Assembly: GCA_963778555.1 (NCBI GenBank)
Contig: CAVZUR010000005.1
Coordinates: forward strand, 97,756 to 161,755
DNA length: 64,000 bases
Origin: Candidatus Moraniibacteriota bacterium
GTDB taxonomy: Bacteria > Patescibacteriota > Minisyncoccia > Moranbacterales > UBA1568
Direction: 5' to 3'
Shown here: piece after piece, positions 1-64,000 of the stretch
Layout: each line of letters begins with the position of its first letter
Numbering within the stretch: position 1 is the first letter of the stretch
The notes under the pieces: generated by a model
Database searches by the model: none
Seen by the model: only the letters and a program-made list of their open reading frames with translations
Told to the model about the DNA's origin: nothing
Program-made: the position numbers and the translations under genes

Positions 1-1650
1 GTCACCAATGGTGCAGGGAGTATTACCATCGCTTCGACTCTGGGTGTGGCTGTCGACAGCGCTGAAATCACCGACAATGACCTGGACTTCATCGATTTCC
101 AGAATACGATGGATCTCGATGCCAACCTCACCCTGAATCAGACCACATTTACTTGGGACCCAGTCCTTCACCGGCACCACAACCAATGGCTACACCTACA
201 CCGCCGCCTCCCTCACCACGGGCTACGCTATGGACCTGAACGTCAACGGTGCCGTCCTCACCTCGGTGGCGCCATCAACATCGACGGCCGACTGGCGCGG
301 CAACTACCGGCTCCTTCAAGATTACGACCACGGGGCGGTGATGGCGGGGAGCTTCAAATCTCTGCCACCGCCACGATGCCTCTATATCAATCTCGGATGC
401 CGCGGCAATGACGACCGACTGGTGATCACCCCGCCGCCCTCGCACGGCTACCAGGACTGGTCAACGGCGACGCCACCTCACCCGGGTGCGCCATCGACAT
501 GACGGAACGACCGGAGTACTGCACTGCCGGATCCTCAAGATACGACGACTGGCGCCGCGAACCGGCACTGATCTCGGGACTGCCTCCGATATGCTCGCCC
601 CTCCAGAACGTCGCCTCTACCGTAGCTAGGCACGATGACGACGACGGGCGACTTGCTCACCCTTACTGCAAACTCGGCCACTAGTGCGACGGGACTTCTC
701 ACAATTGATGGCGGTAATGCGATGACAAGTGGTGGGGCCCTCAACATCACCGGCACTACCTATAATCATGGTGCTGATTTTGAAGAAGCCACTCTCGTGG
801 CTGTTGCTTATTCCGATACGACCTCTGGCGCTTTCAACACTACCACCTACGGCCTTGCGTCAACCCGACCATCAACATCACCACCGGTGCCGGCTCCAAA
901 GACAACAGTGCTATCTTCGTTCAACCATACCTCTGTACCGGTGCCACCCATTAATGTCTGTCCGGGACTCACGGATGCTCGGACATGGAACGACCAGGCC
1001 ATAAATGTTGGTTCTGGCTGGGATACGTATTCAACTCCTTTTCGCTCGATATCTCTGGTACTGGCGCCATCACCGGAGCGACGGGGATCACCTCGAGTGG
1101 CTCTATCACCTTTAGTGCCTTTACCAGTAATGGTGGTCCGCTCTACACCAACGGTTCGGGTGTCATCGCTCAAACCACTGCCGGGACAGCGACCCAAGTC
1201 CTCCATGGCGGTACTGCTCCAAGCTTCTCGGCCATTGTTGCTGCGGATATTACCGCTGACTCCCTCGACTTCACCGAATTCCAAGACACCCTCGATCTCG
1301 ATGCGGCCCTCACCCTGAACCAGACCACCAATACCTGGACCCAGTCCTTCACCGGCACCACCACCACCGGCTTCGCCTACACCGCCACTTCCCTCACCAC
1401 TGGCTCCGCCCTCAATGTCACTACCACCAATACCGCCACCGCCAACACCGCCCTCTCACCGGTTCAGTTCAATCTGACCAATGCTCAATCCACCCTCGCG
1501 AATACAGCTGGCATCAATGGAGTGCAAGTCAACTTCACCAACAACCCATCCATTGCGGGAAACACCGAAAATGCGGTTCGGATTCAGAACCAGGTCACGC
1601 GAACGTCACAGACAATGCGGTCGCTCTCTCCTCCTCCTCGACAACGCCGA
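1..1650 (+). pseudogene. Frameshift-riddled 5' continuation of the giant surface-fibre gene (gene start lies outside the window)
   Basis: ORFs in three + frames (46-411, 230-502, 635-1318, 985-1818) each carry pieces of motifs that are in frame further downstream: DSLDFxxFQDTLDLDAxLxLNQTTxTWxQSFTGTTT at ~61, ~1255 and ~3001, and YAMDLNVNGA at ~220 and ~3150. Aligning 61-700 to 3001-3420 by eye shows 1-3 nt indels, e.g. tgggacccagtcc vs tgggatcagtcc. Confidence 0.6.
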
Positions 1651-4600
1651 TACTACCGCCACTGGCACCACCATCGTCACCGATGCCATCGCCATCACGA
1701 ACTCAGGCGGATCCAACTTCACCAACTTCCTCAATACCCCGACCCTCGACATCAGTGCGGCGGGGGCCATCACCGGAGCGACGGGGATCACAAGCTCGGG
1801 GAACATCACGTTCTCTAGCCTCACCGCTGGCTCTGTCCTTTTTGCGGGGACGTCGGGTATTCTCCAGCAAGACAATGCCAACTTCTTCTGGGATGATACG
1901 AACAATAGATTGGGGATCGGCGACACCACGCCCGATGGGCGGTTCGACTTCGACCTAGCCTCCACCTCGACGACGGCCGCGAATGAATACGGCGGTAACT
2001 ATACGTTCACGGATACTGGCGTCGTCACAACCGGTACGGACAATACTATCGGAGAGTCGGTCACAGTCACTCGGACCGGCGCGACCGGCGGGACGATCAG
2101 CACGTATGGAAGCCTCATCACGGCCACCGCCGATACGGCGGGCGCGGGCACGTCTGCCATTATCGGCCAGTATGTGACGGCCTCTGGCGCCGACACCACG
2201 TATGGGTTTTACGCCAATGTGACAGGTACGACCAGCGCGACTTCCTATGGCTATCTGTCGAACGTGACTGATGCCACGACAGGTGCCAATACCAATTATG
2301 CCGAGGCGCTTCAGATAACAGACACTGGTGTCGTGACGGCAGGTACGGATATCACGGTGGGCGACTATATCACCGTCACTCGAACCGGCGCGACCGGCGG
2401 GACGATCAATACCTACGGGGACGAAATCATCATAACGACGGACAATGCTGGTGCGGGCACGAGTACTGCCACTGGTGAGCTTATCGATACCGGTACGGCT
2501 GGAACGACGAATGCCGATACGACCTACGGCCTCTATGTCGCTACTGAAGCCAATGCCGGAACGACAGCGTTTGGCATCTATGTCGATGCGGGTATCCAGG
2601 CTGGAACCGAATACGCAGGCATCTTTATGAATGGCAATGTCGGTGTCGGGGATGCGACACCTCTCTCACTCTTCACTGTCGGCAATGGTGACCTCTTCCA
2701 GGTCAATTCGAGCGGTGCGATCGCCGCTGCCGCTGGTGTCACCTCTTCCGGTACCATCACCTTCTCTGGTCTTTCCACGGCCGGTATCGTCACCAACACT
2801 GCTGGTGGCGTCCTGGGGACGACCACGGCCGTCGCCGCGACCCTCGGCGGCACGGGCTTCTCCTCCTATGCGGTGGGTGATCTCCTCTACGCCAATACCA
2901 CGACAAGTCTCGCCAAACTCGCTGATGTGGCGGCGGGCAGCTGTCTCATCTCGGGGGGTGTCGGTGTAGCACCGACATGGGGAGTGTGTGGCGCGATCTC
3001 GGCTGACTCACTGGATTTTGTCGACTTCCAAGACACCCTCGACCTCGATGCCAATCTCGTCCTCAATCAAACCACCTTTACTTGGGATCAGTCCTTCACG
3101 GGGACGACGACCAATGGTTTCACGTATACGGCGGCGTCTCTGACCTCGGGCTACGCTATGGACCTGAACGTCAACGGTGCCGCCGTCCTCACCTCGGGCG
3201 GGGCTCTGAATATCGACGGCCCGACCGGTGCCGCGGCTCAGGCGGCGGGCTCACTTTTCAAGATCACGACCACGGGAGCAGTGACCGGGACGGACGGGAG
3301 CGGCAATTCATCGCAGATCTCGAGTGCGACGGTGACCGGTACTGTGTCGTCTATCTCGGATGCCGCGGTCATGACGACGACCGGTGACCTCCTCACCCTG
3401 ACCGCCAACGCAGCGACGACCACGACCGGCCTCCAGACGATCAATGCCACTGGTCTCACCACGGGCTATGCCATGGACCTGAACGTCAACGGTGCGGCGG
3501 TGCTCACTAGCGGTGGAGCCATCAATATCGACGGTCCGACGGGCGCGGCGGCTCAGGCCTCTGGTGCGCTCCTCAACATCACGACCACGGGAGCGGTCAC
3601 CGGTACGGCCGGTATCGGCAACTCACTCCAGGTGACGAGCGCTACCGTGACAGGCACGGTCGCCTCTATCACCGATGCGGCCACGATGACCACGACCGGC
3701 AATCTCCTCACTCTCACGGGCAATGCGGCGACGACGGCAACGGGCCTCCTCACGGTGAATGCCAACGGCCTCACGACGGGGAGTGCAGTGAACATCGCAT
3801 CGACCGCGACGGGACTCACGACCGGTGGCGCACTGCAGACCATCACACATTCGGGCTCGAATGCGGCCAACATCGGTTCGCTTCTCTCGCTCCAAAACAC
3901 CGGGACAGCCAGTGGCAACATCAGCCTCCTCATCCAGCACAATGCGACGGGAACAGGTAATCTGGCGTTCCGAGTCAACGATATCGCCGGCGATACGACA
4001 CCCGTGGTCATCGATGGCACGGGCCAGTTCGGTATCGGGACAGCTGCGCCGACGACATTGTTCGAGCTGTACGGCACCGGGTCGGCGGACGCGATCGCGA
4101 CGTTGACCGCGCCGGATGCAACCTTTGATCCGATCCTGAAGTATCGCACTGGCGCCACTCCGGCCGTCCAGTTCTCGCTCGGCATCGACAACACTGACTC
4201 GGACAAGTTCAAGATCTTCTCGGGTGATGGCGTCGGCTCGGGCGATGAATTCGTCATCGATAGTAACGGTGTCACGACAATCGCCAACCTGAACCTGGGT
4301 GCGACGACCTTCGACTCGGACGCCGGCGCGATCGTCTGGACGGATATGCCGGTGACGGCGACGACCGCCGCTGCGACCGTGATGAGCTATAGCGCGCAGA
4401 TTGATGCGACGAATCTCATGACGATGTATTCCGAGAGCAACGGTACGGGCGGCATTCAGAATACGCGTGTCGGTATCCTGACGACTGCCCCGCTTGATGT
4501 GCTGCATGTAGCTGGTGATGTGCGCGTCGGTACGGGCACCACGGGCTGTGTAAAAGACGCAGACGCGACGGTATTGACGGGAACCTGCTCTTCGGACGAA

Positions 4601-5629
4601 CGATTGAAGAAGAATATCATCCCGTTTGATAGTGTCCTGGATAATCTCGCCTCATTGACGCCCGTTACCTACAACTGGAGAAGTGATGAATTTCCGGATA
4701 AGCATTTCGGAGAAGCTGTGCAGCGCGGTCTGATTGCTCAGGATGTACAACGGGTATTTCCAGAGCTTGTGAAACAGGATGACGATGGCTATCTGCAGAT
4801 TGATTTTTCGAGCATTCAGTTCTATCTCTTGCAAGGTATCAAGGAAGAATACGCGTTGATTCAAGACCAATCAAACAGTATCGCCGCATTGTCTCTGGAG
4901 ACGACAGCTAGTATCACGACCTTGTCTGAACTCGAAGCAGCCGTTGAGGGACAGTTGATACTCGCGAGCGCGAACTTCACGACGCTGGCGGAAAAAGATG
5001 CCTTGATTGATACCAAACTGACAGAACATGATACGTACTTCGCCCGCGACCTGGCGCGGCTCGACGCAATTGATGCGCTGACGGCTCAGATGGCGCTCGA
5101 TCAGAACGCAGCCGCGGCCAACCTGGTGACGCTTCAGACTGAAATGACGGTTTTGACCGAGCAAGTCGGCACGCTCATGGAATTCTTCAACACGCTGGAC
5201 CTCGGCAATATGGTCGCGAAAGACGAGCTCGGCAATGTCGACCTGCTCGGCGGCACGCTCCGGGCCACTGCGCTCGCCACTGGCGGTATCACTATCGAAG
5301 TTGCCGATGAAGAGGCTCCGACCATTGGAACAGCGATGATCCTTCCAGTCGAGACGGACGCGGACGGCGATGGCAAAGATGATGAGACTGGTTCGGACGG
5401 CAAGAGTACGAGCGTCCTGACAAAAGCAATGATCCCGATGATCAACGGCTCACGCATCTTCACGAGCTTCAAGGGCAATCCGAACGCGTTTAGCTGGATC
5501 GAAAAGATCGTCACTGATGACGGGGAGTATGTCGGATTCAAGATCCGCGTCTCGGCGCCGGTCACGGAAAAGATCAAGGTCGACTGGTGGCTGATCGAGC
5601 AGAAGGATACGTTCTCGTCGAATCCATAA
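1481..5629 (+). CDS. Giant Thr/Gly/Ala-rich repetitive surface fibre-like protein with a C-terminal tail-fibre intramolecular chaperone (Peptidase_S74-like) domain
   Basis: 1382-aa uninterrupted ORF with low-complexity T/G/A/S repeats and an internal 105-aa tandem repeat. It continues with CSSDERLKKNI...VTYNW...GLIAQDVQRVFPELV, an Ala/Leu/Glu-rich helical segment and a ~150-aa terminal domain. Genuine coding appears to join this frame only near ~1620; the listed ATG is not the real start. Confidence 0.8.
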   Translation: MLNPPSRIQLASMECKSTSPTTHPLRETPKMRFGFRTRSRERHRQCGRSLLLLDNADTTATGTTIVTDAIAITNSGGSNFTNFLNTPTLDISAAGAITGATGITSSGNITFSSLTAGSVLFAGTSGILQQDNANFFWDDTNNRLGIGDTTPDGRFDFDLASTSTTAANEYGGNYTFTDTGVVTTGTDNTIGESVTVTRTGATGGTISTYGSLITATADTAGAGTSAIIGQYVTASGADTTYGFYANVTGTTSATSYGYLSNVTDATTGANTNYAEALQITDTGVVTAGTDITVGDYITVTRTGATGGTINTYGDEIIITTDNAGAGTSTATGELIDTGTAGTTNADTTYGLYVATEANAGTTAFGIYVDAGIQAGTEYAGIFMNGNVGVGDATPLSLFTVGNGDLFQVNSSGAIAAAAGVTSSGTITFSGLSTAGIVTNTAGGVLGTTTAVAATLGGTGFSSYAVGDLLYANTTTSLAKLADVAAGSCLISGGVGVAPTWGVCGAISADSLDFVDFQDTLDLDANLVLNQTTFTWDQSFTGTTTNGFTYTAASLTSGYAMDLNVNGAAVLTSGGALNIDGPTGAAAQAAGSLFKITTTGAVTGTDGSGNSSQISSATVTGTVSSISDAAVMTTTGDLLTLTANAATTTTGLQTINATGLTTGYAMDLNVNGAAVLTSGGAINIDGPTGAAAQASGALLNITTTGAVTGTAGIGNSLQVTSATVTGTVASITDAATMTTTGNLLTLTGNAATTATGLLTVNANGLTTGSAVNIASTATGLTTGGALQTITHSGSNAANIGSLLSLQNTGTASGNISLLIQHNATGTGNLAFRVNDIAGDTTPVVIDGTGQFGIGTAAPTTLFELYGTGSADAIATLTAPDATFDPILKYRTGATPAVQFSLGIDNTDSDKFKIFSGDGVGSGDEFVIDSNGVTTIANLNLGATTFDSDAGAIVWTDMPVTATTAAATVMSYSAQIDATNLMTMYSESNGTGGIQNTRVGILTTAPLDVLHVAGDVRVGTGTTGCVKDADATVLTGTCSSDERLKKNIIPFDSVLDNLASLTPVTYNWRSDEFPDKHFGEAVQRGLIAQDVQRVFPELVKQDDDGYLQIDFSSIQFYLLQGIKEEYALIQDQSNSIAALSLETTASITTLSELEAAVEGQLILASANFTTLAEKDALIDTKLTEHDTYFARDLARLDAIDALTAQMALDQNAAAANLVTLQTEMTVLTEQVGTLMEFFNTLDLGNMVAKDELGNVDLLGGTLRATALATGGITIEVADEEAPTIGTAMILPVETDADGDGKDDETGSDGKSTSVLTKAMIPMINGSRIFTSFKGNPNAFSWIEKIVTDDGEYVGFKIRVSAPVTEKIKVDWWLIEQKDTFSSNP
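3143..3772 (+). repeat. Two in-frame 315-nt (105-aa) tandem repeats inside the giant protein
   Basis: T(S/T)GYAMDLNVNGAAVLTSGGA(L/I)NIDGPTGAAAQA...SATVTGTV.SI.DAA.MTTTG.LLTLT.NAATT.TGL occurs twice, starting at 3143 and 3458. A degraded, frameshifted third copy lies at ~205-700. Confidence 0.85.
4586..4870 (+). other. Peptidase_S74-like intramolecular chaperone / autoproteolysis domain (domain-level feature)
   Basis: The S-D-E-R-L-K-K-N motif, with Ser at the expected self-cleavage position, is followed by PVTYNW and GLIAQDVQ. These are signature elements of the phage tailspike/endosialidase C-terminal chaperone domain (recalled as Pfam PF13884). Confidence 0.7.
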
Positions 5630-5666
5630 CCACTCTGCGTATGTATCAAGCACTGTCGCCATGAAT

Positions 5667-5701
5667 AAAAAAAAGCCGGATGAGCAGTGGAGCGATCCGG
5701 C
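5667..5701 (-). terminator. Rho-independent terminator, read on the minus strand
   Basis: 7-bp stem gccggat/atccggc (5675-5681 / 5695-5701) with a 13-nt loop, followed on the minus strand by T8 (A8 at 5667-5674 on the plus strand). It lies ~315 nt downstream of the PaaX-like gene. Confidence 0.5.
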
Positions 5702-5967
5702 AGAGCCACGAGGCTGGCAGAAGGAATAGTCATGTCCTGGGAAGGGGCGGAAGCGCGGACACTTCTCCTCTCCCAGGACAGGATCATACCACCTGTCTAA
5801 AACTCAGGAAAAAAACTTTAACCAGTTTCCTGAGGCAGTGACATTCCGCGAAAGGCGCTTTTTCGAGAAGCGCTTTTTGCGTTACTTCTTATCTTAGAGG
5901 AGTTTGTCTCATTCTGGCAAATGAAATCATGCTATTTTCTAACCCGACTACCAACCTTACGACTAAA

Positions 5968-6003
5968 TGTAACATAATTCCACGGCCGTGGAATTATGGT
6001 ACA
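5968..6003. promoter_or_regulatory. 36-nt near-perfect palindrome, copy 1 (tgtaacataattccacggccgtggaattatggtaca)
   Basis: Self-complementary apart from one position. Located 13 nt downstream of the stop of the 6016-6576 gene, with a nearly identical copy at 6640-6675. Confidence 0.6.
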
Positions 6004-6015
6004 GTGAGAAAAAGG

Positions 6016-6576
6016 CTATTTCTGTTTAAAAAAATGACGCTTCAGGTGTTCTACATCATTGAGAGTGATCACTGTGGCCACTCGGACGTATGGTTCGGCG
6101 CCGTATAAGTGGACTAATTTCAAGATAGCCGACTCATACGGGTATGGGGAAACAAAGACGCTTTGTTGAAGTTTATAAAACTCCAATGTCTGGAGATGTT
6201 CACGCAGGACGTCTCGAAATGCTCGATTGGCTTCCGGAATATCGAAGAGAACCAGGCGCCACTTCTTATCCCACGCTTTCGGCTTTCTCAAATGGATAGA
6301 ATCACCGAAAAGGCTGAGTACTTGAGCTTCACGTTGACCCTCTTTGGTCAGCACTAAGCGGTACGAACCATCCGAAAGCTTCAATTCCCTAAAGAGTTTT
6401 TGGTGCGACAGCCGACGAAGAGAACGATTGAAACTTCGCTGGTCGATCTCCTTCCATCCGGCATGGGCGAGTCTGAGCGCTCTGAAATACTGAGCGGGGG
6501 ATTGAACTGCGCCGAGCGCCACCCCAGTCAAGAGCACAAGAAGAATTTTCTGCTGTACTGGACCGAATTTATACAT
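6016..6576 (-). CDS. PaaX-family-like putative transcriptional regulator
   Basis: 186 aa. The N-terminal region is winged-helix-like. The central motif KKWRLVLFDIPEANRAFRDVLREHLQTLEFYKLQQSVFVSPYP matches the W-x-L-V-x-FDIPE...R...LR..L...GF..LQ.SVW..P signature of PaaX-type regulators. Confidence 0.6.
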   Translation of the reverse strand: MYKFGPVQQKILLVLLTGVALGAVQSPAQYFRALRLAHAGWKEIDQRSFNRSLRRLSHQKLFRELKLSDGSYRLVLTKEGQREAQVLSLFGDSIHLRKPKAWDKKWRLVLFDIPEANRAFRDVLREHLQTLEFYKLQQSVFVSPYPYESAILKLVHLYGAEPYVRVATVITLNDVEHLKRHFFKQK

Positions 6577-6639
6577 CGCTTTCCATGGAATTGAGTATCC
6601 GTACGACCCTTAATTCGCTACCTGTCTTTTGTATCGTAT

Positions 6640-6675
6640 TGTAACATAATTCTACGGCCGTGGAATTATGTTACA
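6640..6675. promoter_or_regulatory. 36-nt near-perfect palindrome, copy 2 (tgtaacataattctacggccgtggaattatgttaca); candidate operator
   Basis: Lies 64 nt upstream of the start codon of the PaaX-like gene, in its presumed promoter region. It differs from copy 1 at two positions. Confidence 0.6.
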
Positions 6676-6780
6676 TCGAACCCCCCCCACCCTTCCAGAG
6701 GGGGGGGCTATGAACTCACGCACCGATAGAGTAACAGTATCGTCAACACCCCCATCAAAGGCTTTTCAAAGCACCAGCGT

Positions 6781-7843
6781 TTACTGGCCGACTTCTTTCC
6801 AGTTGAAGTCGCACGCCCGAGTACCGGGACAGGTGACAATGGTTCCGCAGCCATCATCGATGGTGAAACTTGCCACTGGGTCATTCGAGCATTTATTGAC
6901 AGAAATCGCGGTGGAACTGGCACTCGCACAGGAATTGGTCGGGACGCAGACCACGTTGGCTATCGCGAAGGCAGAAGCGTGAAGTCCGAGGTACGGCGTG
7001 ACGCTAATAGTGCTTGACCCAGTGGATACGCCTCGAGCCGTCCGTCCTCTAGGACTGCCATCGTTATTTCCCACCCTTGCGACATTTTGATTTGAGCTGA
7101 GCCAGGCGACAGCATCGGTCACATCAGTCGTACCAGTGAGGTTGCTGCAATCAATAGTTCCGCCACCGGCACGGTAATAGGCATTGAACTGGAAGGGCGT
7201 GATGCCTATAATCGCTGAGGCGGGACAAATCTTGAAATCCGCACCACCGAGAACCGTCACGGTGGCCTGTGCCGTGGTGACGCCGCTAGAATTGGTGGCA
7301 ACGAGTGTAAATATCGTGGTACTCGTCAGCAAGGGTGTTGAAATCGAGCCGATCGGTCCCAAAAACGGTCCACCAACCCCATTATCGATGAACACGGAAG
7401 TCGCACCAGGAATATTCCAGTTGAGGGTAGTAGCGGTATTGTTGGGAATGGTAGCTGGAAACGCCCAAAAGGCTCCGGGGGCGATGACGGGGGGGACAAC
7501 AGGCGCGGCGACGCTGCAGACTCCGCCGCATTGGTATGCGCCGGGACAACATTGGCCCAAGACATTGCAACTGGAACAAGGCAGGCCGTAGAGCGGCTCG
7601 ATCATGGAGGTTCAATATCGCACAGGAGGCGGGGACGACGAGTCCGCCGGCTTCGCCCGATGGAGATGTCGCCGCAATCTGGATTTCGGAAGAATACGCT
7701 GCTATGGGGGCCGAGCGGGGAGTTTGATACGAAAAGAAAAACCCACCCGCCAGGAAGGTTACGAGAGCAATTGAAAGGAAGAGAACCTTATTTTGTTTTG
7801 ATGCAATCCGGATTATTTTCCGGATTTTTTTACGCAAAGACAT
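6781..7843 (-). pseudogene. Secreted/membrane-anchored Cys-rich protein with Ig-like (Big_2-like) repeats, split by one apparent frameshift near 7600-7615
   Basis: ORF 7382-7879 supplies the start (MSLRKKIRKI at 7843) and a TM anchor (VLFLSIALVTFLAGGFFF), then runs into an Arg-rich nonsense frame. ORF 6781-7605 carries the plausible protein (CSSCNVLGQCCPGAYQCGGVCS, then beta-rich Big_2-like segments) but has no signal peptide. Removing one C in aacctccatgatc would join the two frames. Confidence 0.55.
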
Positions 7844-7921
7844 ACCTTTTGTTTCGAGGGAATCAACACCAATCCACAACCATAGTATACATGTTTTTCC
7901 GGCTTTTCTAAACCATGGAGG

Positions 7922-8740
7922 CTATTTGTCAAGTAGCCCGAGATTATGTCGGATGACACTTCGAGTTTCCTCGAGACCGGCCGCGTAGAGGGCTGGATCA
8001 TTTCCCGGATACGCCCGGCCCCAATCAGTTGGGCTCATGTGTTCGCTTGCGAGGAGTGCGGTCTCTAGAGCCTTTCGAGCAGCTTCTTTTTCTCCAAGAT
8101 TGAGGAGCGCGGTACCATAAATGTTGTTCAGCCAGGGATTGCCGTGAGCCTGTCTGAGGCCGGCTGCTGCTGTGTCGCGAGTCTTTTCATACTCACCTAG
8201 CTTGAAGTAAATCCACGCCAAGTCGTTGTAGCCGGCCCAATTGAAGGAATCGCGTTTGATGAATTCGCTGAATCCCCAGATTGCGCTTTCATAGTCGCCT
8301 CTATATCCACTAATGAGCCCCTGCATATAGTAGGCCCGCTTGAATTCAGGATCTATACGGAGTACGGTGTCCATCTCAATCCGCGCCGATTCGAATCTTC
8401 CACTGATGAAATGGATGCGTCCGAGCTGGAAATGCGCTTCCAAAAAATCAGGATGTAATTCAATCGCTCTTGTGTAAGCAGACTCCGCTTTCTTAATGTC
8501 ATATGCTTCTCCATCCCCGAAATAGCTATCGCCGATTTTTAGAAACAGATCTGGATTGCTACGATTAACGAAAGTGGCAACCGTTTCCAACCCAAGACCG
8601 GGCCAGAAGGAATAGAGTTGCGGGATATGGAAACATGCGTAGGTACTGGAGAAAAGGGCAATAACAGTCCCAACCAACAGCACAGTGGAGGGCCTCATTT
8701 TGAGAGTCAGAGAAGTGATGGAATCCGTGATTTTATTCAT
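7922..8740 (-). CDS. Tetratricopeptide-repeat protein with an N-terminal membrane anchor
   Basis: 272 aa. TM segment VLLVGTVIALFSSTYACF, followed by repeated TPR-like units (A..Y..AI.L.P.F.EA...LG, YY.QG...G.Y..A...F, AW.YFKLGEYEKT). Confidence 0.75.
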   Translation of the reverse strand: MNKITDSITSLTLKMRPSTVLLVGTVIALFSSTYACFHIPQLYSFWPGLGLETVATFVNRSNPDLFLKIGDSYFGDGEAYDIKKAESAYTRAIELHPDFLEAHFQLGRIHFISGRFESARIEMDTVLRIDPEFKRAYYMQGLISGYRGDYESAIWGFSEFIKRDSFNWAGYNDLAWIYFKLGEYEKTRDTAAAGLRQAHGNPWLNNIYGTALLNLGEKEAARKALETALLASEHMSPTDWGRAYPGNDPALYAAGLEETRSVIRHNLGLLDK

Positions 8741-8807
8741 GCATGATTCCAGTATAATATATCATGTTGAGATAGTATTTTTGCAGAAAAAACAGTTGTC
8801 GTTGTGT

Positions 8808-10277
8808 TCATGGGAACATATGCGGCAACGGATTCAGCTTCCACTCGGTGACACCTTTGGAAGCAGCGAATTCCTCCAAACGGTCGCTGTCGAAGGTGCC
8901 CTGGCACTCGAGGAGATAGAGGGGGAAAGCCTTCGGTACATAGACTTGGGCGATGTAGAACCCGAGCTTGGCTTGGATGGGATGCTTGGGGAAATAGGCA
9001 ATCGGGTAGTAGTCAGGGCCTCTTTTTCTCAGAACGGAGAGGCAGGCTTTCAGTTGGGTAGCATCATCGGTCGCTGAGGTGAGATCCTTTTGGCAGAGTT
9101 CCGCGTAGGAAACCTGCTTGCCGGAGAGGAACCACTGGAATTGCTGGATCTTTTCGGGACCGCGCCAGTAGAGTTGCCGTCCGATTTGACCGAGAACAGA
9201 AACGAATGGTTCGGATTGAGCATCCTTTTCCAGCTGCCGCTTATCACCCTCGTAATAAAACATTTCTGAGCTTATCACTATTTCTCTTAGAGAATGCCGT
9301 ATCGCTTGTTCGAATGTTGTCGCACTGGCGCCGCTCAGAACAATCTGAGGAGTCGCGCTCTTTGAGTTTAGGGCAGCAATAACGATAGACGGAATAGAGA
9401 GCGTTGTCACATCTACGATATGTAAAGACAGGCCGCATGATTCCAACGGGCGTATGATTTCCTGCATCTCCTCGGGGAGTGTTTCTACATCAATGATCCG
9501 CGGAGGAATCTGAGTGAGCCAGTGGACCAAGAATGCATCGCGCTCGATTGTTTCGAGGAGCCCACGCAGGAGAGCGCCATTTTTTGTGAAGTACCCGGCT
9601 GATCCGCTGGTCGTGGCGTTGACGAGAGGGGCTTCAGTGGAATAATTTTTGACGCACCATGAGGTCACTTGCCGCGGGATATACGTTTGTTCTTGCGTAA
9701 TGAGATTAATTCCACTCAGCCAATCCATCGGACGGGACGGGTCATGCTGGAGTTCCCGGTAATGCTCTCTTTGGATGTCCAAGAAGCGATGGTATTTCGG
9801 CGGGTAGAGTACTGGAAACTTTTTGAGCAGTTCGTTCGATGAAGCGATTAGTATGTCGGTATCCTTATTATACAAACCAGAAATGATGCGCTCAAGCATT
9901 TCGCCGATCGCTTTGGAAATAGCAGTCGCCCTATCTTTCGCAATCCCATGGCCGCTCACGCTCCGAAGATGTCCACGCACGACTACTTCTTTTTCCAGGG
10001 AATAAAAAAAGTATCCGGGAAAATGGAGACTTCTTTCTGCCATCGCATCGACGAGCCCTTTTTTTTTCAGATAAGTGTAAAGGGTTTCAGAGGCAGAGGT
10101 GACATCATCCGTGTGAGCAATATGCAGACTGTCCGCAAGCCAGGAATATCGGACGAATTGTTTTAATAAGCAAATCCGTATCCGATCGCCGATTCCCAGC
10201 GGTATTCGCCAGGGTCCGAACTTGTCCATAATTGGTTTCTTTCGTTTGATTTCGTCTGGTCTAACCGAATGTACCAA
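8808..10277 (-). CDS. YcaO-domain protein (cyclodehydratase-type), copy 1, intact
   Basis: 489 aa. VSGHGIAKDRATAISKAIGEMLERI (YcaO ATP/Mg motif region), TTSGSAGYFT, LLETIERDAFLVHW and the Pro-rich C-terminus NPLPHMFP (PxPxP-like). An alternative start MDKFGPW at 10229 aligns with the paralog. Confidence 0.8.
   Translation of the reverse strand: MVHSVRPDEIKRKKPIMDKFGPWRIPLGIGDRIRICLLKQFVRYSWLADSLHIAHTDDVTSASETLYTYLKKKGLVDAMAERSLHFPGYFFYSLEKEVVVRGHLRSVSGHGIAKDRATAISKAIGEMLERIISGLYNKDTDILIASSNELLKKFPVLYPPKYHRFLDIQREHYRELQHDPSRPMDWLSGINLITQEQTYIPRQVTSWCVKNYSTEAPLVNATTSGSAGYFTKNGALLRGLLETIERDAFLVHWLTQIPPRIIDVETLPEEMQEIIRPLESCGLSLHIVDVTTLSIPSIVIAALNSKSATPQIVLSGASATTFEQAIRHSLREIVISSEMFYYEGDKRQLEKDAQSEPFVSVLGQIGRQLYWRGPEKIQQFQWFLSGKQVSYAELCQKDLTSATDDATQLKACLSVLRKRGPDYYPIAYFPKHPIQAKLGFYIAQVYVPKAFPLYLLECQGTFDSDRLEEFAASKGVTEWKLNPLPHMFP
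8815..9178. repeat. Identical tract A shared in inverted orientation with 13299-13661 (364 vs 363 nt)
   Basis: The reverse complement of 8815-9178 matched 13299-13661 base for base where I compared it. The only difference is one C missing from a C5 run in the second copy (C4 at 13552-13555). Confidence 0.85.
9670..9919. repeat. Identical tract B shared in inverted orientation with 12544-12793 (250 nt)
   Basis: The reverse complement of 9670-9919 equals 12544-12793 by eye. It encodes AFSKAIGEMLERIISGLYNKDTDILIASSNELLKKFPVLYPPKYHRFLDIQREHYRELQHDPSRPMDWLSGINLITQEQTYIPR in both paralogs. Confidence 0.85.
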
Positions 10278-10359
10278 TATACAGAGTGATGTGGATAGTT
10301 TTACATGGAGATGTCATACAAGTACACCTACGTTTCTCCTGGTGTATTTTATCATGCAT

Positions 10360-10394
10360 AAAAAAACAGGAGCCATGTGACAACACGACTCCTG
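10360..10394 (-). terminator. Rho-independent terminator (minus strand) after the 10426-11241 gene
   Basis: Minus-strand stem caggag/ctcctg (10367-10372 / 10389-10394) followed by T7 (A7 at 10360-10366 on the plus strand). A second small hairpin, ccctca-gcgtt-tgaggg, lies just upstream. Confidence 0.6.
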
Positions 10395-10425
10395 GAATTT
10401 GCACCCTCAGCGTTTGAGGGCAGTC

Positions 10426-11241
10426 TCAATTACTTGCAGCGGCAGATTCCTTTTGGAAGACCGTGCTGTTTTGCCCATCACTCCCGCCATAACCGGCCCA
10501 CAGCTCATCGCCATGATTGGTGAAATAACATGTTCCACCCGCTCCCCCGCAGGGGAAAGCGAATTTCCCGTCCTTGATCTCTGCGGACTGGATCTTGCCG
10601 CTTGGTTTTTGCTGTGTGCCGTATATGAATTTGACCACACACTTCGCGTCGATTTCGCCGATCCAGAGCCACCGCTTGCCATAGCCCCAGTTTCCTGTCC
10701 AGCCACCGATGAAGGCGGCACAGGCTACTGGCACGTCGGCAGCCACCGGCTTGACCGAAAAGCCAGCTTCACGCTGAGGTTGCAAAGCCGCCAATTCTGT
10801 TTCGGCAAGTTTTCGGATGCTGACCGCCCGGGACTGTCCATTTGCGTCCGTGATAGTCCCGTTAAACGTGCCGTCTGGGTTTTGGGATGCTACGACCTTG
10901 CCCCCCAATCGGGTAATAAGCGATAACGTACGACCTTGAGCGGTCTCAATCATCTCTGCGCTAATCGGGAGCGGTTGCAGTCTCGGAAGACCGAGAGCAG
11001 CGTTGAGCGCGACTTTTCCAGTGTCGCCTTGTTTCGTTCCGCCAGAAAGCTGCAACGTCAGTGTTCGGTCGCTGCCGACGACCGTAATGAGCCATGAAGA
11101 GTTCAGATCGAATGGCAGCTGACTTGTCAGTGCCGCCAGAGTGATACTGTCGCTAGAGGCCTTCATCTGGGCGAAGCCAATGCTTGGCAGGCTGGAAAAA
11201 ACAGAGAAAAAAACCGAAAAGAGAATCGAAAGTGCCCGCAT
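10426..11241 (-). CDS. Secreted protein of unknown function
   Basis: 271 aa with a signal-peptide-like N-terminus, MRALSILFSVFFSVFSSLPSIGFAQ. No motif recognised. It sits between the two YcaO genes and is divergent from the SagB-like gene. Confidence 0.7.
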   Translation of the reverse strand: MRALSILFSVFFSVFSSLPSIGFAQMKASSDSITLAALTSQLPFDLNSSWLITVVGSDRTLTLQLSGGTKQGDTGKVALNAALGLPRLQPLPISAEMIETAQGRTLSLITRLGGKVVASQNPDGTFNGTITDANGQSRAVSIRKLAETELAALQPQREAGFSVKPVAADVPVACAAFIGGWTGNWGYGKRWLWIGEIDAKCVVKFIYGTQQKPSGKIQSAEIKDGKFAFPCGGAGGTCYFTNHGDELWAGYGGSDGQNSTVFQKESAAASN

Positions 11242-11397
11242 GATAAACTACTCCTTGGTTGATTGGTAAGGGACAGCACCGCCACTATACCATATTTGCT
11301 ATATAAGTCAAATAGTAGTATTCCGTTTACGCATTGCTTTAAGTGCCGCTTTTTTTCTGCATTCTTCATTTACGACATATAATGGAAAGACCTCCGT

Positions 11398-12141
11398 ATG
11401 CATACATTTCTCTACAATTTTTTTCATCACGAGACCAATGATCGGACGGAAAAGGGCCTGGTGAGTATTCCGGCAGACAAGGGGCGCTGGCCGGAGTCAT
11501 GGAAAACGATAACGTGCAAACGGTATTCTCTGTTTCCGGAGGTTGAGCTTCCTGAAACGAGCGGGTCTTTGTTTGAGCAGCTCTTGCGAGAACGCAGATC
11601 GAGCGAAGGGCATATCGTGGGGAATATCCTCACTCTGCCCGTACTTGCCTATATCCTGCAGTGTGGGTATGGCCTGCAGGGCGGGAGCGAAGGAGATCAG
11701 AGGAAAGCGAACCGAACCGTTCCTTCCGGCGGGGGACGATATCCGCTCGAAGTGTATGTTTTTCTCTTCAAGCCGATTGGCACTTGCGTTTCGGGAATCT
11801 ATCATTACAGTGTGAAGCATCATTCCTTGGAACCAGTTGCGCTCATGCCATTCACGCTTGAAGATATTGGTTCTTTCGCACCGGAGCAGGCGTGGCTCCA
11901 GGATACGAACGGGATGATTTGCATCACGAGTGTGTTTCAGAGAACGGTTGAAAAATACGGCAGCCGCGGGTATCGCTACATCTTGCTGGAGGCTGGGCAT
12001 GCTGCTCAGAATATGCTGCTCGCCGGAACCGAAAAGGGCGTGAACATCATCCCGATTGGCGGCGTAGAGGCTGATAAAATAGAAAAAAAACTTGGCCTGA
12101 GCGGGGAAGAAGAAGGGGTCGTGTATACGCTCTTTTTATAA
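11398..12141 (+). CDS. SagB-type (nitroreductase-fold, FMN) dehydrogenase
   Basis: 247 aa. RTVPSGGGRYPLEVYVF, GIYHYSVKHHSLEPV, QRTVEKYGSRGYRYILLEAGHAAQNMLLAG and IPIGGVEADKIEKKLGLSGEEEGVVYTLFL match the SagB/ThcOx dehydrogenase signature (R..PS.G..YP.E.Y; KYG.R.YRY.L.EAGH..QN). Confidence 0.8.
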   Translation: MHTFLYNFFHHETNDRTEKGLVSIPADKGRWPESWKTITCKRYSLFPEVELPETSGSLFEQLLRERRSSEGHIVGNILTLPVLAYILQCGYGLQGGSEGDQRKANRTVPSGGGRYPLEVYVFLFKPIGTCVSGIYHYSVKHHSLEPVALMPFTLEDIGSFAPEQAWLQDTNGMICITSVFQRTVEKYGSRGYRYILLEAGHAAQNMLLAGTEKGVNIIPIGGVEADKIEKKLGLSGEEEGVVYTLFL

Positions 12142-12152
12142 TAAACCCTAGT

Positions 12153-13668
12153 ATGCGGAGCGACTCCTCTTCAAAATTTTTCCATTGCTCGGGATACCTC
12201 TCCCTTAGGGAGTATGTGGAGGATATCGAGTCGATGAGGCAGCATGGCCCGTGGCGGCTCCCGCTCGGCATCGGCGACCGGGTGCAGATTTTCTTTTTCT
12301 CCCTGATTCTGAAATACTCCTGGTTTTCTGATGCGTTGAGCATACGGTATCCCTATACGTGGAGCCCAGCGTATTCGGTGCTCATCGCCTATCTGAAAAG
12401 GTGTGGCGTAGTCGATGTGGTCCGGGAGCAGAATGCGAATCGCAGCGGATATTCCTTCTTCTCCCTTCAAAGGGGCATTTCCATAAATGAAAATATTCGG
12501 ACCATCGGCGGTCTGGGAGTCGACCAAGAGGTCTCGACGGCGTTTTCCAAAGCGATCGGCGAAATGCTTGAGCGCATCATTTCTGGTTTGTATAATAAGG
12601 ATACCGACATACTAATCGCTTCATCGAACGAACTGCTCAAAAAGTTTCCAGTACTCTACCCGCCGAAATACCATCGCTTCTTGGACATCCAAAGAGAGCA
12701 TTACCGGGAACTCCAGCATGACCCGTCCCGTCCGATGGATTGGCTGAGTGGAATTAATCTCATTACGCAAGAACAAACGTATATCCCGCGGCATATTGTT
12801 TCGTGGTTTGGGTTTGCCGAAGCGCGCGTGTTCAAAGACATTCTCCTGCATCCGACATCCAATGGCTGTGCCGGGTACTTTACGAAGACGGGTGCTGTTT
12901 TGCGAGGGCTGATCGAAGCAGTGCAACGGGACGCTTTTCTCGTCCATTGGCTCACGCAGATCGCCCCTGATCGCATCATCGAGGACACTCTGTCGCTAGA
13001 AATTCAGAAACAAGTCGGGGAATTCAAGGCGCGTGGAATCACCCTGCATATTCTCGATGTCACAGCTCTTTCTATCCCGTCCGTATCCATTGTGGCAATC
13101 AATGCTGAATCGGAAACTCCGCAGATTATTTTGAGCGGCGCAGAGCGGCGACATTTGAGCGGGCGGTGCAGGACGCACTCCGTGAAATGGTGCTGATGTC
13201 AGCGACTATGTTCTACCAAGGAGAAGCTAATAATAGAAAGAAAGAGCCTATGTTAGCAGAGCCGCAGCCATTCGTTTCTGATCTCAATGAGAAAACCAGG
13301 CAACTCTACTGGCGCGGTCCCGAAAAGATCCAGCAATTCCAGTGGTTCCTCTCCGGCAAGCAGGTTTCCTACGCGGAACTCTGCCAAAAGGATCTCACCT
13401 CAGCGACCGATGATGCTACCCAACTGAAAGCCTGCCTCTCCGTTCTGAGAAAAAGAGGCCCTGACTACTACCCGATTGCCTATTTCCCCAAGCATCCCAT
13501 CCAAGCCAAGCTCGGGTTCTACATCGCCCAAGTCTATGTACCGAAGGCTTTCCCCTCTATCTCCTCGAGTGCCAGGGCACCTTCGACAGCGACCGTTTGG
13601 AGGAATTCGCTGCTTCCAAAGGTGTCACCGAGTGGAAGCTGAATCCGTTGCCGCATATGTTTTCTTGA
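12153..13668 (+). pseudogene. YcaO-domain protein, copy 2, interrupted by two 1-nt deletions (about 13141-13147 and 13552-13555)
   Basis: ORFs 12153-13196 and 13166-13642, plus a third frame to the stop at 13666-13668, together reconstruct a full YcaO colinear with copy 1. IILSGA|AATFERAVQDALREMVLMSATMFY requires a +1 shift. KAFP|LYLLECQGTFDSDRLEEFAASKGVTEWKLNPLPHMFS requires another, at a C4 run that is C5 in copy 1. Confidence 0.75.
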
Positions 13669-13777
13669 TGAGCGATACAGGTTGTGGAAAGAGGAGACAT
13701 CGTGTATCGTTTATAGTGTACGCGGTACCGGAGAGTCACGAGACAAATATAAATCATTTCAGGCCGTGTTAGCGAGT

Positions 13778-14470
13778 ATGTTTCAGAAAGTCAGGCGAGT
13801 TGCGAGCAGAAAACTCCTGTTTCTTGTTGGCGTATCTTTGGCCGGTATCCTTGGCATCCTGGGCAGTTATACGCGGACGAACTATTCGAAAAGCGGTTCG
13901 CTGGTTGTCCCAAAGGCGCAGGCGGATACCCCTCCCACTTGTGCTTCGTGCGGTTGCGCCTATACTGAGGACCAATGCGTTACATACTGGTCCTGTTTTC
14001 CGGCCGACACGCCTATCAGCACACCAGCCGGTAAGCGAGTCATACAGGAGCTGGCGGTCGGAGACAGCGTGCTTGGTTTCGACATTGAAACCGGCCGGAC
14101 CGGAGAATACCCGGTGACCAGAACCTTCAAACACGGCCGAAACGATGCGAATACCGTGTATTCTCCGCTGATTCAGATTACGCATGCAAAAGGATCGTTC
14201 CTCGCGACGGATAATCATTGGATCTATCGGCGCAATGGCCGGGTCGGGGAATACGCCAATTTTGACCGTGTCGGAACGCTTCAAGTCGGTGACATGCTGA
14301 CGACAGAAAGCGGCGAAGAGGTGGCGGTGACAGCGATCGAACCGGGGCCCGAGTATGATTTTGTGTACAATCTCGAGGTGGCGGAGGCCCATACGTATTT
14401 CGCTAGCGGTATCCGGGTACACAATAGCGGCAGTGGACCTGGTGGCTGTTGTGGCTCTTCAGGAAAATAA
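13778..14470 (+). CDS. Small membrane-anchored Cys/Ser/Gly-rich peptide interrupted by a complete Hint/mini-intein domain
   Basis: 230 aa from the ATG at 13778 (the ORF track starts at a TTG at 13682). Residues 1-72: basic N-terminus, TM LLFLVGVSLAGILGILG, then TPPTCASCGCAYTEDQCVTYWS. Residues 73-216: Hint domain. Residues 217-230: SGSGPGGCCGSSGK. Confidence 0.8.
   Translation: MFQKVRRVASRKLLFLVGVSLAGILGILGSYTRTNYSKSGSLVVPKAQADTPPTCASCGCAYTEDQCVTYWSCFPADTPISTPAGKRVIQELAVGDSVLGFDIETGRTGEYPVTRTFKHGRNDANTVYSPLIQITHAKGSFLATDNHWIYRRNGRVGEYANFDRVGTLQVGDMLTTESGEEVAVTAIEPGPEYDFVYNLEVAEAHTYFASGIRVHNSGSGPGGCCGSSGK
13994..14425 (+). other. Mini-intein / Hint domain (144 aa) with all canonical class-1 splicing residues
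   Basis: Cys1 (CFPADTPISTPAG), block B TxxH (LATDNHWIY), C-terminal blocks EYDFVYNLEVAEAHTYFASGIRVHN, and a +1 Ser. No homing-endonuclease insert is present. Confidence 0.8.
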
Positions 14471-14534
14471 AGCTGCTTTTTCGGATGGGAGTAATTTGCA
14501 GCCAAAATACTTTTAATCACCACGAGTTGTTATT

Positions 14535-15761
14535 ATGGAAACTGAAGCCGATATCCGAACTCCCGCTGGAGACTCGAGGGAGAAAAATAAAAAGATTCGG
14601 TTGACCGGAAAAGTCGTTCTTGTTGTCATGCTAATAGTCGCCCTTGCATATGGGGCGTTGTATTTGTTCGAGAAGAATACCTGGTATAAATTGAGATCCG
14701 ATCGGACAATTTATACACCGGCCAATGATAACGCGTATACCGAAAGTCTCCTAAATAATAATCCGAAGCTATTGCAGGATTCGTTTGTGGCCGATGTCGA
14801 AAGCGGAGTGAATGATAAGTTTACCAAGTCAGATGCCTATTTCCTGACCCACCGGTACTTTGATAACGGCGGAAATGTCTACGAAATCTATGATTATGTA
14901 AACAGCCATCCGAGTCTGGAATTTCTCAAGGAAGCCGAAGAAATTTACCCGGCTATTTTTGATCAGCTACGGACCAAAACGCTTTCCCCGGTGCCATATT
15001 CCAGGCAATCTCTGTATGCAGTTCTGGCATATCTGGAAGTACTTGATAAGCACGGGTATGCGGATATCGCCGCTCTGGGCACGCTCGCTAATCAATATGC
15101 GAAGACGGCCTATTTCATAAAAAAGAGATCAGAAAACGATCCTGCTGGTGGCTTGGATCCGGCTCCAATGATACGGCAAGCGACGGAAAAAGCGATTGTG
15201 TTCGAATTGAAAACCAGAGATGTGATGCTGGGAATGTCTAAGGGTAATCAGTCTCTCGTGAAAAGTATAGCGAGTCGACCGAAATCGCTTGATTCGAGAT
15301 CGCCTCTGCGGAAGAATTTTTCGAAGGAAATAACAGCCCAATCATTGATTACCGGACTTAATCAGTATGCCGCCTGTCTTCGATATTTGGAGGTCACGGG
15401 AATTGCCATCTCGATCATCGATTCACCCGTGCAAGCGAATGATGTTTTTTCCTTCAGCATGTTATTTGCAGAAACCTATGTTCCAGAAATGGAGGTATTT
15501 ACGTCGCTCCTCAATGCCTCGACGCTCGCTTTGGTGAGTCCGGAGAGTGCTGATGCTATCAAGACTGCTCTCCAACCGATTCTGGAGTACGATCTTACTC
15601 AAGAATTGGGGATAATTCGCCTTCTCTTTGAGGCGAAGGACGACAAATTCGGCGGCTGGGATATATATGGAAAAAGGAATGCCATAATGCTGGCCAATAT
15701 CGTTCCTGAGTTCAAGGCATGGCTTATTGCGGGAGGGTGGGAAGAACCTGATTTTCAGTAG
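14535..15761 (+). CDS. Membrane-anchored protein of unknown function
   Basis: 408 aa. N-terminal TM VVLVVMLIVALAYGALYLF followed by a mostly helical soluble region. No motif recognised. Same strand as, and immediately after, the Hint gene. Confidence 0.7.
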   Translation: METEADIRTPAGDSREKNKKIRLTGKVVLVVMLIVALAYGALYLFEKNTWYKLRSDRTIYTPANDNAYTESLLNNNPKLLQDSFVADVESGVNDKFTKSDAYFLTHRYFDNGGNVYEIYDYVNSHPSLEFLKEAEEIYPAIFDQLRTKTLSPVPYSRQSLYAVLAYLEVLDKHGYADIAALGTLANQYAKTAYFIKKRSENDPAGGLDPAPMIRQATEKAIVFELKTRDVMLGMSKGNQSLVKSIASRPKSLDSRSPLRKNFSKEITAQSLITGLNQYAACLRYLEVTGIAISIIDSPVQANDVFSFSMLFAETYVPEMEVFTSLLNASTLALVSPESADAIKTALQPILEYDLTQELGIIRLLFEAKDDKFGGWDIYGKRNAIMLANIVPEFKAWLIAGGWEEPDFQ

Positions 15762-15875
15762 ACATTCACTGAGATTGATTGTTGATTCTCAGTCGTTCGG
15801 CGGAGTGGTTTCGTTGTGTTTTTAATGCAGAAAAGTGTAGAATGGGAACACTCTTAATCGATATTTTTCTTTTCT

Positions 15876-16571
15876 ATGAAGACGGTTTTGATTATCGGAG
15901 GGTCTTCGGGGATTGGAAGCGCCTGCGTACGTACTTTCGAACAATCAGGGTGGAATGTTTTTTCCACCTTCTATTCAAATAAAAAAACAACCAGCAAAGG
16001 ATCTTCCGTCACCTGGAGCTTCCTAGACATAAAGAATATTCCAGCTGGTTTTTTTGATACCCTGCCAAAAATCGATGCGGTGCTAATTTGTGCTGCCAAA
16101 AATGTAAGCCAGGACCTGAATAATTTACAGAAGAGTGACACAGAGGAAATTGTAAACACGAATCTCATCGGACAGATTGAGTTCATCAAACTCCTCAAGG
16201 ATAAAAAGGGTGCGGAGCTGTCCTCGATAGTACTTTTCGGCTCGACCGTGCCAATGACAGGTTTTAAAAGAAGAATCGCTTACGGTATAACGAAAGCCGC
16301 GATAGAGGGCCTTACGAAAACGCTGGCAATGGAATTTTCCCCCAATACCCGCGTGAATTGCATTGTACCGGGATATATCAAGACAGGTTTGTATTTCAAA
16401 AATAGCGCTATCAGTGATACGGATAGAGCAAGGAAAATCCTTTTAGGGCGGTTGGGCGACCCGGAAGAGGTTGCAAAACTTGCCTTTTTCCTATCTTCGG
16501 AAAACGCTTCCTATATAAACGGAGAATCGATTGGGATTAATGGCGGTTTTAACTATGAGTATGAAGTCTAG
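15876..16571 (+). CDS. Short-chain dehydrogenase/reductase (candidate ribulose-5-P reductase half of a split CDP-ribitol synthase)
   Basis: 231 aa. LIIGGSSGIGSA (TGxxxGxG-type NAD(P) site) and YGITKAAIEGLTKTLA (YxxxK). It overlaps the downstream cytidylyltransferase gene by 17 nt. Confidence 0.75.
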   Translation: MKTVLIIGGSSGIGSACVRTFEQSGWNVFSTFYSNKKTTSKGSSVTWSFLDIKNIPAGFFDTLPKIDAVLICAAKNVSQDLNNLQKSDTEEIVNTNLIGQIEFIKLLKDKKGAELSSIVLFGSTVPMTGFKRRIAYGITKAAIEGLTKTLAMEFSPNTRVNCIVPGYIKTGLYFKNSAISDTDRARKILLGRLGDPEEVAKLAFFLSSENASYINGESIGINGGFNYEYEV

Positions 16572-17247
16572 CAATGGTAAGTTTGCGTGTATAATTCTTG
16601 CTGCAGGCAAGTCCGAAAGGTTTAATGCGAATAAACTCTTTGCGACCCTTACCAAAGGACCCCTTCTTTTTATGGTTGTCGATTCCATTTTATCTTTTAA
16701 GTTGCTTGGTAAGTTAGTGATTGTCGCAGCGAAGGGGGATTTTGATCGAATTCAGAAAAGATATGGACGGAATCAAGAAGTGAACGTCGTTGTCGGTGGA
16801 ATAAACCGAACGGAAAGCACGCTACGGGGCCTGCATGTTGTCGCACAGGGGGGATACGAATATGTCTATGTTCACGACGGATCTCGCCGACTCTTTACGA
16901 GAAATGATTTTATCCGGCTCAAGAGAGAGTTGCTGTCAAAGAATCTGGATGGAGTTGTCCAATATGTCAAGATATACGATTCGCTCATGAGTTTCGATGG
17001 GAGTATTGAAAACAACAATAGTTATCTCGACAAAACGAGGGTAGTGCAATTAAAGACACCCCACGTTTACAAAGTGGGTTCAATCTTAAAATGTCTGACT
17101 CAGTATAAACCTCAAGTCAGGAGAGAATTGGAGAACGTTGAAATCATGTCTTTGTACGGGAAAGAAATAGGATTTATCGATGGTTCTATCGCCAATATAA
17201 AAATTACTTACAAAAGTGATTTACGGGTCATTAAAAAGCTGTTGTGA
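16555..17247 (+). CDS. IspD/TarI-family sugar-phosphate cytidylyltransferase
   Basis: About 230 aa from the ATG at 16555. CIILAAGKSERF (ILAAGxGxR P-loop-like motif), VHDGSRRL. Its stop overlaps the GTG start of the next gene (gtga at 17244-17247). Confidence 0.7.
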   Translation: MSMKSSNGKFACIILAAGKSERFNANKLFATLTKGPLLFMVVDSILSFKLLGKLVIVAAKGDFDRIQKRYGRNQEVNVVVGGINRTESTLRGLHVVAQGGYEYVYVHDGSRRLFTRNDFIRLKRELLSKNLDGVVQYVKIYDSLMSFDGSIENNNSYLDKTRVVQLKTPHVYKVGSILKCLTQYKPQVRRELENVEIMSLYGKEIGFIDGSIANIKITYKSDLRVIKKLL

Positions 17248-19388
17248 AAAAGATATCTTTCGTCGTCTATTATCCGTATCAGTGGTTTATCTATCGGAAT
17301 ATCTATAGACAGATACCGGCTGACAAGCGGGAAGTCATCGTTGATCTGAGCGATAATCCGGGACTTCAGGATGAGGAAGTAAGGATGAGCATCGCTTCTT
17401 TGCTTCAACGAGAGAGCGTTCCGTTTCGGGTCCTCGAGAAAGTGATTTGTTTCAATCGGAAACTGCTTCAGGATTTTTTCACTGATGTCGAGGTCATCGT
17501 ATCTTGCTGGGAAAACGGTTGCGTGTCGAACAATGCCCTGCGACATATTAAAAAAGTAAACGTGACTTACGGAATAGCCAAAGAATTGACGATGCTCCGG
17601 CCAACGCGTTCGATCTACGATGTCATATTGGCGTATGGCGCGCGTGATCAGCGGTATTTCGAATTGCTCACGAAATCCATAGCCATCGGTAATCCGCGAC
17701 TGGACAATTATTACCGTGGCATAGCTGATGATTCCATTCGGGAAAAACTGTCAAGATATTTCAAAGATAAAAAAAAGAAAACCATACTGTATGTTCCGAC
17801 TCACGGAGATCTCGGGTCATTTCATGAAATGTTACCTACGTTCGCACGGATATCGAGACAATATAATATCATTTTTAAGCCACACTATTATACTTTGAGG
17901 GAGGAGAAAGAGATTATAGAAAAGTACCGGCAGATAGAGTCGCTTTTGGTCATCGATGACACGTGGGACACGATTGAAGTTATGTCCGTAAGCGATATCA
18001 TCGTGAGCGATAACTCGAGCGCTATTTTCGATGCGATGCAGATCGATAAGCCGTTAATCGTATGTGATTTTCTGGATAATCAATTTATAGATACTATTCA
18101 TAAAAAAATCCGTCTTGCAAAAAAAGGAACGGGAATACTTACGGCGCTGACGTATTCAGACAGTTTGGAACAGGAGATAAAAAGAGGAGGTCTAGCAATG
18201 ACCATAAAAAAACCGAATGATATTGATGACCTTCTGGAAAACATAGATGACACAGACGGCCGGTATCGGGACTTTCGGAAAGAAATCGTTGCTGCGAATT
18301 TCAAATATGTTGATGGTCATTCGTCTGAAAGAGCTGTCGAGATCATTCTGCGAATATACGGCACGAAGAGGACGCATGTGCCGGGTATCCTGCACCATGC
18401 ATACCTCGCGTATAATAACCGAGCGTATCAATGGAGTATCGAATCTGAACACAAGGAAACTGTCCTTACGACTGTCCCGAGTACGACCATTGTCTGGATT
18501 TTCTGCGAGTTGCGTCAGAAGAATGATGAGATTATATGCACCATCTACTCAGCATTGAACGAAAAGGAGGTCACCACAGTCTGTGTTTCGGGGAGTGTCG
18601 GAAAAGATGTGCGTGACACTCTTTCACGGAGTGAATTCTCTGACAGGATTATATTTTTTGAAAATCATGCAGACGGGATAAATCTTGTTTATTCGCGGCT
18701 CGGCATCTGCGATAACCTTCTTGTGGTGAAGGCGAATACTATTATCAAAGACTTGAATACGATATGTAACTTCAAAGTATCCTGTAAACGAGACATGATC
18801 TTTTTTTCTGAAAATATTGTTCCTTTTCCAGAAAATTGGGTAAGCCGACTCTTTTATCAGTTGAAATATGAGATGCTTGGCTTTCGGAGTCTGGCAATGA
18901 ATACGCTGCTCTCTATCCCGTATGAGTTGATCTGTGCTTCCGAAAAGTGCGCCGTTCTCATCGATAGTAAGGCCCTGCTTGCTGTTTCACCACGGCCGGT
19001 TGTAGACACTTTTATCTTCGAGTGGGTTCTTTCGTCTTTTATTAACATTGATTCATTGAAAAGTCAGGGTCGCGATTTTTATGGTACGCTCTGCGATGAT
19101 TATATCCTTATGCCGAATTTCTTCATGAATGGTAGCCGGTCGGCCAATGCGGATATTATTAACAAACTTGTGGCAAAAGGACTGATATTGAATGCTTTAG
19201 GTATCCCCATAAAGCGGTGGCCGGATAAAAAAATCGGTAAACTGCTGTGGAAAATCGCGACTGGCGACTTCAGGCGCTATCAACTCTTGAAATTGATACT
19301 GTTGAAGGTGCTCACTGTGAAAAAGCAAGTATTTCTCAGCAAAGCCCGTTCTTTTTTGGAGAAGGTTTACGCAGATGACGCCCCATAG
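17244..19388 (+). CDS. CDP-alcohol (glycerol/ribitol) phosphotransferase, TagB/TagF/TarL family, with a ~330-aa C-terminal extension
   Basis: 714 aa. ILYVPTHGD, FKPHYYT and VSDIIVSDNSSAIFDAMQIDKPLIVCDFLD match the Glyphos_transf pattern (YaPT.R / KpHp / DYSS..fD....KP). The C-terminal half is unassigned; it may be a degenerate GT-A-like region, but I could not confirm this. Confidence 0.7.
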   Translation: MKKISFVVYYPYQWFIYRNIYRQIPADKREVIVDLSDNPGLQDEEVRMSIASLLQRESVPFRVLEKVICFNRKLLQDFFTDVEVIVSCWENGCVSNNALRHIKKVNVTYGIAKELTMLRPTRSIYDVILAYGARDQRYFELLTKSIAIGNPRLDNYYRGIADDSIREKLSRYFKDKKKKTILYVPTHGDLGSFHEMLPTFARISRQYNIIFKPHYYTLREEKEIIEKYRQIESLLVIDDTWDTIEVMSVSDIIVSDNSSAIFDAMQIDKPLIVCDFLDNQFIDTIHKKIRLAKKGTGILTALTYSDSLEQEIKRGGLAMTIKKPNDIDDLLENIDDTDGRYRDFRKEIVAANFKYVDGHSSERAVEIILRIYGTKRTHVPGILHHAYLAYNNRAYQWSIESEHKETVLTTVPSTTIVWIFCELRQKNDEIICTIYSALNEKEVTTVCVSGSVGKDVRDTLSRSEFSDRIIFFENHADGINLVYSRLGICDNLLVVKANTIIKDLNTICNFKVSCKRDMIFFSENIVPFPENWVSRLFYQLKYEMLGFRSLAMNTLLSIPYELICASEKCAVLIDSKALLAVSPRPVVDTFIFEWVLSSFINIDSLKSQGRDFYGTLCDDYILMPNFFMNGSRSANADIINKLVAKGLILNALGIPIKRWPDKKIGKLLWKIATGDFRRYQLLKLILLKVLTVKKQVFLSKARSFLEKVYADDAP

Positions 19389-19454
19389 TTGTTGAAAGGA
19401 TGACCTAAGGCAGGACAACCAGACTTGAGAATTATGTGCTAGAATGGTCGTAAT

Positions 19455-20888
19455 TTGGCTGAAATGCCATCTCAGAATACATCAATTCCCTCAGATACGA
19501 TAACCGCACGCATCCCTATGGAGATGAAAGGAGTGATAAAGGATAATCAAAATCCTCGGGCCTCGATAGGCATTCTTTGCTCCTTCCTTCCGTTTTTTTT
19601 CGTCTTCGAAAAGGTCTATAAGAATTTGGAAAATGTTGAATTTATTCTTGATTTTACGACTCTCCCCATTGGAATTCCCTATCCAGAGTGGTATAAGGAA
19701 CGAATGCGAAAGTATTTTACAAATCAAAATGTTTATTTTCGCGATCTTGAAGCAAGCAATTTTACCCCGGCAGAGTTTTTTTCGAAATACCACACATTGG
19801 TAAGTGGATCTTTTGATGGTCTGATGGCGCATAAGTGCAATCAAACCAAAAAAAAAGTGCGAGTGATGTATGGCCTCGCCAAAGACCTCAATAGTTTTTC
19901 TCTCACAAATACGCATTTCGACCTGGTAGCATGTCCCTCGGAGTATGTCGCTAAGAGAATGCAAGATCTATGCGGTGTTCGTGTCGCGGTGACCGGTGAT
20001 CCCAAATATGATCGCTACATTCTTGATGCCTCGCCAACACCGCCAAGTATAGAGGAAATTCTAAAAGCGAGTCAGGGCAAGAAGATCGTCTTATTTGCTC
20101 CGACATGGGGGAATCTTTCATCTGAGAAAAGAATCCTCCCCGTTCTTGTGGAGCTATCTCAAAAATATACTGTTTTCTACAAGCCGCATCACATGACAAT
20201 GATATCCCAGTCAGAGGTCATTAAAGACTTCGACAGGATTTCGGATATTCACATAATCTGGGACGATGTGAGTTTCATGGATATGTTGAAGAAAGTCGAT
20301 GTGGTAATCACGGACAATAGCAGCGCTATATTTGACACCATCATTGTTAAAAAACCTCTAGTCCTTATTGATATCACGGTTGAGGGAAAATTTCCTTATG
20401 CAAAATCCCCATTCTATTCTTTTCGGGGGGGGAAATTCGGTGGTGTTTCTACATCACTTGAGAGTCTCGAGCAGGTAGTGAAGGTAGAGGGCCGGGAAAT
20501 TGCTCCAGTAGTACGGCTTTCAAAAAAATTGATTGAGGATACGTTGCCACCACTTGCGACTGCTATCGAAGCGGCAATTGAATCAGCCGGGGGGTTAATT
20601 TATTTGGAACGGCAAAAGCAGGTATTGAATGATTATTCGGGAGTGATTGACGGAAAAGCGGGGGAGCGCATTGCAAGTGAAATCCAATATATGGTCGATA
20701 ATTACGTAGAAGATTCCAAAAGCGCGCTTGAACCATATGTGTATGACTTTCAGCATAAAGTACGCGAGGAGGATCGGGACGTATTTGATTGGGAAAACCA
20801 GGATAGGTTGGATGAACAAAAGATATTGAACATACGGCGGTTACCAATGGTTGAAAAGGTTAAAAAAATCATAGAATTATTCTATTAG
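19455..20888 (+). CDS. CDP-alcohol phosphotransferase, TagB/TagF/TarL family (second copy)
   Basis: 477 aa. KKIVLFAPTWGN, VFYKPHHMT and VDVVITDNSSAIFDTIIVKKPLVLIDI. An ATG at 19464 is an alternative start. Confidence 0.7.
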   Translation: MAEMPSQNTSIPSDTITARIPMEMKGVIKDNQNPRASIGILCSFLPFFFVFEKVYKNLENVEFILDFTTLPIGIPYPEWYKERMRKYFTNQNVYFRDLEASNFTPAEFFSKYHTLVSGSFDGLMAHKCNQTKKKVRVMYGLAKDLNSFSLTNTHFDLVACPSEYVAKRMQDLCGVRVAVTGDPKYDRYILDASPTPPSIEEILKASQGKKIVLFAPTWGNLSSEKRILPVLVELSQKYTVFYKPHHMTMISQSEVIKDFDRISDIHIIWDDVSFMDMLKKVDVVITDNSSAIFDTIIVKKPLVLIDITVEGKFPYAKSPFYSFRGGKFGGVSTSLESLEQVVKVEGREIAPVVRLSKKLIEDTLPPLATAIEAAIESAGGLIYLERQKQVLNDYSGVIDGKAGERIASEIQYMVDNYVEDSKSALEPYVYDFQHKVREEDRDVFDWENQDRLDEQKILNIRRLPMVEKVKKIIELFY

Positions 20889-22860
20889 CATATGTCGAAG
20901 GGCCTGTCTGTTTCTGTCGTTATCCCTACTCTGAACGGCCTTCTTAAATCAGATATTGTTTTGTACAGTCTGGAAAGACAATCCTATCTCGTGAATATCG
21001 TCGAGGTGATCATCGTTGATGACGCATCGAACGATCCTGAAAAAAAAGTACGGTATGAACTGATACAGGATCGGTTCTCTCGTTTGAATGTCGTGGTGTT
21101 GTTTCATGAAAGGAATACCGGCCCCGCTGGTGCTCGCAATACCGGGGTAAAAAAAGCGAAGGGGGATGTGATTTTTTTTACCGACGATGATTGCGAATTG
21201 CCGTCGAACTGCATCGAAGAACATCTCAAGATATATGCTGCCCACCCCTCCGTCAGTAGTGTCGGCGGATGGTACAAACCGTATGATAACGATATTCGGG
21301 ACAGTCTCTATCAAACATACATGATGATTCATGTTCTGAATTATTCTTCCCTGTTCCATCAGTCGATCTCTTGTTCTCCCGAAGGTTTCGCATTTCCCGC
21401 GGTGAATACCGCCAATCTCTCAGTCCGACGGCACGTATTCAGTCAGGTTCAATTTGATGAAGATTTTACAACCCCCAGTTATGAGGACAGATTTTTCTCC
21501 GAAAGCATCCGGAGGGCTGGATATACCATGTACTACTTCCCCCTCTTCATTTTTCACCGAAAAAAATTGAATCTGAGAGGATTTATTCGACTTGCTATGA
21601 ATAAAGGGATGGGCCGGTATGTTTACTATGGGAAGCACGGAGTACTAGATTCTCAAGCGTTCGATGCCGTTCTGAGAAAGCGCGATTTGATCAGGCGATT
21701 ATCCTTGACTAACTCGCAGATCCGGAAAAGAAAATGGAGACTTTTTGTGTTAGTTTACGCATGGTATTTCCTGGAAAGTTCCCACATTATGAAAGGATAT
21801 TACGAGCGTGCATATGTCAGAAGAATGGGATATTATCCAGGTTCTCTGTAGGTATTGCGATGAGAGCAGCGGAGATAAAAAAATCATAGAATTATTCTAT
21901 TAGCATATGTCGAAGGGCCTGTCTGTTTCTGTCGTTATCCCTACTCTGAACGGCCTTCTTAAATCAGATATTGTTTTGTACAGTCTGGAAAGACAATCCT
22001 ATCTCGTGAATATCGTCGAGGTGATCATCGTTGATGACGCATCGAACGATCCTGAAAAAAAAGTACGGTATGAACTGATACAGGATCGGTTCTCTCGTTT
22101 GAATGTCGTGGTGTTGTTTCATGAAAGGAATACCGGCCCCGCTGGTGCTCGCAATACCGGGGTAAAAAAAGCGAAGGGGGATGTGATTTTTTTTACCGAC
22201 GATGATTGCGAATTGCCGTCGAACTGCATCGAAGAACATCTCAAGATATATGCTGCCCACCCCTCCGTCAGTAGTGTCGGCGGATGGTACAAACCGTATG
22301 ATAACGATATTCGGGACAGTCTCTATCAAACATACATGATGATTCATGATAGGAGCGCTTACGGAAATCTTCTTTACTACCCGTCCGCCTCTCGTCTCCC
22401 CGAGGAGTCTAAGTTCCCGGCGATAAATACCGCCAATCTCTCAGTCCGACGGCACGTATTCAGTCAGGTTCAATTTGATGAAGGCTTCATAGCACCGGGG
22501 TATGAAGATCTATTTTTCTCCGAAAGCATCCGGAGGGCTGGATATACCATGTACTACTTCCCCCTCTTCATTTTTCACCGAAAAAAATTGAATCTGAGAG
22601 GATTTATTCGACTTGCTATGAATAGAGGGATGGGCCGGTATGTTTACTATGGGAAGCACGGAGTACTAGATTCTCAAGCGTTCGATGCCGTTCTGAGAAA
22701 GCGCGATTTGATCAGGCGATTATCCTTGACTAACTCGCAGATCCGGAAAAGAAAATGGAGACTTTTTGTGTTAGTTTACGCATGGTATTTCCTGGGTAGC
22801 TCCAGCGTTATGAAAGGATATTACGAGCGTGCATATGTCAGAAGAATGGGATATTATCCA
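20861..22860 (+). repeat. Tandem duplication with a 1015-nt period (unit 1 at 20861-21839, unit 2 at 21876-22860)
   Basis: The duplicated unit begins with the last 30 nt of the upstream TagF-like gene (taaaaaaatcatagaattattctattagcatatg at 20861 and 21876). It is identical to 21333/22348 and diverges completely over 21334-21404 vs 22349-22425. A second patchy difference lies at ~21458-21495. Confidence 0.9.
20892..21851 (+). CDS. Family-2 glycosyltransferase (tandem copy 1)
   Basis: 319 aa. VSVVIPTLNG, IIVDDASND, GPAGARNTG and FFTDDDCEL (DxD) are the GT-A/GT2 hallmarks. Confidence 0.8.
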   Translation: MSKGLSVSVVIPTLNGLLKSDIVLYSLERQSYLVNIVEVIIVDDASNDPEKKVRYELIQDRFSRLNVVVLFHERNTGPAGARNTGVKKAKGDVIFFTDDDCELPSNCIEEHLKIYAAHPSVSSVGGWYKPYDNDIRDSLYQTYMMIHVLNYSSLFHQSISCSPEGFAFPAVNTANLSVRRHVFSQVQFDEDFTTPSYEDRFFSESIRRAGYTMYYFPLFIFHRKKLNLRGFIRLAMNKGMGRYVYYGKHGVLDSQAFDAVLRKRDLIRRLSLTNSQIRKRKWRLFVLVYAWYFLESSHIMKGYYERAYVRRMGYYPGSL

Positions 22861-22875
22861 AAATTTATTTCGTAA
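21907..22875 (+). CDS. Family-2 glycosyltransferase (tandem copy 2)
   Basis: 322 aa. The first 147 aa are identical to copy 1, followed by a replaced segment, then near-identity again. Confidence 0.8.
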   Translation: MSKGLSVSVVIPTLNGLLKSDIVLYSLERQSYLVNIVEVIIVDDASNDPEKKVRYELIQDRFSRLNVVVLFHERNTGPAGARNTGVKKAKGDVIFFTDDDCELPSNCIEEHLKIYAAHPSVSSVGGWYKPYDNDIRDSLYQTYMMIHDRSAYGNLLYYPSASRLPEESKFPAINTANLSVRRHVFSQVQFDEGFIAPGYEDLFFSESIRRAGYTMYYFPLFIFHRKKLNLRGFIRLAMNRGMGRYVYYGKHGVLDSQAFDAVLRKRDLIRRLSLTNSQIRKRKWRLFVLVYAWYFLGSSSVMKGYYERAYVRRMGYYPKFIS

Positions 22876-23065
22876 CAGTAGACTGACAGAAATTACCAGG
22901 AAACAAAGAAATGTACCCTGGGTGCGTCTTTCCCGTCTTAATGATTTGATGTGATATCTTGCCACGGCGCATCATATCTGATAGCTTGGAAACGTCCAAT
23001 TTGAACCATTGGAGACGTTCTTTGAACAATGCCTATTCTCAACCAACGTGCTGGAGGATAACATC

Positions 23066-24034
23066 ATGCACTCGTCTGTCTTTTGCACCTTCTTGGCTTT
23101 CTGCTTGGCGGTTACCCTGGTGTCGCAAGCTCTCGCTCAATCGAATCCGCCTATTCAGGTAGTGGTCCCTGCTCCGGCTGGGGGTCAACCGGACGTATTG
23201 GGACGACAAATAGTTCAGAGAATCAACGAGAAAACTAGCGAGACGTTTTTGGTTCTGAACAAACCGGGGGCAACTGGCATCATTGGAAACAGTTTCGTTG
23301 CGAAATCGCTGCCAGATGGACGCACTCTGCTCATCACACCCAAGAGCTATGTCGTCACTACGCCACATGTACATCTCAAGATGCCTTATGACTCCCTCGA
23401 CGATCTCGTGCCGGTTATCCAGACTGGGACCTATGTGTTTGTACTCGTGAGTCATCCGGGTATTCCGGCAAAAACGGTCAAGGAGTTGATTGCGTTCGCA
23501 AAATCAAAACCTGATGCACTTACCTTCGGTTCGCCGGGGGTGGGGAATTCGCTTCACATTTCTGGCGAGTTGTTCCAGCAGATGGCAAAGGTCAAGATGC
23601 TGCATGTGCCATTTGTCGGGGCTCCCGCCGCCCTCAACGCTCTCGTGGGCGGGCATATTGATCTGGCGTTTTCTAGCGTCTTGGCGGCGAAGCCATTAGC
23701 AGAAGCGGGGAAGATCCGGATTATTGCGGTCACGGGTCTGACGCGTGATTCATTGCTTCCGAATGTTCCGACCATTGATGAATCAGGATTGACGGGCTAT
23801 GAAATGGTCGACTGGAACGGTGTGTTTGTGCCAAAGGGGACGCCATCGAGCATGGTCGATTATTACAACGAGATGATCCACTCCATTCTCGTCACCCAGG
23901 AGATGAGGGACTTGTGGGGAAGTCAAGGAATACGGTTTACCCCAAACACGCCGGCACAGTTCAAAACCATCGTCAAAAATGACTATGACTATGTGGGTCA
24001 ACTGATACGAATAATCGGAATCAAGCCCGAGTAA
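23066..24034 (+). CDS. Bug/TctC-family periplasmic solute-binding protein (orphan)
   Basis: 322 aa from the ATG at 23066 (GGAGGA 8 nt upstream). Signal peptide CTFLAFCLAVTLVSQALAQ, then VVVPAPAGGQPDVLGRQI, VLNKPGATGIIG and PDGRTLLI, characteristic of tripartite tricarboxylate transporter receptor (Bug) proteins. No TctA/TctB genes are nearby. Confidence 0.7.
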   Translation: MHSSVFCTFLAFCLAVTLVSQALAQSNPPIQVVVPAPAGGQPDVLGRQIVQRINEKTSETFLVLNKPGATGIIGNSFVAKSLPDGRTLLITPKSYVVTTPHVHLKMPYDSLDDLVPVIQTGTYVFVLVSHPGIPAKTVKELIAFAKSKPDALTFGSPGVGNSLHISGELFQQMAKVKMLHVPFVGAPAALNALVGGHIDLAFSSVLAAKPLAEAGKIRIIAVTGLTRDSLLPNVPTIDESGLTGYEMVDWNGVFVPKGTPSSMVDYYNEMIHSILVTQEMRDLWGSQGIRFTPNTPAQFKTIVKNDYDYVGQLIRIIGIKPE

Positions 24035-24057
24035 ATTGCCAGTTGGGAAGCGGTAGC

Positions 24058-24095
24058 GGGTCACTGCAGAAGATGCGGTGACCCATTTTATTTTA
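24058..24095 (+). terminator. Rho-independent terminator after the Bug-family gene
   Basis: Stem gggtcac/gtgaccc (24058-24064 / 24078-24084) followed by attttatttta. Confidence 0.5.
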
Positions 24096-24116
24096 AGGCG
24101 GGAGTATTATATTCCG

Positions 24117-25430
24117 CTAATCTTCGATGAGTGACTCAAAAACAACATGCTTTCCATTCCTGATGCTATCTAGTGTTGGCACCTGGCGGACTTCAATTGA
24201 AAATTCTGGGAAGGTCTGAAAATGATATTTTACCCGGTCAAGAATTTCTTTGTCATGGAAGGGGCGGTAACTTGGACCAGGGATAAACTTCAGCAGAATT
24301 TTATTTACTGACTCCTGAATGATTTGTTGTTTAGCTACAATATTTGCAAATTTAAGATTGATACTATGTATAAGGGCAATGGCGGGGAATTTGCTTCCAT
24401 CAGGGAGCTTAATATTCTGTATTTCTCGTCCTTCGAAAAAGAGTCGGCGCGTGTCTAGGCCGCATGTACATATCTCAGTTGTCCATTTGCCGATATCTCC
24501 GATATCAAATCTGATGAGGGGCATGATTCGATTATTCAGAGTGGTGATGATAATTCTTCCTGTGACATTATTTTTGACGGGACGACCTTCGTCGTCGACT
24601 ATTTCTACATAGCAGCCCGCTGGATCGATATGAAAGCCACCACGTTCCGGGCACTCCAGTCCCAAGATTCCGACCTCAGCACAGACATACTTATTATAAA
24701 TCGCACACTGAAAAACCCTCTCTAAATGTCCTCTATCCACTGTGGTCAAATACTCTGACCCACTGAGTAGGAACTTTGGTTTGAATCGTAATTTCCCAGA
24801 CTCTATTTTTTCCGCCAGAGAAAGTAAGCGGTACAGAGTTCCACCTATTGAAGAGACGCGATCTAATAATTTTTGTAGCGTTGCGATGTCCGCATCTGCG
24901 GGAAAATATGTCACAAGATCTTCGAGATGAGGTTTTCCAGTGGCATAACCATACCGTCTGAAATCCCTGACGCCGCAAAAATTCACGTAAAATTCTTCAG
25001 CGGCCATCATTTTTTGAAAGTAGACTTTTTTAGCAAAGAATTTTTTCGGGATGCCTGTGGAGCCTGATGTCACAAAAGCTCTCAGTTTATACCTCCCGGC
25101 ATTTCGTGTGACCAATTCAGGTCCGTGTTTTAACAAAATTTCGCGCGTCAAGATGGGAAAACGCTCGAATTTATTTATGTCAAAGGTATCCTTTCGGGTG
25201 AGATGTTTTTCAACGCGTTTCCAATATGGAATGTCATGGCGTGCAGAACGAAGAAGGTGTTGTAATCTGTAGCGTTGGTATTCAGATATGTCCTCGGGAG
25301 TGAGCCGATGGAGCATAAAGAACGCCTTCATATACAAAGGATGAATGAAGAACTCAGAAGCCAGTATCCTAAAGATGACGCCCTTTTGAATTTGACGAAG
25401 TAGTTTGACCTTATTCAGGATTTTTTCCAT
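24117..25430 (-). CDS. Adenylate-forming enzyme, phenylacetate-CoA ligase / CapK (F390-synthetase-like) family
   Basis: 437 aa. VTSGSTGIPKKF (AMP-binding core motif T-S-G-S/T-T-G-x-P-K). Size and layout are typical of PaaK/CapK-type ligases found in capsule loci. Confidence 0.65.
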   Translation of the reverse strand: MEKILNKVKLLRQIQKGVIFRILASEFFIHPLYMKAFFMLHRLTPEDISEYQRYRLQHLLRSARHDIPYWKRVEKHLTRKDTFDINKFERFPILTREILLKHGPELVTRNAGRYKLRAFVTSGSTGIPKKFFAKKVYFQKMMAAEEFYVNFCGVRDFRRYGYATGKPHLEDLVTYFPADADIATLQKLLDRVSSIGGTLYRLLSLAEKIESGKLRFKPKFLLSGSEYLTTVDRGHLERVFQCAIYNKYVCAEVGILGLECPERGGFHIDPAGCYVEIVDDEGRPVKNNVTGRIIITTLNNRIMPLIRFDIGDIGKWTTEICTCGLDTRRLFFEGREIQNIKLPDGSKFPAIALIHSINLKFANIVAKQQIIQESVNKILLKFIPGPSYRPFHDKEILDRVKYHFQTFPEFSIEVRQVPTLDSIRNGKHVVFESLIED

Positions 25431-25472
25431 TCGATATTTTTCAAAAAAAACCAGATTCTATAGCACCGACCG

Positions 25473-26210
25473 TTATTTAGGTGTGTCTGGTTTTTGGTCG
25501 TATCCACGAGATATAGAACTGCCGCCGTCTACCGAATAGGCGGCTCCGGTGACATAAGAGCATTTATCCGAGGCCAAAAAAAATACTACATTGGCCACTT
25601 CTTCGGGCGTACCGAGTCGCTTCATCGGTAATCTGCCTACCGGAAAATTTTTTCGCAAAAAAGGAGTATCTGTCGGACCCGGACAAACGCAGTTTATCCT
25701 GACACCGTCAGCTGCATAGCGTGCCGCCATAGACTTGGTGAACATGACAACAGCTGCCTTTGACGCGCAGTACACTGGGAATTTTAAGTCTGGAACGAGT
25801 CCGAGTTGCGAAGCGATATTGATGATTGATCCCTTAGTTTTTTTGAGATGGGACAGCGTATGCTTCGTCACAAGGAAAGTGCCCGTCATGTTGATGTCAA
25901 AGATATCACGGTATTCTTCGAGAGAAAAATCAGGGATGTCGATTTGACCTTTATAGTTTACGCCAGCGCTGTTGATAACAATATCTATTTTCCCAAATTT
26001 TCTGTGCGTCGCGTCAACCATTTTTTTTACTGAGCCCTCATCTCGTATATCAGTCTCTATAAAAGTAATGATATTACTTTCTGGTTGTTCTCTGTTACGT
26101 TTGGACGCGATAACGACATTGGCTCCTGCATTCGTGAAAAGCTGAGTAATCGCCTCACCGATACCAGTGCCTCCGCCCACTATGATGACTGTTTTTTCAA
26201 ACATGTCCAT
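25473..26210 (-). CDS. Short-chain dehydrogenase/reductase (FabG-like)
   Basis: 245 aa. IIVGGGTGIGEA, NSAG and YCASKAAVVMFTKSMA (YxxxK). Confidence 0.8.
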   Translation of the reverse strand: MDMFEKTVIIVGGGTGIGEAITQLFTNAGANVVIASKRNREQPESNIITFIETDIRDEGSVKKMVDATHRKFGKIDIVINSAGVNYKGQIDIPDFSLEEYRDIFDINMTGTFLVTKHTLSHLKKTKGSIINIASQLGLVPDLKFPVYCASKAAVVMFTKSMAARYAADGVRINCVCPGPTDTPFLRKNFPVGRLPMKRLGTPEEVANVVFFLASDKCSYVTGAAYSVDGGSSISRGYDQKPDTPK

Positions 26211-26400
26211 AGTCCGTGTGCAAAATCTTTTAGCTTAATAAAGCCATTCTTGATTCAGTATATATCAATTCGATTTTGAAAATCAATCGTTCGGGTAAAC
26301 ACCTAGATTAAGTGCTCCGTATCTCCAGCATCGTGTGCAAATCCCGAGTATAGAATCATGGGAGGTTCATCTGCGCATGTATATCTTTGGGTGTAAGTTC

Positions 26401-26414
26401 GGGGGGGGGGGGGG
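26401..26414. repeat. G14 homopolymer in a divergent intergenic/promoter region
   Basis: ttc-GGGGGGGGGGGGGG-tagcc, 91 nt upstream of the ATG at 26505 and ~190 nt upstream of the minus-strand SDR start at 26210. Confidence 0.9.
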
Positions 26415-26504
26415 TAGCCTCGCATGATTTGAATCCTACTTGGTGTGGTCAACCGCCAATCATAGCCCATTTCAGTCTGATTTGGTAGGGTGAGGATAGT
26501 TAAT

Positions 26505-27869
26505 ATGGATCGTCGACTAGCCATTTTCATCGCTATCCTCGTCCTCACGAGCGCTCTCGTGGGCAGTTTTTTGTGGCATGGGGTAAAAGAGAGATCAATG
26601 GTTGTCGTGTCGAATGAAATGCCCCAGTCTGATTACCAGATAGTTTATACTGCCGAAGGCTACCAACCTGATCAGCTTGACATCCCGATCGGTTCACGCG
26701 TCGAGTTCAAAAATACCACTGAGATTCCGATGTGGACGGCTTCGGATCCACATCCAGTACACTCAGACTTCGCTTCTTTTGATGCCCAGAAGGCCTATTA
26801 TTTAGGCGAGACATTCGTTTTTCAATTCAAGGATGCTGGAACGTTCGGTTTCCACAATCATGAGAAGTCGATTCACCGTGGAATCATTCACGTGATAGAT
26901 CCCGATCACCCTTTGCAGACAATTGATAAAACGAAAGAGAGTCAGCGGTCGATGCGTGACAAGTACTTAGCCATGCTCGATCCGAATGATCCGAATTCAA
27001 TTTTTATTCTTTTAGATACCATTAAGTCCGATAGTATTCTTTCTCAGGATTATTGTCACGATATGGCACACGATCTTGGGCATCGGGCGTATGAAATGTT
27101 TGGATTTTCTGGCGCAATGACATTCAGCAACCCAGAGCATCTCCGCCATGCACCAGTAGATGATGTGTGCGGGGGTGGTTATATGCACGGGATCTTAGAG
27201 GAGATCTTTCTTCGTCGGCCAGCGTTGAAAAAGGATCCAGGCACGGTTTGTTCATCAGTACCTGATGATAGTAAACATCGCTGCTTCCATGGCGTGGGAC
27301 ACGGACTTATGTTTGTGAACAAGAGAGACTATCCCGCCTCCCTGTTGGGATGTCGACAGCTTGAACAGATCAAAAATAAAAAGCAATGTTTTGAAGGTGC
27401 TAGCATGGAACTTTTCTGGGGGAATACCGAACACACTGGAGCAGACTCACTTGGTTGGACGAAAGAGTCGATACTCCTTCCCTGTATGAACGCGAAAATG
27501 GACGAGAAGCCGTTTTGCTTTCTCTATGCGCATCTCGGATATCTGCGGACAAATCCGAAAGATTTCAATGGAGTGGTAAAGCTCTGTACACAAAACGGAC
27601 TCGAAAATAGAGATATAGACTTCTGTCTTAAGGGGGTTGGTGTCACAATGATTAAGCATTTTACTGAGCAGCATTTAGAGCAAACCGAGAAACTCGTTGA
27701 AGAACTAGACGCTGAAAAAAAATACTCCTACTATAGTGGCGTGATTGCTCATGCGAATCTCATGAAAGTGAGTGGGGTCAGGCTGAGTACTTTTTGCGAT
27801 GCCCTCAGGCACGATGCAGTGCTTTGTAGAAATGCTCTACGCGATGCCCCGAGTGTTCAAGATAATTAA
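26505..27869 (+). CDS. Membrane-anchored protein with a tentative cupredoxin-like N-terminal domain and a Cys/His-rich C-terminal domain
   Basis: TM AIFIAILVLTSALVGSFLW. IPIGSRVEFKNTTEIPMWTASDPHPVHS...GETFVFQFKDAGTFGFHNHEKSIHRGIIHVI resembles cupredoxin-fold domains but lacks a Cys ligand. The remainder is unassigned. Confidence 0.55.
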   Translation: MDRRLAIFIAILVLTSALVGSFLWHGVKERSMVVVSNEMPQSDYQIVYTAEGYQPDQLDIPIGSRVEFKNTTEIPMWTASDPHPVHSDFASFDAQKAYYLGETFVFQFKDAGTFGFHNHEKSIHRGIIHVIDPDHPLQTIDKTKESQRSMRDKYLAMLDPNDPNSIFILLDTIKSDSILSQDYCHDMAHDLGHRAYEMFGFSGAMTFSNPEHLRHAPVDDVCGGGYMHGILEEIFLRRPALKKDPGTVCSSVPDDSKHRCFHGVGHGLMFVNKRDYPASLLGCRQLEQIKNKKQCFEGASMELFWGNTEHTGADSLGWTKESILLPCMNAKMDEKPFCFLYAHLGYLRTNPKDFNGVVKLCTQNGLENRDIDFCLKGVGVTMIKHFTEQHLEQTEKLVEELDAEKKYSYYSGVIAHANLMKVSGVRLSTFCDALRHDAVLCRNALRDAPSVQDN

Positions 27870-27882
27870 TATTTGATATTTT

Positions 27883-29163
27883 ATGCTAAATTTTGAACTA
27901 TCAATGAAGCAACGCAAAGTGTTGGTGCTTTTTGCCACCTCGATTACTATTGCTTTTGGAGTATATTATTACTTTAATTTCAATTATTGTCGGACGCATG
28001 TTCCGGCGCGGAGCGAATTTGGTAAATTGCCAGTCTTGGATCCAGAAAAAGTAGATGGGAGTTATACGTTGCTTTCCCCCTTTACAGCTGGTAACAACCT
28101 TACGGATGAGGGAAACGTATATCTCGTCGATCTCTTCGGATTTCCGGTACATATCTGGAATACGAAATATCAGACCCTGTATGCTCAATTGCAAAAGAAC
28201 GGAAGCATCATTGTTTCGATGATTACTCCGTCTGATCTCAATAGCGCTCCGGGCGGAGGGAAAACGGGCTTGATACAGGAGCTGAATTGGAATGGCGAAG
28301 TACTCTGGGAGTACAGGAATGATTTTATCCACCATGATTTCGAGATTCTTCCTAACGGAAATGTCGCCTTATTGGTATGGGAAAGGGCGCCCGGCTCCTT
28401 TGCTGAGAAAGTACAAGGTGGTCGTCTAGAAGAAGGGAAAAACTTGGATGAGGTCTGGGTTGACGGCATCATCGAGGTCGATAGGGATGGCCAGGTGGTG
28501 TGGGGCTGGCATGCCTATGATCATCTACGTCCCGAGGCCTATGTGCTTAGTCCATACACCCCGAGAAGCGAGTGGACGCACGCAAATTCTGTGCGCTATT
28601 TTGAACGTAACGCATTGAATGGTCAGGCTGGATACCTACTGAGTCTGCGGCATTTGAATGAAGTTATCATGATTAGCCGGGAATCAGGAGATGTTTTTTG
28701 GGAAAGTCCGAAAGGTGCCTTTACGTATCAGCATGACGCGACGATTTTGCCCAATGGAAACATACTGGGATTTGACAATGGACTGTTCCGTTCCCAGGAC
28801 CGGCCTCTGTTGTGGAGTCGCGTCATTGAGATTGACCCGCTTTCGAATAAAATCATCTGGGAATTTAACGGTGGGAAAACTGGTCCGGAGAAAGCTCGGT
28901 TTGCCGCAAGTATCATGAGCGGCGCGCAGAGATTATCGAATGGCAATACACTCATAGTTGATGGGCCAAAAGGGCATCTCATTGAGGTGCGTCCAGATGG
29001 CCGTCGGGTATGGGATTTCATAAACCCTCACACGTCGATCAATACGGGATCCTTTGAAAATAACAGTATTTTCAAAGCCCGGCGTTACTTGCCTGAAGAG
29101 ATAGAGTGGCCGGAAAACATTTCAGCTCCGTTACCACAAGGCGCTCTTTTTTGCAGAGTATAG
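27883..29163 (+). CDS. Arylsulfotransferase (ASST)-family beta-propeller protein, membrane-anchored
   Basis: 426 aa. TM VLVLFATSITIAFGVYYYF, then recurrent propeller-type motifs HHDFEILPNGNVALL, WTHANSV, QHDATILPNGNILGFDNG and LSNGNTLIVDG, typical of the ASST family. Assignment is from memory of the family signature. Confidence 0.55.
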   Translation: MLNFELSMKQRKVLVLFATSITIAFGVYYYFNFNYCRTHVPARSEFGKLPVLDPEKVDGSYTLLSPFTAGNNLTDEGNVYLVDLFGFPVHIWNTKYQTLYAQLQKNGSIIVSMITPSDLNSAPGGGKTGLIQELNWNGEVLWEYRNDFIHHDFEILPNGNVALLVWERAPGSFAEKVQGGRLEEGKNLDEVWVDGIIEVDRDGQVVWGWHAYDHLRPEAYVLSPYTPRSEWTHANSVRYFERNALNGQAGYLLSLRHLNEVIMISRESGDVFWESPKGAFTYQHDATILPNGNILGFDNGLFRSQDRPLLWSRVIEIDPLSNKIIWEFNGGKTGPEKARFAASIMSGAQRLSNGNTLIVDGPKGHLIEVRPDGRRVWDFINPHTSINTGSFENNSIFKARRYLPEEIEWPENISAPLPQGALFCRV

Positions 29164-29285
29164 TCGGAATTCCATAAGTATAGTGTCAATATTTCCATTG
29201 TAATCTCATGGAGGATAATCTTCCGTCATTGCACCTGTGTGGTATCTTACTGGTAGAGTAAAGCACTTGATTCGTTAGTGTGCCT

Positions 29286-30245
29286 ATGGGAAATACAGGA
29301 AAAAAGAAGATTCTGGTAACGGGTGGAGCAGGATTTCTGGGATCGCATCTCTGCCGGAGACTTCTCAGTGAGGGGCATGAAGTCCTGTGCGTGGACAACT
29401 TCTTCACGGGGAATAAGGACAATGTCTTGGATCTGCTCTCCCATCCGCGCTTTGAGCTCTTGCGGCATGACGTGACATTTCCTTTGTATGTGGAAGTGGA
29501 CCAGATTTATAATCTCGCCTGCCCCGCTTCGCCGATCCATTATCAGTTTGATCCGGTCCAGACGACAAAAACCTCGGTTCACGGTGCGATCAATATGCTG
29601 GGCCTCGCCAAACGGACCAAGGCGCGTATCCTCCAGGCCTCCACATCAGAAGTCTATGGCGACCCTGAGGTACATCCGCAGACCGAAAGCTATTGGGGGC
29701 ATGTGAATCCGATTGGCTTTCGCTCCTGCTATGACGAGGGCAAGCGCTGTGCTGAAACGCTCTTTTTCGATTACTATCGCCAGCATCAGCTCGACATTCG
29801 GGTTGTCCGTATTTTCAATACCTATGGACCAGGCATGCTCCCGAATGACGGCCGGGTTGTCTCGAACTTTATCGTCCAAGCCCTCCAGAACAAAGACATC
29901 ACCATCCATGGCGACGGGTCGCAGACGCGCAGCTTCCAGTATGTCGACGACTTGATCGAGGGCATGATTCGGATGATGAATCAGGATGGCTTTGTCGGTC
30001 CAGTGAATATAGGGAATCCGGGCGAGTTCACGATCAAGCAGCTTGCTCAAATGGTGCTCCGATTCATCCCGGAAAGCACCAGCCAGATCACTTACAAACT
30101 ATTGCCGGCCGATGACCCGCTCCAGCGCCAGCCGGACATTTCGCTCGCCAAGGAAAAACTGGGAGGCTGGGAACCACAGGTGAGACTTGAAGTAGGACTG
30201 AAGAGCACAATCGATTACTTTCGGCAGAAACTGCCTCTTTTGTAA
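29286..30245 (+). CDS. uxs: UDP-glucuronate decarboxylase (UDP-xylose synthase)
   Basis: [59 protein letters not shown] and [15 protein letters not shown] are highly characteristic of the UXS/ArnA-decarboxylase SDR subfamily. Confidence 0.85.
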
Positions 30246-30280
30246 TCTCGCCGGCTCATTTTATACACATTTTGGCTTTC

Positions 30281-30309
30281 TTGCGTCCCGATTTGGCCTA
30301 GCGTATAAT
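30281..30309 (+). promoter_or_regulatory. Sigma70-like promoter (TTGCGT, 17 nt spacer, TATAAT)
   Basis: -35 at 30281-30286 and a consensus -10 at 30304-30309, 35 nt upstream of the ATG at 30344. Confidence 0.5.
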
Positions 30310-30343
30310 AGTGGCATTACCGAATAACATAATTTATTGCGCT

Positions 30344-32911
30344 ATGGAGTCGTCCGAAAAGCCATCGTTTGCACGTTTTGGGAGTCAGGCTAATTTTGCA
30401 TCGAGTGACCGGGTGAATGGGGGAGTGGTCCGAACCGAGACGCCGCTTCGAACCGGTACCGGGACAGCCGCACCGTCCCGCGTGCAGACCGCCAAGGTAT
30501 TTGATCTCATCATCACCAGCGTGCTCGTCGTGCTCTTCGCAGGTATCCCAGTCTTTTTTACGGGACTCACATTTCAAGGTATTGCATTTGAAAAACAGAT
30601 CTTCTTCTACTGCTGTCTTCTGATCGGGTTCGTCGCGTGGGTCTCGAAGGGGGTCATGACGGGTGAGATGCGTATCCGCCGGACGCCACTGGATATCCCC
30701 ATCGTTCTCTTTTGGCTGTTCTCGATCGCAGCGACGGTTTTCTCAGTTGACCGATGGCACAGTTTCTGGGGATTCTTCGGCGACCCATCGCGCGGTTTCA
30801 TCAGTCTGACGGCTTTGGTCCTGGCCTACTTCTTCATCATGAGCCATTTCACCGAACGGCGGAGGAATCTCATGCTCGGATCATTCCTCGTGTCGGGAGT
30901 ACTTGTTATCCTGTGGAGTTTCTTGGTAGTGATGAAACTTCGCTTTCTCCCCGCGAGCTGGGAATCGATGGCACCCTTGTCCTTGGTCGGTTCGATGTCG
31001 ACGCTGAGCCTCTTCTTGGCCCTCCTCATCCCGCTCATGGTGACTGCCTTGTTCCTCTTGTTTCGTGAAGGATCAGGGGCCTCATTGATGTTGCGTCGGA
31101 GCGGGGCAGCTGTCCTCGGTGTCGCTTTGCTGCTCGATTTATTCTTGCTCCTCGCGCTCTATCCGTTCGTGTCGTGGCCGGTCGTTCTGGGTGGATTGGG
31201 ATTTTTCCTCATCTACATCCTCGCGCAGATTGTCCGTCCAGCCAGCGAATTGACCTGGATGCCGATGGTGATTTTCGTCGTCGTCCTCGCCTTTCTCATG
31301 ATCGGCCAAAACCAGCTCGTCCGGGCGACGCTGCCAATCGAGGTGACCCCGAACATGAAATTGTCCTGGCAGATTGCCAAGGAAGCACTGAGCGCCAATT
31401 TCCTCTCTGGCACTGGCTTGGGGACATACGGCTATGATTTCTCACTCTTCCGTCCGCAGGAGTTCAATGGCAATGCGCTTTACACGCTGCGCTTCTATCA
31501 GGGGACGGGTCTCGTCTTTGAAGCGCTGTCGACCGTTGGCATTGTCGGAACTATTCTGATGCTCGTTATCTGGTTCTCCTTCTTGTCGGTCGGACTCTAT
31601 CTCCTCACCATGGATAAGGCCAAGAACAAAGTCGCTTCGCTCGGCTTGTGGTCGGTCGCGGTTATGCTGTTCATCTCCGGCTTCGTGTCGCCCATCAATT
31701 CCACGATTCTCATTCTGAGCGTCCTGCTCTCGGCACTTGCACTCGCGACCCTCTTGCAGGAAAGCGGATCCGAAGAGCGGCATTGGGAACTTTCGTTCCG
31801 GGCGACACCAAAGTTCGCACTGGCCCTAGCGTTCGTATTCATGGTGGTCTCCGCAGGCGTGGCATTCCTCTTCGTCTTCATGGGTAAGGTGTTTCTGGCC
31901 GATATTTCGGCGGGCCGGGCGTCAAGGCTTCCGGCATCAGTCGAGGAGACCGTTCCCAAGTACTTGAAAGCCATTCAGCTCTATCCGCAGGAGGGTCGGT
32001 ATTTCACCCGTGTTGCCCAAGAATACATGGCGATCGCCAATGCCGAGGGTGGCAAGAGCGCTGAAGAAAGAGATGTGAACAAGATCGCCTTCGCGGTCCG
32101 TGAAGGCGTGGCCGCTGGTGTCCGCGCCCGTGACCTGATGCCGAACGATGTGCTCGCGACGGAGGCCCTCGGATTGGTCTATGAGAACGCGAGTATTTAC
32201 GCGACAGACGCGTTGCCCAAGGCGGAAGAGATGTATGCGCGTGCCCTGGAACTCGAGCCGCAGAATCCGCTGTTCTCCATCAAGCTCGGTCAGATCAGCC
32301 GGCTCAACGCGGATGGGAAGCAGGATCCAACTGAGAAGGCAGCACTCTTTGCAGCGGCCAAAGCCTCTTTCGAGAAGGCCATTGAGCAGAAAGCTGATCT
32401 CGCGGTCGCGCATTACAATCTCGCAGTCGTCAATTCCCGATTGAAGGACTATGACGCGGCCATCCGCTCCACCTCTCAAGCGATCCGTCTCGCGCCGTCG
32501 AACCTCTCCTTCCGCTATAATCTCGGGCTGCTCTATCAGGAGCGCAATGGCGAGGGTGATCGCAACCAAGCCGAAGCACTGTTCAAGAACGTGCTTGAAG
32601 CTAATGACCGGCTCATCGATGTTCGGCTCTCGCTCGGTCTTCTGTACGAGTCCGAAAGCAAGCGCGACCTGGCGATGGAGCAGTACGAAAAGATCCTCGT
32701 TCTCATCCCAGAGGATGAAAAAGTTTCGGCCAATGTGAAGCAGACCAGGACTCAGATTACACAGATCATCGAGAATCTTCGCTCTGGCAAAGGTAATATC
32801 CCGGCGGGGAGCAGCCTCGCTGAACCGGGTCCGACCACGCCAACGACCGTCGCACCGTCCGTTCCGACGACGAGTCAAAGCGAGTCACTCCTGAATGGGC
32901 CGACGCGGTAG
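30344..32911 (+). CDS. Polytopic membrane protein (O-antigen-ligase/Wzy-like) fused to C-terminal TPR repeats
   Basis: About 855 aa. More than 10 hydrophobic helices span roughly the first 530 aa. The C-terminus carries TPR-like units (AEEMYARALELEPQNPLF, AVAHYNLAVVNSRLKDYDAAI, RYNLGLLYQERNG) and a Pro/Thr-rich tail. The Wzy-like call rests on architecture only. Confidence 0.6.
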   Translation: MESSEKPSFARFGSQANFASSDRVNGGVVRTETPLRTGTGTAAPSRVQTAKVFDLIITSVLVVLFAGIPVFFTGLTFQGIAFEKQIFFYCCLLIGFVAWVSKGVMTGEMRIRRTPLDIPIVLFWLFSIAATVFSVDRWHSFWGFFGDPSRGFISLTALVLAYFFIMSHFTERRRNLMLGSFLVSGVLVILWSFLVVMKLRFLPASWESMAPLSLVGSMSTLSLFLALLIPLMVTALFLLFREGSGASLMLRRSGAAVLGVALLLDLFLLLALYPFVSWPVVLGGLGFFLIYILAQIVRPASELTWMPMVIFVVVLAFLMIGQNQLVRATLPIEVTPNMKLSWQIAKEALSANFLSGTGLGTYGYDFSLFRPQEFNGNALYTLRFYQGTGLVFEALSTVGIVGTILMLVIWFSFLSVGLYLLTMDKAKNKVASLGLWSVAVMLFISGFVSPINSTILILSVLLSALALATLLQESGSEERHWELSFRATPKFALALAFVFMVVSAGVAFLFVFMGKVFLADISAGRASRLPASVEETVPKYLKAIQLYPQEGRYFTRVAQEYMAIANAEGGKSAEERDVNKIAFAVREGVAAGVRARDLMPNDVLATEALGLVYENASIYATDALPKAEEMYARALELEPQNPLFSIKLGQISRLNADGKQDPTEKAALFAAAKASFEKAIEQKADLAVAHYNLAVVNSRLKDYDAAIRSTSQAIRLAPSNLSFRYNLGLLYQERNGEGDRNQAEALFKNVLEANDRLIDVRLSLGLLYESESKRDLAMEQYEKILVLIPEDEKVSANVKQTRTQITQIIENLRSGKGNIPAGSSLAEPGPTTPTTVAPSVPTTSQSESLLNGPTR

Positions 32912-33007
32912 AGTCAGGGAAATTACCGGTTGCAGTCTCTCGTCTGTTCGCTGCGAAGTGCAAAAATTTCCAGTTGTAGCAGCAGGTCAGCTCCGAAAAC
33001 AAATACC

Positions 33008-33352
33008 ATGCGCAATATGCATCGCTTCGGTTCAGCCGTTCTGAAACGTCTTACCTTTGTCTTTGTTGTGGTGGTGATGCTCGTACCATTCGCAGCCTTC
33101 GCGGGTGTGATAGATGAAGCACAGCCGCTCACTGTCGGTCTGACGAATATCCTTGACTTTTTATTGTCGATTGTGGGCGTGGTTGGTATAATTGGGCTAG
33201 TGATTGCGGGTATCCTGTATTTCTCCGCTGCCGGCGACATGCGACAACTCGCTCTCGCCAAAAAAGCAACGCTCGGATCAATCACTGGCATTATCATCGC
33301 ACTCGGCGGATATGCCCTCATTCGGACCATTGGCGTGCTCTTCGCTACTTGA
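33008..33352 (+). CDS. TrbC/VirB2-like (T4SS-pilin-like) small membrane protein, paralog P1
   Basis: 114 aa. Signal/TM1 region, then the two-helix hairpin LLSIVGVVGIIGLVIAGILYFSAAGDMRQLALAKKATLGSITGIIIALGGYALI. The (Y/F)(L/F)(T/S)AAGD-x5-9-(A/G)K motif is shared by all seven paralogs. Confidence 0.75.
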   Translation: MRNMHRFGSAVLKRLTFVFVVVVMLVPFAAFAGVIDEAQPLTVGLTNILDFLLSIVGVVGIIGLVIAGILYFSAAGDMRQLALAKKATLGSITGIIIALGGYALIRTIGVLFAT

Positions 33353-33416
33353 AACACACATAAACATTCGCCTCAGCTACTGAATGTGGCTGAGCACTGA
33401 AAGGAGGTGAGAGGTT

Positions 33417-33788
33417 ATGCAAAAATTCAAAAAAGTTGCCTTCGGTGCTCTGAACGGGCTGCTCTTGCTCGCGCCGGCTGTGGCTCATGGTCAGTCTTGG
33501 GATGCTTCTATCGGCGCCGCACAGGCCAATTCGGGTCTGCCGACGGGATCGATATCGGGTATCATCATAGCGACCCTGACCTGGCTCCTGGGAATTCTCG
33601 GCTTTCTCGCGATGATTGGGTTTATCATCTCGGGTATTCTCTATCTCACCGCCGCTGGCAATGAGACGCAGATCGAAAAGGCCAAGAACGCTATGACATA
33701 CTCCATCATTGGTGTCATCGTAGCGCTCATGGGCTTTGTGATCATTCAAGCGGTTGATCTGTGGTTGGGGACGTCAACGACTTTCTAG
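33417..33788 (+). CDS. TrbC/VirB2-like small membrane protein, paralog P2
   Basis: 123 aa. Strong SD (aaaggaggtgagaggttATG), signal peptide ...LLLAPAVAHGQ, and WLLGILGFLAMIGFIISGILYLTAAGNETQIEKAKNAMTYSIIGVIVALMGFVII. Confidence 0.8.
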   Translation: MQKFKKVAFGALNGLLLLAPAVAHGQSWDASIGAAQANSGLPTGSISGIIIATLTWLLGILGFLAMIGFIISGILYLTAAGNETQIEKAKNAMTYSIIGVIVALMGFVIIQAVDLWLGTSTTF

Positions 33789-33815
33789 TTCGTCCTTTCC
33801 GATCGAAAAGGGAAC

Positions 33816-33845
33816 ACGACTCGCATCAGCGGGTCGTTTTCTTCG
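33816..33845 (+). terminator. Rho-independent terminator after P2
   Basis: 9-bp stem acgactcgc/gcgggtcgt with loop atca, followed by tttcttc. Confidence 0.65.
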
Positions 33846-34056
33846 GACAGAAACTGATTAGTCTCATGTCTTGAGTGTCTCAGACTGGGTAATGAAAAAG
33901 AATGTTGACAGTTGTGTTCAGATGTTTTAGACAGGCTTTTTAAGAAGGGATATACTAGAAGCATGTAAAAGTGCGTTGATTGTCTGGTAACGAAATATCT
34001 ATTCACATTCGCCTCAGTCACGTCGGTGACTGAGCACTGAAAGGAGGTGAGAGGTT

Positions 34057-34428
34057 ATGCAAAAATTCAAAAAAGTTGCCTTCGGTGCTCTGAACGGGCT
34101 GCTCTTGCTCGCGCCGGCTGTGGCTCATGGCCAAGCGTGGGACGCTTCTATCGGCGCCGCGCAGGCCAACTCGGGTCTTCCGACGGGATCGATATCGGGT
34201 ATCATTATATCGACCCTAACGTGGCTCCTGGGAATTCTCGGCTTTCTCGCGATGATTGCATTCATCATCGCGGGTATTCTCTATCTCACCGCGGCTGGTG
34301 ACGAGTCCCAGATCGAAAAGGCCAAGACGGCCATGACATACTCCATCATTGGTGTCATCGTGGCGCTCATGGGCTTTATCATCATTCAAGCGGTTGATCT
34401 GTGGTTGGGGACGTCAACGACTTTCTAG
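34057..34428 (+). CDS. TrbC/VirB2-like small membrane protein, paralog P3
   Basis: 123 aa, about 93% identical to P2, with the same SD and leader. Confidence 0.8.
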   Translation: MQKFKKVAFGALNGLLLLAPAVAHGQAWDASIGAAQANSGLPTGSISGIIISTLTWLLGILGFLAMIAFIIAGILYLTAAGDESQIEKAKTAMTYSIIGVIVALMGFIIIQAVDLWLGTSTTF

Positions 34429-34456
34429 TTCGTCCTTTCCGATTCGATTAGGGAAC

Positions 34457-34486
34457 ACGACTCGCATCAGCGGGTCGTTTTCTTTT
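34457..34486 (+). terminator. Rho-independent terminator after P3
   Basis: Same 9-bp stem-loop as after P2, followed by tttcttttg. Confidence 0.65.
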
Positions 34487-34587
34487 GGGATGGGGCCAGT
34501 TTGCCCTTCGAGCACGAACGAGATTGACGGTGAAAAAAACCATTGACAGGATCGCTAACATGCTTTGGACAGGCGCAGTAGGAGGGG

Positions 34588-34625
34588 GTATACCACTACA
34601 CCAATATATTGGTGTAGTGGTATAC
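34588..34625. promoter_or_regulatory. Perfect 38-nt palindrome (gtataccactacaccaata|tattggtgtagtggtatac) upstream of P4
   Basis: The two 19-nt arms are exact reverse complements with no spacer. The element overlaps a possible -10 (tatacc/tatact) and ends 47 nt before the P4 start at 34673. Confidence 0.7.
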
Positions 34626-34672
34626 TGAAACCATACAAAACTGGGTAAATTGTCTAACTCGCTGCGTGGAGT

Positions 34673-35053
34673 ATGTTTATAGAGAAAAATACAGGAACCG
34701 TGTTTATGACAGCCACGTTCGTGGCGCTAGTTGTGTTCGCTGCTTTCGGATTGACCTCGGAAGTCTGGGCTCAGTGGAATATGGCCGACCCGAACCTTGC
34801 CGACTCGGGCCTTTCGGATTCGACGGCCTATGACATCCTCGTGACGCTCATGAATTGGCTTCTCGCCATATTGGGCTTCATCGCCATTATCGCCTTTGTG
34901 ATCTCCGGCATGCAGTACTTGACGGCGGCGGGAGACGAGGGGTTGGCGGAGCGGGCCAAGAGCAATTTGAAATACTCCATCATCGGCATCATCGTCGCGC
35001 TCTCGGGCTATATTATCATCGTGACGATCAGTGACGTGTTCCTGTCGGCCTAA
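34673..35053 (+). CDS. TrbC/VirB2-like small membrane protein, paralog P4
   Basis: 126 aa. WLLAILGFIAIIAFVISGMQYLTAAGDEGLAERAKSNLKYSIIGIIVALSGYIII. Confidence 0.75.
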   Translation: MFIEKNTGTVFMTATFVALVVFAAFGLTSEVWAQWNMADPNLADSGLSDSTAYDILVTLMNWLLAILGFIAIIAFVISGMQYLTAAGDEGLAERAKSNLKYSIIGIIVALSGYIIIVTISDVFLSA

Positions 35054-35111
35054 ACCTAACAGTGGGAGGCCAGTATCAAAGGCAGGATCAGTTATGAGCG
35101 GCCGGAACAGT

Positions 35112-35528
35112 ATGCACACAAAAACGAACACCCCCCAGCGAATACAGGTTTTTCCGAAGATTTTTTATTTCGGGGTTTTTCTTTTGTTTGGGGTATTGTT
35201 TCTCGGACCAACAGAGCTCTTTGCACAAACGTGTCCGGCTGGATTTAGTGCGGAGAATGGCACGTGTTGGCCTACCAATACAGGTCTCTCAGAGGCGTCG
35301 CTCTATGATATTATCGTGGCGGTCATGAACTGGATTCTCGCGATTGTCGGTTTCATCGCTATCATTGCCTTCACCATCTCAGGTGTCCAATATATGACCG
35401 CGGCCGGGGATGATTCGCAGATTGAAACCGCCAAGCGCAACATGAAGTATTCCGTCGTCGGTGTTATCGTCGCGCTTTCGGGCTATATCGTCATCGCGAC
35501 AATCGATAATTTGTTCCTGTCAGCCTAA
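35112..35528 (+). CDS. TrbC/VirB2-like small membrane protein, paralog P5, with a short Cys pair after the signal peptide
   Basis: 138 aa. Start chosen by homology of MHTKTNTPQRIQVFPKIFYFGVFLLFGVLFL to the P6 N-terminus. AQTCPAGFSAENGTCWPT, then WILAIVGFIAIIAFTISGVQYMTAAGDDSQIETAKRNMKYSVVGVIVALSGYIVI. Confidence 0.7.
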   Translation: MHTKTNTPQRIQVFPKIFYFGVFLLFGVLFLGPTELFAQTCPAGFSAENGTCWPTNTGLSEASLYDIIVAVMNWILAIVGFIAIIAFTISGVQYMTAAGDDSQIETAKRNMKYSVVGVIVALSGYIVIATIDNLFLSA

Positions 35529-35590
35529 GTGGCTCAGGTGTCAGTGCACCCAGAGAAAGTCTCAAAAAAACAGCCAGTCACTCGGATAGC

Positions 35591-36400
35591 ATGAACACAA
35601 AAAGAAACCGGCGACCCCATACTGAAATCTTCCCAAAAATGATTGTTTTTGGTGTTGTTCTGTTGTTCGGAGCATTGTTTCTCACGCCTTCTCCGGCGTC
35701 GGCCCAGAGCTGCGTCGGGACCTGTGTGCCGAACTCTATCGGCTGCCAGGGTACGCTGATTCCGGGTCCCGGTACTTGCCCAGATCCGGCGAATGAAGAA
35801 TGTTGTTGGGGCGGTGCGATCCCTGATCCAGTACCGACTGGGGGTGGTCCAGCAGCTTCAGCTGGTGGCGGACCGGTCTCTATGACGTCTACAGACGTCT
35901 CCAATCCGCTCAGCTTCACCACAGTGGATACGCTTTTGACGAACGTTCTCGGTTTCGTCCAGAGCTTCATGGTCATCCTCTCCCTCATCTTCATCGTCAT
36001 CGGCGCAATCATGTATATCACCTCGGGTGGGGACTCGGGCCGTATCGAGACGGCCAAGAAGGCCATCGCCGCGGCTCTCATCGGCCTGGCCATCGGTATT
36101 GCGGCCCCGGCCTTCCTGAAAGAGATCGCCCAGATCCTCGGCTGGACCGATGTCCCGAGCAATGTGAGCGGTGCCAAGTCCCTCCTCGAAATCGCCGGCG
36201 GCGTTCTGAACTTCCTCCTCTCTGTCGTCGGCATCATCGCCCTCATCATGCTCGTCGTCGGTGCCCTCATGTATCTGACCGCGGCCGGGGATGAAGATCG
36301 GATCGATACCGGCAAGAAGATCGTGAAGTACTCCATTATCGGCATTACGATTGCTTTGGCCGCCATGGTCTTGGTGCGGCAAGTCGCGGGGTTTTTCTAA
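35591..36400 (+). CDS. Pilin-like protein P6: one Cys-rich module plus two tandem TrbC/VirB2-like hairpin domains
   Basis: 269 aa. Signal peptide, SCVGTCVPNSIGCQGTLIPGPGTCPDPANEECCWGG, Gly/Pro linker, then hairpin 1 (ILSLIFIVIGAIMYITSGGDSGRIETAKKAIAAALIGLAIGIAAP) and hairpin 2 (LLSVVGIIALIMLVVGALMYLTAAGDEDRIDTGKKIVKYSIIGITIALAAMVL). Confidence 0.75.
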   Translation: MNTKRNRRPHTEIFPKMIVFGVVLLFGALFLTPSPASAQSCVGTCVPNSIGCQGTLIPGPGTCPDPANEECCWGGAIPDPVPTGGGPAASAGGGPVSMTSTDVSNPLSFTTVDTLLTNVLGFVQSFMVILSLIFIVIGAIMYITSGGDSGRIETAKKAIAAALIGLAIGIAAPAFLKEIAQILGWTDVPSNVSGAKSLLEIAGGVLNFLLSVVGIIALIMLVVGALMYLTAAGDEDRIDTGKKIVKYSIIGITIALAAMVLVRQVAGFF

Positions 36401-36414
36401 ACTGATACGAGGCT

Positions 36415-38241
36415 ATGCCATTTCGAAATCTTTTGGTCATCATCTTCCTCTCCGCTGTCTTCGGACTGTTCATTCCGGGCTTGACCCAGGCGCAGACCTG
36501 CCAGGAAAATGGCGGTGCCTGCCGTCCGGGCTGGGTATCGGGTTGCGCTAACCCAGAGACGCCTGTGTCTGGAACTTGTCCGGCTGCCCCTTCAAATGCT
36601 CCTCCGGGTGGTGTGCTCATCTGTTGCCGCGCGAGCCAGTCAGGAGTGATGAATGCACGGATAGCGGAGGAGTCTGTCGAAGCGCTTACTATTCGACGGA
36701 GTTTCCGAACGCTGAATGGCCCGCTCAACCTGCCTGTGGATATAGCACTGCAGAAGTCACATCATCGGCACGCTGCAGCAACTTTTTTGCGCTCTGTTGC
36801 GTCCCGCCGCCGAATCTCGGCGCCAGCTGCAATGGTGGATCCGGCACTTGTCTGTCGGCTGGGAGCTGTGCGAGTCCGGTCGCGTCGGCTGACTGCGTTG
36901 GGGGGGCTGTGTGCTGTCCACCGCTCTCGCCGAATGTTGGAACTTCGTGCGGTGGTACCGCCACGTGCCAGTTGACCTGTAGCGGCACACCGTCATCCTC
37001 GCCAACATGCGTCGGTGGAACCATGTGTTGTACACCGACTCCGCCCCCTCCTCCCCCCCGCCGCCGCCGGTGGACAATGTTGGAACTGCCTGTGGTGGGA
37101 CGGCCACCTGCCAATTTGCTTCGAGTTGCGCTGGGACGCAAGCTCCCTCCGCCATTTGCACGGGATCGACCGTGTGCTGCACGCCGACTCCCCACCGCCA
37201 GGCGCGAATGTCGGGACCGCCGTGCGTGGGGGATACTGACCGGCGGTGCGGGTGTCTGCGAATTTACGTCGCTCTGCAGCAATACGGAAACCTCGGGGAC
37301 CTGCACAGGGGGGACGGAATGCTGTATCTTTTCTGCTCCGCCTCCGCCGCCGCCTGTCTCGACCTGCGCTTCAGTCGGTGGTACCTGCGCGCGGGCCGTC
37401 GATGGCTGTCCGGATGGCGAGGTGCCTGGCGGCACGTGCAGCGCCAATCAGCTCTGCTGTGCAGCGGCTTCCTGTGCTGCCATCGGCGGTACGTGTACCC
37501 GGATCGATGCGGGTTGTAGTGCTGGTGAGCGGACGGGGATCTGCAGCGCGGGCCAGATGTGCTGCGCGCCGACGAGTACGGCTGTCTGTGAACCGCTCGG
37601 TACCTGTGTGCCTGCCGGGGGCTGCCTCACTGGGGAAGTGCCAGGCGGCATCCTGTGCCGATCCCGGCCGGATGTGTTGCGCTGTGTCCGCACCGGCTGG
37701 TGGTGGGCCGCTCAATGTTCCCGGGAGCGCGCTCAATCTCCCCAATCCACTCCTCTTCAATGACTTCAATGGGCTTTTCATCGCAGCTTTGAGTTCGCTC
37801 CAGAATCTCCTCGTCATCCTCTCCCTCATCTTCATCGTCATCGGCGCAATCATGTATATCACCTCGGGTGGGGACTCGGGCCGTATCGAGACGGCCAAGA
37901 AGGCCATCGCCGCAGCTTTGATCGGCCTGGCCATCGGTATCGCGGCTCCGGCCTTCCTGAAAGAGATCGCTCAGATCCTCGGCTGGAGCGATGTCCCGAG
38001 CAATGTGAGCGGTGCCAAGTCCCTCCTCGAGATCGCCGGCGGCGTTCTGAACTTCCTCCTCTCTGTCGTCGGCATCATCGCCCTCATCATGCTCGTCGTC
38101 GGTGCCCTCATGTATCTGACCGCGGCCGGGGATGAAGATCGGATCGATACCGGCAAGAAGATCGTGAAGTACTCTATTATCGGCATTACGATTGCTTTGG
38201 CCGCCATGGTCTTGGTGCGGCAGGTTGCGGGGTTTTTCTAG
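36415..38241 (+). pseudogene. Pilin-like protein P7: signal peptide, about nine Cys-rich modules with poly-Pro linkers, then two hairpin domains; broken by at least 5-6 frame changes
   Basis: A conceptual protein can be followed through ORFs 36415-36975 (f1), 36576-37763 (f3), 37007-37519 (f2), 37015-37239 (f1), back to f3, then 37246-38241 (f1). Frame switches fall near 36630-36645, the C7 run at 37053-37059, ~37190, ~37222, ~37236 and ~37645. Modules follow C-x3-4-G-x-C...C...C-x2-6-CC. Confidence 0.6.
37813..38241 (+). repeat. 429-nt direct repeat of 35972-36400 (the double-hairpin 3' ends of P6 and P7)
   Basis: Constant offset of 1841 nt. Only scattered substitutions were seen by eye, e.g. 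ggaccgatg vs ggagcgatg and caagtcgcg vs caggttgcg. Confidence 0.85.
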
Positions 38242-38271
38242 CGCAAGTGCATATTTGAGAAATTGAGAAAA

Positions 38272-38569
38272 CCACCACACCAATCATTCTTCACCGTGTA
38301 TGTTTTATGTTTATGTGTTGAAGAGTCAGAAAGATGGTAAAGGATACATCGGTTCCACGAATGATCTCAAAAGAAGACTTTCCGAACATCAAGGAGGACA
38401 AGTGACTTCGACAAAGTCTCGCCGTCCTTTCAAACTAGTCTATTACGAGGCTTATTCAGCCGAGACTGATGCCAGGAAACGGGAGGAAAATCTCAAGTTA
38501 AAGAGTCGCGCCTATGCCCAACTACTGAAAAGGATTTCAGAAAGTCTCAAAGTATGATTGGTGTGGTGG
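38272..38569 (+). mobile_element. 298-bp cassette: GIY-YIG ORF bracketed by perfect 16-bp inverted repeats
   Basis: ccaccacaccaatcat at 38272-38287 and its exact reverse complement atgattggtgtggtgg at 38554-38569. The right repeat contains the ORF stop codon. Confidence 0.55.
38300..38557 (+). CDS. Stand-alone GIY-YIG nuclease-domain protein
   Basis: 85 aa. FYVYVLKSQKDGKGYIGSTNDLKRRLSEHQ...KLVYYEAYSAETDARKREENLK matches the GIY-x10-YIG, Arg and Glu catalytic-core pattern. Confidence 0.8.
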   Translation: MFYVYVLKSQKDGKGYIGSTNDLKRRLSEHQGGQVTSTKSRRPFKLVYYEAYSAETDARKREENLKLKSRAYAQLLKRISESLKV

Positions 38570-38573
38570 AAAA

Positions 38574-38610
38574 GAAAAAACGGGCTTCACATTGCTGTGT
38601 TGCCCGTTTT
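38574..38610. terminator. Bidirectional rho-independent terminator between convergent genes
   Basis: A6 run, stem acgggc/gcccgt (38580-38585 / 38602-38607), then T4. Confidence 0.55.
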
Positions 38611-38640
38611 GATCGCGTTCCGCGCGCTGGCGAAAGTGAC

Positions 38641-40107
38641 CTAAGTGCACTGCTCGATCATGACCTGGAGACTGCCGGGTCCTTGGCGGTGGAGATCCGG
38701 CGCCGCGTAGATGTTTCGGCCCAGGGTGATGGTCAACGGCTGCGACGTCTCGATGCGGCCCTGTTCGCCGATGAAGAGGGGCTTGTATCCCCACTCCTTG
38801 GCGAGGACGAAGAAGCGTCCATAGGGCTGCGTCTCCCGGGCGATTACCTCGCTCGGGAGCGGGGCTCCCGGTACTGGTTGCGGTCTCCAGTATCCGCCGC
38901 CATAGCCGGTAAAGGCTTGCCCTTTGTTGTAGCAGGTATTGATCCTGCCCAGGGCATCCATGTCGCAGGAGTAGTCCAGTGACATGTCGGTTTTTTTCAG
39001 GAAGTGCTGCTGCACTGTCCCACTCACCTGGAATTTGTATTTCCCAGGCGGCAATGGCGCATCGAGTGTCAACCGGCCATTGGTCGACTCACTTGGCACA
39101 TAGTCCACTTCCAGATAGGGGGAGCAGACCGAGGCCATGGCGACGGGTGTCGCCGGAGCCGGTGCAGTTGCCTGCCCCATGCTCGTTGACGCCGTACTCG
39201 GTGCCGTCGTGACCGTGGTCGCGTCAGCACCGATCTTGGCGCATTCTTCGAACTCGGCCGCGGTCGGGATGACCGGGGCGATCTTCTTGGCTGGGTCGCC
39301 CTTAGCTTTTGCCTCGAGCTTCGCGTAGCAAGCATTGCGCTCGCCTTGCTTGGCGGTTTCGGCTGCCATTTCGGCTTGGACTCGGGCGGCTGCGGTGGCC
39401 GCTTCGGCACGCCGCTTGGCATCCGTCGACCGATCATCGATCGACTTCAGGCCCAGCTTGTGCTGAGTCCAGGCGACCAGATCCTTCTGATATTCGCGAA
39501 TACCAGGAGTCCAGCTGCCCAGGGTCCAGACGATCACAGCGATCAGGATAGTCGCCGAAAAGTTCAGGACGAACTTGCCGCTCCGATTGGTGTACATGCA
39601 CCAGACGGTGAGGAACACCGATGCCGCGAGCATGACGATGGCACCGACGGGATTGCTCCCGATGGGCCAGAGCGCCAGGACGAAGAAGGGGAGTGAACCA
39701 TAGAGCGCCACCATTGCGGCGAATCGGCCGAGCGCGTAGATCCACGTTTCTGCCCACTTCTTGCCGTCCGTTACGCTCAGTCCAACTTCGCCCCCCGGTT
39801 GCGCAGCGACGAAAGCCACACCCGCTGGTCCGAAGATGTTCAGCGGCGTCAGAATGAACGCCACGGCGGTGAGCAGGAACGCCATTGCGGCGATCCAGTT
39901 GAGGTGGCGGAGAGAGTCGGGGAACCAGACGTTCACCACGGCGCCCACGATGAGGGCGGCGAAGTACGCGAGGACGAAGAGTCGGGTGACCCTGAACCAG
40001 CCACGGTGGAAAGAGAACCACCGACCAGTCCAGTCCGCATTCACGAGAGGACCGAAGTACTCCAAGGGTGAAACATTGGGAACAGGGGGAACAGGTTGCG
40101 TTGCCAT
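38641..40107 (-). CDS. Polytopic membrane protein of unknown function with a charged Ala/Lys/Glu linker and a C-terminal soluble domain
   Basis: 488 aa. AAGGAG sits 8 nt upstream and overlaps the stop of the upstream gene. About 6 TM helices in the first 230 aa, then AKRRAEAATAAARVQAEMAAETAKQ, then a beta-rich domain. No family recognised. Confidence 0.7.
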   Translation of the reverse strand: MATQPVPPVPNVSPLEYFGPLVNADWTGRWFSFHRGWFRVTRLFVLAYFAALIVGAVVNVWFPDSLRHLNWIAAMAFLLTAVAFILTPLNIFGPAGVAFVAAQPGGEVGLSVTDGKKWAETWIYALGRFAAMVALYGSLPFFVLALWPIGSNPVGAIVMLAASVFLTVWCMYTNRSGKFVLNFSATILIAVIVWTLGSWTPGIREYQKDLVAWTQHKLGLKSIDDRSTDAKRRAEAATAAARVQAEMAAETAKQGERNACYAKLEAKAKGDPAKKIAPVIPTAAEFEECAKIGADATTVTTAPSTASTSMGQATAPAPATPVAMASVCSPYLEVDYVPSESTNGRLTLDAPLPPGKYKFQVSGTVQQHFLKKTDMSLDYSCDMDALGRINTCYNKGQAFTGYGGGYWRPQPVPGAPLPSEVIARETQPYGRFFVLAKEWGYKPLFIGEQGRIETSQPLTITLGRNIYAAPDLHRQGPGSLQVMIEQCT

Positions 40108-40120
40108 TTCTGACTACTCC

Positions 40121-41155
40121 TTAGTTGAACTTGGCGGCGACACCGAGGATGATGACGCCGACCACGATTGTGATGACGAAAATCCTCGTTAACCGCTTGT
40201 CTTTCTCTTCGGCGGTCATCCGGCCGGCTTCGCGCGCCTCATGACGTTTGATGGCCGGGTCTTGATGCTGCTTCACGAGTGCGAGGAGAAAGGCTTGGAA
40301 CGCATTGCGGCGTCCTTGCTTTTCTGTCTCAGGTGCGGCGTCGATCGCTGCCAGGAGCTCTTGAGCCGGACGGCCCGCGAGTATTCTGGCGACGTTTTCC
40401 TTACCGATGGCGACTTCCGCCAGTCCGATATGGATTCCCGTTTCGTGATCGTTGCACCACCCTACCACCTTGGTCCCGAATGCACTGGCCTTGTCCGCGG
40501 CCGCTTTAGCAGCCACCGCAGCCTTGTCCTCGAGGTTGTCGAGGATATGGAGGCTTTGCAGGGTCTCGGCGACGGCCTTGATCCGCTTCGCTTCCGCGCC
40601 CTTGCCGCTCGTGACGAGCCAGGTGAGGGCGCTGATGACTTGTGCGCCCTTCTGATTCAGCTTTTCGTCCCACTCCGAGACGATCGGCGTTTCGCGCGTC
40701 CTCTGGCCAGTCGGATCTTTGGGATCCTTGTGCTGGGTGAAGCCGGTCGTCTTTTTGCGCTTGATCGTCGTCACTTCGACGGCGACTGTTTGCATGAGGC
40801 GTTTGATGGCCCCAGGCGGCAGCGCAGCGACGACTTTGGGAAAGATGTGCGCTTCAGTAGCTGCGACCTTGTACTCGAGAGCACAAGTGCCATCGGCCAT
40901 ATAGAGTGTCGAGAGCCACGCGAGAAGCGCGTAGAGCTCGCCTTCCTGTTCCCGGTTCTCACTGATGACCTGGGGGCCGGGCGGAGAAGACGGAATCTTT
41001 GCCGATTCGGCTTTTACGTTTTTGCTTCCAGCAATCCATCGGTAGAGCTTCATGGCGTACTCGGCCATATCGCCCCCAGAGAGGAGGCCGCTCTCCATAA
41101 TCGCTTTGACATACTTCGTGGGCATGATTGAGTCCCTTTCTGATCTTTCGATCAA
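40121..41155 (-). CDS. Tail-anchored protein of unknown function
   Basis: 344 aa (alternative start MPTKY at 41125). Largely helical, with a C-terminal TM IFVITIVVGVIILGVAA. Apparently co-transcribed with 38641-40107. Confidence 0.65.
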   Translation of the reverse strand: MIERSERDSIMPTKYVKAIMESGLLSGGDMAEYAMKLYRWIAGSKNVKAESAKIPSSPPGPQVISENREQEGELYALLAWLSTLYMADGTCALEYKVAATEAHIFPKVVAALPPGAIKRLMQTVAVEVTTIKRKKTTGFTQHKDPKDPTGQRTRETPIVSEWDEKLNQKGAQVISALTWLVTSGKGAEAKRIKAVAETLQSLHILDNLEDKAAVAAKAAADKASAFGTKVVGWCNDHETGIHIGLAEVAIGKENVARILAGRPAQELLAAIDAAPETEKQGRRNAFQAFLLALVKQHQDPAIKRHEAREAGRMTAEEKDKRLTRIFVITIVVGVIILGVAAKFN

Positions 41156-41479
41156 GTAGTGTTGATTGTAAAAGTACCCGCGGGTGACGTACTGTCTCCC
41201 GGTTGTGCGCGGGTACCGACCCGAATTTCACAACAGTCTATTTTAGCATAAAATCATGAAAAAGTCAATCCTGAAGTGGGATCGATTCATCCCTTGAATA
41301 CGCCCTAAAATAGGTGGCTTTTGGACCCAGTTCGTCCTGACCATTCCCGCATTGACAAGACGGAGCAAGCTCGGTACACTGGTCTTGTACGGTTCTGGGC
41401 AGTGGAAGTTCGCGGAAGCGGGCTTTTTTTGTCGGAAATCGGCATCCATGAGAAATAATTGGTTTAAACCAGAGACAGT

Positions 41480-42769
41480 ATGCCAAAGCGTAAAGTCGAA
41501 GAAGCGAGCGAGCCTGAGAGTCTTTCCGGTCGCCTCGGGGAGTTCGGGAGCGCCGTGATGCAGATCGCCGAGGAGAAGAATCTGCCGCGCGAAAAAGTGT
41601 TCGAAATCGTCGAAGCCGCACTGGCCGCCGCCTACAAGAAGGACTATGGCAAGAAAGGACAAGTTATCAAGGCACGGTTCGACGAAGTGACGAAGTCGGC
41701 GGACTTCTTCCTCGTGAAGGAAGTCGTCGATGAAACGCTGCGGGACTTTACCGTGGTGGAAGAGAATGAGGATGGCGCTCCGGAGAAAGAGTCTACCCGT
41801 TTTGCACCAGTCGCCGCTTTGGCCGAAACCGACGAGGAACGACTCCCGCGGTTCAATTCCGAGCGTGATCTGACGCTCGACGAGGCAAAACTCATCAAGA
41901 AAGACGCGGCAGTCGGGGAGAGCATCGAGATCGCCTTGGAAAGCCATGAGGATTTCGGCCGGGTTGCCGCCCAGACCGCCAAACAAGTGATCATCCAGCG
42001 CATCCGCGAGGCGGAGCGCGAGACGATGTTTACGGAGTACAAAGAGAAAGAAGGCCAGGCCGTAAACGGTATCGTTCAGCGGATCGAGGGCCGCAATGTC
42101 TTCGTTGACTTGGGCAAGTCCACCGGCATCCTCTTTCCGTCGGAACAGATCCCGGGTGAGAACTACCGCATCGGCCAGCACGTGAAGGTGTTCCTCACAC
42201 GCGTCGAGTCCGATCCAAAAGGTCCGGGACTTATCCTCTCACGCACCCATCCGGAGATGGTGCGCCACTTGTTTACGCTCGAAGTGCCGGAAATTTTCAC
42301 CGGTACCGTCCAGATCAAGGCAATTGCCCGTGAGGCTGGTTCTCGGACCAAGATCGCGGTGACGGCGAGCGAGGAAGGCGTCGATCCCATCGGTTCCTGC
42401 GTTGGTCAGAAAGGGACGCGCGTCCAGACTGTTATCGATGAGTTGGGCGGGGAGAAAGTCGATATCATCGAATGGAACGAGGATGTGCAGAAATTTATTA
42501 GCGCTGCTTTATCGCCGGCGAAAGTGTTGGCGGTCGAGCTCAGGCCTGATGATCAGCAAGCGATCGTGACGGTCCCGAATGATCAGCTGTCGCTCGCGAT
42601 CGGGAAGCGCGGCCAGAACGTCCGTCTCGCAGCCAAGCTCACGGGATGGCGTATCGATGTCAAGAGCCCGGAGGAGGAAGCTGTCGTCGAAGCCGTCGAA
42701 CCAGTATCTGAAGCGACGCCTGAATCGACTGAAGTCGTGCCGGTAACGGCGACCGAGGAAAAAGAGTAG
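41480..42769 (+). CDS. nusA: Transcription termination/antitermination factor NusA
   Basis: 429 aa. S1 domain (VNGIVQRIEGRNVFVDLGKSTGILFPSEQIPGENYRIGQHVKV) and two KH domains (DPIGSCVGQKGTRVQTVIDELGGEKVDII; LSLAIGKRGQNVRLAAKLTGWRIDV). Confidence 0.95.
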   Translation: MPKRKVEEASEPESLSGRLGEFGSAVMQIAEEKNLPREKVFEIVEAALAAAYKKDYGKKGQVIKARFDEVTKSADFFLVKEVVDETLRDFTVVEENEDGAPEKESTRFAPVAALAETDEERLPRFNSERDLTLDEAKLIKKDAAVGESIEIALESHEDFGRVAAQTAKQVIIQRIREAERETMFTEYKEKEGQAVNGIVQRIEGRNVFVDLGKSTGILFPSEQIPGENYRIGQHVKVFLTRVESDPKGPGLILSRTHPEMVRHLFTLEVPEIFTGTVQIKAIAREAGSRTKIAVTASEEGVDPIGSCVGQKGTRVQTVIDELGGEKVDIIEWNEDVQKFISAALSPAKVLAVELRPDDQQAIVTVPNDQLSLAIGKRGQNVRLAAKLTGWRIDVKSPEEEAVVEAVEPVSEATPESTEVVPVTATEEKE

Positions 42770-42806
42770 CCGTCTTCTATCGCTCTAATCGCTAAAACCT
42801 ATTCCT

Positions 42807-43349
42807 ATGAACTTGTGGCATGATGTAACGCTCGGTGACCAGGCTCCAGAAGAGATCAATGTCATTATTGAGATCCCCAAGGGTTCGCTGAACAAGTATG
42901 AGATCGATAAAGAGACCGGTCTCATCAAGCTCGACCGCGCGAACTATTCTGCGGCCGCGTACCCGGTGGATTACGGCTTTTCCCCGCAGACGCTCTGGGA
43001 TGACGGTGATGCACTCGATGTCATCGTGCTTTCGACGTTCCCGCTCGCTCCTGGCATCCTCGTGAACGCCCGGCCCGTCGCCCTCATGGAGATGATCGAT
43101 GGTGGAGACTCGGACTTCAAAGTGATCGCCGTGCCGGTGGATGATAAGCGCTGGGATGATGTGAGAGATCTGAAAGACATCAATAAGCACAATTTGAAAG
43201 AATATCAGCATTTTTTCGAGACGTACAAGGTGCTGAAGGGCAAAAAGAACGAAGTCATTGTTCTTGGTTTCAAGGGCCGGAAGGATGCACTGGCAGCCGT
43301 AAAACGTTCCGTAAAGCTCTATGCGAAGGAGTTCGGAAAGAAAGCGTAA
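42807..43349 (+). CDS. ppa: Inorganic pyrophosphatase (family I)
   Basis: 180 aa. VIIEIPKGSLNKYEIDKETG, YPVDYGFSPQTLWDDGDALDVIVL. Confidence 0.9.
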   Translation: MNLWHDVTLGDQAPEEINVIIEIPKGSLNKYEIDKETGLIKLDRANYSAAAYPVDYGFSPQTLWDDGDALDVIVLSTFPLAPGILVNARPVALMEMIDGGDSDFKVIAVPVDDKRWDDVRDLKDINKHNLKEYQHFFETYKVLKGKKNEVIVLGFKGRKDALAAVKRSVKLYAKEFGKKA

Positions 43350-43377
43350 TCAAGATCGAATCGAAAGCCCAACGCAT

Positions 43378-44676
43378 ATGGACGTTCAAGTGAAGAAATT
43401 GCCCGCTTCAAAACGCGAGATTACCGTGACGTTGCCATGGGAGGAATGGCAGAGTCATCGGGAGCACGCCGTTGCGCATATGGCAGAGAATATAAATCTA
43501 GCAGGCTTTCGCCAAGGCAAAGTGCCGGAGGCCGTGCTGGAGCAGCGTTTCGGCCATGAAGCTATCTTGATCGAGACCGCAGAGCATGCGGTCCATCACA
43601 CATATCCGAAGGCGCTCGTGGACGCCAAAGCGGAGGCGATCGGTCGTCCAGAGATCAAATTTGACGCGGTGAAGGAGGGGGAGCCCCTCGTTTATACCGT
43701 CGTGACCGATGTACTTCCGGAGATCGTCCTTCGGGAATGGAAGAAAACCGTGGCGAAGCTGAATGCGGCTGAACAGGCGAAAAGCGTCACGATATCGGAT
43801 GAGGAAATTGATAAGGAAATCGCTGGTGTTGCCAAGATGCGGGCCGCTTTTGTTCCGGTGGAACGGCCCGCGATCAGTGGGGACACCGTCAAAGTAGACT
43901 TTACGGTGATGGTGGATGGCGTCATCATTGAAGGCGGAAAGAGCACGGACCATGCACTGGTGCTCGGCTCAGGCGCCTTCATCCCCGGATTTGAGGAGCA
44001 GATCATCGGTATGGAAAAAGCCGGGGAGAAATCCTTTGAACTGTCCTTTCCGGCCGAATACCATGCCAAGCATCTCGCCGGGAAGCTCGCGACTTTTGCA
44101 GTGAAACTCAAGTCAGTCGAAGAGCAAAACATTCCCATGATCGACGATGCCTTCGCGCAGTCTTTGGGCAAGTTCGAAAGTCTGGTGGCACTCAAAGAAA
44201 ATGTCCGAAAGGGGATGCGGGAGGAGAAAGTGAGGGCAGCCAAAGAAGGGCGGCGGGCAGCGATTCTCGATACCTTGATCGCCGCCGCCGATATGGAATT
44301 TCCGGCGGTGCTCGTCGCGGAAGAAGCCAAGCGCATGCTCTCGCAGTTTCGTTCTCAGGTGGAGTCAATGGGATTCGAATGGGAGAAATACCTCATAGAG
44401 ACCAAAAAAACCGAAGCCGAGTTCGTCACGGAGTGGGAGCCACAGGCGAAGAAGCGCGTCGCCGCTGAGCTGATCTTGCAGAAACTCGCGGCGGACGAAT
44501 CTCTCGAGGCCGATACGGAAGCGGTGGAGGCGGAGATGAACAAAGTGTTCCAATATTATAAGAACGTAAAAGGAGCGGAGAAGAACGTCGATATGGGGAA
44601 GCTCTATACCTCAGTGAGGGGGCAGCTCGTGAACGAGAAGGTGCTCGTTTGGCTTGAAGGACTTTCCGGCGAGTGA
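43378..44676 (+). CDS. tig: Trigger factor
   Basis: About 432 aa from the ATG at 43378. N-terminal ribosome-binding region with GFRQGKVP, a central FKBP-like part (GDTVKVDF...[12 protein letters not shown]) and a helical C-terminal arm. Sits in the classic tig-clpP arrangement. Confidence 0.9.
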
Positions 44677-44702
44677 TAGACGAGCTGGACTTCATAATAA
44701 CC

Positions 44703-45302
44703 ATGCCTATGTCATCGATACAGAACAACTATCTCGTGCCGATGGTAATCGAGAAGACCGCCATGGGTGAGCGGGCCTATGATATCTATTCCCGGCTCCT
44801 AAAAGACCGGATTATCTTCATCGGTTCGCCGATCGACGATGGGGTAGCGAATACAGTCATCGCGCAACTGCTTTTTCTCCAGTCCCAAAGCACGAAGGAA
44901 GACATCAAAATCTATATCAACTCGCCGGGCGGGTCGGTAACGTCGGCGATGGCGATCTATGACACCATGCAGCACGTGAAGCCGGATGTCGAAACGATCT
45001 GCATCGGCCTAGCCGCTTCTGCCGCGTCTGTGCTGTTGGCAGCAGGCGCCAAGGGCAAGCGTTTTGCACTCCCAAATGCCGAAGTGATGATTCACCAGGT
45101 GCTGGGCGGCGTGGAGGGACAGGCGACCGATATCGATATCCATGCGCGGCATATCCTGAAAGTGCGCGATCGTCTGAATCGGATCCTCGTCAAGCATACC
45201 GGTCAGAAGCTGGCAAAAATTGAGCAGGATACTGACCGCGACTACTTTATGACCGCGGAGGAGGCCAGGACCTATGGCATTGTGGATAAGATACTCGCGT
45301 AG
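44703..45302 (+). CDS. clpP: ATP-dependent Clp protease proteolytic subunit
   Basis: [37 protein letters not shown] (catalytic Ser) and MIHQVLGG (catalytic His). Confidence 0.95.
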
Positions 45303-45331
45303 TCAGGCGAGAACCCATGGCATCACGAACG

Positions 45332-45358
45332 AAAAACTGCCCTCCGAGGGCAGTTTTT
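45332..45358. terminator. Bidirectional rho-independent terminator between clpP and the DoxX-like gene
   Basis: aaaaa-ctgccct-ccg-agggcag-ttttt. Confidence 0.7.
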
Positions 45359-45397
45359 CATAATGTTCAAGCGCTGGGGAAAGAGGTGCCGCTTCTG

Positions 45398-45817
45398 CTA
45401 GTCGAGGCTTTCCTCAAGCGAAGTTTCACGGCAGACCAAACGGGCCATTAAAAGAAGCCCGCCGATAATTGCTAGGTTCTTCAGAATGGCGGTGTATTGC
45501 GCCTGATCTTTCATCGCATCACCCGTAAAGGTGGTATGCGCGAGTATAGTCGCGACGACCGTGAACGCTATGAGCATGTCTACGGCCAGGGCTGTTTTCC
45601 AGTTGAAGAGGAGCATCAGCCCGCCGCCGAACTCGAAGAGAATTGCAAGGACCGTGAGCACAGGTGCTACTGATTCATTCGTGAGTGATCCGATATAACC
45701 AACGGTTGCATCGAACCCGGTGAGTTTGCTGAAACCGGCCATTACGAACACTAATGCCAGGAACACGCGGGCGGCAGTCGGGGTCCAGGGCGCGGTCGCA
45801 CAGGTCTTGGAGAACAT
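45398..45817 (-). CDS. DoxX-family membrane protein
   Basis: 139 aa, four hydrophobic helices. RVFLALVFVMAGFSKL is a DoxX-type N-terminal motif. Confidence 0.65.
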   Translation of the reverse strand: MFSKTCATAPWTPTAARVFLALVFVMAGFSKLTGFDATVGYIGSLTNESVAPVLTVLAILFEFGGGLMLLFNWKTALAVDMLIAFTVVATILAHTTFTGDAMKDQAQYTAILKNLAIIGGLLLMARLVCRETSLEESLD

Positions 45818-46061
45818 AGCCTATTCCTTAGGGATTATGCTTCTCATTATAGCGCTTTTCGCTGGATGCCAGTGTGCACGGCTGTCAACCCCGCGAGAAA
45901 GCTGTAGACTGGACAGCGGCGGAACGAAATGCGAAGATCCTCGGAAAAGAGCTATTCTCAAGGGGTCTAGCTATGAAAGTTGTCCTGAGCGGGGGTGTTC
46001 CGAGAACAAGGGACCGCCTCCGTTTATGAGCGGACGGAAACTTCGGCGAGCCCGATATGCC

Positions 46062-46136
46062 TGGTGCCCCGAGAGAGAATCGAACTCCCATCCAGACCTT
46101 AGAAGAGTCCTGCTTTATCCATTAAGCTATCGGGGC
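46062..46136 (-). tRNA. tRNA-Arg (anticodon TCT), CCA encoded
   Basis: Manual cloverleaf: acceptor gccccga/tcggggc, D stem gctt/aagc, anticodon stem ggact/ggtct with loop cTTCTAa, T arm gggag-ttcgatt-ctctc, discriminator A plus CCA. Confidence 0.9.
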
Positions 46137-46227
46137 GTATTCTTGTGGAAAAGAATCCTGAGAAAATTCTTGCTCCATCCATTGAGCCGGAGGGATATGA
46201 CACGAAAGAGTATCAAATATCCACAGG

Positions 46228-46299
46228 GGTGACTAGAGGGAATCGGACCCTCGTTCACGGTACCACAAACCGTTGTCTTACCATTAGACGATAGCCACC
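46228..46299 (-). tRNA. tRNA-His (anticodon GTG) with encoded G-1
   Basis: Acceptor gtggcta/tagtcac with an extra 5' G opposite discriminator C. D stem gtct/agac, anticodon stem acggt/accgt with loop ttGTGgt, T arm gaggg-tccgatt-ccctc. Confidence 0.85.
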
Positions 46300-46341
46300 A
46301 CTCTAGATACTTGATGGTCGTGAAACTTGGAAATTGGGAGG

Positions 46342-46414
46342 TGGGTGCGGGGGGAATCGAACCCTCGACCGTTGGCTTAAGAGGCCACTGCTCTACCAAC
46401 TGAGCTACGCACCC
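46342..46414 (-). tRNA. tRNA-Lys (anticodon CTT)
   Basis: Acceptor gggtgcg/cgcaccc, D arm gctc-agttggta-gagc, anticodon loop ctCTTaa, T arm gaggg-ttcgatt-ccccc. Confidence 0.85.
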
Positions 46415-46497
46415 AAATAAAAAACACTGTCAAACAGTGGCTCTAGCTTAGCGAAAAACCAAGCAAGCGTCAATGAAACCCCACCAGCTACAAAGGC

Positions 46498-47781
46498 CTA
46501 CGGATGGATCTTCCGATATTCCCGCCACTGCTTTTCAGACCAACCCTTCGGCTTTGAGGTGTAAATTGGGTCGTCTCCAGGATGCGGGAAGAGGCTGGGG
46601 GACTTGTAATTGCTCCAAAAGGTGTCGTTGATGAACGTCTTGCCAGAACTATTGGCGACGGAATGGGTAAACACGGTCCGCATGCTTCCATCCGGGTTAC
46701 TTTCGAGGATATGTGGTCCATCGATTGAGACGGTCCGCCCGTCCCTTGTCCCATACATGGAGAAGGTGAGGAGTGTCCCTGTGATTTCAGGTATGAGCAG
46801 GATGGCACCGGGCGTATTATTCACGAATTGGAGATCAGGCTTGGGGATATAGACGGTCGCATCCATGCCGTACGGTTTATAGTATTGGACTGGATAGGCG
46901 TGGTTGCGCCGCTCGGTAATTTTCAGACCTGACTGGAGTGCGGCGCGGAAGACGGTCGTTGAGACTTGGCAGATACCTCCGCCGAATTCTGGCTCAGTCT
47001 TGTTATTCTTGATGACAAGCTCGGGCAGGTAGCCGTGCTCGCCATCGACTTCGCCGAGATAGTCGACGAAAGAGAATGTCGCGCCCGGCTCAATGACGAC
47101 ACCATTGAAATCCTGAATCGCGCGCTGGATATTGTAGACTCGATTCTTCGGCGATCCTCGAAAATTCGTGGTGGCGGTCCCAATCAGCTCGGTAATCCCG
47201 AACTGGGAAAGCGTCTGGGACGAGAGGGCAGCTGGGACGGTGGTGCTCGAGAGTGCGACTGTCAGGCGGCCACCCGTTGTCTCCCTGAGAGCGCTTTCCA
47301 GAAGCACAGCACTTTTTTCGGTGTCGACTGTAAAACCATCCGTGGCCGGGGTCGCCACGATAATCTTCGCATCCTGAGCTGTCAATCGGGCGTTCACTGG
47401 GTCGCGGTCAGCCTTTTCAGCTAAAGCAATAATACTTTGCTTGAGCGCCGCGGGAACTAGTTCGAGCGTGCGCGAAAGAACGATATGGCTCTGCGTCGCG
47501 CGCGACAAGAAGCTGGTGCAGAACAATGGGAGTGGATCGCAAGCACGCTGCGTGTCCTCAAATTCAGGAAGTGCGTCTGGCAGGAAAACAAAACGTTTAT
47601 TTTCTCGATACCAGGAATCAATATCCTCTACGCTCATGATCTGAAGAAAGGACCCTGCTGAAAGCGTGACATCACTCGGTGGGACGAGAGCCTGGGTAGT
47701 ATTCGGCAACATGAAAACAACGGCGCCAAAAAAAGCCGCACATAAAGGGGCGAAACGCAATCGAACAAATCGGTACAGCAT
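46498..47781 (-). CDS. VanW-family protein
   Basis: 427 aa with an N-terminal TM. GATFSFVDYLGEV...GYLPELVI...GGGICQVSTTVFRAALQSGLKITERRNHAYPVQYY matches the VanW domain signature. Confidence 0.8.
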   Translation of the reverse strand: MLYRFVRLRFAPLCAAFFGAVVFMLPNTTQALVPPSDVTLSAGSFLQIMSVEDIDSWYRENKRFVFLPDALPEFEDTQRACDPLPLFCTSFLSRATQSHIVLSRTLELVPAALKQSIIALAEKADRDPVNARLTAQDAKIIVATPATDGFTVDTEKSAVLLESALRETTGGRLTVALSSTTVPAALSSQTLSQFGITELIGTATTNFRGSPKNRVYNIQRAIQDFNGVVIEPGATFSFVDYLGEVDGEHGYLPELVIKNNKTEPEFGGGICQVSTTVFRAALQSGLKITERRNHAYPVQYYKPYGMDATVYIPKPDLQFVNNTPGAILLIPEITGTLLTFSMYGTRDGRTVSIDGPHILESNPDGSMRTVFTHSVANSSGKTFINDTFWSNYKSPSLFPHPGDDPIYTSKPKGWSEKQWREYRKIHP

Positions 47782-47787
47782 GCGAAC

Positions 47788-48345
47788 TTAAAAACCTCTC
47801 ACCTGGATCTTTTTGGTTTTGGTGGTATCGGCTTTGGGGAGTCGGATAGTCAGAATGCCATTCTTCAGTGCGGCGTCGGCTTTTTCGGGAATAACATCGA
47901 CCGGAAGAAGAACGGAGCGGGAAAAAGAGCCCCAATAACATTCCTGGTAGTAGTAGTTTCCATTCTCGACAATCTCCTCGTTTTTTCGCTCACCCTTGAC
48001 GGTCACCATGTCATTGTTGATGGAAACGTCAAGATCTTCTGGTTTTACGCCAGCGATGGTAGATTTGATGACGATATCGTTTTCGGTCTGGTAGACATCA
48101 ATCGTGAGCTGTCCCTCAGCGTTATCGTCAGCCATGCTACCTTGCCCGCCAGACGCGTAAGAAGGGGTGCTCCATGTCGGTTCGCTTACGGTTTCTCGAG
48201 CATAGCTTGGCTCGGTATTCATCTGAAGGGGAGTCTCCTCCTCCTGGGCATAAACGCTCACGCTCTCCTCTTGATATGTGGGGGATTGATCGAGCTCTCG
48301 GGCGCCGGTTAGCCGCTCAAAGAAGGAACGTTTCTGTTTCATCAT
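47788..48345 (-). CDS. Hsp20/alpha-crystallin small heat-shock protein
   Basis: 185 aa. LTIDVYQTENDIVIKSTIAGVKPEDLDVSINNDMVTVKGERK...FSRSVLLPVDVIPEKADAALKNGILTIRLPK. Confidence 0.9.
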   Translation of the reverse strand: MMKQKRSFFERLTGARELDQSPTYQEESVSVYAQEEETPLQMNTEPSYARETVSEPTWSTPSYASGGQGSMADDNAEGQLTIDVYQTENDIVIKSTIAGVKPEDLDVSINNDMVTVKGERKNEEIVENGNYYYQECYWGSFSRSVLLPVDVIPEKADAALKNGILTIRLPKADTTKTKKIQVRGF

Positions 48346-48377
48346 AGTGCAGGTTAGTTGATGCTGATAGTACTCTC

Positions 48378-48407
48378 AGTATAGAGGAATTTCAGGGATT
48401 GAGGCAA
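48378..48407 (-). promoter_or_regulatory. Candidate promoter of the Hsp20 gene, overlapped by an imperfect 16-nt palindrome
   Basis: Minus strand reads TTGCCT, 18 nt spacer, TATACT. Just downstream and overlapping lies ctgaGagtactAtcag (48364-48379), a palindrome with 2 mismatches. Confidence 0.35.
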
Positions 48408-48415
48408 GCGCACAC

Positions 48416-48853
48416 TCAGAGCGAGACATTATAGAGCGTGTGCAGAAGTATCGCACCGAGAAGGGCGACCAATGGGCTGAAACGGAAGCTTTCACGGAGG
48501 CAAAAACCACTGTAGAGAATGAGGGTGCTCGCTATGTGGAGGACGGCTATGGTTCCAAGGGTCAGAATTCCTGGGAGAGCGGTTGCAGAAGCGAAAAGCA
48601 GCGCCATTTCAGCCGAAACAAAACCAGCCCCGAAAAAGAGGGCATGGGGAGTGGAGACCCCTTTCGGTGAGCGTTTTCTCAACTGGACAAAAAAGGAGAA
48701 TTTCGCACCTTCCTCAATTGCCGCGGCGCAAATAAGGACGACCAATGAAGGGGAATCAGTTAGCGAAACGTTGAAGATCAGGGAGATAAAAACCTGTGCG
48801 AGAAGCGCGGCTGACGCGGCGAGGAATCCAAAAATGATCGCGATGCCGGTCAT
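48416..48853 (-). CDS. Small polytopic membrane protein with PrsW/CPBP-type protease motifs
   Basis: 145 aa. AAIEEGAKF (EExxK), GFVSAEMA and LLHTLYN (HxxxN). Its start overlaps the valS stop. Confidence 0.5.
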   Translation of the reverse strand: MTGIAIIFGFLAASAALLAQVFISLIFNVSLTDSPSLVVLICAAAIEEGAKFSFFVQLRKRSPKGVSTPHALFFGAGFVSAEMALLFASATALPGILTLGTIAVLHIASTLILYSGFCLRESFRFSPLVALLGAILLHTLYNVSL

Positions 48854-51525
48854 CAGGAAGCAATTTCTTGGATGGATTGGACGATGACGCCCAGTTTCAT
48901 TTCTGCTCCGTCTAGCGTGTGCCGCTGAGCCTCGATGATGTTCGCCGGTGCCTTTTCAGTGAAACGAGCATCCGCGAGACGCGTTTTTAATCCGGTGATG
49001 TATTTCGTAAGTTCGACCATTTCTTTTTCGAGCCGTGCTTTCTCAGCCACGACATCGATTGTCTCGCCGAGATGGACGAAGGCGTGCAGCGTTCCAGCAG
49101 TGATGTTGGCACTGGCTGTTGGACGGGCTGAAGAGGCGTCCGTGATGAGAACTTCGGAAATCCGTCCGAGCCGTTCGATGATGGGCGAGAAAGATGAGAG
49201 CGCTGACTCATCGCCGACGAGCGTGAGTGACAGTGCCTCTTTCGGATCGATATGATAGATAGCGCGGATGTTACGGATTTTCTGAATCAACGCCATAACA
49301 TCCCTGAACGTATTGTTGTGCTTCCCAATTCGTTCATCGGGTTCATCTTTTTTCTCCCATGGCTTAGCCATGAGCAATCCATTTTCGTTCGGATAGAGCG
49401 AAGTGAAAATGGATTCAGTCACAAAAGGCATGAAAGGATGCCAAAGCTTGAGGAGTTCGTTGTAAATCGTGATGAGTACAGCGTCGTGCTTTTCAATCTT
49501 GTGGATTTCAATATACCAATCGGCAAACTCGTTCCAGGTAAAGTCACGCAATGTTTCGGCCGCAATAGAAAGGTTATAATTTTCAAGGTGCTGACTCACC
49601 GCTCGTTGTGTTTTTTGGAGCTGGCCAATTATCCAGCTATCAGCATCGGAAATGTCGTCTTGTTTTGGCCATTGGTCACGCCGGTCCCAAATGATAATAT
49701 CAGGCTGAATGGAAGTAGCAATATAGCGTCCCATGTTCCAGAGTTTGTTCACGAAATTGCGTGAAGCGGTGATTTTCTCGCGGCCGATTTTGACATCGTT
49801 GCCAGGGGTCGATCCGACGATGAGGGCGAGGCGGAGCGCATCGGCGCCGAACTCATCGGCGATGTCGAGCGGATCGATGGTGTTGCCGAGGGATTTCGAC
49901 ATCTTGCGACCCTGCTCGTCGCGGACGAGGCCGTGGAGGTAGACGGTTTTGAAAGGGATCTCGTCTAGGAGGAATCCTGACATGAGTATCATGCGTGCCA
50001 CCCAGGGGAAGAGGATATCATAGCCGGTCTCGAGGAGCGTCGTTGGATGGTAGGCCCTGAAATCAGGGGCAGTTTCGTCTGGCCAACCGAGGGTCGAGAA
50101 GGTCCACAGACCGGAGGAGAACCACGTGTCGAGTGAGTCGGGATCCTGCTGCCAACCTTCGCCGCTGGGCGCGTCGATCCCGCAGTAGGTTTCATTGCCA
50201 CGGTACCAGACAGGAATCTGGTGGCCGAACCAGATCTGGCGGCTGATGCACCAGTCGCGGAGATTGTCGATCCAATGGAAATAGGTCTTCTCAAATCGCT
50301 CAGGGAGGATAGTCACTCGCTTTGATTGTACGGCATCTTGCATGAGGGACTTGAGGGTTACCTTTTTCCCCCTGCGTTCAAATTCATGGGTGACGCTAAC
50401 GAACCACTGGCGCATGACTTGCGGTTCGACCGTGGCACCGGTGCGTTCGGCAGTCGCGATTTGGTGGGTATACGGCTCGTCGATCTTTATCACGAGACCC
50501 TTTCCTTTCAGCTTGGCTATGATCTTCTCCCGAGCTTCGACGATAGATAGTCCGGCGAATTCTCCAGCGACGGGCAGGAGTGCTCCGTGAAGATCGATAA
50601 TCGGCTCCATATCGAGACCGTGGCGTTCAGCCAGTTCGAAGTCGACGGCACTGTGCCAGGGTGTGATGGTCATGACACCAGTACCGAATTCCATATCGAT
50701 CGCCGCGTCTTTCACGATGGTTGCCTCGATCGAGCCATTGATCCATTCGACGGTGAGCTTTTGACCGTCCGTATACTCAGCATAGCGTGCGTCATCGGGA
50801 TGCATGACGACATACTTGTCACCAAATTTCGTTTCAGGGCGGGCGGTCGCGATCTCGAACGGACCGTATTTCAGGTAGTAGAGTTTGGCGGATTCTTCAC
50901 GATAGACGATCTCATCATCAGAAATGGTGGTCTGTCCGATTGGGTCCCAGTTCACAATACGGTTGCCACGGTAGATGATGCCAGCATCGTACATGCGCTT
51001 GAATGCCGTCCGGACAGCGAAACTTCGCTTGTCATCGAGGGTGTAGGCTTCGCGCGACCAGTCGACGGAGGAGCCCATCCGTTTCACTTGGTTTGCGATG
51101 GTATCATGGCTGTCTTGGGCGAATTGGGTGACACGCTTCAAGAATTCTTCTCGGCCGAGATCCGCCCGGCTTTTTCCTTCCGTTTCCTGGAGGATTTTCC
51201 GCATTTTGCTTTCGGTGGCGATGGCGGCGTGGTCAGTACCCGGGAGCCAGAGTGTGCGGTACCCAGACATGCGTTTGTAGCGGACAATTGTGTCCTCGAT
51301 CGCGAGCATCGCCGCATGGCCGATATGGAGCGTCCCAGTGACATTCGGTGGTGGAAGGACGATTGAAAATGGTTCGGCGTCAGGCTTCGTTAGGCCTTTG
51401 GCAATACTTGTGTCGGGATTCGAAAAATCAGCCTCGACCCAGCGGGCAAGAATATCGGATTCCCATTGTTTCGGGTCGTAGGCTTTGGGGAATTCAGTTG
51501 CGACTGGCTCATTAGACATATTCAA
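48853..51525 (-). CDS. valS: Valine--tRNA ligase
   Basis: 890 aa. PPPNVTGTLHIGHA (HIGH), KMSKSLGN (KMSKS), an editing-domain region and a C-terminal coiled coil. Confidence 0.95.
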   Translation of the reverse strand: MNMSNEPVATEFPKAYDPKQWESDILARWVEADFSNPDTSIAKGLTKPDAEPFSIVLPPPNVTGTLHIGHAAMLAIEDTIVRYKRMSGYRTLWLPGTDHAAIATESKMRKILQETEGKSRADLGREEFLKRVTQFAQDSHDTIANQVKRMGSSVDWSREAYTLDDKRSFAVRTAFKRMYDAGIIYRGNRIVNWDPIGQTTISDDEIVYREESAKLYYLKYGPFEIATARPETKFGDKYVVMHPDDARYAEYTDGQKLTVEWINGSIEATIVKDAAIDMEFGTGVMTITPWHSAVDFELAERHGLDMEPIIDLHGALLPVAGEFAGLSIVEAREKIIAKLKGKGLVIKIDEPYTHQIATAERTGATVEPQVMRQWFVSVTHEFERRGKKVTLKSLMQDAVQSKRVTILPERFEKTYFHWIDNLRDWCISRQIWFGHQIPVWYRGNETYCGIDAPSGEGWQQDPDSLDTWFSSGLWTFSTLGWPDETAPDFRAYHPTTLLETGYDILFPWVARMILMSGFLLDEIPFKTVYLHGLVRDEQGRKMSKSLGNTIDPLDIADEFGADALRLALIVGSTPGNDVKIGREKITASRNFVNKLWNMGRYIATSIQPDIIIWDRRDQWPKQDDISDADSWIIGQLQKTQRAVSQHLENYNLSIAAETLRDFTWNEFADWYIEIHKIEKHDAVLITIYNELLKLWHPFMPFVTESIFTSLYPNENGLLMAKPWEKKDEPDERIGKHNNTFRDVMALIQKIRNIRAIYHIDPKEALSLTLVGDESALSSFSPIIERLGRISEVLITDASSARPTASANITAGTLHAFVHLGETIDVVAEKARLEKEMVELTKYITGLKTRLADARFTEKAPANIIEAQRHTLDGAEMKLGVIVQSIQEIAS

Positions 51526-51564
51526 AAAATACCACAGAAAAGGCTTGGATTCAAGGAAAACAGG

Positions 51565-52308
51565 CTATTTCCGCCGCCCTTTGCACAATTTCTGGTAGTT
51601 CATGAGGGGAGCGAAGAGGTCTTCTTCGAGCGAGGGCTTGAAAAAAGCGAGTTCGTCCGCTGTCGGAGAATCGGGATTGAACGCAACGAATGGAATCTCC
51701 GTGATGGTGGCAAGGGGCGTCTGTTCTGCACCCTCGCCCATTGAGAGAACCGCGGCCGTGGCAAGCGCATCAACGATATTCGTATGGGTCGTAAACCGAT
51801 GTCCAAAAATATCCGGCGTGTCCTGATACGCTTTCATCCCAATAAAACCGCTCCAACCGATCGCGACTCCAGTGACACCGCGTCGGAGCGGGGCTGAGTG
51901 GCTATCGGAAATGATGACGCCGATATTTTTCAAACTGAAACGCTGCACCAGATATGACCGGACAACTTGCGCCGTCGAATAGCTGTCGGTTGGAAGGAGG
52001 GCATACACTCCGTCCGTGTTCGATCCGTCAATGCCAGCCCGGGCAATGAAGGCGTTGTCTCGGATGGCGAGCGGAACACCAAAGAGACTCTCTCGCTTCG
52101 GGAGGTAGTAATCGGCTTCAGCCGCTACAGCATCTTCTCTAAGCCCTGCTTCCTTCGAGATGAAGCGACCTTCGGACAGCGCGACAATCTTCGAAGTGAT
52201 AATGAGTATCGATCGTTCCACTATCGACGGGAGTGAGCGGTCGAGAAAAGCGAGGAGTGGTTCTTTGCCTGGCCGGACTCGGTCAGTTTTGATGGCATTG
52301 ACTAACAT
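51565..52308 (-). CDS. F420-0:gamma-glutamyl ligase (CofE)-like family protein
   Basis: 247 aa. ILIITSKIVALSEGRF, GIDGSN and IISDSH resemble the F420_ligase-fold family. The function in this organism is unclear. Confidence 0.5.
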   Translation of the reverse strand: MLVNAIKTDRVRPGKEPLLAFLDRSLPSIVERSILIITSKIVALSEGRFISKEAGLREDAVAAEADYYLPKRESLFGVPLAIRDNAFIARAGIDGSNTDGVYALLPTDSYSTAQVVRSYLVQRFSLKNIGVIISDSHSAPLRRGVTGVAIGWSGFIGMKAYQDTPDIFGHRFTTHTNIVDALATAAVLSMGEGAEQTPLATITEIPFVAFNPDSPTADELAFFKPSLEEDLFAPLMNYQKLCKGRRK

Positions 52309-53369
52309 GTGAGTGGGAAGTGGGCGGCTGGCTCAAGCGAGAGTGCGTTCGTCCTGAGATTGGCTCGTTCGGTTTCGCTCATCTGGGAGTATCGTAGCAT
52401 CCCAGCCGCGCCGATCATGGCGGCATTGTCGAGCGAGAATTGGAATGGCGGCATGAGGAATTGGCACTCCGAATAGCCAGCGACCATCGTCCCCATCCGT
52501 TCGCGGAGCCGGCTATTGGCCGAGACACCACCCGCGATGACGAGCGATTTGGGTTGATATTCCTGAAGTGCACGCTCTGTTTTTCCGACGAGCGTGTCGA
52601 CGACGGCTTCCTGGAATTCATGGGCAACCATTGCGATAAAGTTGGGATCAGCAAGCCTCTCAGCTGGTTCTTTCTTGAGTGAGTACAGGACGGATGTCTT
52701 GAGGCCAGAAAAAGAGAAATGGTAATTGTCGGCATTGAGCATGGGGCGGGGGAATCTTTTCGCCGATGCTCTTTCGGCTGAGGTTCGGTACACATCGGCG
52801 CGTTTTCCAATCTCCGGGCCGCCAGGATAGGGGAGGCTGAGCATTTTCGCAACTTTGTCAAAGGCCTCGCCGGCTGCGTCATCTTCCGTCTCGCCGAGGA
52901 GTTGGTACTGGAAGTGGTCCAGCATGAGGATGAGCTGAGTATGGCCGCCAGAAACGATCAGCGCGAGGAGTGGGAAGCGGAGTTCGGCACCGGGGGCAAG
53001 CAGATTCGCGTAGATGTGCCCTTCCAGATGGTTCACGCCGAGGAGCGGCTTCTGCCAGGCGAGAGCCAGCGTTTTGGCAGCTGACACGCCGACGAGGAGT
53101 GCTGGGATGAGGCCCGGTCCTTGGGTTACCGCCAGGCAATCGATATCATCTGGTATAAGTGATGCTTCTCGAAGCGCGGACTCGACGACGGGAAGGATAT
53201 TCTTCACATGCTCCCTCGCGGCCAAGTTGGGGATGACGCCACCCCACTTCGCATGGAGTTCAGCCTGGGATGAGACAATATTCGACAAGACGGAAAGAGA
53301 AACGCCATCGTAGCCAATGACGGCCGCGGCAGTTTCATCACAGGAAGTTTCGATGGCGAGGAGTTTCAT
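52302..53369 (-). CDS. tsaD: tRNA N6-adenosine threonylcarbamoyltransferase TsaD
   Basis: 355 aa from MKLLAIETSCDETAAAV (start at 53369). HLEGHIYAN, GGHTQL and VIAGGVSAN. The ORF-track start at 53552 is an upstream extension. Confidence 0.9.
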   Translation of the reverse strand: MKLLAIETSCDETAAAVIGYDGVSLSVLSNIVSSQAELHAKWGGVIPNLAAREHVKNILPVVESALREASLIPDDIDCLAVTQGPGLIPALLVGVSAAKTLALAWQKPLLGVNHLEGHIYANLLAPGAELRFPLLALIVSGGHTQLILMLDHFQYQLLGETEDDAAGEAFDKVAKMLSLPYPGGPEIGKRADVYRTSAERASAKRFPRPMLNADNYHFSFSGLKTSVLYSLKKEPAERLADPNFIAMVAHEFQEAVVDTLVGKTERALQEYQPKSLVIAGGVSANSRLRERMGTMVAGYSECQFLMPPFQFSLDNAAMIGAAGMLRYSQMSETERANLRTNALSLEPAAHFPLTC

Positions 53370-53431
53370 AGTGGGTCCCTTTGAGGGCCACCCTACTCTA
53401 GCTGTCAGCGCTTGGATAGACAAGCAGAGAA

Positions 53432-54019
53432 TCAGAGATTCGAAGCCGGAAGCAGGGTCGCAAGAGCGCCGATGCCAATGAGCATTAAAAGAAGTTTTAA
53501 GAGAATAGATAGCCGATGCGCATACATGTAGTGGAGTTCCTCTCGGATCCAATTGTCATTGCCTCTTTGGGCGACCAAATCCCGCATTTCCTCTGGTGAC
53601 CAAGACATAACGAGGTGATCGAAATCATAATGAATCGCACCTTCTTGGTTGGAAAAGAATTTGTACCAGCGTTCCGAGAATGGCCAGAAGAGCCGAATGC
53701 CATAGCCCATGCCTGAGAGATCGTGGACGAAGTGACTGAAGGCCCCGAGAGCGAAGAGCAGCATCCATTCCGGACCGAAAAGCGTGCCGATAAATAGCGC
53801 GACGGGGATGTAGGGGAGAGGATTGTGAAACAAGGTCCGATGGGCGCCGATAACTTTGCCGCCGACCGTCCCGCGTTGCATGTATTCGATCCAGAAATCG
53901 GTGTCGGGAAGTAAGGCAAAGAGGACTCCGGCGAGGAGCCACAGCGGCGTGAGAGGTTGTTCGAAGAAGAGCCCAATCAGGAGGGCCCAGAGGAGACCGA
54001 GTTTGATATCGAGAAACAT
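53432..54019 (-). CDS. Membrane-bound metal-dependent hydrolase (YdjM/DUF457-like)
   Basis: 195 aa, hydrophobic. LLPDTDFW and HRTLFHNPL are motifs typical of the family. Confidence 0.5.
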   Translation of the reverse strand: MFLDIKLGLLWALLIGLFFEQPLTPLWLLAGVLFALLPDTDFWIEYMQRGTVGGKVIGAHRTLFHNPLPYIPVALFIGTLFGPEWMLLFALGAFSHFVHDLSGMGYGIRLFWPFSERWYKFFSNQEGAIHYDFDHLVMSWSPEEMRDLVAQRGNDNWIREELHYMYAHRLSILLKLLLMLIGIGALATLLPASNL

Positions 54020-54078
54020 AGCGCGACCAGTGTAGCAGGGAAAAAGAAAACTCTCCAGTCAGGAGAGATTCCAGTTCT

Positions 54079-54095
54079 TGGTAGCCCCAAGGGGA
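54079..54095. repeat. 17-nt duplicate of the 3' end of tRNA-Glu (tggtagccccaagggga); att-like
   Basis: Identical to 54280-54296 (the tRNA 3' acceptor/T-stem including CCA), in the same orientation, 184 nt beyond the tRNA 3' end. Confidence 0.8.
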
Positions 54096-54279
54096 ATTTA
54101 TCGCCTCACTTTCTGCTGAAAGCTCGTTGTCCTGGGCAGCGCTGAATGCTGCGTTCGCTCGCATTCATCGACACTCGCCATGCCTTCACGGCAGGGCTCG
54201 CACCTGCCCGTTCGATTCCCCTTGGAGAGCAAAATAATAAAAACCCTCTCACTAAAAAGCGAAAGGATTTTTATTATGC

Positions 54280-54354
54280 TGGTAGCCCCAAGGGGAGTCG
54301 AACCCCTCTTACCAGGATGAAAACCTGGCGTCCTAACCGATAGACGATGGGGCC
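54280..54354 (-). tRNA. tRNA-Glu (anticodon TTC), CCA encoded
   Basis: Acceptor ggcccca/tggggct, D stem gtct/ggac, anticodon stem ccagg/cctgg with loop ttTTCat, T arm agggg-ttcgact-cccct, then A plus CCA. Confidence 0.9.
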
Positions 54355-54622
54355 TTGTAATGAGTGCTTAGGGGATAGGGGCGAGGTTTAGTCGAGACAG
54401 CCAAAACCTAAGTCCTAGTGCCTAAGTGAGAGACGAAAAAAGCCTTGAGCAGGCACCGCTACTGTATCATACGGGATGAATTTAGCAAACAAATTCAGCG
54501 TGAAATGAACCCATACAAAGAATAAAAGTGGCATAATTGACAGAATGGGAAAATTGTGCTATTCTGTGGAGGTGTCAATTTTTTTTGTTCCTGCCCACAA
54601 CTGAAACTTCGAAGGAGAAAAC

Positions 54623-54865
54623 ATGACTGGATATCTCATAGTCCTGCACGCCCTGGCCGTACTTGGCCTCATCCTCGGCGCCCATGCCCTATGGAAACAT
54701 CTGCCGGGAGGGTGCCAGCGCTGGAGGGCGAAACGTCGTACCCTCCTCGAGCAACGGAAAGTGCAACGATCCGTTGCAGAAAATGAGCAGAAGCGCATGT
54801 TGGAGCCGGACTACGGCTACGAATCCGCTGCCATCTGGCCGCTTCCGAACAAGACCAAGACCTGA
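54623..54865 (+). CDS. Small membrane protein of unknown function
   Basis: 80 aa. Good SD (gaaggagaaaacATG), N-terminal TM GYLIVLHALAVLGLILGAHAL, a basic segment, and a terminator-like hairpin downstream. Confidence 0.45.
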   Translation: MTGYLIVLHALAVLGLILGAHALWKHLPGGCQRWRAKRRTLLEQRKVQRSVAENEQKRMLEPDYGYESAAIWPLPNKTKT

Positions 54866-54885
54866 GCGATCAGTTCCGAAAAAAG

Positions 54886-54926
54886 AGTCCCTATCACGCA
54901 AACGCGCGGTAGGGACTTTCAATTTT
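54886..54926. terminator. Hairpin terminator between convergent genes
   Basis: Stem agtcccta/tagggact (54886-54893 / 54910-54917), preceded by A6 and followed by ttcaatttt. Confidence 0.5.
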
Positions 54927-54931
54927 CCAGT

Positions 54932-56174
<1,243 letters not shown>

Positions 56175-56232
56175 AATGGACGATTGCCCAGATTGATTAT
56201 TGCTGCTATCATACCACGCTTGTCAGAGTGAA

Positions 56233-57972
56233 ATGTCGTATACTAACAGCATGCGAGAGCGAGTCGATCCAGACGTTTTTTCTTTTCCTAATCCGAAGAC
56301 GACCGTTTTTCCCGGACGGTTGGTTCAGCGCGTGTTGGAAATGGTTCCTGGCACACTGACGTGGGGGACGCTCATTGGCATGGTGCTACTTTCGTTCCTA
56401 GAACCGTTGTATGCGGCTGTTTTCATCATCGTATTTGATACCTACTGGATTTACCGCGCGATCTATATCTCGCTCTTCTCGCTCCAGGCCCAGTGGAACA
56501 TTGCCGAGGGCAAGCGGATTGATTGGAAAGAACGTTACGAAGAGTCGGCTCATCCGGCTGAGTACATCGAAAAGCTGAGAGCGCGGATTATCGCACTCAA
56601 GACCGAAGCCAAAGCCTCCCGCGGTTTCGGCGAATGGAGGAAGCGTCGCGGTTTGCGGCAAGCCATCCGCCGCGCCAAACGCATTATTCACGAAACTGAG
56701 CGGCTTGTTCCAATGGAAAACGTTATCATGGATTGGCGTGACATCATTCATGTCGTACTGCTGCCGACCGCGGGCGAACCAGTTGAAGTGATCGAGCCAG
56801 CCATCGAGTCGCTCGTGAAGTCACGTTTCCCGCTCGATCAGATGATCGTCCTCCTCGCGACGGAAGAGCGAGAAGACCCAGCGACACGCTTACCGAAAGT
56901 TGAGGCGCTCCGAGAGAAATTCGGACATCACTTCAGGGATTTTCTCGTCACGACGCATATCGTGGAGACGGGCGAGATGAAATGCAAGGCATCCAACGCG
57001 ACCTTTGCGGCGAAAGAGCTCGTCAGTTATCTCGATGAGAATGGGATCGACTATAAACGCGTCGTCTTCTCCAATTTTGATTGCGACTCGGTCATCCATC
57101 CCGAGTATTTTCCGGCACTGACATACTACTATACGACGAGTCCAAATCGTCTCCGGCGGGCATATCAGCCGTTGCCCATGTACCATAACAATCTCTGGGA
57201 TACGAACGCGCTCGTCCGCGTGGTCGTGACGGGTTCGTCATTCTGGCACCTATACCAGTCGACGCGGCGCGAGATGGTGACGTTTTCCTCACATTCGGAA
57301 CCATTCGACACGCTGGTGAAGGTCGGTTTCTGGCCGAAAAACATGATCAGCGAGGACTCGATCATCTATTGGAAATGCCTCTCGTATTTCCATGGGGACT
57401 ACGAAGTGCAACCGATTCATCTGCCTGTTTCACTCGATGCCGTACTCGCTCCGACCTACTGGCGGACCATTGTCAATCAGTATAAGCAAAAAAGACGCTG
57501 GGCCTACGGCATCGAGAATTTTCCCGTGACGATGCGCGCGATCTGGCCGGACGCTGGCATCCGCCTTCGTACCAAACTCCGCATCATGTTCGAAATGCTC
57601 GAGGGGCACTACTCATGGGCAACGACGTCATTTCTCCTGACGTTTCTCGGCTGGCTGCCGCTCTTTCTCGGCGGCGAGGTGTTCAAGGAAAGTGTCCTCG
57701 CGCACAACCTGCCGTTCTTCACCCGCACGCTCATGACGCTGGGTATGGCGGGACTTCTGGTCACTATTCCGATGTCGCTGCTTACGTTGCCGCCGCGGCC
57801 CAAGCGCTATCACTGGTCGCGGACGCTGCTCATGTTCTTCCAGTGGTTCCTGGTGCCCATCGTCGCTTTTCTCTCAGCGATTCCGGCAATCGACTCGCAG
57901 ACACGCCTCCTCACGAAGCGCTATTTCGGCGAATTCTGGGTGACCGAGAAGATGCGGAAGATTGACGAGTGA
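56233..57972 (+). CDS. Membrane-embedded processive family-2 glycosyltransferase (cellulose/chitin-synthase-like)
   Basis: About 579 aa. N- and C-terminal TM helices flank a GT-A domain with VVLLPTAGEP, FDCDS (DxD), ISEDS and QYKQKRRWAYG (QxxRW). Confidence 0.75.
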   Translation: MSYTNSMRERVDPDVFSFPNPKTTVFPGRLVQRVLEMVPGTLTWGTLIGMVLLSFLEPLYAAVFIIVFDTYWIYRAIYISLFSLQAQWNIAEGKRIDWKERYEESAHPAEYIEKLRARIIALKTEAKASRGFGEWRKRRGLRQAIRRAKRIIHETERLVPMENVIMDWRDIIHVVLLPTAGEPVEVIEPAIESLVKSRFPLDQMIVLLATEEREDPATRLPKVEALREKFGHHFRDFLVTTHIVETGEMKCKASNATFAAKELVSYLDENGIDYKRVVFSNFDCDSVIHPEYFPALTYYYTTSPNRLRRAYQPLPMYHNNLWDTNALVRVVVTGSSFWHLYQSTRREMVTFSSHSEPFDTLVKVGFWPKNMISEDSIIYWKCLSYFHGDYEVQPIHLPVSLDAVLAPTYWRTIVNQYKQKRRWAYGIENFPVTMRAIWPDAGIRLRTKLRIMFEMLEGHYSWATTSFLLTFLGWLPLFLGGEVFKESVLAHNLPFFTRTLMTLGMAGLLVTIPMSLLTLPPRPKRYHWSRTLLMFFQWFLVPIVAFLSAIPAIDSQTRLLTKRYFGEFWVTEKMRKIDE

Positions 57973-58028
57973 GTTCAATTCGGAACCATGCCGTTCAATG
58001 ACGAAACAGTTTTAGTAATGGCGTATTT

Positions 58029-59768
58029 ATGAAGAAGAAGCTCGGATACATCTGGCAGCCGATTTGGCAGTATCATCGTGGCATCGCTTTCCTCGCGTTC
58101 GCCTGTTTCACGCTGGAAGCCATCCTCCAATACTCGCAGCCATATCTCATCGCTCGTCTGTTCCATCGCTCTCTGCTTGGAGAGTTTTCCTGGAGTACGC
58201 TCGGGAATGAGAGTTTACTCCTGCTTCTCGTCATTGTTTTAGGGGTCAGTTTGCATACGCTTGCCATCCGCTTCGATATCGATTTCCTGGCGCGTTTCGC
58301 CAAAACACTCATGTTCACGGTGTACCAGAAACTCCTTTATTTCGATATCACGCTCCATGAGAACGAATCGTCCGGGAAGTATCTGGGGAAGACGCGACGG
58401 GCAGTGGACAAGATCACGACGGGCGTGGACCAACTCCTCTATCAGTTCCTACCAGCAACAGTAGAAATCATCTTCGTACATGGAGTTTTCTTGTGGTACT
58501 CGCTCGAGGGTGGCTTATGGTTTTCGCTTAGCCTCGTACTGCTCCTCTCCTTCGCGTTCTTTGTCTGCGTGTATCTGAGCCGTATCTTCACGACGGCTTT
58601 CGAACAAGAAACGAAGATCAGCACATACTTTGTCGAAAGCCTGAGTCTGGTCCGTACCATCCGGTTCTTCTCGAAAGAAGACCACTACCGTGAACGCGGT
58701 GATCAGGAATTTAGCGCCATGGCGGCTATTTGGCAGGAAAAGCTGCCGCGCCTGACGCTTTTGCTCGGCTTGAAAGATATGCTGCTCTGGCTCCAGGGTT
58801 TCGTTTTCGCTGTACTGATTATCTGGCAACATCGGATCGGGGCGTTTCCGGATGAAGCTGGACTCTTCCTCCTCATCCTGGTGCCGCTGTATGTCCGTTC
58901 GCTCGCAAGTTTTTCTCGCCTCGTTGACCGGATGGCAGAGTTCTATGCAGCCTTGTCGCAATATGCCTCGGTACTCGACCAAAAGGAGCAAGTCGTCGAT
59001 CAAACGGTCACGCGGCCATTGCCGGAATCTATTCGAGGAGAGGTTTCTTTCGACCAGGTGACTTTTTCCTATGCGGGGACCGAGAGTAACCAGTATGAGA
59101 ATTTTTCTGTAGCCTTCCTACCGCGGCAAGTGACGGCGTTAGTCGGGGCGTCAGGTTCGGGAAAATCCACACTGGTGAAGCTTTTGTTCCGACTCTACGA
59201 TGTGAATAGCGGCTCCGTGAGACTTGACGGCATCGATATCCGCGAGTTTGCTCAGCGCGAATACCGTAAACTGCTCGCCATCGTTCCCCAGGATGTAGAG
59301 CTTTTCAATGCAAGCATCCGGGACAATATTTTGATGGGGGATTCTTTTACAGATGAGGCAGTCTGGAAGGCACTGCGCTTGGCAGTGCTCGATGATCGTG
59401 TGCACCAAATGCCAGAGGCATTGGATACTGAAGTGGGAGAACGCGGAGTGAAACTTTCGGGCGGCGAAAAACAGCGTCTCGGCATCGCTCGAGCGCTGAT
59501 CCGGAAGCCGAAAATCCTTGTCCTCGATGAGGCCACCTCAAGTCTGGATACGCTTTCGGAACGCCAGGTCAAAGAGGCTATCTACAATCTGGAACATCTT
59601 AATATCACCGTAATTGTCATCGCGCATCGACTTTCGACGATTCGGGATGCAGATGAGATCCTTGTCTTTGAAAACGGAACCATCGTGGAACGAGGGACAC
59701 ATCGGGTGCTCATCGATCAAAAAGGAAAGTACTTCGCGCTCCAAGGAGAGCAGATCATCGACTTGTAG
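58029..59768 (+). CDS. ABC exporter, fused permease/ATPase (MsbA/type-I exporter-like)
   Basis: 579 aa. Six TM helices, GASGSGKSTLVKLL (Walker A), LSGGEKQRLGIARAL (signature), ILVLDEATSSLD (Walker B). Confidence 0.9.
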   Translation: MKKKLGYIWQPIWQYHRGIAFLAFACFTLEAILQYSQPYLIARLFHRSLLGEFSWSTLGNESLLLLLVIVLGVSLHTLAIRFDIDFLARFAKTLMFTVYQKLLYFDITLHENESSGKYLGKTRRAVDKITTGVDQLLYQFLPATVEIIFVHGVFLWYSLEGGLWFSLSLVLLLSFAFFVCVYLSRIFTTAFEQETKISTYFVESLSLVRTIRFFSKEDHYRERGDQEFSAMAAIWQEKLPRLTLLLGLKDMLLWLQGFVFAVLIIWQHRIGAFPDEAGLFLLILVPLYVRSLASFSRLVDRMAEFYAALSQYASVLDQKEQVVDQTVTRPLPESIRGEVSFDQVTFSYAGTESNQYENFSVAFLPRQVTALVGASGSGKSTLVKLLFRLYDVNSGSVRLDGIDIREFAQREYRKLLAIVPQDVELFNASIRDNILMGDSFTDEAVWKALRLAVLDDRVHQMPEALDTEVGERGVKLSGGEKQRLGIARALIRKPKILVLDEATSSLDTLSERQVKEAIYNLEHLNITVIVIAHRLSTIRDADEILVFENGTIVERGTHRVLIDQKGKYFALQGEQIIDL

Positions 59769-59771
59769 CTT

Positions 59772-61860
59772 TTATTCCAAGTGGATGCGTTCTTCGAACG
59801 TCTGCAGCGCTTGGCGGAGAAGGGGATGGTTCGTGAGCGTTGGATCAGATTGTAAGACAGTGGCGGCTTTCTCGCGTGCAATCTGGATGAGTTTCACATT
59901 GGAGAGGTGCTCCATGGCGATATCCGGCAGACCTGACTGACGGGTGCCGAGAAAGGCGCCCGGACCGCGAAGTTTCAGGTCGATCTCGGCCAATTCGAAG
60001 CCGCTCGTGGTTTTCTCCAGCGCCTGAAGACGTGTACTTTCTGGACTTTTTCCGTCGCTTGGGAAAAGAAAGCAGTAACTCTGATCTACTCCGCGCCCGA
60101 CGCGTCCACGGAATTGATGGAGCTGGGAAAGGCCGAAGCGTTCCGCGCCCTCGATGAGCATGACTGTTGCGTTGGGAATGTCGATGCCAACTTCGACAAC
60201 CGCGGTCGCGACAAGGATGTCGAGTTTCCCAGTTTTGAAAGCCTGCATAACTGCTTCTTTTTCTCTCGTTTTCATCCGTCCATGGAGGAGGCCAATGGAG
60301 CGTTCGGGAAAGACTATTGCCGAGAGGCGCTCATATTCCGCTGTCGCTGCCTTCACATCCTCCAGAGTCTTGCTGACTTCAACGAGCGGAAGGATGACGA
60401 ACGCCTGGTGTCCTTTCCGTACTTCTTGCTCGATGAAGGCGTAGACTTTTCCTCTGGCTGCTTCACTGGCTGCGACGCGGGTGATAATTGCCTTCCGGAA
60501 TTTCGGCATCTCGTCGAGGAGCGACAGATCAAGATTGCCGAAGAGTGTAAGAGCGAGCGTCCGGGGTATCGGCGTGGCCGTCATAGTGAGGAAGTGCGGA
60601 ATAGTCGAATCCGACCCGTCCTCGCTGTCGAATGCTTTCTCTTGGAGTTTGGCACGCTGGGCGACGCCAAAGCGGTGCTGTTCGTCGACGACGATGAGCG
60701 CAAGCGATTGGAAACGGACGGCGTCTTCGAGGATGGCATGCGTGCCGATGATGATATCCGGTATCCCGGCCCCGATTGCCTGGAGAAGCGCCGGCCGGCG
60801 AATCGGTTTTCCGGACAGCGTCGAGAGGCTACCCGTGAGGAGGGCGACATTTTTCCCGAGCGGCGCAAAGAGCCGTTCGAATGTGGCGGCGTGCTGTGTC
60901 GCCAACACTTCTGTCGGTGCGAGCAAAGCCGACTGATAGCCCGTGAGTGCCGTTGCGTACATGGCGGTTGCGGCGACAACGGTTTTGCCGCTTCCGACAT
61001 CGCCGTTCAAGAGCCGGTTCATGGGATGCGTCCCGCGGATGTCGGTGAGGATTTCATCGGTCGCTTTCTGTTGGGCAGTCGTGAGCTCAAAGCCAAGCGC
61101 CCCGAAGAAGTGGTTGCGGTCACTCTCACTGAGAGTAAGCGGATGAGATTGTCCGTTCGTGGCCTTTTGGCGTACCTCGAGACTTTTGAGCTGGAGAAAA
61201 AACATCTCCTCGAACGCAAAACGCTTCTCGGCGAGCAACACTTGTTTCTCGGTCTTGGGGAAATGGAGATAGGCGAGCGCGGTTCGGAGATCGGGGAGAT
61301 GGAGATCGCCGATGATTTCGGCATCAAACGGGTCGGGGATGGCTTTCAATTTTTCAAAAAGCGTCGCAATCTGCCAGCGGAGGAATTTCGAAGTGAGTCC
61401 AGTCGTTTCGGGATAGACGGGGACGAGACGGCCGGTATGCGTCGCGCTGCGTTCGGCGCGCTCGAAAGCGCGGGATCTGCATGACGAGCCCGTCCCGGTC
61501 ACGCGAGACTTTGCCTGAAAGTCGGACGGATTGTCCCTCGCGCAATACAGTCTGAACGAAACGCTGATTGAACCAAATGACGCGCAGCGTCCCAGTCGAA
61601 TCTTCGATGTGCGCCTCAGTCAGGAGCATTTTTCGTTTCCATGTCCGGGTGGCCGAGAGTTTCGTCACCGTCCCCTCGACGGTCACTCGAGCTTCGGGCG
61701 TGAGCGCTGCGATGGGCGTGATGACGGAATAGTCTTCGTAGCGATGCGGAAAGTGATAGAACAAGTCACGAACGGTCTCTACGCCGAGGCGCTTTAGCGC
61801 ATACCAGTGAGTCTTTTTGACGGCGGGGAGGGTATCGAGGCGGGTAGTGAAATCGAGCAT
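59772..61860 (-). pseudogene. recG: ATP-dependent DNA helicase RecG with one frameshift near 61470-61475
   Basis: ORF 61354-61860 encodes the wedge/OB N-terminus. ORF 59772-61502 encodes the helicase core (GDVGSGKT, VVDEQHRFGV, MTATPIPRTLAL, HGRM). The frames meet at cagatcccgcgcttt, where removing one C from the CCC run restores ...LVMQIRAFERAE... Confidence 0.8.
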
Positions 61861-61993
61861 ATTCAGGAGCGTCAGTGGCTCTAGTATAGCGTATGAAAAA
61901 AAGAGACCCCGGAACGCATTGGCGGTCCAGGGTCATGAAGTCTCGGTTGTACAGCCGAGCGGGCAAGAGCGTAAAGAGTGATAGGACTCGGAC

Positions 61994-62347
61994 CTAGGTT
62001 CTGGTCCAGGGGCCGGTGAGCGAAGCAGGCGGCCCGTCAGTCGGCGAGATCGGGAGTTCAGCCAGTCCTTCGGGGGCGAGGTGAATCGCCTTCAGAAGAG
62101 CGAGGAGCTCAGATCGCACCAGCTGATCGTCGCTGCAGTCGCACACAAACCGTAACCGGTAAGGGTCTTCCTGGGCGTTGAAGCGGATGCCGAACTTGAT
62201 TTGTGGTTTTTGCTGCTTATAGTGCAGACCTTGGATGCGGTCATGCGCTCTGAGAATGCCGGCTTCGAATGCCGTGGTGAAGATGACCTCATACCCTTGG
62301 TTATCGGGTAGAGGGGCGATGGATTCAATTTGTCGAACAGTTGTCAT
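61994..62347 (-). CDS. Hypothetical protein
   Basis: 117 aa from MTTVRQIES (start at 62347, gagagg upstream). No recognisable motif. Confidence 0.5.
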   Translation of the reverse strand: MTTVRQIESIAPLPDNQGYEVIFTTAFEAGILRAHDRIQGLHYKQQKPQIKFGIRFNAQEDPYRLRFVCDCSDDQLVRSELLALLKAIHLAPEGLAELPISPTDGPPASLTGPWTRT

Positions 62348-62504
62348 GGGTTGCCCTCTCAAGATACGTGGAAGTGTTCTTCTTTCCTCTTGCCTTATTG
62401 TTAAGTAACCCATCCAGCGTACTGAAGAGTTCACACTTTGTCAATAAAAAACCCACCGCAGACACGAGCCGTGTCAGGGTGGGAGTGAATGGGAAGTCAA
62501 TGGG

Positions 62505-62882
62505 TCATTGGACCCAATGGGAGCCGGCGACGACGAAGGATTCCCCATTGTCTTCGGGGGAGCCAGTCTGTCCCGTCCCAAAAATGGGAAGATCATCGCT
62601 CGGTTCGAAACCGAAGTGCCGGACAACGGCCTTGAAGTCGGTCTGACCGAAGAGGCCTTGTTTGGGGGCGGGCTGGAGCAGGACGATGTCGTCCCGATCT
62701 TGGGGGAATTCAGGTTCGTACACCTGATTGCTGGCGACGATGAATTCGGCCACTCCGCCCATCATGATGCCCTGCTGTCGTCGCGACAGCGGTCCCTTGA
62801 AGTGGATACGGAGCGCCAAGTTTTCTTCGCCCCGACGGTATACGAGCGCCGCTTGGCGCACTGGAGGGAGCAGAGAAGTCAT
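62505..62882 (-). CDS. Hypothetical protein
   Basis: 125 aa from MTSLLPP (start at 62882, aaaggagatccca upstream). No recognisable motif. Confidence 0.55.
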   Translation of the reverse strand: MTSLLPPVRQAALVYRRGEENLALRIHFKGPLSRRQQGIMMGGVAEFIVASNQVYEPEFPQDRDDIVLLQPAPKQGLFGQTDFKAVVRHFGFEPSDDLPIFGTGQTGSPEDNGESFVVAGSHWVQ

Positions 62883-63033
62883 TGGGATCTCCTTTCGCAT
62901 TAAAAGGGGTTTGAGGGAGGTAAAACATCTTCTTTTTTTAACGAGCGACATCACTATAGCCAAAAAAATCCACTCCGTCAAGAGGGATTCTCAAGCTGTG
63001 TACATGGCGGTTGTCTCTAGAGTAGCAAATGTG

Positions 63034-63105
63034 TGCGCTCGGCAGGAATCGAACCTGCATTTCCGCCTTCGGAGGGCGATGTCTTATCCATTATACGACG
63101 AGCGC
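63034..63105 (-). tRNA. tRNA-Arg (anticodon CCG)
   Basis: Acceptor gcgctcg/cgagcgc, anticodon stem tcgcc/ggcgg with loop ctCCGaa, T arm gcagg-ttcgatt-cctgc, discriminator A. Confidence 0.85.
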
Positions 63106-63284
63106 TGACGGGATAGAGAGGATCTTCTCCTTATCCCATAGTATTTGTTAAAAGTTGCAACGCGTCCATTATGCAACAATGTTGAAATATGACAGTTATG
63201 AGCCTAGTGCAATTCTGTCTTCTAAACAAATAAAAAATCCAAAACAAAAACTACACCCTACTTCTCGTAATCACAAAGCGAAGT

Positions 63285-63473
63285 TTAGACTGAGGCTGTT
63301 TCGTCAACGAGGAACTTGCGAACTTCCTCCCGCAGCTCCGGAGTGTCCTGATGCCCATGGGAGCCTATAGCGTGCTGGACGGCGGCCTCGAGGACATGCT
63401 CCTCGCTTCCTGACATGTAGACATCGCAGTTCTTCTCACTTGGAAATTTTCGACAATCAGCTACTTTCCGCAT
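63285..63473 (-). CDS. DUF1059-like small protein
   Basis: 62 aa. MRKVADCRKFPSEKNCDVYMSGSEEHVLEAAVQHAIGSHGH fits the C-x7-9-C...EEvl...H....HG pattern recalled for DUF1059. Confidence 0.55.
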   Translation of the reverse strand: MRKVADCRKFPSEKNCDVYMSGSEEHVLEAAVQHAIGSHGHQDTPELREEVRKFLVDETASV

Positions 63474-63658
63474 AGTTATAATGCCGGCCTTTTATAAGTG
63501 GATTATATCGACCTATGACTAAATTATACACCTGTTTTAAAAGAAAGACGCAGGGCATGTCCTTCGAAAGGCTCCAGCATGTCTTGTGCGCGATCGACAA
63601 GCACTTTCTAATAGAGGGGGACCTTTTCTTTGCCACCCTGTTGTGACTGTACCAAATG

Positions 63659-63731
63659 TGCGCTCGGCAGGAATCGAACCTGCGACCCTCTGGACCGCAA
63701 CCAGATGCTCTATCCACTGAGCTACGAGCGC
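63659..63731 (-). tRNA. tRNA-Arg (anticodon GCG)
   Basis: Acceptor gcgctcg/cgagcgc, D arm gctc-agtggata-gagc, anticodon stem tctgg/ccaga with loop ttGCGgt, T arm gcagg-ttcgatt-cctgc. The acceptor and T arm are identical to those of tRNA-Arg(CCG). Confidence 0.85.
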
Positions 63732-63839
63732 GTTTGAGAATTGATGCTTGCAATTCCTAACCTACAGCATTGGCCTGGATATTCCAAATGAAAAACCCTC
63801 GAATGAGAGTCTTCTCCTGTGTATTGGTATTGAAGCGAA

Positions 63840-64000
63840 CTAAATATGTAGCATTTTCTCCAACGTGTCAATCACGGTCGGATGGTGCTTTTCCTCAGGA
63901 ACGTAGGCCAGCAGCACGTCGCGCAGCCTTGCTTCGGGGAGGTCGCCGAGCGGAATGTGAATGAAGGGCGAAAGAATGCCGTTCGAATGGAGACTGAGGA
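63840..64000 (-). CDS. 3' end of an unidentified gene that continues beyond the window
   Basis: The minus-strand frame is open from the window edge to a TAG at 63840-63842 (...PLGDLPEARLRDVLLAYVPEEKHHPTVIDTLEKMLHI*). It is absent from the ORF track because no start codon lies inside the window. Confidence 0.35.
   Translation of the reverse strand, partial: LSLHSNGILSPFIHIPLGDLPEARLRDVLLAYVPEEKHHPTVIDTLEKMLHI

Follow-up and report, generated by a model that had tools for sequence, protein, structure and literature searches.

The locus described here carries two YcaO genes that face outward from a secreted-protein gene and a gene for a SagB-type dehydrogenase. It raises the question of what such a set would modify, and how, when the first-pass annotation recognised neither an E1-like partner nor a leader-peptide gene. 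The window (the whole 64-kb stretch of DNA analysed) was compared with ~25 related loci; counts over related loci refer to 21 non-redundant ones drawn from these. With a probability of about 0.62, the locus is best explained as a CPR-type linear azole peptide (TOMM/LAP-like) maturation cluster with a Hint-split precursor. For this natural-product class, a substrate peptide with an inserted self-excising intein-like (Hint) domain was found described nowhere, and no Hint-split precursor family for such products was found in the searched literature; YcaO/nitroreductase clusters in CPR genomes are already published (PMC7298704). The features of the locus are listed in Table 1.

Table 1. Features of the YcaO/SagB locus, in window coordinates.
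Feature	Position	Strand	Evidence or remark
Cys-rich membrane-anchored surface protein ('family 6')	6781..7879	-	adjoins TPR gene in 11/21 loci
TPR protein, N-terminal hydrophobic anchor, conserved cluster member	7922..8740	-	Pfam TPR families
YcaO1, intact partner-less YcaO cyclodehydratase	8808..10277	-	Pfam YcaO (PF02624) 131.9 bits; TIGR03604 150.5 bits (cutoff 219.25)
Identical inverted block, left arm, 3' end of YcaO1	8815..9178		pairs with 13299-13661
Second identical inverted block, left arm, inside YcaO domain	9670..9919		250 nt; pairs with 12544-12793
Terminator-like hairpin, 12-bp stem and T-run, between secreted-protein gene and YcaO1	10367..10394	-	consensus scan only
Secreted 271-aa protein	10426..11241	-	signal-peptide-like N-terminus
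SagB-type FMN dehydrogenase (azoline oxidase family)	11398..12141	+	TIGR03605 108.1 bits (cutoff 78.4)
YcaO2, second older paralogue, canonical position after SagB	12153..13668	+	frame-broken reading frame
Second identical inverted block, right arm	12544..12793		250 nt
Identical inverted block, right arm, 3' end of YcaO2	13299..13661		exact matches to left arm
Precursor leader, 49 aa: K/R-rich start, ~20 hydrophobic residues, then SYTRTNYSKSGSLVVPKAQA ending at conserved A-x-A↓D	13778..13924	+	homology
Core N-terminal half (N-extein) DTPPTCASCGCAYTEDQCVTYWS	13925..13993	+	
Hint/bacterial-intein-like domain, 144 aa, Cys1, block B TDNH, terminal HN	13994..14425	+	PT-HINT
Core C-terminal half (C-extein, +1 Ser) SGSGPGGCCGSSGK plus stop codon	14426..14470	+	
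Membrane-anchored all-alpha helical-repeat protein ('DUF408')	14535..15761	+	1-3 copies cluster with precursor

The first-pass call of YcaO1 as a YcaO protein is borne out by Pfam; translation probably begins at the ATG at 10229, the start also used in the database protein P0001. The best NCBIfam model is TOMM SagD (TIGR03604), although the score of 150.5 bits does not reach the curated cutoff of 219.25; the McrA-thioamidation type (TIGR03266) yielded 64.6 bits (cutoff 365) and the kinase type 51.4 bits, so that membership in a non-RiPP clade, raised at first pass, is not the best match. The closest structural matches of the AF2 model (pLDDT 89.4) were the azoline-forming heterocyclases LynD, MusD and TruD. 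The Glu-x-x-Glu-Arg stretches GEMLER and ETIERD have Glu/Arg-containing counterparts in the alignment with MusD and Mj YcaO, and E110, E113, R114, E226, R230 and D231 (P0001 numbering), which we take to be ATP/Mg ligands, are invariant in 38 YcaO sequences. A proline-rich C-terminal PxPxP motif is a feature of TOMM/LAP azoline-forming YcaO proteins (PMC12338566); YcaO1 ends in NPLPHMFP, and the C-terminus, NPLPHMFP/S with the family consensus NPxPHMF, amounts to PxP plus a final P/S rather than a strict PxPxP. The N-terminal motif GPWR(I/L)PLGIGDR is indeed common to both copies (GPWRIPLGIGDR in YcaO1), with W and P nearly invariant in 38 family members, but the extension outside the YcaO fold, put at ~110 aa before, comprises only ~60 residues in the AF2 model. 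These form two helices and no winged helix, which does not support the RRE/PqqD-like fold suggested for them; the model contained no RRE or E1-like domain, and no leader-recognition element was identified in the locus. Either the N-terminal helices or the TPR protein might recognise the substrate, as proposed at first pass.

The dehydrogenase scored above the curated SagB cutoff (and 56 bits against Pfam Nitroreductase), which speaks against a generic nitroreductase; it adjoins YcaO in 20 of the 21 loci. In the ~50 ORFs of the window no ThiF/E1-like domain was found, in agreement with the first reading, and no TfuA domain; E1, ThiF and TfuA were likewise not found among the Pfam-annotated genes of loci L001, L003 and L004. 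The reading as an azoline/azole-type (TOMM/LAP-like) YcaO and SagB locus without an E1-like or ThiF-like partner is supported.

Every compared locus is from CPR/Patescibacteria and the neighbourhood is conserved: a TPR protein (homologues in 16 of 21 loci), secreted Cys proteins, SagB, a ~500-aa partner-less YcaO, a ~90-aa precursor and a membrane-anchored helical-repeat protein, the DUF408 gene lying directly 3' of the precursor in most loci. The first-pass view that such a cluster would be unusual in an episymbiont with a reduced genome is not supported: the search yielded over 140 homologues, of which all those with a name belong to CPR lineages, and a published survey reports 110 YcaO/LAP clusters in 93 further CPR genomes, 89 with an adjacent nitroreductase, with one example of an 84-aa precursor beside YcaO, plus a peptidase (Sharrar et al. 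2020, PMC7298704). The secreted protein has a signal-peptide-like N-terminus, as first described, and no Pfam or NCBIfam match; its C-terminal four-Cys domain of ~100 aa (CAAFIGGWTGNW...GGTC) recurs in the clusters (phmmer matches in 13 locus records). In the window, a frame break near 7605-7625 divides the family-6 gene into two ORFs (7382-7879 and 6781-7605); its N-terminal SPSGEAGGLVVPASC matches a 712-aa protein of L004, and its Pfam match to Big_2 is weak. A PRTase/beta-propeller protein is encoded in 13 of 21 loci and absent from the window. Loci L027 and L030 have the same gene set as the window and likewise lack the propeller gene on their (short) contigs.

An ORF scan confirmed that no small Cys/Ser/Thr-rich ORF lies in 10278-10425 or 11242-11397. 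The statement that a leader-peptide gene is missing, however, is contradicted by the ORF at 13778-14470 (~230 aa), named at first pass as a possible Hint-interrupted substrate. Its leader is homologous to those of 19 precursor ORFs in related loci and of 15 representative proteins (phmmer 1.9e-10 against the L004 precursor). The ~90-aa precursors occur in 18 of the 21 loci, in most directly after YcaO, and this homology strongly backs the Hint-interrupted peptide as the candidate substrate. The precursor cores consist of 58-88% Cys, Ser, Thr, Gly and Asp and are very rich in Gly and Asp, some with only 1-2 Cys; that of the window is rich in Gly, Ser, Asp and Cys.

The best Pfam match of the inserted domain is PT-HINT (54.8 bits, cutoff 27.7); of the curated intein models, TIGR01443 intein_Cterm scores above its cutoff (25.1 bits, cutoff 15.6) and Pfam Intein_splicing below (16.6 vs 35.8); sequence matches in the PDB include the bacterial intein-like domain 2lwy and Hint modules of toxin-type proteins. 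The catalytic set is intact (C73, T144-D-N-H147, H215-N216, S217), and none of 12 window-type relatives departs from Cys1, T.NH or HN. The +1 residue is S or T in nine of these (S 7, T 2); the non-nucleophiles Y, D, G and K also occur. Eight of the 12 have the C-extein GGCCGSSGK or GGCCGSS, at the place where uninterrupted relatives have G.G.GCC. The product spliced in silico is colinear across the junction with the uninterrupted precursor of L023 (40% identity, E = 2e-17) and shares its core motif with P0254, P0255 and P0258, which are also uninterrupted. Within the precursor family, the Hint domain is found at three different positions. Canonical splicing is not open to Hint-containing relatives whose +1 residue is Arg, Asp or Lys; the domain in the window, with Ser at +1, probably removes itself by protein splicing.

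The second YcaO gene called at first pass proved to be a genuine reading frame, but the gene is disrupted. Compared with YcaO1, YcaO2 lacks one nucleotide after 13140 and another in the C-run 13552-13555, resulting in ORFs 12153-13196 and 13166-13642; its frame is otherwise open and conserved, and its orthologues in other loci are intact. As sequenced, it either is a pseudogene or contains assembly errors. An unrelated GH1 gene is likewise frameshifted at a C-run, and the YcaO2 indels may therefore be assembly errors. YcaO1 and YcaO2 form a mosaic, with ~35-50% protein identity between identical blocks, of which the 3' one (368 nt) is made up of the exact pairs 8922-9178/13299-13555 (257 nt) and 8815-8924/13552-13661 (110 nt), one C-run base apart. 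Relatives carry both orientations of the segment between the paralogues. Judging from this pattern, the two outward-facing genes are old paralogues recombining with each other (gene conversion, inversion of the intervening segment).

The proposed pathway would start with the synthesis of the ~230-aa precursor, with a signal-anchor-like leader and a Gly/Ser/Cys core split by the Hint domain. The domain would then remove itself in the cytoplasm, joining ...QCVTYWS to SGSGPGGCCGSSGK and restoring a contiguous core as in the uninterrupted relatives. Using ATP, the partner-less YcaO (the intact YcaO1, and YcaO2 if functional) would cyclodehydrate Cys/Ser residues to azolines, which the SagB flavoprotein would oxidise to azoles. 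The leader resembles an export signal but YcaO needs cytoplasmic ATP, so that modification would have to precede export; the leader would subsequently bring the peptide to the membrane, or take it across, and be cleaved at the conserved A-x-A↓D. Extracellular roles as handlers, receptors or immunity factors are proposed for the secreted Cys proteins and for the helical-repeat proteins anchored in the membrane (TPR, DUF408). Counted against this explanation are the SagD score below cutoff, the C-terminus without a strict PxPxP, the absent leader-recognition element, the export-signal-like leader, the strong Gly/Asp bias of the cores, the Hint-containing relatives whose +1 residue precludes canonical splicing, the fact that no product has ever been observed, and the frame-broken YcaO2 and family-6 genes.

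These frame breaks, together with the missing propeller gene, indicate that the locus may be partly decayed. That it is a decaying remnant, the cluster family being real and the product no longer made here, is unlikely: to the two frameshifts in YcaO2, the split family-6 gene and the absent propeller gene can be added the hairpin upstream of YcaO1 (terminator-like hairpins were overall no more numerous in the scan than in shuffled sequence), but YcaO1, SagB, the precursor with all its Hint residues, DUF408, TPR and the secreted protein are intact, the indels of YcaO2 are open to the reading given above, and L027 and L030 do without the propeller gene on their contigs as well. It is decidedly unlikely that assembly artefacts account for the identical blocks and the outward-facing layout, through a mis-oriented segment between inverted repeats or the collapse of two strains. 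An assembly graph could be followed in either direction through exact inverted repeats of 250 and 368 nt, one indel lies inside a repeat, and the alternative junction (secreted 271-aa protein, YcaO1, precursor) is found in L027, the closest relative. Independent assemblies, however, show the same outward-facing layout (L029) and the order SagB, YcaO2-type gene, Hint precursor (L030); outside the blocks, the two paralogues are 50-65% different, which makes them two real genes; and the present orientation puts both lesions in one gene, whereas inverting the segment bounded by the 3' (368-nt) blocks would leave both genes broken.

Two further alternatives concern substrate and chemistry. The Hint ORF and its short relatives might be membrane-anchored, low-complexity surface proteins, with the target of YcaO and SagB among the secreted Cys proteins or in a distant gene. 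The leader does resemble a signal anchor, the cores are low in complexity and Gly/Asp-rich, and no recognition domain was found; this is nevertheless very unlikely given the tight, almost universal linkage of precursor and YcaO, the folded domains and few Cys of the secreted proteins, and the C/S-G motifs of the cores (GDGCGGCSG, GGCC), which typify azole substrates such as that of microcin B17. It is just as unlikely that YcaO performs another amide activation (thioamide, amidine/macroamidine or ATP-dependent peptide cleavage) and that the nitroreductase-fold protein has another role. The sub-cutoff YcaO score, the lack of an E1 partner as in the stand-alone bottromycin YcaOs (PMC7136475), the peptidase activity also present in MusD-type YcaOs (title of 7u58) and the two divergent YcaOs per locus in this sub-lineage are compatible with it, whereas the absence of a TfuA or sulfur-transfer gene, the Cys- and Ser-rich cores and the above-cutoff SagB-family dehydrogenase beside YcaO, whose known role is azoline oxidation, argue for the azole reading.

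Among known systems, microcin B17 McbABCD (TOMM/LAP) shares with the window a YcaO cyclodehydratase with the conserved fold and Glu-x-x-Glu-Arg stretches, a SagB/McbC-type FMN dehydrogenase and a precursor with a Gly/Ser/Cys-rich core. In contrast, the window has no E1-like (McbB/C-protein) or ThiF-like partner, no RRE and a YcaO score below the SagD family cutoff; its leader is like a Sec signal anchor ending at A-x-A↓D, the cluster contains no dedicated protease or ABC exporter, and conserved TPR, helical-repeat, secreted-Cys and PRTase/propeller genes are found in the family instead. The published CPR clusters (PMC7298704), likened here by description, have the same core pair in the same kind of organism; the accessible parts of that survey make no mention of a Hint-containing precursor, of accessory genes that are conserved, of YcaO paralogues in pairs or of a missing partner. 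Thioamide-forming YcaO/TfuA systems differ by their TfuA and by the low methan_mark_1-type score of YcaO1 (TIGR03266, 64.6 vs 365). Bottromycin clusters, compared by description and not by sequence, likewise have two divergent, partner-free stand-alone YcaOs (PMC7136475), but differ in the follower peptide, one thiazoline plus a macroamidine, the lack of a SagB-type dehydrogenase and their origin in Streptomyces. BIL and pre-toxin HINT domains and mini-inteins share Cys1, TxxH, the terminal HN and Ser+1 with the domain in the window, whose best Pfam match is PT-HINT, and, as with inteins, uninterrupted host homologues exist. As differences, the domain has no homing endonuclease, occupies three positions in one precursor family and is in some members followed by a non-nucleophilic +1 residue; its host is a short RiPP-type precursor and not a housekeeping enzyme or polymorphic toxin.

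Most of the gene map of the first-pass annotation was confirmed by ORF listing and family scans, including the SagB-type dehydrogenase, whose TIGR03605 score lies above the model cutoff. The features are collected in the table. The hairpin is terminator-like, lies between YcaO1 and the gene of the secreted 271-aa protein (sec271), and suggests that YcaO1 is not simply co-transcribed with the latter; a promoter and terminator scan found no more hits than shuffled sequence yields. The PaaX/Cas2-like protein, encoded just upstream of the cluster, could be a regulator.

Features of the YcaO/SagB locus and its surroundings (window positions)
Feature	Position	Strand	Evidence or remarks
1382-aa Thr/Gly/Ala-rich repetitive protein	1481-5629	+	C-terminal Peptidase_S74, 61.6 bits
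186-aa protein	6016-6576	-	PaaX central Cas2-like domain, 78.6 bits
Cys-rich surface protein (family 6)	6781-7879	-	
TPR protein	7922-8740	-	Family scan
YcaO1	8808-10277	-	Pfam YcaO 131.9 bits; best NCBIfam match TIGR03604 (SagD-type), 150.5 bits, under 219.25 cutoff
Hairpin	10367-10394	-	12-bp stem + T7
sec271, 271 aa	10426-11241	-	Signal-peptide-like N-terminus; no family match
SagB-family dehydrogenase	11398-12141	+	TIGR03605 108.1 bits, cutoff 78.4
YcaO2 reading frame	12153-13668	+	ORF listing and family scans
Hint ORF (precursor)	13778-14470	+	
DUF408 protein	14535-15761	+	Membrane-anchored
Identical inverted block, 250 nt	9670-9919 / 12544-12793		
Identical inverted block, 257 nt	8922-9178 / 13299-13555		
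Identical inverted block, 110 nt	8815-8924 / 13552-13661		
SDR, IspD-like cytidylyltransferase, two CDP-glycerol glycerophosphotransferase-like proteins, two GT2 glycosyltransferases	15876-22875	+	Teichoic-acid-like
At least three T4SS_pilin ORFs	35031-38241	+	43-58 bits
tRNA cluster	46062-46414	-	Arg-TCT, His-GTG, Lys-CTT
GH1 gene	54932-56174	-	Frameshifted near 55215

In the protein collection, 142 relatives of the YcaO were found at E <= 0.001, most of them ~500 aa long; named relatives belong to Kaiserbacteria, Moranbacteria, Pacebacteria and Gracilibacteria. When species-representative genomes were scanned, 22 loci emerged, all in MAGs, most of them labelled CPR/Patescibacteria and some, in automated TPA records, Saccharibacteria or Bdellovibrionales. 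The first-pass annotation expected such a locus to be unusual for a presumed reduced-genome episymbiont; a previous survey reports YcaO/nitroreductase LAP clusters as widespread in CPR, with 110 clusters in 93 additional genomes (PMC7298704), so that a locus of this kind is nothing out of the ordinary in this group.

The window proteins were searched against all ORFs of the related loci, and the neighbourhoods were then clustered (21 non-redundant loci). YcaO was present in all 21 and SagB in 20, the membrane-anchored helical-repeat DUF408 protein (1-3 copies, homologous to that of the window) and the TPR protein in 16 each, the fusion of a PRTase with a PQQ-like beta-propeller in 13 and the family-6 surface protein in 11; a short precursor-like ORF was found in 14 of the 21 by BLAST clustering and in 18 by phmmer. 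The usual gene order is surface protein (-), TPR (-), in some cases a secreted Cys protein, propeller (+), SagB (+), YcaO (+), precursor (+) and DUF408 (+). The propeller gene encodes a ~550-aa fusion with a weak phosphoribosyltransferase domain, in many loci directly upstream of SagB (present in L001, L003-L005, L007-L013, L017, L019 and L021-L024); no counterpart was found anywhere in the 64-kb window.

Regarding the surroundings, the teichoic-acid-like run belongs to a lower-GC stretch (42-44%) reaching to ~28 kb, and its SDR-IspD-Glyphos_transf part also adjoins the YcaO cluster in four related loci (L008, L010, L028 and L029). The T4SS_pilin ORFs sit in a patch of ~62% GC where many long ORFs overlap. 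The Peptidase_S74 domain, an endosialidase intramolecular chaperone of the tail-fibre type, is here encoded in a CPR genome. Further tRNAs are located at 54280, 63033 and 63658.

The short ORFs next to YcaO in the related loci have a common leader of 45-50 aa, consisting of a K/R-rich start, ~20 hydrophobic residues and the motif S-Y-x-R-S-N-Y-S-K-x-x-S-L-x-x-P-x-A-x-A, with D as the next residue. The cores that follow are 19-78 aa long, contain 58-88% Cys/Ser/Thr/Gly/Asp and show motifs such as GDGCGGCSG. The Hint ORF of the window starts with the same leader (phmmer E = 1.9e-10 versus the L004 precursor), which contradicts the earlier statement that the locus has no recognisable classical leader-peptide gene. 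Its core is divided into an N-terminal half (N-extein), DTPPTCASCGCAYTEDQCVTYWS, and a C-terminal half (C-extein), SGSGPGGCCGSSGK, separated by a Hint domain of 144 aa (PT-HINT 54.8 bits, intein_Cterm 25.1 bits). By sequence, the solved structures closest to this domain are those of Hint modules from toxin-type proteins and of a bacterial intein-like domain. Cys1, TDNH and an HN at the end of the domain are present, with Ser at +1, and exactly this design recurs in 12 further database proteins, in which Cys1, T.NH and HN are invariant, +1 is S or T in nine of the 12, and the C-extein motif GGCCGSSGK is conserved. The window Hint looks competent to splice.

Joined in silico, the exteins give a peptide that aligns with the uninterrupted L023 precursor without a break in colinearity at the junction (40% identity, E = 2e-17). 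With leader and N-extein together as query, an exhaustive search covering 1.84 billion representatives returned 15 more relatives, most of them short and uninterrupted; the cores of several read C..CGC.[WY]T..QC..Y...G.G.GCC, i.e., the N-extein directly followed by the C-extein. Because of this colinearity and these uninterrupted cores, the Hint is, by sequence comparison, an insertion into a pre-existing core.

The structure of YcaO1 was modelled with AlphaFold (AF2) from a 38-sequence alignment (pLDDT 89.4, pTM 0.90). Residues 1-60 form two helices, modelled at lower confidence, and the YcaO fold comes after them. In Foldseek the nearest structures were the cyanobactin/muscoride heterocyclases LynD, MusD and TruD (E ~1e-21, TM ~0.7), and the next-ranked were archaeal YcaOs, E. 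coli YcaO and McbD. The first-pass annotation had considered an RRE/PqqD-like fold for the N-terminal extension; the AF2 model contains no winged-helix RRE, and with two helices and Foldseek matches to YcaO domains only, an RRE/PqqD-like or E1-like fold there was rejected. No ThiF/E1-like, Ocin-ThiF or TfuA domain was detected in Pfam scans of ~50 ORFs over the whole window, in NCBIfam scans of the cluster proteins, or among the annotated genes of three related loci (L001, L003, L004); the absence of an E1-like/ThiF partner noted earlier thus holds for the window ORFs and cluster proteins scanned. Bottromycin provides known examples of YcaOs that stand alone (PMC7136475).

What the analyses show is the gene content, the homologies, the synteny and the conserved motifs; the chemistry, the step order, the route of export and the roles of the accessory proteins are inferred, and the preferred explanation is given, as a whole, a probability of about 0.6. 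The precursor would be synthesised and its Hint domain would excise itself in the cytoplasm, in the window genome probably by splicing. YcaO would then cyclodehydrate core Cys/Ser in an ATP-dependent manner, and SagB would oxidise the azolines to azoles. The hydrophobic leader would bring the product to the membrane or through it and be cut there at A-x-A/D, between A and D; outside the cell, the anchored proteins (TPR and DUF408) and the secreted Cys proteins would act on or with the product.

One rival explanation is YcaO chemistry of another kind. The conserved Glu-x-x-Glu-Arg stretches GEMLER and ETIERD align with those of MusD and of the M. jannaschii YcaO. Azoline-forming YcaOs are associated with a PxPxP motif (PMC12338566), which the C-terminus of YcaO1, NPLPHMFP, resembles and does not strictly match; an alignment of this C-terminus with heterocyclases of solved structure, made to judge the motif, gave no usable match. 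Another rival holds that YcaO and SagB act on a substrate other than the Hint ORF. The C-terminal four-Cys domain of sec271 was found again in 13 locus records; small Cys/Ser/Thr-rich ORFs were absent from the intergenic gaps, as had been noted before.

Two further rivals are local decay of the cluster and a layout due to an assembly artefact. Both YcaO reading frames described earlier are present, the second being frame-broken as sequenced: compared with YcaO1, YcaO2 lacks one base after 13140 and one in the C-run 13552-13555, and it splits into ORFs 12153-13196 and 13166-13642. With the two bases restored it encodes a conserved 505-aa YcaO, and YcaO2-type genes are intact in two related loci. 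These lesions may reflect a true pseudogene or an assembly error. At least one unrelated gene, that of the glycoside hydrolase family 1 (GH1) protein, is frameshifted at a C-run, with an extra C as the likely cause and its C-terminal part continuing in ORF 54932-55129, which bears on whether indels of this assembly are errors. The family-6 gene is broken between membrane anchor and body near 7605-7625, where the junction contains an 'IEP' codon run twice, in similar form and in different frames. Exact inverted repeats as long as the identical blocks could have misled the assembler; the outward-facing layout of the window is also found in L029, and both junctions are natural, since the Hint precursor comes after YcaO1 in L027 and after YcaO2 in L030. 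Inverting the segment bounded by the 3' identical blocks turns the L018/L027 arrangement into that of the window.

Arrangement of the YcaO genes in four related loci
Locus	Gene order
L018	YcaO2-type <- SagB <- / sec271 -> YcaO1-type
L029	YcaO1-type <- sec271 <- ... SagB -> YcaO2-type (intact, 502 aa)
L027	sec271 -> YcaO1-type -> Hint precursor -> DUF408 -> SDR
L030	SagB -> YcaO2-type (intact, 505 aa) -> Hint precursor

YcaO1 and YcaO2 form a mosaic, with a protein identity of ~35-50% between the identical blocks. Outside the blocks, YcaO1 groups with the YcaO of L027 and database protein P0002 (68%, middle region), and YcaO2 with database proteins P0003 and P0009 and the SagB-linked copy of L018 (67-71%); as their closest relatives differ, the two are old paralogues. 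The paralogues of L029 again have an identical protein stretch in common, which suggests repeated gene conversion; the two copies of L018 share no identical DNA block >= 18 nt in the sequence at hand. The pair, with its identical inverted blocks and alternative orientations, is a clear case of concerted evolution and inversion within a biosynthetic locus.

Within this precursor family, homologous Hint domains also occupy other sites, and at least three sub-lineages carry Hint inside the precursor. In L012-L015 the domain is flanked on both sides by a copy of the leader-end motif ('P.A.AD') with Arg at +1, and in the two tandem genes of L016 it follows the core, with only two residues after it; these variants are unable to splice canonically, which implies N- or C-terminal cleavage instead. 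A more speculative and rather unlikely generalisation is that the Hint domains are a built-in maturation device of a CPR-specific azole-peptide class and not passive inteins. They would act according to position, by core splicing (window type), by release of the core from a membrane-anchored leader through C-terminal cleavage (L012-L015), or by forming a C-terminal thioester for hydrolysis or ligation, Hedgehog-like (L016), and would replace the absent leader protease and/or time the partner-less YcaO. If so, cis-acting Hint chemistry would here, for the first time, be seen to mature a natural family of RiPP precursors.

The searched literature contained no description of the conserved accessory gene set of the CPR cluster, the export-signal-like leader of its precursors, the Hint-interrupted precursor family or the recombining YcaO paralogue pair; for Hint/intein domains in RiPP, bacteriocin or microcin precursors it listed engineered uses only and no natural ones, an absence of evidence within that scope. 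With a functional Hint, intein-type chemistry would take part naturally in the maturation of a natural product; in the searched literature of this field it has so far appeared as an engineering tool only. The locus indicates peptide products conserved by unculturable, host-dependent bacteria, which makes them candidates for mediating episymbiont-host or competitor interactions. A minimal LAP cluster consists of a precursor, a YcaO, usually an E1-/ThiF-like partner, and a dehydrogenase. In the usual RiPP account the leader docks on an RRE or E1-like partner and is then removed by a separate protease, whereas the CPR cluster lacks a protease as well as a recognisable partner, and its leader resembles an export signal.

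Follow-up and report, generated by a model that had tools for sequence, protein, structure and literature searches.

Introduction

Inverted paralogs that exchange sequence are known from the tufA and tufB genes of Salmonella and E. coli, where non-reciprocal transfer affects tracts of hundreds of nucleotides and inversion is a linked outcome. Conversion tracts measured for the inverted tuf genes are a few hundred nucleotides long (PMC5485169, PMC6735719), and as many as 50% of the recombination events at tuf yield inversions (PMC5485169; PMC6735719, citing Hughes 2000). Here we describe a pair of inverted YcaO genes within 64,000 nucleotides of DNA from a Candidatus Moraniibacteriota bacterium (GCA_963778555.1 CAVZUR010000005.1:97756-161755), which we call the window. 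Unlike the tuf genes, which are ~99% identical from end to end and lie 762 kb apart, the two YcaO genes share just two islands of identity and are 2.5–4 kb apart. Also, RecA dependence has been demonstrated for tuf, whereas for the YcaO pair a role for RecA is a candidate route.

In the pneumococcal hsdS loci Spn556II and SpnD39III, inverted repeats of 15, 298, and 85 bp lie within the coding sequences, and the longer ones invert without a dedicated recombinase (PMC4948785). As in the YcaO pair, inverted paralogs carry identical coding repeats that alternate with variable modules, and one copy is complete while others are partial. The hsdS invertons have an adjacent tyrosine recombinase and truncated, promoterless partners, and switching of specificity within a clone has been demonstrated. 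In contrast, at the YcaO locus we found no recombinase in the ORFs scanned, both genes have their own starts, and the relatives contain no chimeras of the two variable segments (N and M, below).

Another kind of exchange is seen in Neisseria pilE/pilS and Borrelia vlsE, where variable segments are copied via conserved flanks to generate diversity. These systems resemble the YcaO pair in that transfer is non-reciprocal, between an expressed gene and a nearby defective paralog. However, the YcaO pair homogenizes its conserved segments while the variable ones remain distinct, which speaks against a role for copy 2 as a diversity-generating cassette. Also, YcaO is a cytoplasmic enzyme, while the pilE and vlsE cassettes serve antigenic variation.

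A conserved cluster with an extra YcaO gene

The genes of the cluster are:

7922..8740, minus strand: TPR protein (Pfam TPR families), left flank of the putatively invertible segment, downstream of YcaO copy 1
8808..10229, minus strand: YcaO copy 1 ("type 1"), intact, 473 amino acids, with the segment order N-B-M-A (N and M variable, B and A identical)
10426..11241, minus strand: p271, a conserved cluster protein with a signal-peptide-like N terminus, encoded upstream of copy 1 and in its orientation
11398..12141, plus strand: SagB-type dehydrogenase (PF00881), directly upstream of YcaO copy 2
12153..13668, plus strand: YcaO copy 2 ("type 2"), which is the canonical copy linked to SagB and which two 1-nt deletions disrupt in the assembly
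13778..14470, plus strand: candidate precursor peptide with a domain like Hint or bacterial inteins, downstream of copy 2
14535..15761, plus strand: p408, a conserved cluster protein with no function assigned, whose homologs come after YcaO or the precursor

Judging from gene order and homology, this appears to be a conserved cluster of the Patescibacteria (CPR) type, with TPR and p271 on the minus strand followed by SagB, YcaO, the precursor, and p408 on the plus strand. An extra inverted copy of YcaO lies between TPR and p271, and each YcaO gene has its own start and its own upstream gene. Homologs of the TPR protein flank the cluster in four related loci (L001, L004, L008, and L012), and homologs of p408 follow YcaO or the precursor in seven (L001, L002, L004, L008, L009, L010, and L017). 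p271 has no match in Pfam or NCBIfam; its homologs lie beside SagB-YcaO in L003, L004, L008, and L009 and upstream of YcaO in L002. The SagB-YcaO pair is kept in all of the relatives that we examined.

Copy 1 matches the YcaO family of Pfam (PF02624, E = 4e-38, above the family cut-off) and is identical to a database protein (P0001). The candidate precursor matches PT-HINT (PF07591, 1.5e-14), the intein C-terminal region (TIGR01443), and Hint or bacterial-intein-like domains in the PDB, and it aligns with homologs that lack the Hint domain. As far as inspection of the sequences goes, these proteins have a conserved leader and cores rich in Cys, Gly, and Ser. In L002, the homolog of the Hint precursor is downstream of a type-1 YcaO.

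The cluster resembles those for thiazole/oxazole-modified microcins (TOMMs; linear azol(in)e peptides): copy 1 aligns to the full profile of the SagD-type cyclodehydratase (TIGR03604), the SagB-type FMN dehydrogenase is over its cut-off (108 bits against TIGR03605, cut-off 78.4), and small candidate precursors rich in Cys, Gly, and Ser adjoin these genes. It differs in that copy 1 scores 151 bits against TIGR03604, under the curated cut-off of 219, and in that Pfam and NCBIfam domain scans of the neighbors and of the N terminus of YcaO found no SagC/E1-like or RRE-containing partner. The conserved p271, p408, and TPR partners, the Hint domain within the candidate precursor, and the presence of two YcaO paralogs also set it apart. 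Our literature searches turned up no paper that treats YcaO together with Hint domains or that describes this CPR cluster.

Two identical tracts in otherwise saturated genes

The tracts and the frameshifts of copy 2 are:

8815..9178, minus strand: tract A, copy-1 arm, ~122 codons at the 3' terminus, ending ...NPLPHMF; exact inverted match to 13299-13661 except for C5 versus C4
9670..9919, minus strand: tract B, copy-1 arm, ~83 codons (SKAIGEMLER through TYIPR) where the YcaO domain begins
12544..12793, plus strand: tract B, copy-2 arm, exact inverted match to 9670-9919
13140..13141, plus strand: first frameshift of copy 2, with one C missing (GGCG-CAG versus GGCGCCAG in copy 1), within the unique M segment
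13299..13661, plus strand: tract A, copy-2 arm, which holds the second frameshift (C4 run at 13552-13555)

The initial annotation had described tracts A and B as base-for-base inverted matches except for one C, and a base-by-base check agrees. Positions 12544-12793 are the reverse complement of 9670-9919 (250/250), 13299-13555 are the reverse complement of 8922-9178 (257/257), and 13555-13661 are the reverse complement of 8815-8921 (107/107). The two pieces of tract A join at a C run, which has five Cs in copy 1 (read as G5 on the plus strand, 8922-8926) and four in copy 2. In contrast, protein identity in the segments between and around the tracts had been put at roughly 50–60%, and we correct this to 37% for N and 49% for M.

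Outside the tracts, the longest exact runs shared by the two copies are 10–13 nt, where ~8–10 nt are expected by chance at 53–57% nucleotide identity, so runs of 250 and 257 nt are not due to chance. There are no synonymous differences in A or B, while synonymous sites are saturated in N (pS = 0.72) and M (pS = 0.81), so selection on the protein does not explain the identity of the tracts. The islands span ~40% of the gene, the rest is saturated at synonymous sites, and the edges of the tracts are abrupt. The tract lengths (250 and 257+107 nt) fit the measured tuf conversion tracts. Within the window, both tracts are found solely in the two YcaO genes, and a mobile element that carries them was rejected on this ground.

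The initial annotation's two frameshifts in copy 2 are present in the assembly: one C is missing after 13140, and the C run at 13552-13555, inside tract A, has a 1-nt deletion relative to copy 1. With both deletions restored (by three-frame translation and reconstruction), copy 2 encodes an intact protein of 505 amino acids, and the N-terminal fragment of 347 amino acids matches PF02624. As assembled, these indels are candidate lesions that may or may not be genuine, as they come from one assembly.

Histories of the segments

In neighbor-joining trees of the segments, copy 1 groups with the YcaO of L002 in both N and M (100% bootstrap each) and is orthologous to it there. Copy 2 groups with the type-2 genes of L003 and L022 in M (99%), and the type-2 grouping is weak in N (50–64%). 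Overall, the two YcaO genes appear from their sequences to be ancient paralogs or xenologs. The N-type and M-type are linked in all five full-length genes, and N1-M2 and N2-M1 chimeras are absent among the close homologs.

The tree for segment A is different: all five genes form one clade (99.5%), and the type-1 gene of L002 is nested inside it among the type-2 genes. Because this nesting is seen in A only, segment A seems to have been homogenized on an earlier occasion as well. At synonymous sites, L002 type 1 and L003 type 2 differ by ~0.5–0.7 in A, less than the ~0.7–0.96 elsewhere. Neither the synonymous distances to orthologs nor the trees point to a donor, although copy 2 may be a donor or a decaying cassette, as the initial annotation suggested. 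Tract A seems to have been homogenized before, and tract B is nearest to L002 type 1 (86.5% bootstrap; pS = 0.68), yet it has amino-acid motifs of both types.

Relatives with two copies or another gene order

Scans for the YcaO locus identified one distant locus (41% identical) among genome contigs and 14 loci in metagenomes. Just one of the 14, L003, has the two-copy layout. L003 is an independent contig from JGI that is ~67–70% identical to the window at the nucleotide level, and its YcaO genes are head to head as in the window, with p271 beside type 1 and SagB beside type 2. This shared two-type layout implies that the divergence of N and M is older than these taxa. The L003 contig ends inside a repeat of its own: after sequence of ~60% identity, its last 116 nt, a lower bound for the island, match the other copy at 100%, and they lie elsewhere in the gene than the tracts of the window do. 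The missing 3' half of the L003 type-1 gene was absent among the homologs.

We rejected two other candidates for two-copy loci. L009 and L017, from the same metagenome, might have been the halves of one pair but have no identical tract in common, and the type-1-like protein P0004 belongs to an ordinary single-copy cluster.

In L002, the gene order is p271, type-1 YcaO, Hint precursor, and p408. L021, from a second sample, is 99.8% identical to L002 and has the same order. This corresponds to window positions 10699 to 8815 joined to 13661 to 15927, which is the product of an inversion across tract A, with its breakpoint inside the YcaO gene or at its end. (The L002 contig is only 4.3 kb, and we infer that there is a second YcaO copy in that genome.) Since seven single-copy relatives share the canonical order, the order in the window looks ancestral and that of L002 looks flipped. 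The flipped order was observed in this other taxon only. No variant protein from an alternative isomer is on record, as P0001 and P0100 are each the sole member of their cluster.

How the islands arose

Five things are observed directly: islands of identity, flanks that are saturated, segment trees that disagree, an independent island in L003, and an alternative gene order. The best reading of them, and one that we consider likely, is gene conversion that acted on segments, recurred, and now and then led to inversion, much as at tufA/tufB. One copy would have overwritten the other very recently at A and B, by non-reciprocal intrachromosomal recombination, while N and M would have kept separate histories in the two copies. 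An older round of homogenization, in A and probably in B, would have preceded the split from the L002 organism, and L003 would have gained an island of its own. In the clade of the window and L002, one or more reciprocal exchanges, within tract A or beside it, would have flipped the stretch that separates the two genes. If so, 9179-13298 (4.1 kb, between the A arms) and 9920-12543 (2.6 kb, between the B arms) should be invertible today. Recent conversion had already been put forward in the initial annotation, and the L003 island, the L002/L021 order, and the discordant trees support it.

Two routes might lead to such conversion: RecA-dependent repair of double-strand breaks, seeded in the best-conserved stretches and then bounded by the flanking heterology, or RecA-independent template switching between close inverted repeats. 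Against conversion, flanks of 53–57% nucleotide identity, with no common run over 13 nt, make a first RecA-dependent initiation hard to picture, and the tracts end abruptly. Pfam and NCBIfam searches of the neighboring ORFs and of most large ORFs in the window found no recombinase, integrase, reverse transcriptase, or transposase, and the only recombination function visible in the window is a RecG-like helicase (59772-61502). A diversity-generating retroelement was rejected, as there are no adenine-specific mismatches (just the one C indel) and no reverse transcriptase domain in the scanned ORFs.

Alternatively, similar copies could have been made identical during assembly or polishing, by bubble merging, mis-resolved repeats, or cross-mapped reads, with an arbitrary orientation and the indels left behind. 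The window is from a metagenome assembly, one frameshift falls in a homopolymer run within an exact repeat (a typical failure spot of short-read polishing), and other paralog pairs in the window also bear exact tracts. Furthermore, short reads leave the orientation open across exact inverted repeats, and in the closest relative the segment is the other way round. However, bubble popping would at most lift ~97–99% identity to 100%. Between types, the tract-equivalent segments of other taxa are ~64–76% identical, and sequences at that level, without long common k-mers, would not collapse into perfect tracts of 250–364 nt with sharp edges. An independent assembly (L003) has the same phenomenon elsewhere in the gene, and the discordant tree for L002's single gene does not depend on the window's assembly. 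Pervasive long-read indel errors across the window were rejected, as the other genes that we checked are intact. We therefore find an artifact unlikely. Cross-contamination of the copies, which the initial annotation had raised, fails as the whole explanation, but it may have contributed to the identity being exactly 100%, to the way the inner segments are oriented, and to the indels, all of which come from a single assembly.

The remaining alternatives take the tracts as real and read their history differently. Variable and identical segments alternate in the two inverted paralogs, and copy 2 looks defective; this resembles the pneumococcal hsdS loci (PMC4948785), and the isomer flipped at tract A is present in a sister taxon. 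This might point to a selected, shufflon-like switch, analogous to the hsdS invertons, with the islands kept as crossover sites, but we think this quite improbable. There is no recombinase nearby, and each gene has its own start and upstream gene. The island is at another position in L003, which is unexpected for conserved switch sites. It seems similarly doubtful that a flip at tract A serves to pick the YcaO body upstream of the precursor and p408, as it leaves either protein unchanged, or that a flip at tract B serves to swap N-terminal modules or promoters, as the linkage of N-type and M-type in all five full-length genes gives no sign of such shuffling. An even less probable history is a young, full-length inverted duplication into which divergent N and M segments were later imported from foreign alleles. 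Mosaic identity alone cannot say which segments are new, CPR populations do exchange DNA, and type-1-like N and M sequences are found in single-copy clusters of other lineages. But this would take at least four precisely placed imports, and N and M of copy 1 both match the L002 gene while those of copy 2 both match the SagB-linked gene of L003 and L022. The layout shared with L003 also places the divergence before these taxa. Segmental conversion with occasional inversion thus remains our preferred reading, and recombination most likely left the islands behind as by-products, not as a designed device.

Implications

The mechanism is ordinary and the setting is new. On the preferred reading, the locus is a clean natural case of conversion between paralogs that are saturated elsewhere, both segmental and recurring at different positions in related lineages, and in a sister taxon the conversion is coupled to inversion. 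It bears on the minimal flanking homology for exchange and on template switching versus classical RecA pathways at close inverted repeats. How 9179-13298 is ordered and oriented in this assembly, and whether copy 2 is a pseudogene, should be relied on only with spanning reads.

By analogy with hsdS, the locus could conceivably, though we would not expect it, be an invertible two-cassette YcaO locus that is independent of a recombinase, with the islands kept by selection as crossover sites. In that case, the A-flip would decide which YcaO is co-transcribed with the Hint precursor and p408, the B-flip would put SagB and the N2 module in front of the intact M1-A body, and peptide maturation in this CPR bacterium would thereby be phase-variable. 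For natural-product mining, CPR clusters of this kind can hold two YcaO enzymes with the same catalytic N-terminal motif region and C terminus that differ in two other segments.

YcaO genes and their identical tracts

The window encodes two YcaO paralogs, a type-1 gene (copy 1) and a type-2 gene linked to SagB (copy 2), which are arranged head to head with the genes for p271 and SagB in between. The locus, including the conserved cluster proteins p271 and p408, is laid out as follows:

7922-8740, - strand: TPR protein, left flank
8808-10229, - strand: YcaO copy 1, 473 aa, intact
10426-11241, - strand: p271, signal-peptide-like N-terminus, without a family match
11398-12141, + strand: SagB-type dehydrogenase, TIGR03605 above cut-off
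12153-13668, + strand: YcaO copy 2, split over three frames by two single-C deletions
13778-14470, + strand: Hint-domain protein, right flank
14535-15761: p408, right flank

Both YcaO copies match PF02624, and copy 1 aligns to the SagD-type profile over the full length of the profile, with a score under the curated cut-off. Nearly all homologues are from Patescibacteria/CPR assemblies (Kaiserbacteria, Moranbacteria, and Paceibacterota). The rest of the window carries ordinary chromosomal genes (NusA, trigger factor, ClpP, ValRS, TsaD, RecG, tRNAs, and teichoic-acid-like genes), and the genes examined there are intact. We found no recombinase, transposase, or reverse transcriptase domains in the window ORFs that we scanned.

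The initial annotation described two tracts, A and B, that are exact between the copies in inverted orientation apart from one C. A repeat search across 7-16 kb found three inverted pairs only, all of which match these tracts, and global alignment and direct string comparison confirmed them:

Tract B: 9670-9919 = reverse complement of 12544-12793, 250/250 identical
Tract A, longer piece: 8922-9178 = 13299-13555, inverted, 257/257 identical
Tract A, shorter piece: 8815-8921 = 13555-13661, inverted, 107/107 identical

Where the two pieces of tract A meet there is a C run, with five residues in copy 1 (C5) and four in copy 2 (C4). The two frameshifts that had been reported in copy 2 are also there, as single-C deletions after 13140 and in the C run at 13552-13555. 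With both C's restored, copy 2 encodes 505 aa and is otherwise free of defects. The historical pN/pS of copy 2 against its orthologue is about 0.25-0.35, which shows that copy 2 remained functional up to very recent times. That the frameshifts are real is roughly an even bet.

Each gene has the order N-B-M-A, where N and M are variable segments. Tract B opens with the SKAIGEMLER motif, where the YcaO domain starts; in YcaO enzymes this motif belongs to the ATP/Mg2+ site. Tract A encodes the C-terminal 122 residues, with a proline-rich tail at the end. Outside the tracts, the copies are just 53% (N) and 57% (M) identical as DNA and 37% (N) and 49% (M) identical as protein, and third codon positions are 33-40% identical. 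Synonymous differences (pS, by the Nei-Gojobori method) reach saturation in N (0.72) and M (0.81), and the tracts have none. Elsewhere in the two genes, exact runs extend to 10-13 nt at most, which is roughly chance level. Given the saturated pS and the short runs, the identity of the tracts is a true feature of the sequence, and chance comes nowhere near explaining it. Between the window and its orthologue in L002 (a locus from a closer relative), tract A is 89% identical as protein but only 86% identical as DNA. On these comparisons, protein conservation cannot account for the identical tracts.

Related loci

Seven single-copy relatives share a canonical gene order: TPR(-), p271(-), SagB(+), YcaO(+), a small Cys/Gly-rich or Hint protein(+), and p408(+), with the strand switch between p271 and SagB. 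The window is this canonical cluster plus an extra inverted YcaO between TPR and p271. The conserved CPR cluster (window 7922-15761) also occurs at the loci L001, L004, L008, L009, L012, and L023. In this cluster, p271 is predicted to be secreted and p408 is duplicated in some loci, both being without a family; no SagC/E1-like partner was detected in it.

L003, a 9.5-kb JGI contig (sample 3300009032) with about 67-70% DNA identity to the window, also has two copies: a type-1-like YcaO and a p271 homologue on one strand, with SagB and a type-2 YcaO on the opposite strand. The terminal 116 nt of the contig match 7877-7992, within its own type-2 gene, at 100% in inverted orientation. This island comes after about 800 nt at roughly 60% identity, and the contig ends within the repeat. 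The island (the GYFTK...RDAFLVHWLTQI region) covers the most conserved motif of the YcaO family. The window's two copies are not identical in that region, and the L003 copies are only 63% identical across the region of the window's tract B. The genes for adh_short, IspD, and Glyphos_transf lie between the YcaO copies in L003 (1915-6382) and downstream of p408 in the window (15876-19388); this shift in the position of the teichoic-acid-like genes is a further rearrangement, unexplained by a single inversion.

L002 and L021, which come from two JGI samples (3300046317 and 3300046304), are 99.8% identical to each other and have 74-78% DNA identity to the window. Their order is the p271 C-terminus, a full type-1 YcaO, Hint, p408, and the next gene, which corresponds to window 10699->8815 joined to 13661->15927. 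This is exactly the junction that inverting the segment between the tract-A arms would produce. In the canonical clusters, SagB-YcaO lies upstream of the Hint or small protein and p408; on this basis the window order looks ancestral, and the L002 order looks flipped. L021 1-1824 corresponds to L002 520-2345 with a 2-nt length change, and the L021 YcaO was called as a truncated 304-aa product; the length change may be another YcaO indel or frameshift in this clade, or an assembly error.

Segment trees

We built one neighbour-joining tree per segment, with 200 bootstraps. In the N and M trees, copy 1 groups with the L002 gene (100%), and single-copy taxa fall between types 1 and 2. In the M tree, copy 2 joins the SagB-linked L003 and L022 genes (99%); the type-2 grouping is weak in the N tree (50-64%). 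In the A tree, all five sequences form one clade (99.5%), with the L002 type-1 gene inside it, beside the window. The synonymous divergence of L002 type 1 from L003 type 2 is 0.51-0.68 in most of A and 0.70-0.96 elsewhere. Because the L002 gene is from a separate assembly, this discordance shows that segment A was homogenised between types before the lineages of the window and L002 split.

In the B tree, the shared window sequence is sister to L002 type 1 (86.5%), and the type-2 genes join next (65%). By tree position and by synonymous sites alike, type 1 is the closest to tract B, yet the tract carries amino-acid motifs of both types. Segment B was probably homogenised before the split as well. 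The present perfect identity would be a later, very recent round of homogenisation.

Gene conversion and its alternatives

The initial annotation proposed recent gene conversion between the inverted paralogs as the first of two alternatives, and this is supported by the L003 island, the L002 junction, and the discordance of L002 in the trees. In the simplest account, the inverted YcaO copies would recombine repeatedly and non-reciprocally, and an occasional crossover would invert the DNA between them. Exchange might be seeded by homology in well-conserved parts of the protein and then confined by flanking heterology, which fits the location of the islands in such parts. The first event in each island would be hard to achieve by classical RecA strand exchange, because no shared run outside the islands exceeds 13 nt. 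A plausible alternative route is RecA-independent template switching between closely spaced inverted repeats, the mechanism by which quasi-palindromes are perfected. The proposed combination of non-reciprocal recombination and occasional inversion is documented behaviour for the inverted genes tufA and tufB: conversion tracts reach a few hundred nucleotides, and up to half of recombination events give inversion (PMC5485169; PMC6735719). The process, segmental gene conversion coupled with inversion in a pair of inverted paralogs, is already known. It is new to this gene family and phylum, and the islands here stand out unusually starkly from their flanks.

Identical segments alternate with variable ones in the two inverted paralogs, a layout that also resembles a shufflon-like switch, as in hsdS invertons, whose coding-sequence repeats are 15, 298, and 85 bp and of which the longer ones invert without a recombinase (PMC4948785). 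However, no recombinase domain turned up in the ORFs scanned here, inversion across tract A leaves both proteins unchanged, the N and M types stay linked in every gene seen, and island positions vary between lineages. A diversity-generating retroelement is excluded, as the tracts are identical and the scanned ORFs contain no reverse transcriptase domain, and antigenic-variation cassettes fit poorly because it is the conserved segments, not the variable ones, that are exchanged. We also disfavour the reverse history, a young full-length duplicate whose N and M segments were imported later: it requires several precisely placed imports and conflicts with the arrangement shared with L003.

As the main cause of the identical tracts, an assembly artefact seems quite unlikely. 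The exactly 100% identity, the orientation of 9179-13298 and 9920-12543, and both indels in copy 2 rest on a single assembly; short reads leave orientation ambiguous across exact inverted repeats of 250-364 nt, and one indel is in a homopolymer within a repeat, a typical unpolished spot. But sequences at the level of identity seen between types in other taxa (64-76%) cannot collapse into sharp-edged perfect tracts, L003 has the same feature independently, the L002 discordance is independent of the window, and the rest of the window has no indel problem, so an artefact is not the whole story. In practice, the chief lesson is that the order, orientation, and pseudogene call in the window's assembly should be treated with caution.

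A candidate precursor with a Hint domain

The ORF 3' of the SagB-YcaO pair (13778-14470, + strand) resembles a TOMM-type precursor into which a Hint/bacterial-intein-like domain (about 150 aa) is inserted. Its homologues are:

With Hint: L002 1932-2618; L009 3224-3919; L012 4621-5442; L022 2518-2943
Without Hint: L010 1509-1850; L004 11567-11800; L017 738-1031

The conserved leader has M.QK.., a transmembrane helix, RTNYSK, and A.AD. The Cys-rich core after it reads CASCGCAYTEDQCVTYWS, then CFPADTPIS...TDNH...IRVHN, then SGSGPGGCCGSSGK. The homologues without Hint are colinear with both flanking pieces, and their tails are rich in Gly, Cys, Ser, and Asp. From its sequence, the product is likely a precursor peptide with an internal Hint/intein-like domain. 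HN is followed by S in the window and L002 but by Y or R in L009 and L012; this variation suggests that cleavage rather than splicing is possible. A full-text literature search (YcaO and Hint domain) found no natural Hint-containing RiPP precursor, and among the titles and abstracts of the matches listed for inteins and RiPP precursors, we saw only engineered uses.

Other mosaic paralogs and repeats

Tandem family-2 glycosyltransferase paralogs (20892-21851 and 21907-22875, + strand) are mosaics too. They share an exact 473-nt run (20861-21333 vs. 21876-22348), after which identity drops to 52-62% over a patch and then rises to mostly 78-100%, before declining near the 3' end. The 78-100% part includes additional exact runs of 53-170 nt. 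The cause would be either frequent paralog recombination in this genome or a particular handling of repeats by the assembly.

A family of T4SS-pilin-domain genes (PF18895; 33386-38241, + strand; for instance, 35591-36400 and 37246-38241) has diverged N-terminal parts (45-57% nucleotide identity) and C-terminal parts that are 95-100% identical. A 76-nt motif occurs six times across 33.6-38.2 kb of the window. Finally, 1481-5629 (+ strand) encodes a 1382-aa protein in which direct repeats (families D6-D10) recur internally; a Peptidase_S74 domain (endosialidase chaperone) lies near residues 1038-1098. The protein has the look of a large, repetitive surface protein or a tail-fibre-like one.

Follow-up and report, generated by a model that had tools for sequence, protein, structure and literature searches.

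RiPP precursors normally consist of a leader and a core, and separate proteases free the product. The LAP/TOMM systems, exemplified by microcin B17 (McbA/BCD), combine a YcaO and a SagB-type dehydrogenase with a small neighbouring precursor that carries a Gly/Cys/Ser core. In CPR bacteria, whose genomes are tiny and whose lifestyles are episymbiotic, the retention of secondary metabolism is therefore of ecological interest. LAP clusters with a YcaO, a nitroreductase and a precursor of ~84 aa have been reported from the CPR (Sharrar et al. 2020, PMC7298704).

The window analysed here, a stretch of 64,000 nt from a Candidatus Moraniibacteriota bacterium, holds a locus that recalls both systems. 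It is like microcin B17 in that a YcaO and a SagB-type dehydrogenase lie beside a small precursor, the motif GCGGCS being shared with McbA, and it is like the CPR clusters with their ~84-aa precursor beside YcaO and nitroreductase (PMC7298704). It departs from LAP/TOMM systems in several respects: its precursor has a 144-aa Hint domain in or beside the core and a TM helix in the leader; its conserved operon comes without an E1-like/Ocin-ThiF partner, an ABC exporter or a recognisable leader peptidase; and the conserved partner is instead a membrane-anchored helical-repeat protein, p408. We found no description in the open-access literature of a precursor with a Hint or intein-like domain in a RiPP/YcaO context. 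The observation of a short membrane protein split by a Hint domain beside YcaO/SagB genes is real, and judged by its sequence the ORF probably encodes the precursor, or A peptide, of a linear azol(in)e cluster of CPR type, with a BIL type A/PT-HINT domain, likely self-processing, embedded in its product region.

Among Hint domains, those of BIL type A (Amitai 2003; Dassa 2004; PMC4031507) are the closest parallel. They too span ~140 aa, start with Cys, contain TxxH and end in His-Asn; their +1 residue is often no nucleophile, their hosts are exported, variable bacterial proteins, and relatives have been solved (2LWY, 6Y75/6TMM). The usual BIL host is a large secreted protein, whereas here it is a RiPP precursor of ~70-150 aa; moreover, Hint-less host orthologues exist, as for true inteins, and the +1 residue of the window's subgroup is mostly Ser/Thr. 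The PT-HINT domain (PF07591) of polymorphic toxins is the best Pfam match, and the toxin order of trafficking element, Hint and variable payload parallels the leader, Hint and Gly/Cys tail of two of our subgroups, groups B and C. The payload of the precursor family, however, is a modifiable peptide of 11-76 aa with no folded toxin domain, and in group A it lies upstream of the Hint. The system has no Rhs or filamentous repeats and no recognisable immunity gene, a Pfam and NCBIfam scan detected no toxin or immunity family, and the window protein, of 230 aa with a 14-aa C-extein, is not the large multidomain protein, with PT-HINT ahead of a folded C-terminal toxin domain and an adjacent immunity gene, that defines a polymorphic toxin.

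Class 1 mini-inteins are similar in having all four splicing blocks (A, Cys1; B, TDNH; F/G, VYNLEV..HTYFA.G.RVHN), with a +1 Ser in the window protein, in lacking an endonuclease and in having intein-free host homologues. Their sequence affinity is nevertheless weaker (E>=2e-4, against 1e-11 for BIL domains), neither the +1 nucleophile nor the insertion point is conserved in our Hint family, and the host is no conserved housekeeping protein. Finally, Hedgehog/Hog proteins share with group A the layout of signal or anchor, cargo and C-terminal Hint, in which only the N-junction thioester matters. They differ in that our family has no sterol-recognition region and retains the terminal His-Asn, and the C-extein of the window protein looks functional.

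Architecture of the probable precursor gene

The features of the locus are collected in Table 1. Translation of the precursor ORF bears out the three parts that the first-pass annotation had read in it, with the residues as described: an N-extein of 72 aa, a Hint domain of 144 aa and a Gly/Cys/Ser C-extein of 14 aa. The N-extein has five Lys/Arg within residues 1-12 and a TM helix at ~13-31 (Kyte-Doolittle 2.12), followed by ...AQAD-TPPTCASCGCAYTEDQCVTYWS. The Hint domain begins with Cys, has TDNH at residues 144-147 and ends in VHN, and the C-extein is SGSGPGGCCGSSGK. Of the 36 residues in the core flanks of the two exteins, six are Cys, six Ser and four Thr. An identical protein is encoded in an independent short-read assembly from another run (Logan ERR11593397, locus L049). 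Homologue searches returned 13 proteins at 45-80% identity in the first round and 25 finally; the architecture is common to all of them, and ORF 13778-14470 is thus conserved and no chance reading frame.

Table 1 Features of the cluster in the window, in order of position
Feature	Position	Strand	Evidence and remarks
TPR membrane protein	7922..8740	-	multiple Pfam TPR families; N-terminal TM; divergent conserved neighbour at the upstream edge of the cluster
Second YcaO paralogue, intact, 489 aa, inverted	8808..10277	-	PF02624 E=4.1e-38; TIGR03604 SagD-type 150 bits, under the cut-off of 219
271-aa secreted protein, accessory cluster member	10426..11241	-	signal-peptide-like N-terminus
SagB-type FMN dehydrogenase (azoline to azole)	11398..12141	+	TIGR03605, 108 bits (cut-off 78.4), E=3.3e-31; Nitroreductase family in Pfam, E=6e-15
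Operon YcaO cyclodehydratase	12153..13668	+	positional orthologue of the YcaO upstream of homologous precursors; two 1-nt deletions in the assembly
Precursor ORF	13778..14470	+	open reading frame, 230 aa
Leader/anchor of precursor, residues 1-50	13778..13927	+	basic N-terminus, TM helix, YSKSGSLVVPKAQAD motif; hydropathy
N-side core, residues 51-72	13928..13993	+	TPPTCASCGCAYTEDQCVTYWS, 4 Cys; pattern conserved in the window's subgroup
Hint domain, residues 73-216	13994..14425	+	BIL type A/PT-HINT class; Cys73, T144-D-N-H147, terminal H215-N216
C-side core, residues 217-230 and stop codon	14426..14470	+	SGSGPGGCCGSSGK; +1 residue Ser217
p408, membrane-anchored all-alpha helical-repeat protein	14535..15761	+	invariably the next gene after the precursor

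Class and catalytic residues of the Hint domain

Profile searches, which the first-pass annotation had suggested, returned matches for all the families concerned: PT-HINT and TIGR01443 for the domain itself, YcaO (PF02624) and SagB (TIGR03605) for the neighbouring genes. Statistically the Hint assignment is firm: in Pfam, PT-HINT was matched at E=1.1e-14 and 55.3 bits (cut-off 27.7), with weaker matches to Hint_2, Hint and Intein_splicing, and the NCBIfam-type model for the intein C-terminal region, TIGR01443, at 25.3 bits (cut-off 15.6). A profile search of the PDB placed BIL domains first (6Y75/6TMM, 8W20 and 2LWY, E=1e-11 to 1e-9). By sequence, then, the domain is nearest to BIL type A/PT-HINT rather than to true inteins. 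The ‘complete mini-intein’ of the first-pass annotation stands as far as its residues are concerned, since Cys1, TDNH, the terminal HN and Ser217 are all present, and must be amended as to class, the PDB affinity being to BIL domains (E~1e-11) over inteins (E>=2e-4). Other traits of BIL type A are likewise seen: a size of 141-144 aa across the family, inside the ~130-155 aa range of that type, a variable +1 residue, an N-terminal TM or anchor, and highly variable exteins. An AF2 model of the Hint protein, built on a 13-sequence alignment, reached a pLDDT of 55.6, too poor for a fold search or an active-site check, and the class assignment accordingly rests on the sequence profiles.

Outside the clusters, the closest relatives (40-47% identity) form the N-terminal Hint module of phage GpJ-like tail proteins, and distant relatives (L019-L035) have PT-HINT ahead of a toxin domain, in a polymorphic-toxin architecture. 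These distant homologues in toxins and phage tail proteins have no YcaO nearby. One protein, P0146, had appeared to be an unusually close relative and was rejected as such: its high score reflects a tandem pair of Hint domains, neither of which exceeds ~40-42% identity. A neighbour-joining (NJ) tree of Hint domains gathers most precursor Hints into one clade.

The catalytic positions C73, T144/H147 and H215-N216 are invariant or nearly so in our alignments (A1, A2). Cys1 is invariant, and both the block B TxNH and the terminal HN are kept in 24 of the 25 Hint-containing proteins, down to ~45% identity, which argues that self-processing has been retained; we therefore regard self-excision of the domain as likely. 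The +1 position behaves differently. It is Ser in ten homologues, Arg in four, Asp and Lys in three each, Thr and Tyr in two each, Gly in one and missing in one. Ser/Thr thus occupies it in just 12 of 25, so canonical splicing is no family-wide requirement, and an obligatory splicing step across the family is not likely. The ‘splicing-gated’ precursor of the first-pass annotation is hence only partly sustained: Ser217 would allow splicing in the window protein, whose subgroup mostly has Ser/Thr at +1, yet splicing is one of several possible outcomes.

A conserved operon with Hint-less orthologues

Every related locus with enough flank carries the operon sagB - ycaO - X - p408. The window and seven further loci (L007, L009, L010, L011, L012, L015, L016) have the genes in the order SagB-YcaO-Hint-p408; YcaO-Hint is present at L050 and L051, with p408 downstream in L050, and the contigs of L001, L003 and L005 each open with a C-terminal remnant of YcaO. 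The proposition that Hint genes are never syntenic with YcaO/SagB, on which the first-pass annotation would have yielded, fails, because synteny was found in every informative locus. Homologues of the TPR protein lie upstream of SagB at L009, L010 and L016 and also at the Hint-less loci L042, L043 and L045. The 271-aa protein, which matched no Pfam or NCBIfam family, has homologues in the same clusters (L015, L043, L045, L047). The idea that the Hint stands in for a gene found only in Hint-less clusters was rejected, as the PQQ-type beta-propeller and the 271-aa-like protein occur in both kinds of locus. A scan for promoters and terminators within the operon gave nothing above shuffled expectation.

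The slot X is filled in other CPR genomes by a Hint-less peptide of 70-105 aa that has the same TM leader, an ‘...AHAD’ motif and a core G(D/E)GCGGCSG. An extein-only profile recovered 11 of these peptides (70-105 aa), which match no family in Pfam or NCBIfam; those in the same slot at L042, L043/L044, L045 and L047 are of 79-88 aa. Their leader reads ...YSK(E/S)xSL..(S/P)TAHAD and shares its motif with the YSKSGSLVVPKAQAD of the window protein. When the exteins of the window protein are joined (72 + 14 = 86 aa), they align end to end with the Hint-less peptides (alignment A3), the C-side tail aligning with the G(D/E)GCGGCSG core, and this core is matched by GGGCGGCSNG of McbA (PMC11476732). 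Extein-homologous peptides without a Hint in the same slot indicate that the host is the precursor peptide of the cluster and that the Hint is an insertion adjoining or within its core. On these sequence relationships the adjacent YcaO/SagB genes very probably have their RiPP precursor in the host protein, as the first-pass annotation had proposed and as synteny and the Hint-less homologues together support.

The same orthologues raise the question of whether the Hint does anything for its host. It could be a selfish or neutral insertion with no role in maturation, persisting through a self-excision that restores a precursor of the Hint-less type. Hint-less precursors do serve this type of cluster in far more genomes, since p408 has >134 family members against ~6 Hint-containing clusters at 50% identity; joined exteins resemble a Hint-less precursor in all three Hint-containing architectures; loci with a Hint are not monophyletic in the p408 tree; and the phage GpJ-like relatives suggest a mobile source. 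Against this, there is no homing endonuclease, and we know of no BIL that is mobile. The frequent lack of a nucleophile at +1 would make precise restoration inefficient, and most precursor Hints fall in one clade. We found no compositional trace of a recent insertion when the GC content of the Hint domain (0.556) was set against that of the exteins (0.53 and 0.57). Lastly, the exteins have diversified around the Hint, with a new CxxCGC...QC motif and a duplicated leader-like FFIPTASAD motif, which is what selection on the form with the Hint would be expected to give. A selfish or neutral Hint is thus unlikely.

Position of the Hint domain relative to the core

All 25 Hint-containing proteins have at least two Cys in a flank, and the Hint lies after, within or before the core motif according to subgroup. 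The window's subgroup has a conserved N-side core pattern, CxxCGC(P/A)(W/Y)T.xQCxxY(W/Y), and a conserved C-side tail, GGC(C/S)GSSGK. In group A (P0013, P0148, P0151, P0152, P0156, P0149) a full GCGGCS-type core stands upstream and 0-3 residues follow the Hint, so that splicing there would add almost nothing. Conversely, the N-extein of group C is without any Cys, and its Cys-bearing C-extein is of 65-76 aa. P0149 is without the terminal Asn and ends ...RVHA.

Group A invites a comparison with Hedgehog proteins. The conserved task of the domain could be to form an N-junction thioester that activates the C-terminus of the upstream core, the Hint being discarded and neither splicing nor release of a C-terminal tail being involved; the thioester could be attacked by water, by an internal Cys or amine to yield a macrocycle, or by a lipid or a group of the cell wall. 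The six proteins of group A, in which only N-junction chemistry can matter, fit this well, their subgroup is basal in the NJ tree of Hint domains, and genes of teichoic-acid type (TagF-like, IspD-like, SDR) often adjoin the cluster. The terminal HN is nevertheless retained in all but one of the 25 proteins, including those with C-exteins of 2-3 residues; the Cys-free N-extein of group C means that its product must lie downstream; downstream of the Hint there is no region for the recognition of a sterol or adduct; and the teichoic-acid neighbourhood is missing at L002, L042 and L043. We consider a Hedgehog-like role for the family quite improbable.

Modifying enzymes and their probable substrate

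The cluster features typical of LAP/TOMM systems are present: YcaO, SagB-type dehydrogenase, and an adjacent precursor with a leader and a Cys/Ser/Thr-rich core. The C-termini of the YcaO proteins read NP(L/R)PH(M/P)F(S/P), which we take to resemble the PxPxP motif of azoline-forming YcaOs. Several points nonetheless count against an azol(in)e precursor with a Hint domain. With 150 bits, the intact YcaO stays under the SagD-family cut-off of 219; scans of the conserved cluster proteins with Pfam and NCBIfam turned up neither an E1-like/Ocin-ThiF partner nor a recognisable RRE, and a profile of the conserved ~120-aa N-terminal region of YcaO, as a candidate RRE, had no match in the PDB; conservation is lacking at +1; and the assembly has two frameshifts in the operon YcaO. 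Stand-alone YcaOs are known elsewhere, and a missing partner or RRE therefore does not exclude function. Topology is a further difficulty: the positive-inside rule places the Hint domain and cores outside the membrane, while YcaO and SagB have no signal sequences, so that modification would have to precede export.

Some of these points could mean that the peptide is not a substrate at all and is instead a membrane-anchored, Cys/Gly-rich surface peptide (metal-binding or disulfide-linked, for instance), with YcaO and SagB acting on another protein. Its TM leader, unlike known LAP leaders, the predicted external core, the RRE and partner sought in vain among the scanned cluster proteins, and the CxxC-type spacing of the N-side core would all suit such a peptide. 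The peptide, however, strictly co-occurs with SagB-YcaO in 17 loci, in both Hint-containing and Hint-less forms, and its core resembles the pharmacophore region of McbA. No other small substrate gene is available in the conserved operon, whose gaps of ~12, 110 and 65 nt leave no room for another small ORF, and to our knowledge SagB-type dehydrogenases act specifically in RiPP pathways, where they oxidise azolines. A non-substrate peptide is accordingly very unlikely. The fallback of the first-pass annotation, an unrelated BIL-type surface protein beside YcaO/SagB by chance, is right about the BIL/PT-HINT class, typical of secreted, variable bacterial proteins, and otherwise effectively refuted by exteins homologous to Hint-less precursors in the same operon slot, by synteny in every informative locus and by toxin and phage-tail Hint homologues that lack a nearby YcaO.

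Proposed maturation and its implications

Comparison with the Hint-less precursors of sister clusters identifies the first ~50 residues (basic, with a TM helix and ...AxAD) as the leader and anchor, and the Cys/Gly/Ser stretches flanking the Hint as the counterpart of their G(D/E)GCGGCSG core. For the azol(in)e precursor with an embedded Hint, which we favour, the following course may be envisaged. From the chemistry of their families, YcaO (ATP-dependent cyclodehydration) and SagB (FMN oxidation) would turn Cys and Ser of the flanks into thiazol(in)es and oxazol(in)es. Self-removal of the Hint would proceed through an N-S acyl shift at Ser72-Cys73, giving a thioester, and cyclisation of Asn216 would cut the C-junction. 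Ser217 would permit canonical splicing to an 86-aa peptide like the Hint-less precursor. The other course, and the usual one among type A BILs, would be uncoupled cleavage, which would free the 14-mer SGSGPGGCCGSSGK and leave the N-side core on its membrane anchor; the core could afterwards be cut at AQA↓D, a site like that of a signal peptidase. Type A BILs cleave and, less efficiently, splice without a +1 nucleophile (PMC4031507).

It is tempting to speculate that self-excision is a programmed maturation step of the azole-modified peptide, replacing a leader peptidase or exporter-coupled protease; this is a possibility that we advance tentatively, with the balance somewhat against it. The BIL domain would then assemble the core by splicing, or free it by cleavage from the membrane-anchored precursor. 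As a folded handle, it might also offer the two cores on its flanks, which come together at the Hint active site, to a YcaO without a partner.

An autoprocessing domain built into the product region of a precursor would add a new principle of maturation. Should the maturation reading hold, it would represent a new logic of RiPP precursors, an internal self-removing follower or leader, and the first natural link between intein-type and YcaO chemistry, whose cyclic (oxy)thiazolidine-type intermediates are related. A precursor of this kind would be nature's counterpart to engineered intein tools, SICLOPPS and expressed protein ligation among them, and a handle for the production of azole peptides without a dedicated protease. 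Aside from the Hint, the loci define a CPR-specific LAP system with a TM-anchored leader, a microcin-B17-like GCGGCS core and a p408 partner. The set of Hint-less, core-Hint, core-Hint-core and leader-Hint-core precursors is a ready natural experiment on the contribution of the domain.

The two YcaO copies of the window

The first-pass annotation had taken YcaO and SagB to be the two preceding genes on the same strand. This is correct for SagB; the intact YcaO, however, lies inverted on the minus strand, and the same-strand copy is frameshifted twice. The N-terminal part of the latter matches PF02624 at E=4e-27, and tblastn traces the gene through frames 1, 3 and 2 in succession. Both deletions fall in short G/C runs, GCGCC->GCGC at ~13141/13142 and C5->C4 at 13552-13555. 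The repaired gene encodes 505 aa without a stop, is 57% identical to the YcaO of L007 and of L015, and ends NPLPHMFS like its relatives. The only independent contig, L049, begins 146 nt upstream of the precursor, short of both frameshift sites. If the frameshifts are real, only the inverted paralogue could act. The minus-strand YcaO is 66% identical overall to the repaired plus-strand copy, and the two share gene-conversion tracts: 8922-9178 equals 13299-13555 (100%), 8808-8927 corresponds to 13549-13668 (97%) and 9670-9975 to 12488-12793 (92%).

The Hint domain and its affinities

Translation of the ORF bears out the three parts described in the first-pass annotation: an N-extein of 72 residues running from MFQKVRRVASRK through a TM helix (Kyte-Doolittle peak 2.12) to YSKSGSLVVPKAQAD and TPPTCASCGCAYTEDQCVTYWS, a Hint domain of 144 residues that begins at Cys73, contains T144-D-N-H147 and ends with V-H215-N216, and a 14-residue C-extein, SGSGPGGCCGSSGK. 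Profile searches likewise confirm the Hint assignment, with Pfam PT-HINT (E=1.1e-14) and NCBIfam TIGR01443 (intein C-terminal region) above cut-off and Hint_2, Hint and Intein_splicing weaker. An identical protein is encoded in an independent assembly from another sequencing run. The earlier label of mini-intein has to be revised: against the PDB, the family profile found the bacterial intein-like (BIL) domains 6Y75/6TMM, 8W20 and 2LWY at E=1e-11 to 1e-9, far better matches than true inteins (E>=2e-4), and PT-HINT is the best Pfam model for the domain.

An initial search returned 13 homologous proteins of the same layout (215-258 aa, 45-80% identity), and scanning genomes and metagenomes, together with an HMM search of the whole library, raised the family to 25 distinct sequences. 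The layout is rare, being seen in only ~6 clusters (50% identity) of the 1.84 billion representatives, and the MAGs carrying it are assigned to Patescibacteria/Moraniibacteriota. Cys1 is present in all 25 sequences, and block B TxNH and the terminal His-Asn in 24 each; this retention argues for selection on the self-processing chemistry. The +1 residue varies (S 10, T 2, Y 2, D 3, G 1, K 3, R 4, absent 1), as it does in type A BILs, of which conserved catalytic residues with a variable +1 position are the sequence signature. In type A BILs a thioester arises at the N-terminus and the terminal Asn cyclises; most of the products are cleaved, and aminolysis lets these domains splice without a +1 nucleophile (PMC4031507). 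Canonical splicing would nevertheless be chemically possible in the window protein via Ser217.

Genomic context and YcaO duplication

Wherever upstream DNA suffices, the order is SagB - YcaO - Hint gene - p408, the last encoding a membrane-anchored helical-repeat protein. The window and seven related contigs (L007, L009, L010, L011, L012, L015 and L016) carry all four genes; in L050 and L051 YcaO lies directly upstream of the Hint gene, with p408 downstream in L050 too, and L001, L003 and L005 begin within the YcaO C-terminus. The concern that homologous Hint genes might never be syntenic with YcaO/SagB is thus set aside. Distant Hint homologues (<=47% identity) are polymorphic-toxin-like or phage GpJ-like tail proteins, with no YcaO nearby. 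The closest outside relatives (40-47% identity; L017 4011-9407, L018 5899-8358 and the proteins P0146 and P0162) carry Hint at the extreme N-terminus of GpJ-like tail-tip proteins, between Gly runs and followed by a +1 Gly, which is no nucleophile; in P0146 two Hint domains stand in tandem.

YcaO and SagB had been taken to precede the precursor on the same strand, which holds for SagB; YcaO exists in two copies, the intact one on the opposite strand. The adjoining copy is split between reading frames because, as assembled, it lacks one base in each of two short G/C runs (GCGCC to GCGC at ~13141/13142; C5 to C4 at 13552-13555). With both bases restored it gives a stop-free 505-aa protein that shares 57% identity with the YcaO preceding the Hint gene homologue in L007 and L015. 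The two inverted copies share mosaic tracts 92%, 100% and 97% identical over 306, 257 and 120 nt, which points to recent gene conversion between paralogues. Because of this inverted repeat, short-read contigs from this genome and its relatives end no more than a few hundred bases before the Hint gene (L001-L006, L008, L013, L014, L049); the sole independent contig for the adjoining copy, L049, ends inside the repeat. Some clusters whose precursor lacks Hint also have a second YcaO (L043 1788-3377 and 6164-7597; L047 1468-3045 and 5776-7278); at ~25% identity this is an ancient, divergent paralogue, in contrast to the recent duplicate of the window. A cluster with two YcaOs may perform two different modifications.

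Features of the window
Feature	Position	Strand	Remarks
Two overlapping same-strand ORFs	635-1318, 985-1818		upstream of the repeat protein
Thr/Gly/Ala-rich repeat protein	1481-5629	+	1382 aa; Peptidase_S74 intramolecular-chaperone autoprocessing domain, residues 1038-1098
Near-identical palindromic repeats (TGTAACATAATTCCACGGCCGTGGAATTATGGTACA)	5967-6003, 6640-6676		36-37 nt
PaaX-like/Cas2-like domain gene	6016-6576	-	flanked by the palindromic repeats
YcaO, intact	8808-10277	-	489 aa
SagB	11398-12141	+	above TIGR03605 cut-off
YcaO, adjoining precursor upstream	12153-13668	+	three successive reading frames
Hint-containing putative precursor ORF	13778-14470	+	230 aa
p408	14535-15761	+	
Low-GC block	~15800-28000		0.42-0.44 (window mean 0.52); teichoic-acid-type genes (SDR, IspD-like cytidylyltransferase, two TagF-like glycerophosphotransferases, GT2s)
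Tandem family-2 glycosyltransferases (GT2)	20892-21851, 21907-22875	+	first ~147 residues identical, middles divergent
Adjacent/overlapping ORFs with C-terminal T4SS-pilin domains (PF18895)	35031-38241	+	several

Identity of the host peptide

The p408 family, much larger than that of the Hint proteins (>134 matches, CPR only among those named), has no Pfam family; p408 is confidently modelled as an all-alpha helical repeat with a single N-terminal TM anchor, and clusters contain one to three paralogues (e.g. L010, L012, L042). Distant p408 loci, among them L042 from a Kaiserbacteria MAG and the contigs L043/L044, have the cluster TPR(-)/(beta-propeller)/SagB/YcaO (sometimes two)/small ORF/p408. 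Each small ORF there (81-88 aa) opens with a basic N-terminus, followed by a TM helix, the motif YSK(S/E)xS...(P/S)T(A/V)HAD and a Gly/Asp-rich stretch leading to G(D/E)GCGGCSG. A profile of these peptides and the exteins recovered eleven further Hint-less peptides (70-105 aa), of which the two checked (L045, L047) occupy the same operon slot; Pfam and NCBIfam lack a family for them. The joined window exteins (86 aa) can be aligned over their full length with the Hint-less peptides, the C-extein GGCCGSSGK falling on their GCGGCSG core, which is itself almost the same as GGGCGGCSNG in McbA, the precursor of microcin B17.

We have shown the ORF to be, by position and sequence, an orthologue of the cluster's putative precursor. 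Because the Hint-less orthologues share slot, leader and core alignment, the host protein very probably serves a CPR LAP-type cluster as its precursor peptide, with the Hint domain very probably inserted within or next to the core. CPR LAP clusters with a ~84-aa precursor have been reported in a survey, in the accessible parts of which no mention of a Hint domain was found (PMC7298704). As judged from sequence, a BIL domain is here built into a LAP precursor; we found no Hint-bearing RiPP precursor in the accessible literature, and as far as that literature and the family libraries extend, the combination has not been described before.

Architectures and alternative explanations

Three architectures occur. 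Group A (P0013, P0148, P0149, P0151, P0152, P0156) has leader, GCGGCS-type core, Hint and 0-3 residues (KY, KL, DS, DGS; P0149 ends ...RVHA). Group B, the window's, has leader, Cys-rich core 1, Hint and a Gly/Cys tail of 11-30 aa. Group C (L009-L012, L016, P0147) has a Cys-free leader, Hint, RNGGFFIPTASAD and a Gly/Asp/Cys tail of 65-76 aa, the leader-like motif PTAxAD recurring 3' of the domain. At least two Cys always lie beside Hint, on either side. Such natural variants lend themselves well to experiment. A rough NJ tree places most precursor Hint domains in one clade, group A basal, and in a rough p408 tree Hint-bearing loci are not monophyletic; the two together point to a single main acquisition and later extein remodelling, with possible losses or transfers.

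A purely selfish insertion would suit so rare and patchy a domain, but is at odds with the non-nucleophilic +1 residues and with extein diversification, and we consider it unlikely. Hedgehog-like use of the N-junction thioester agrees with group A; group C and the retained His-Asn make it decidedly improbable. That the peptide is no YcaO substrate seems very improbable indeed: this is hard to square with its McbA-like core and with 17 loci in which it strictly accompanies SagB-YcaO. An unrelated BIL-type surface protein, offered at first pass, is ruled out by the Hint-less orthologues, although its domain class agrees with the BIL matches. The first-pass reading, a candidate splicing-gated RiPP precursor, survives in part: precursor identity is supported (Hint-less orthologues, synteny), true intein class is not, given the BIL affinity, and the variable +1 residue makes splicing one of several possible outcomes.

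Proposed maturation

In maturation of such a precursor, YcaO/SagB would convert flanking Cys/Ser to azol(in)es, and the Hint domain would self-excise via a thioester at Ser72-Cys73 and a succinimide at Asn216, giving either an 86-aa spliced peptide or a free 14-mer plus an anchored N-side core. The bond between AQA and D is a likely later cleavage site, fitting the -3/-1 signal-peptidase rule. By the positive-inside rule the Hint/core segment would lie outside the membrane; the modifying enzymes are cytoplasmic. No YcaO partner or RRE was recognizable by Pfam/NCBIfam scan of the cluster proteins or PDB profile search. The two termini of the Hint fold meet at the active site, and it is tempting to speculate that the folded domain might bring the flank on either side to the enzyme; this would account for cores both before and after it.

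Other features

With its Peptidase_S74 domain, the repeat protein adds a second self-cleaving module to the window. The tandem GT2 pair reflects a further recent duplication or conversion event in the genome. In several related contigs, though not in all, the low-GC teichoic-acid block keeps its synteny with the precursor operon.
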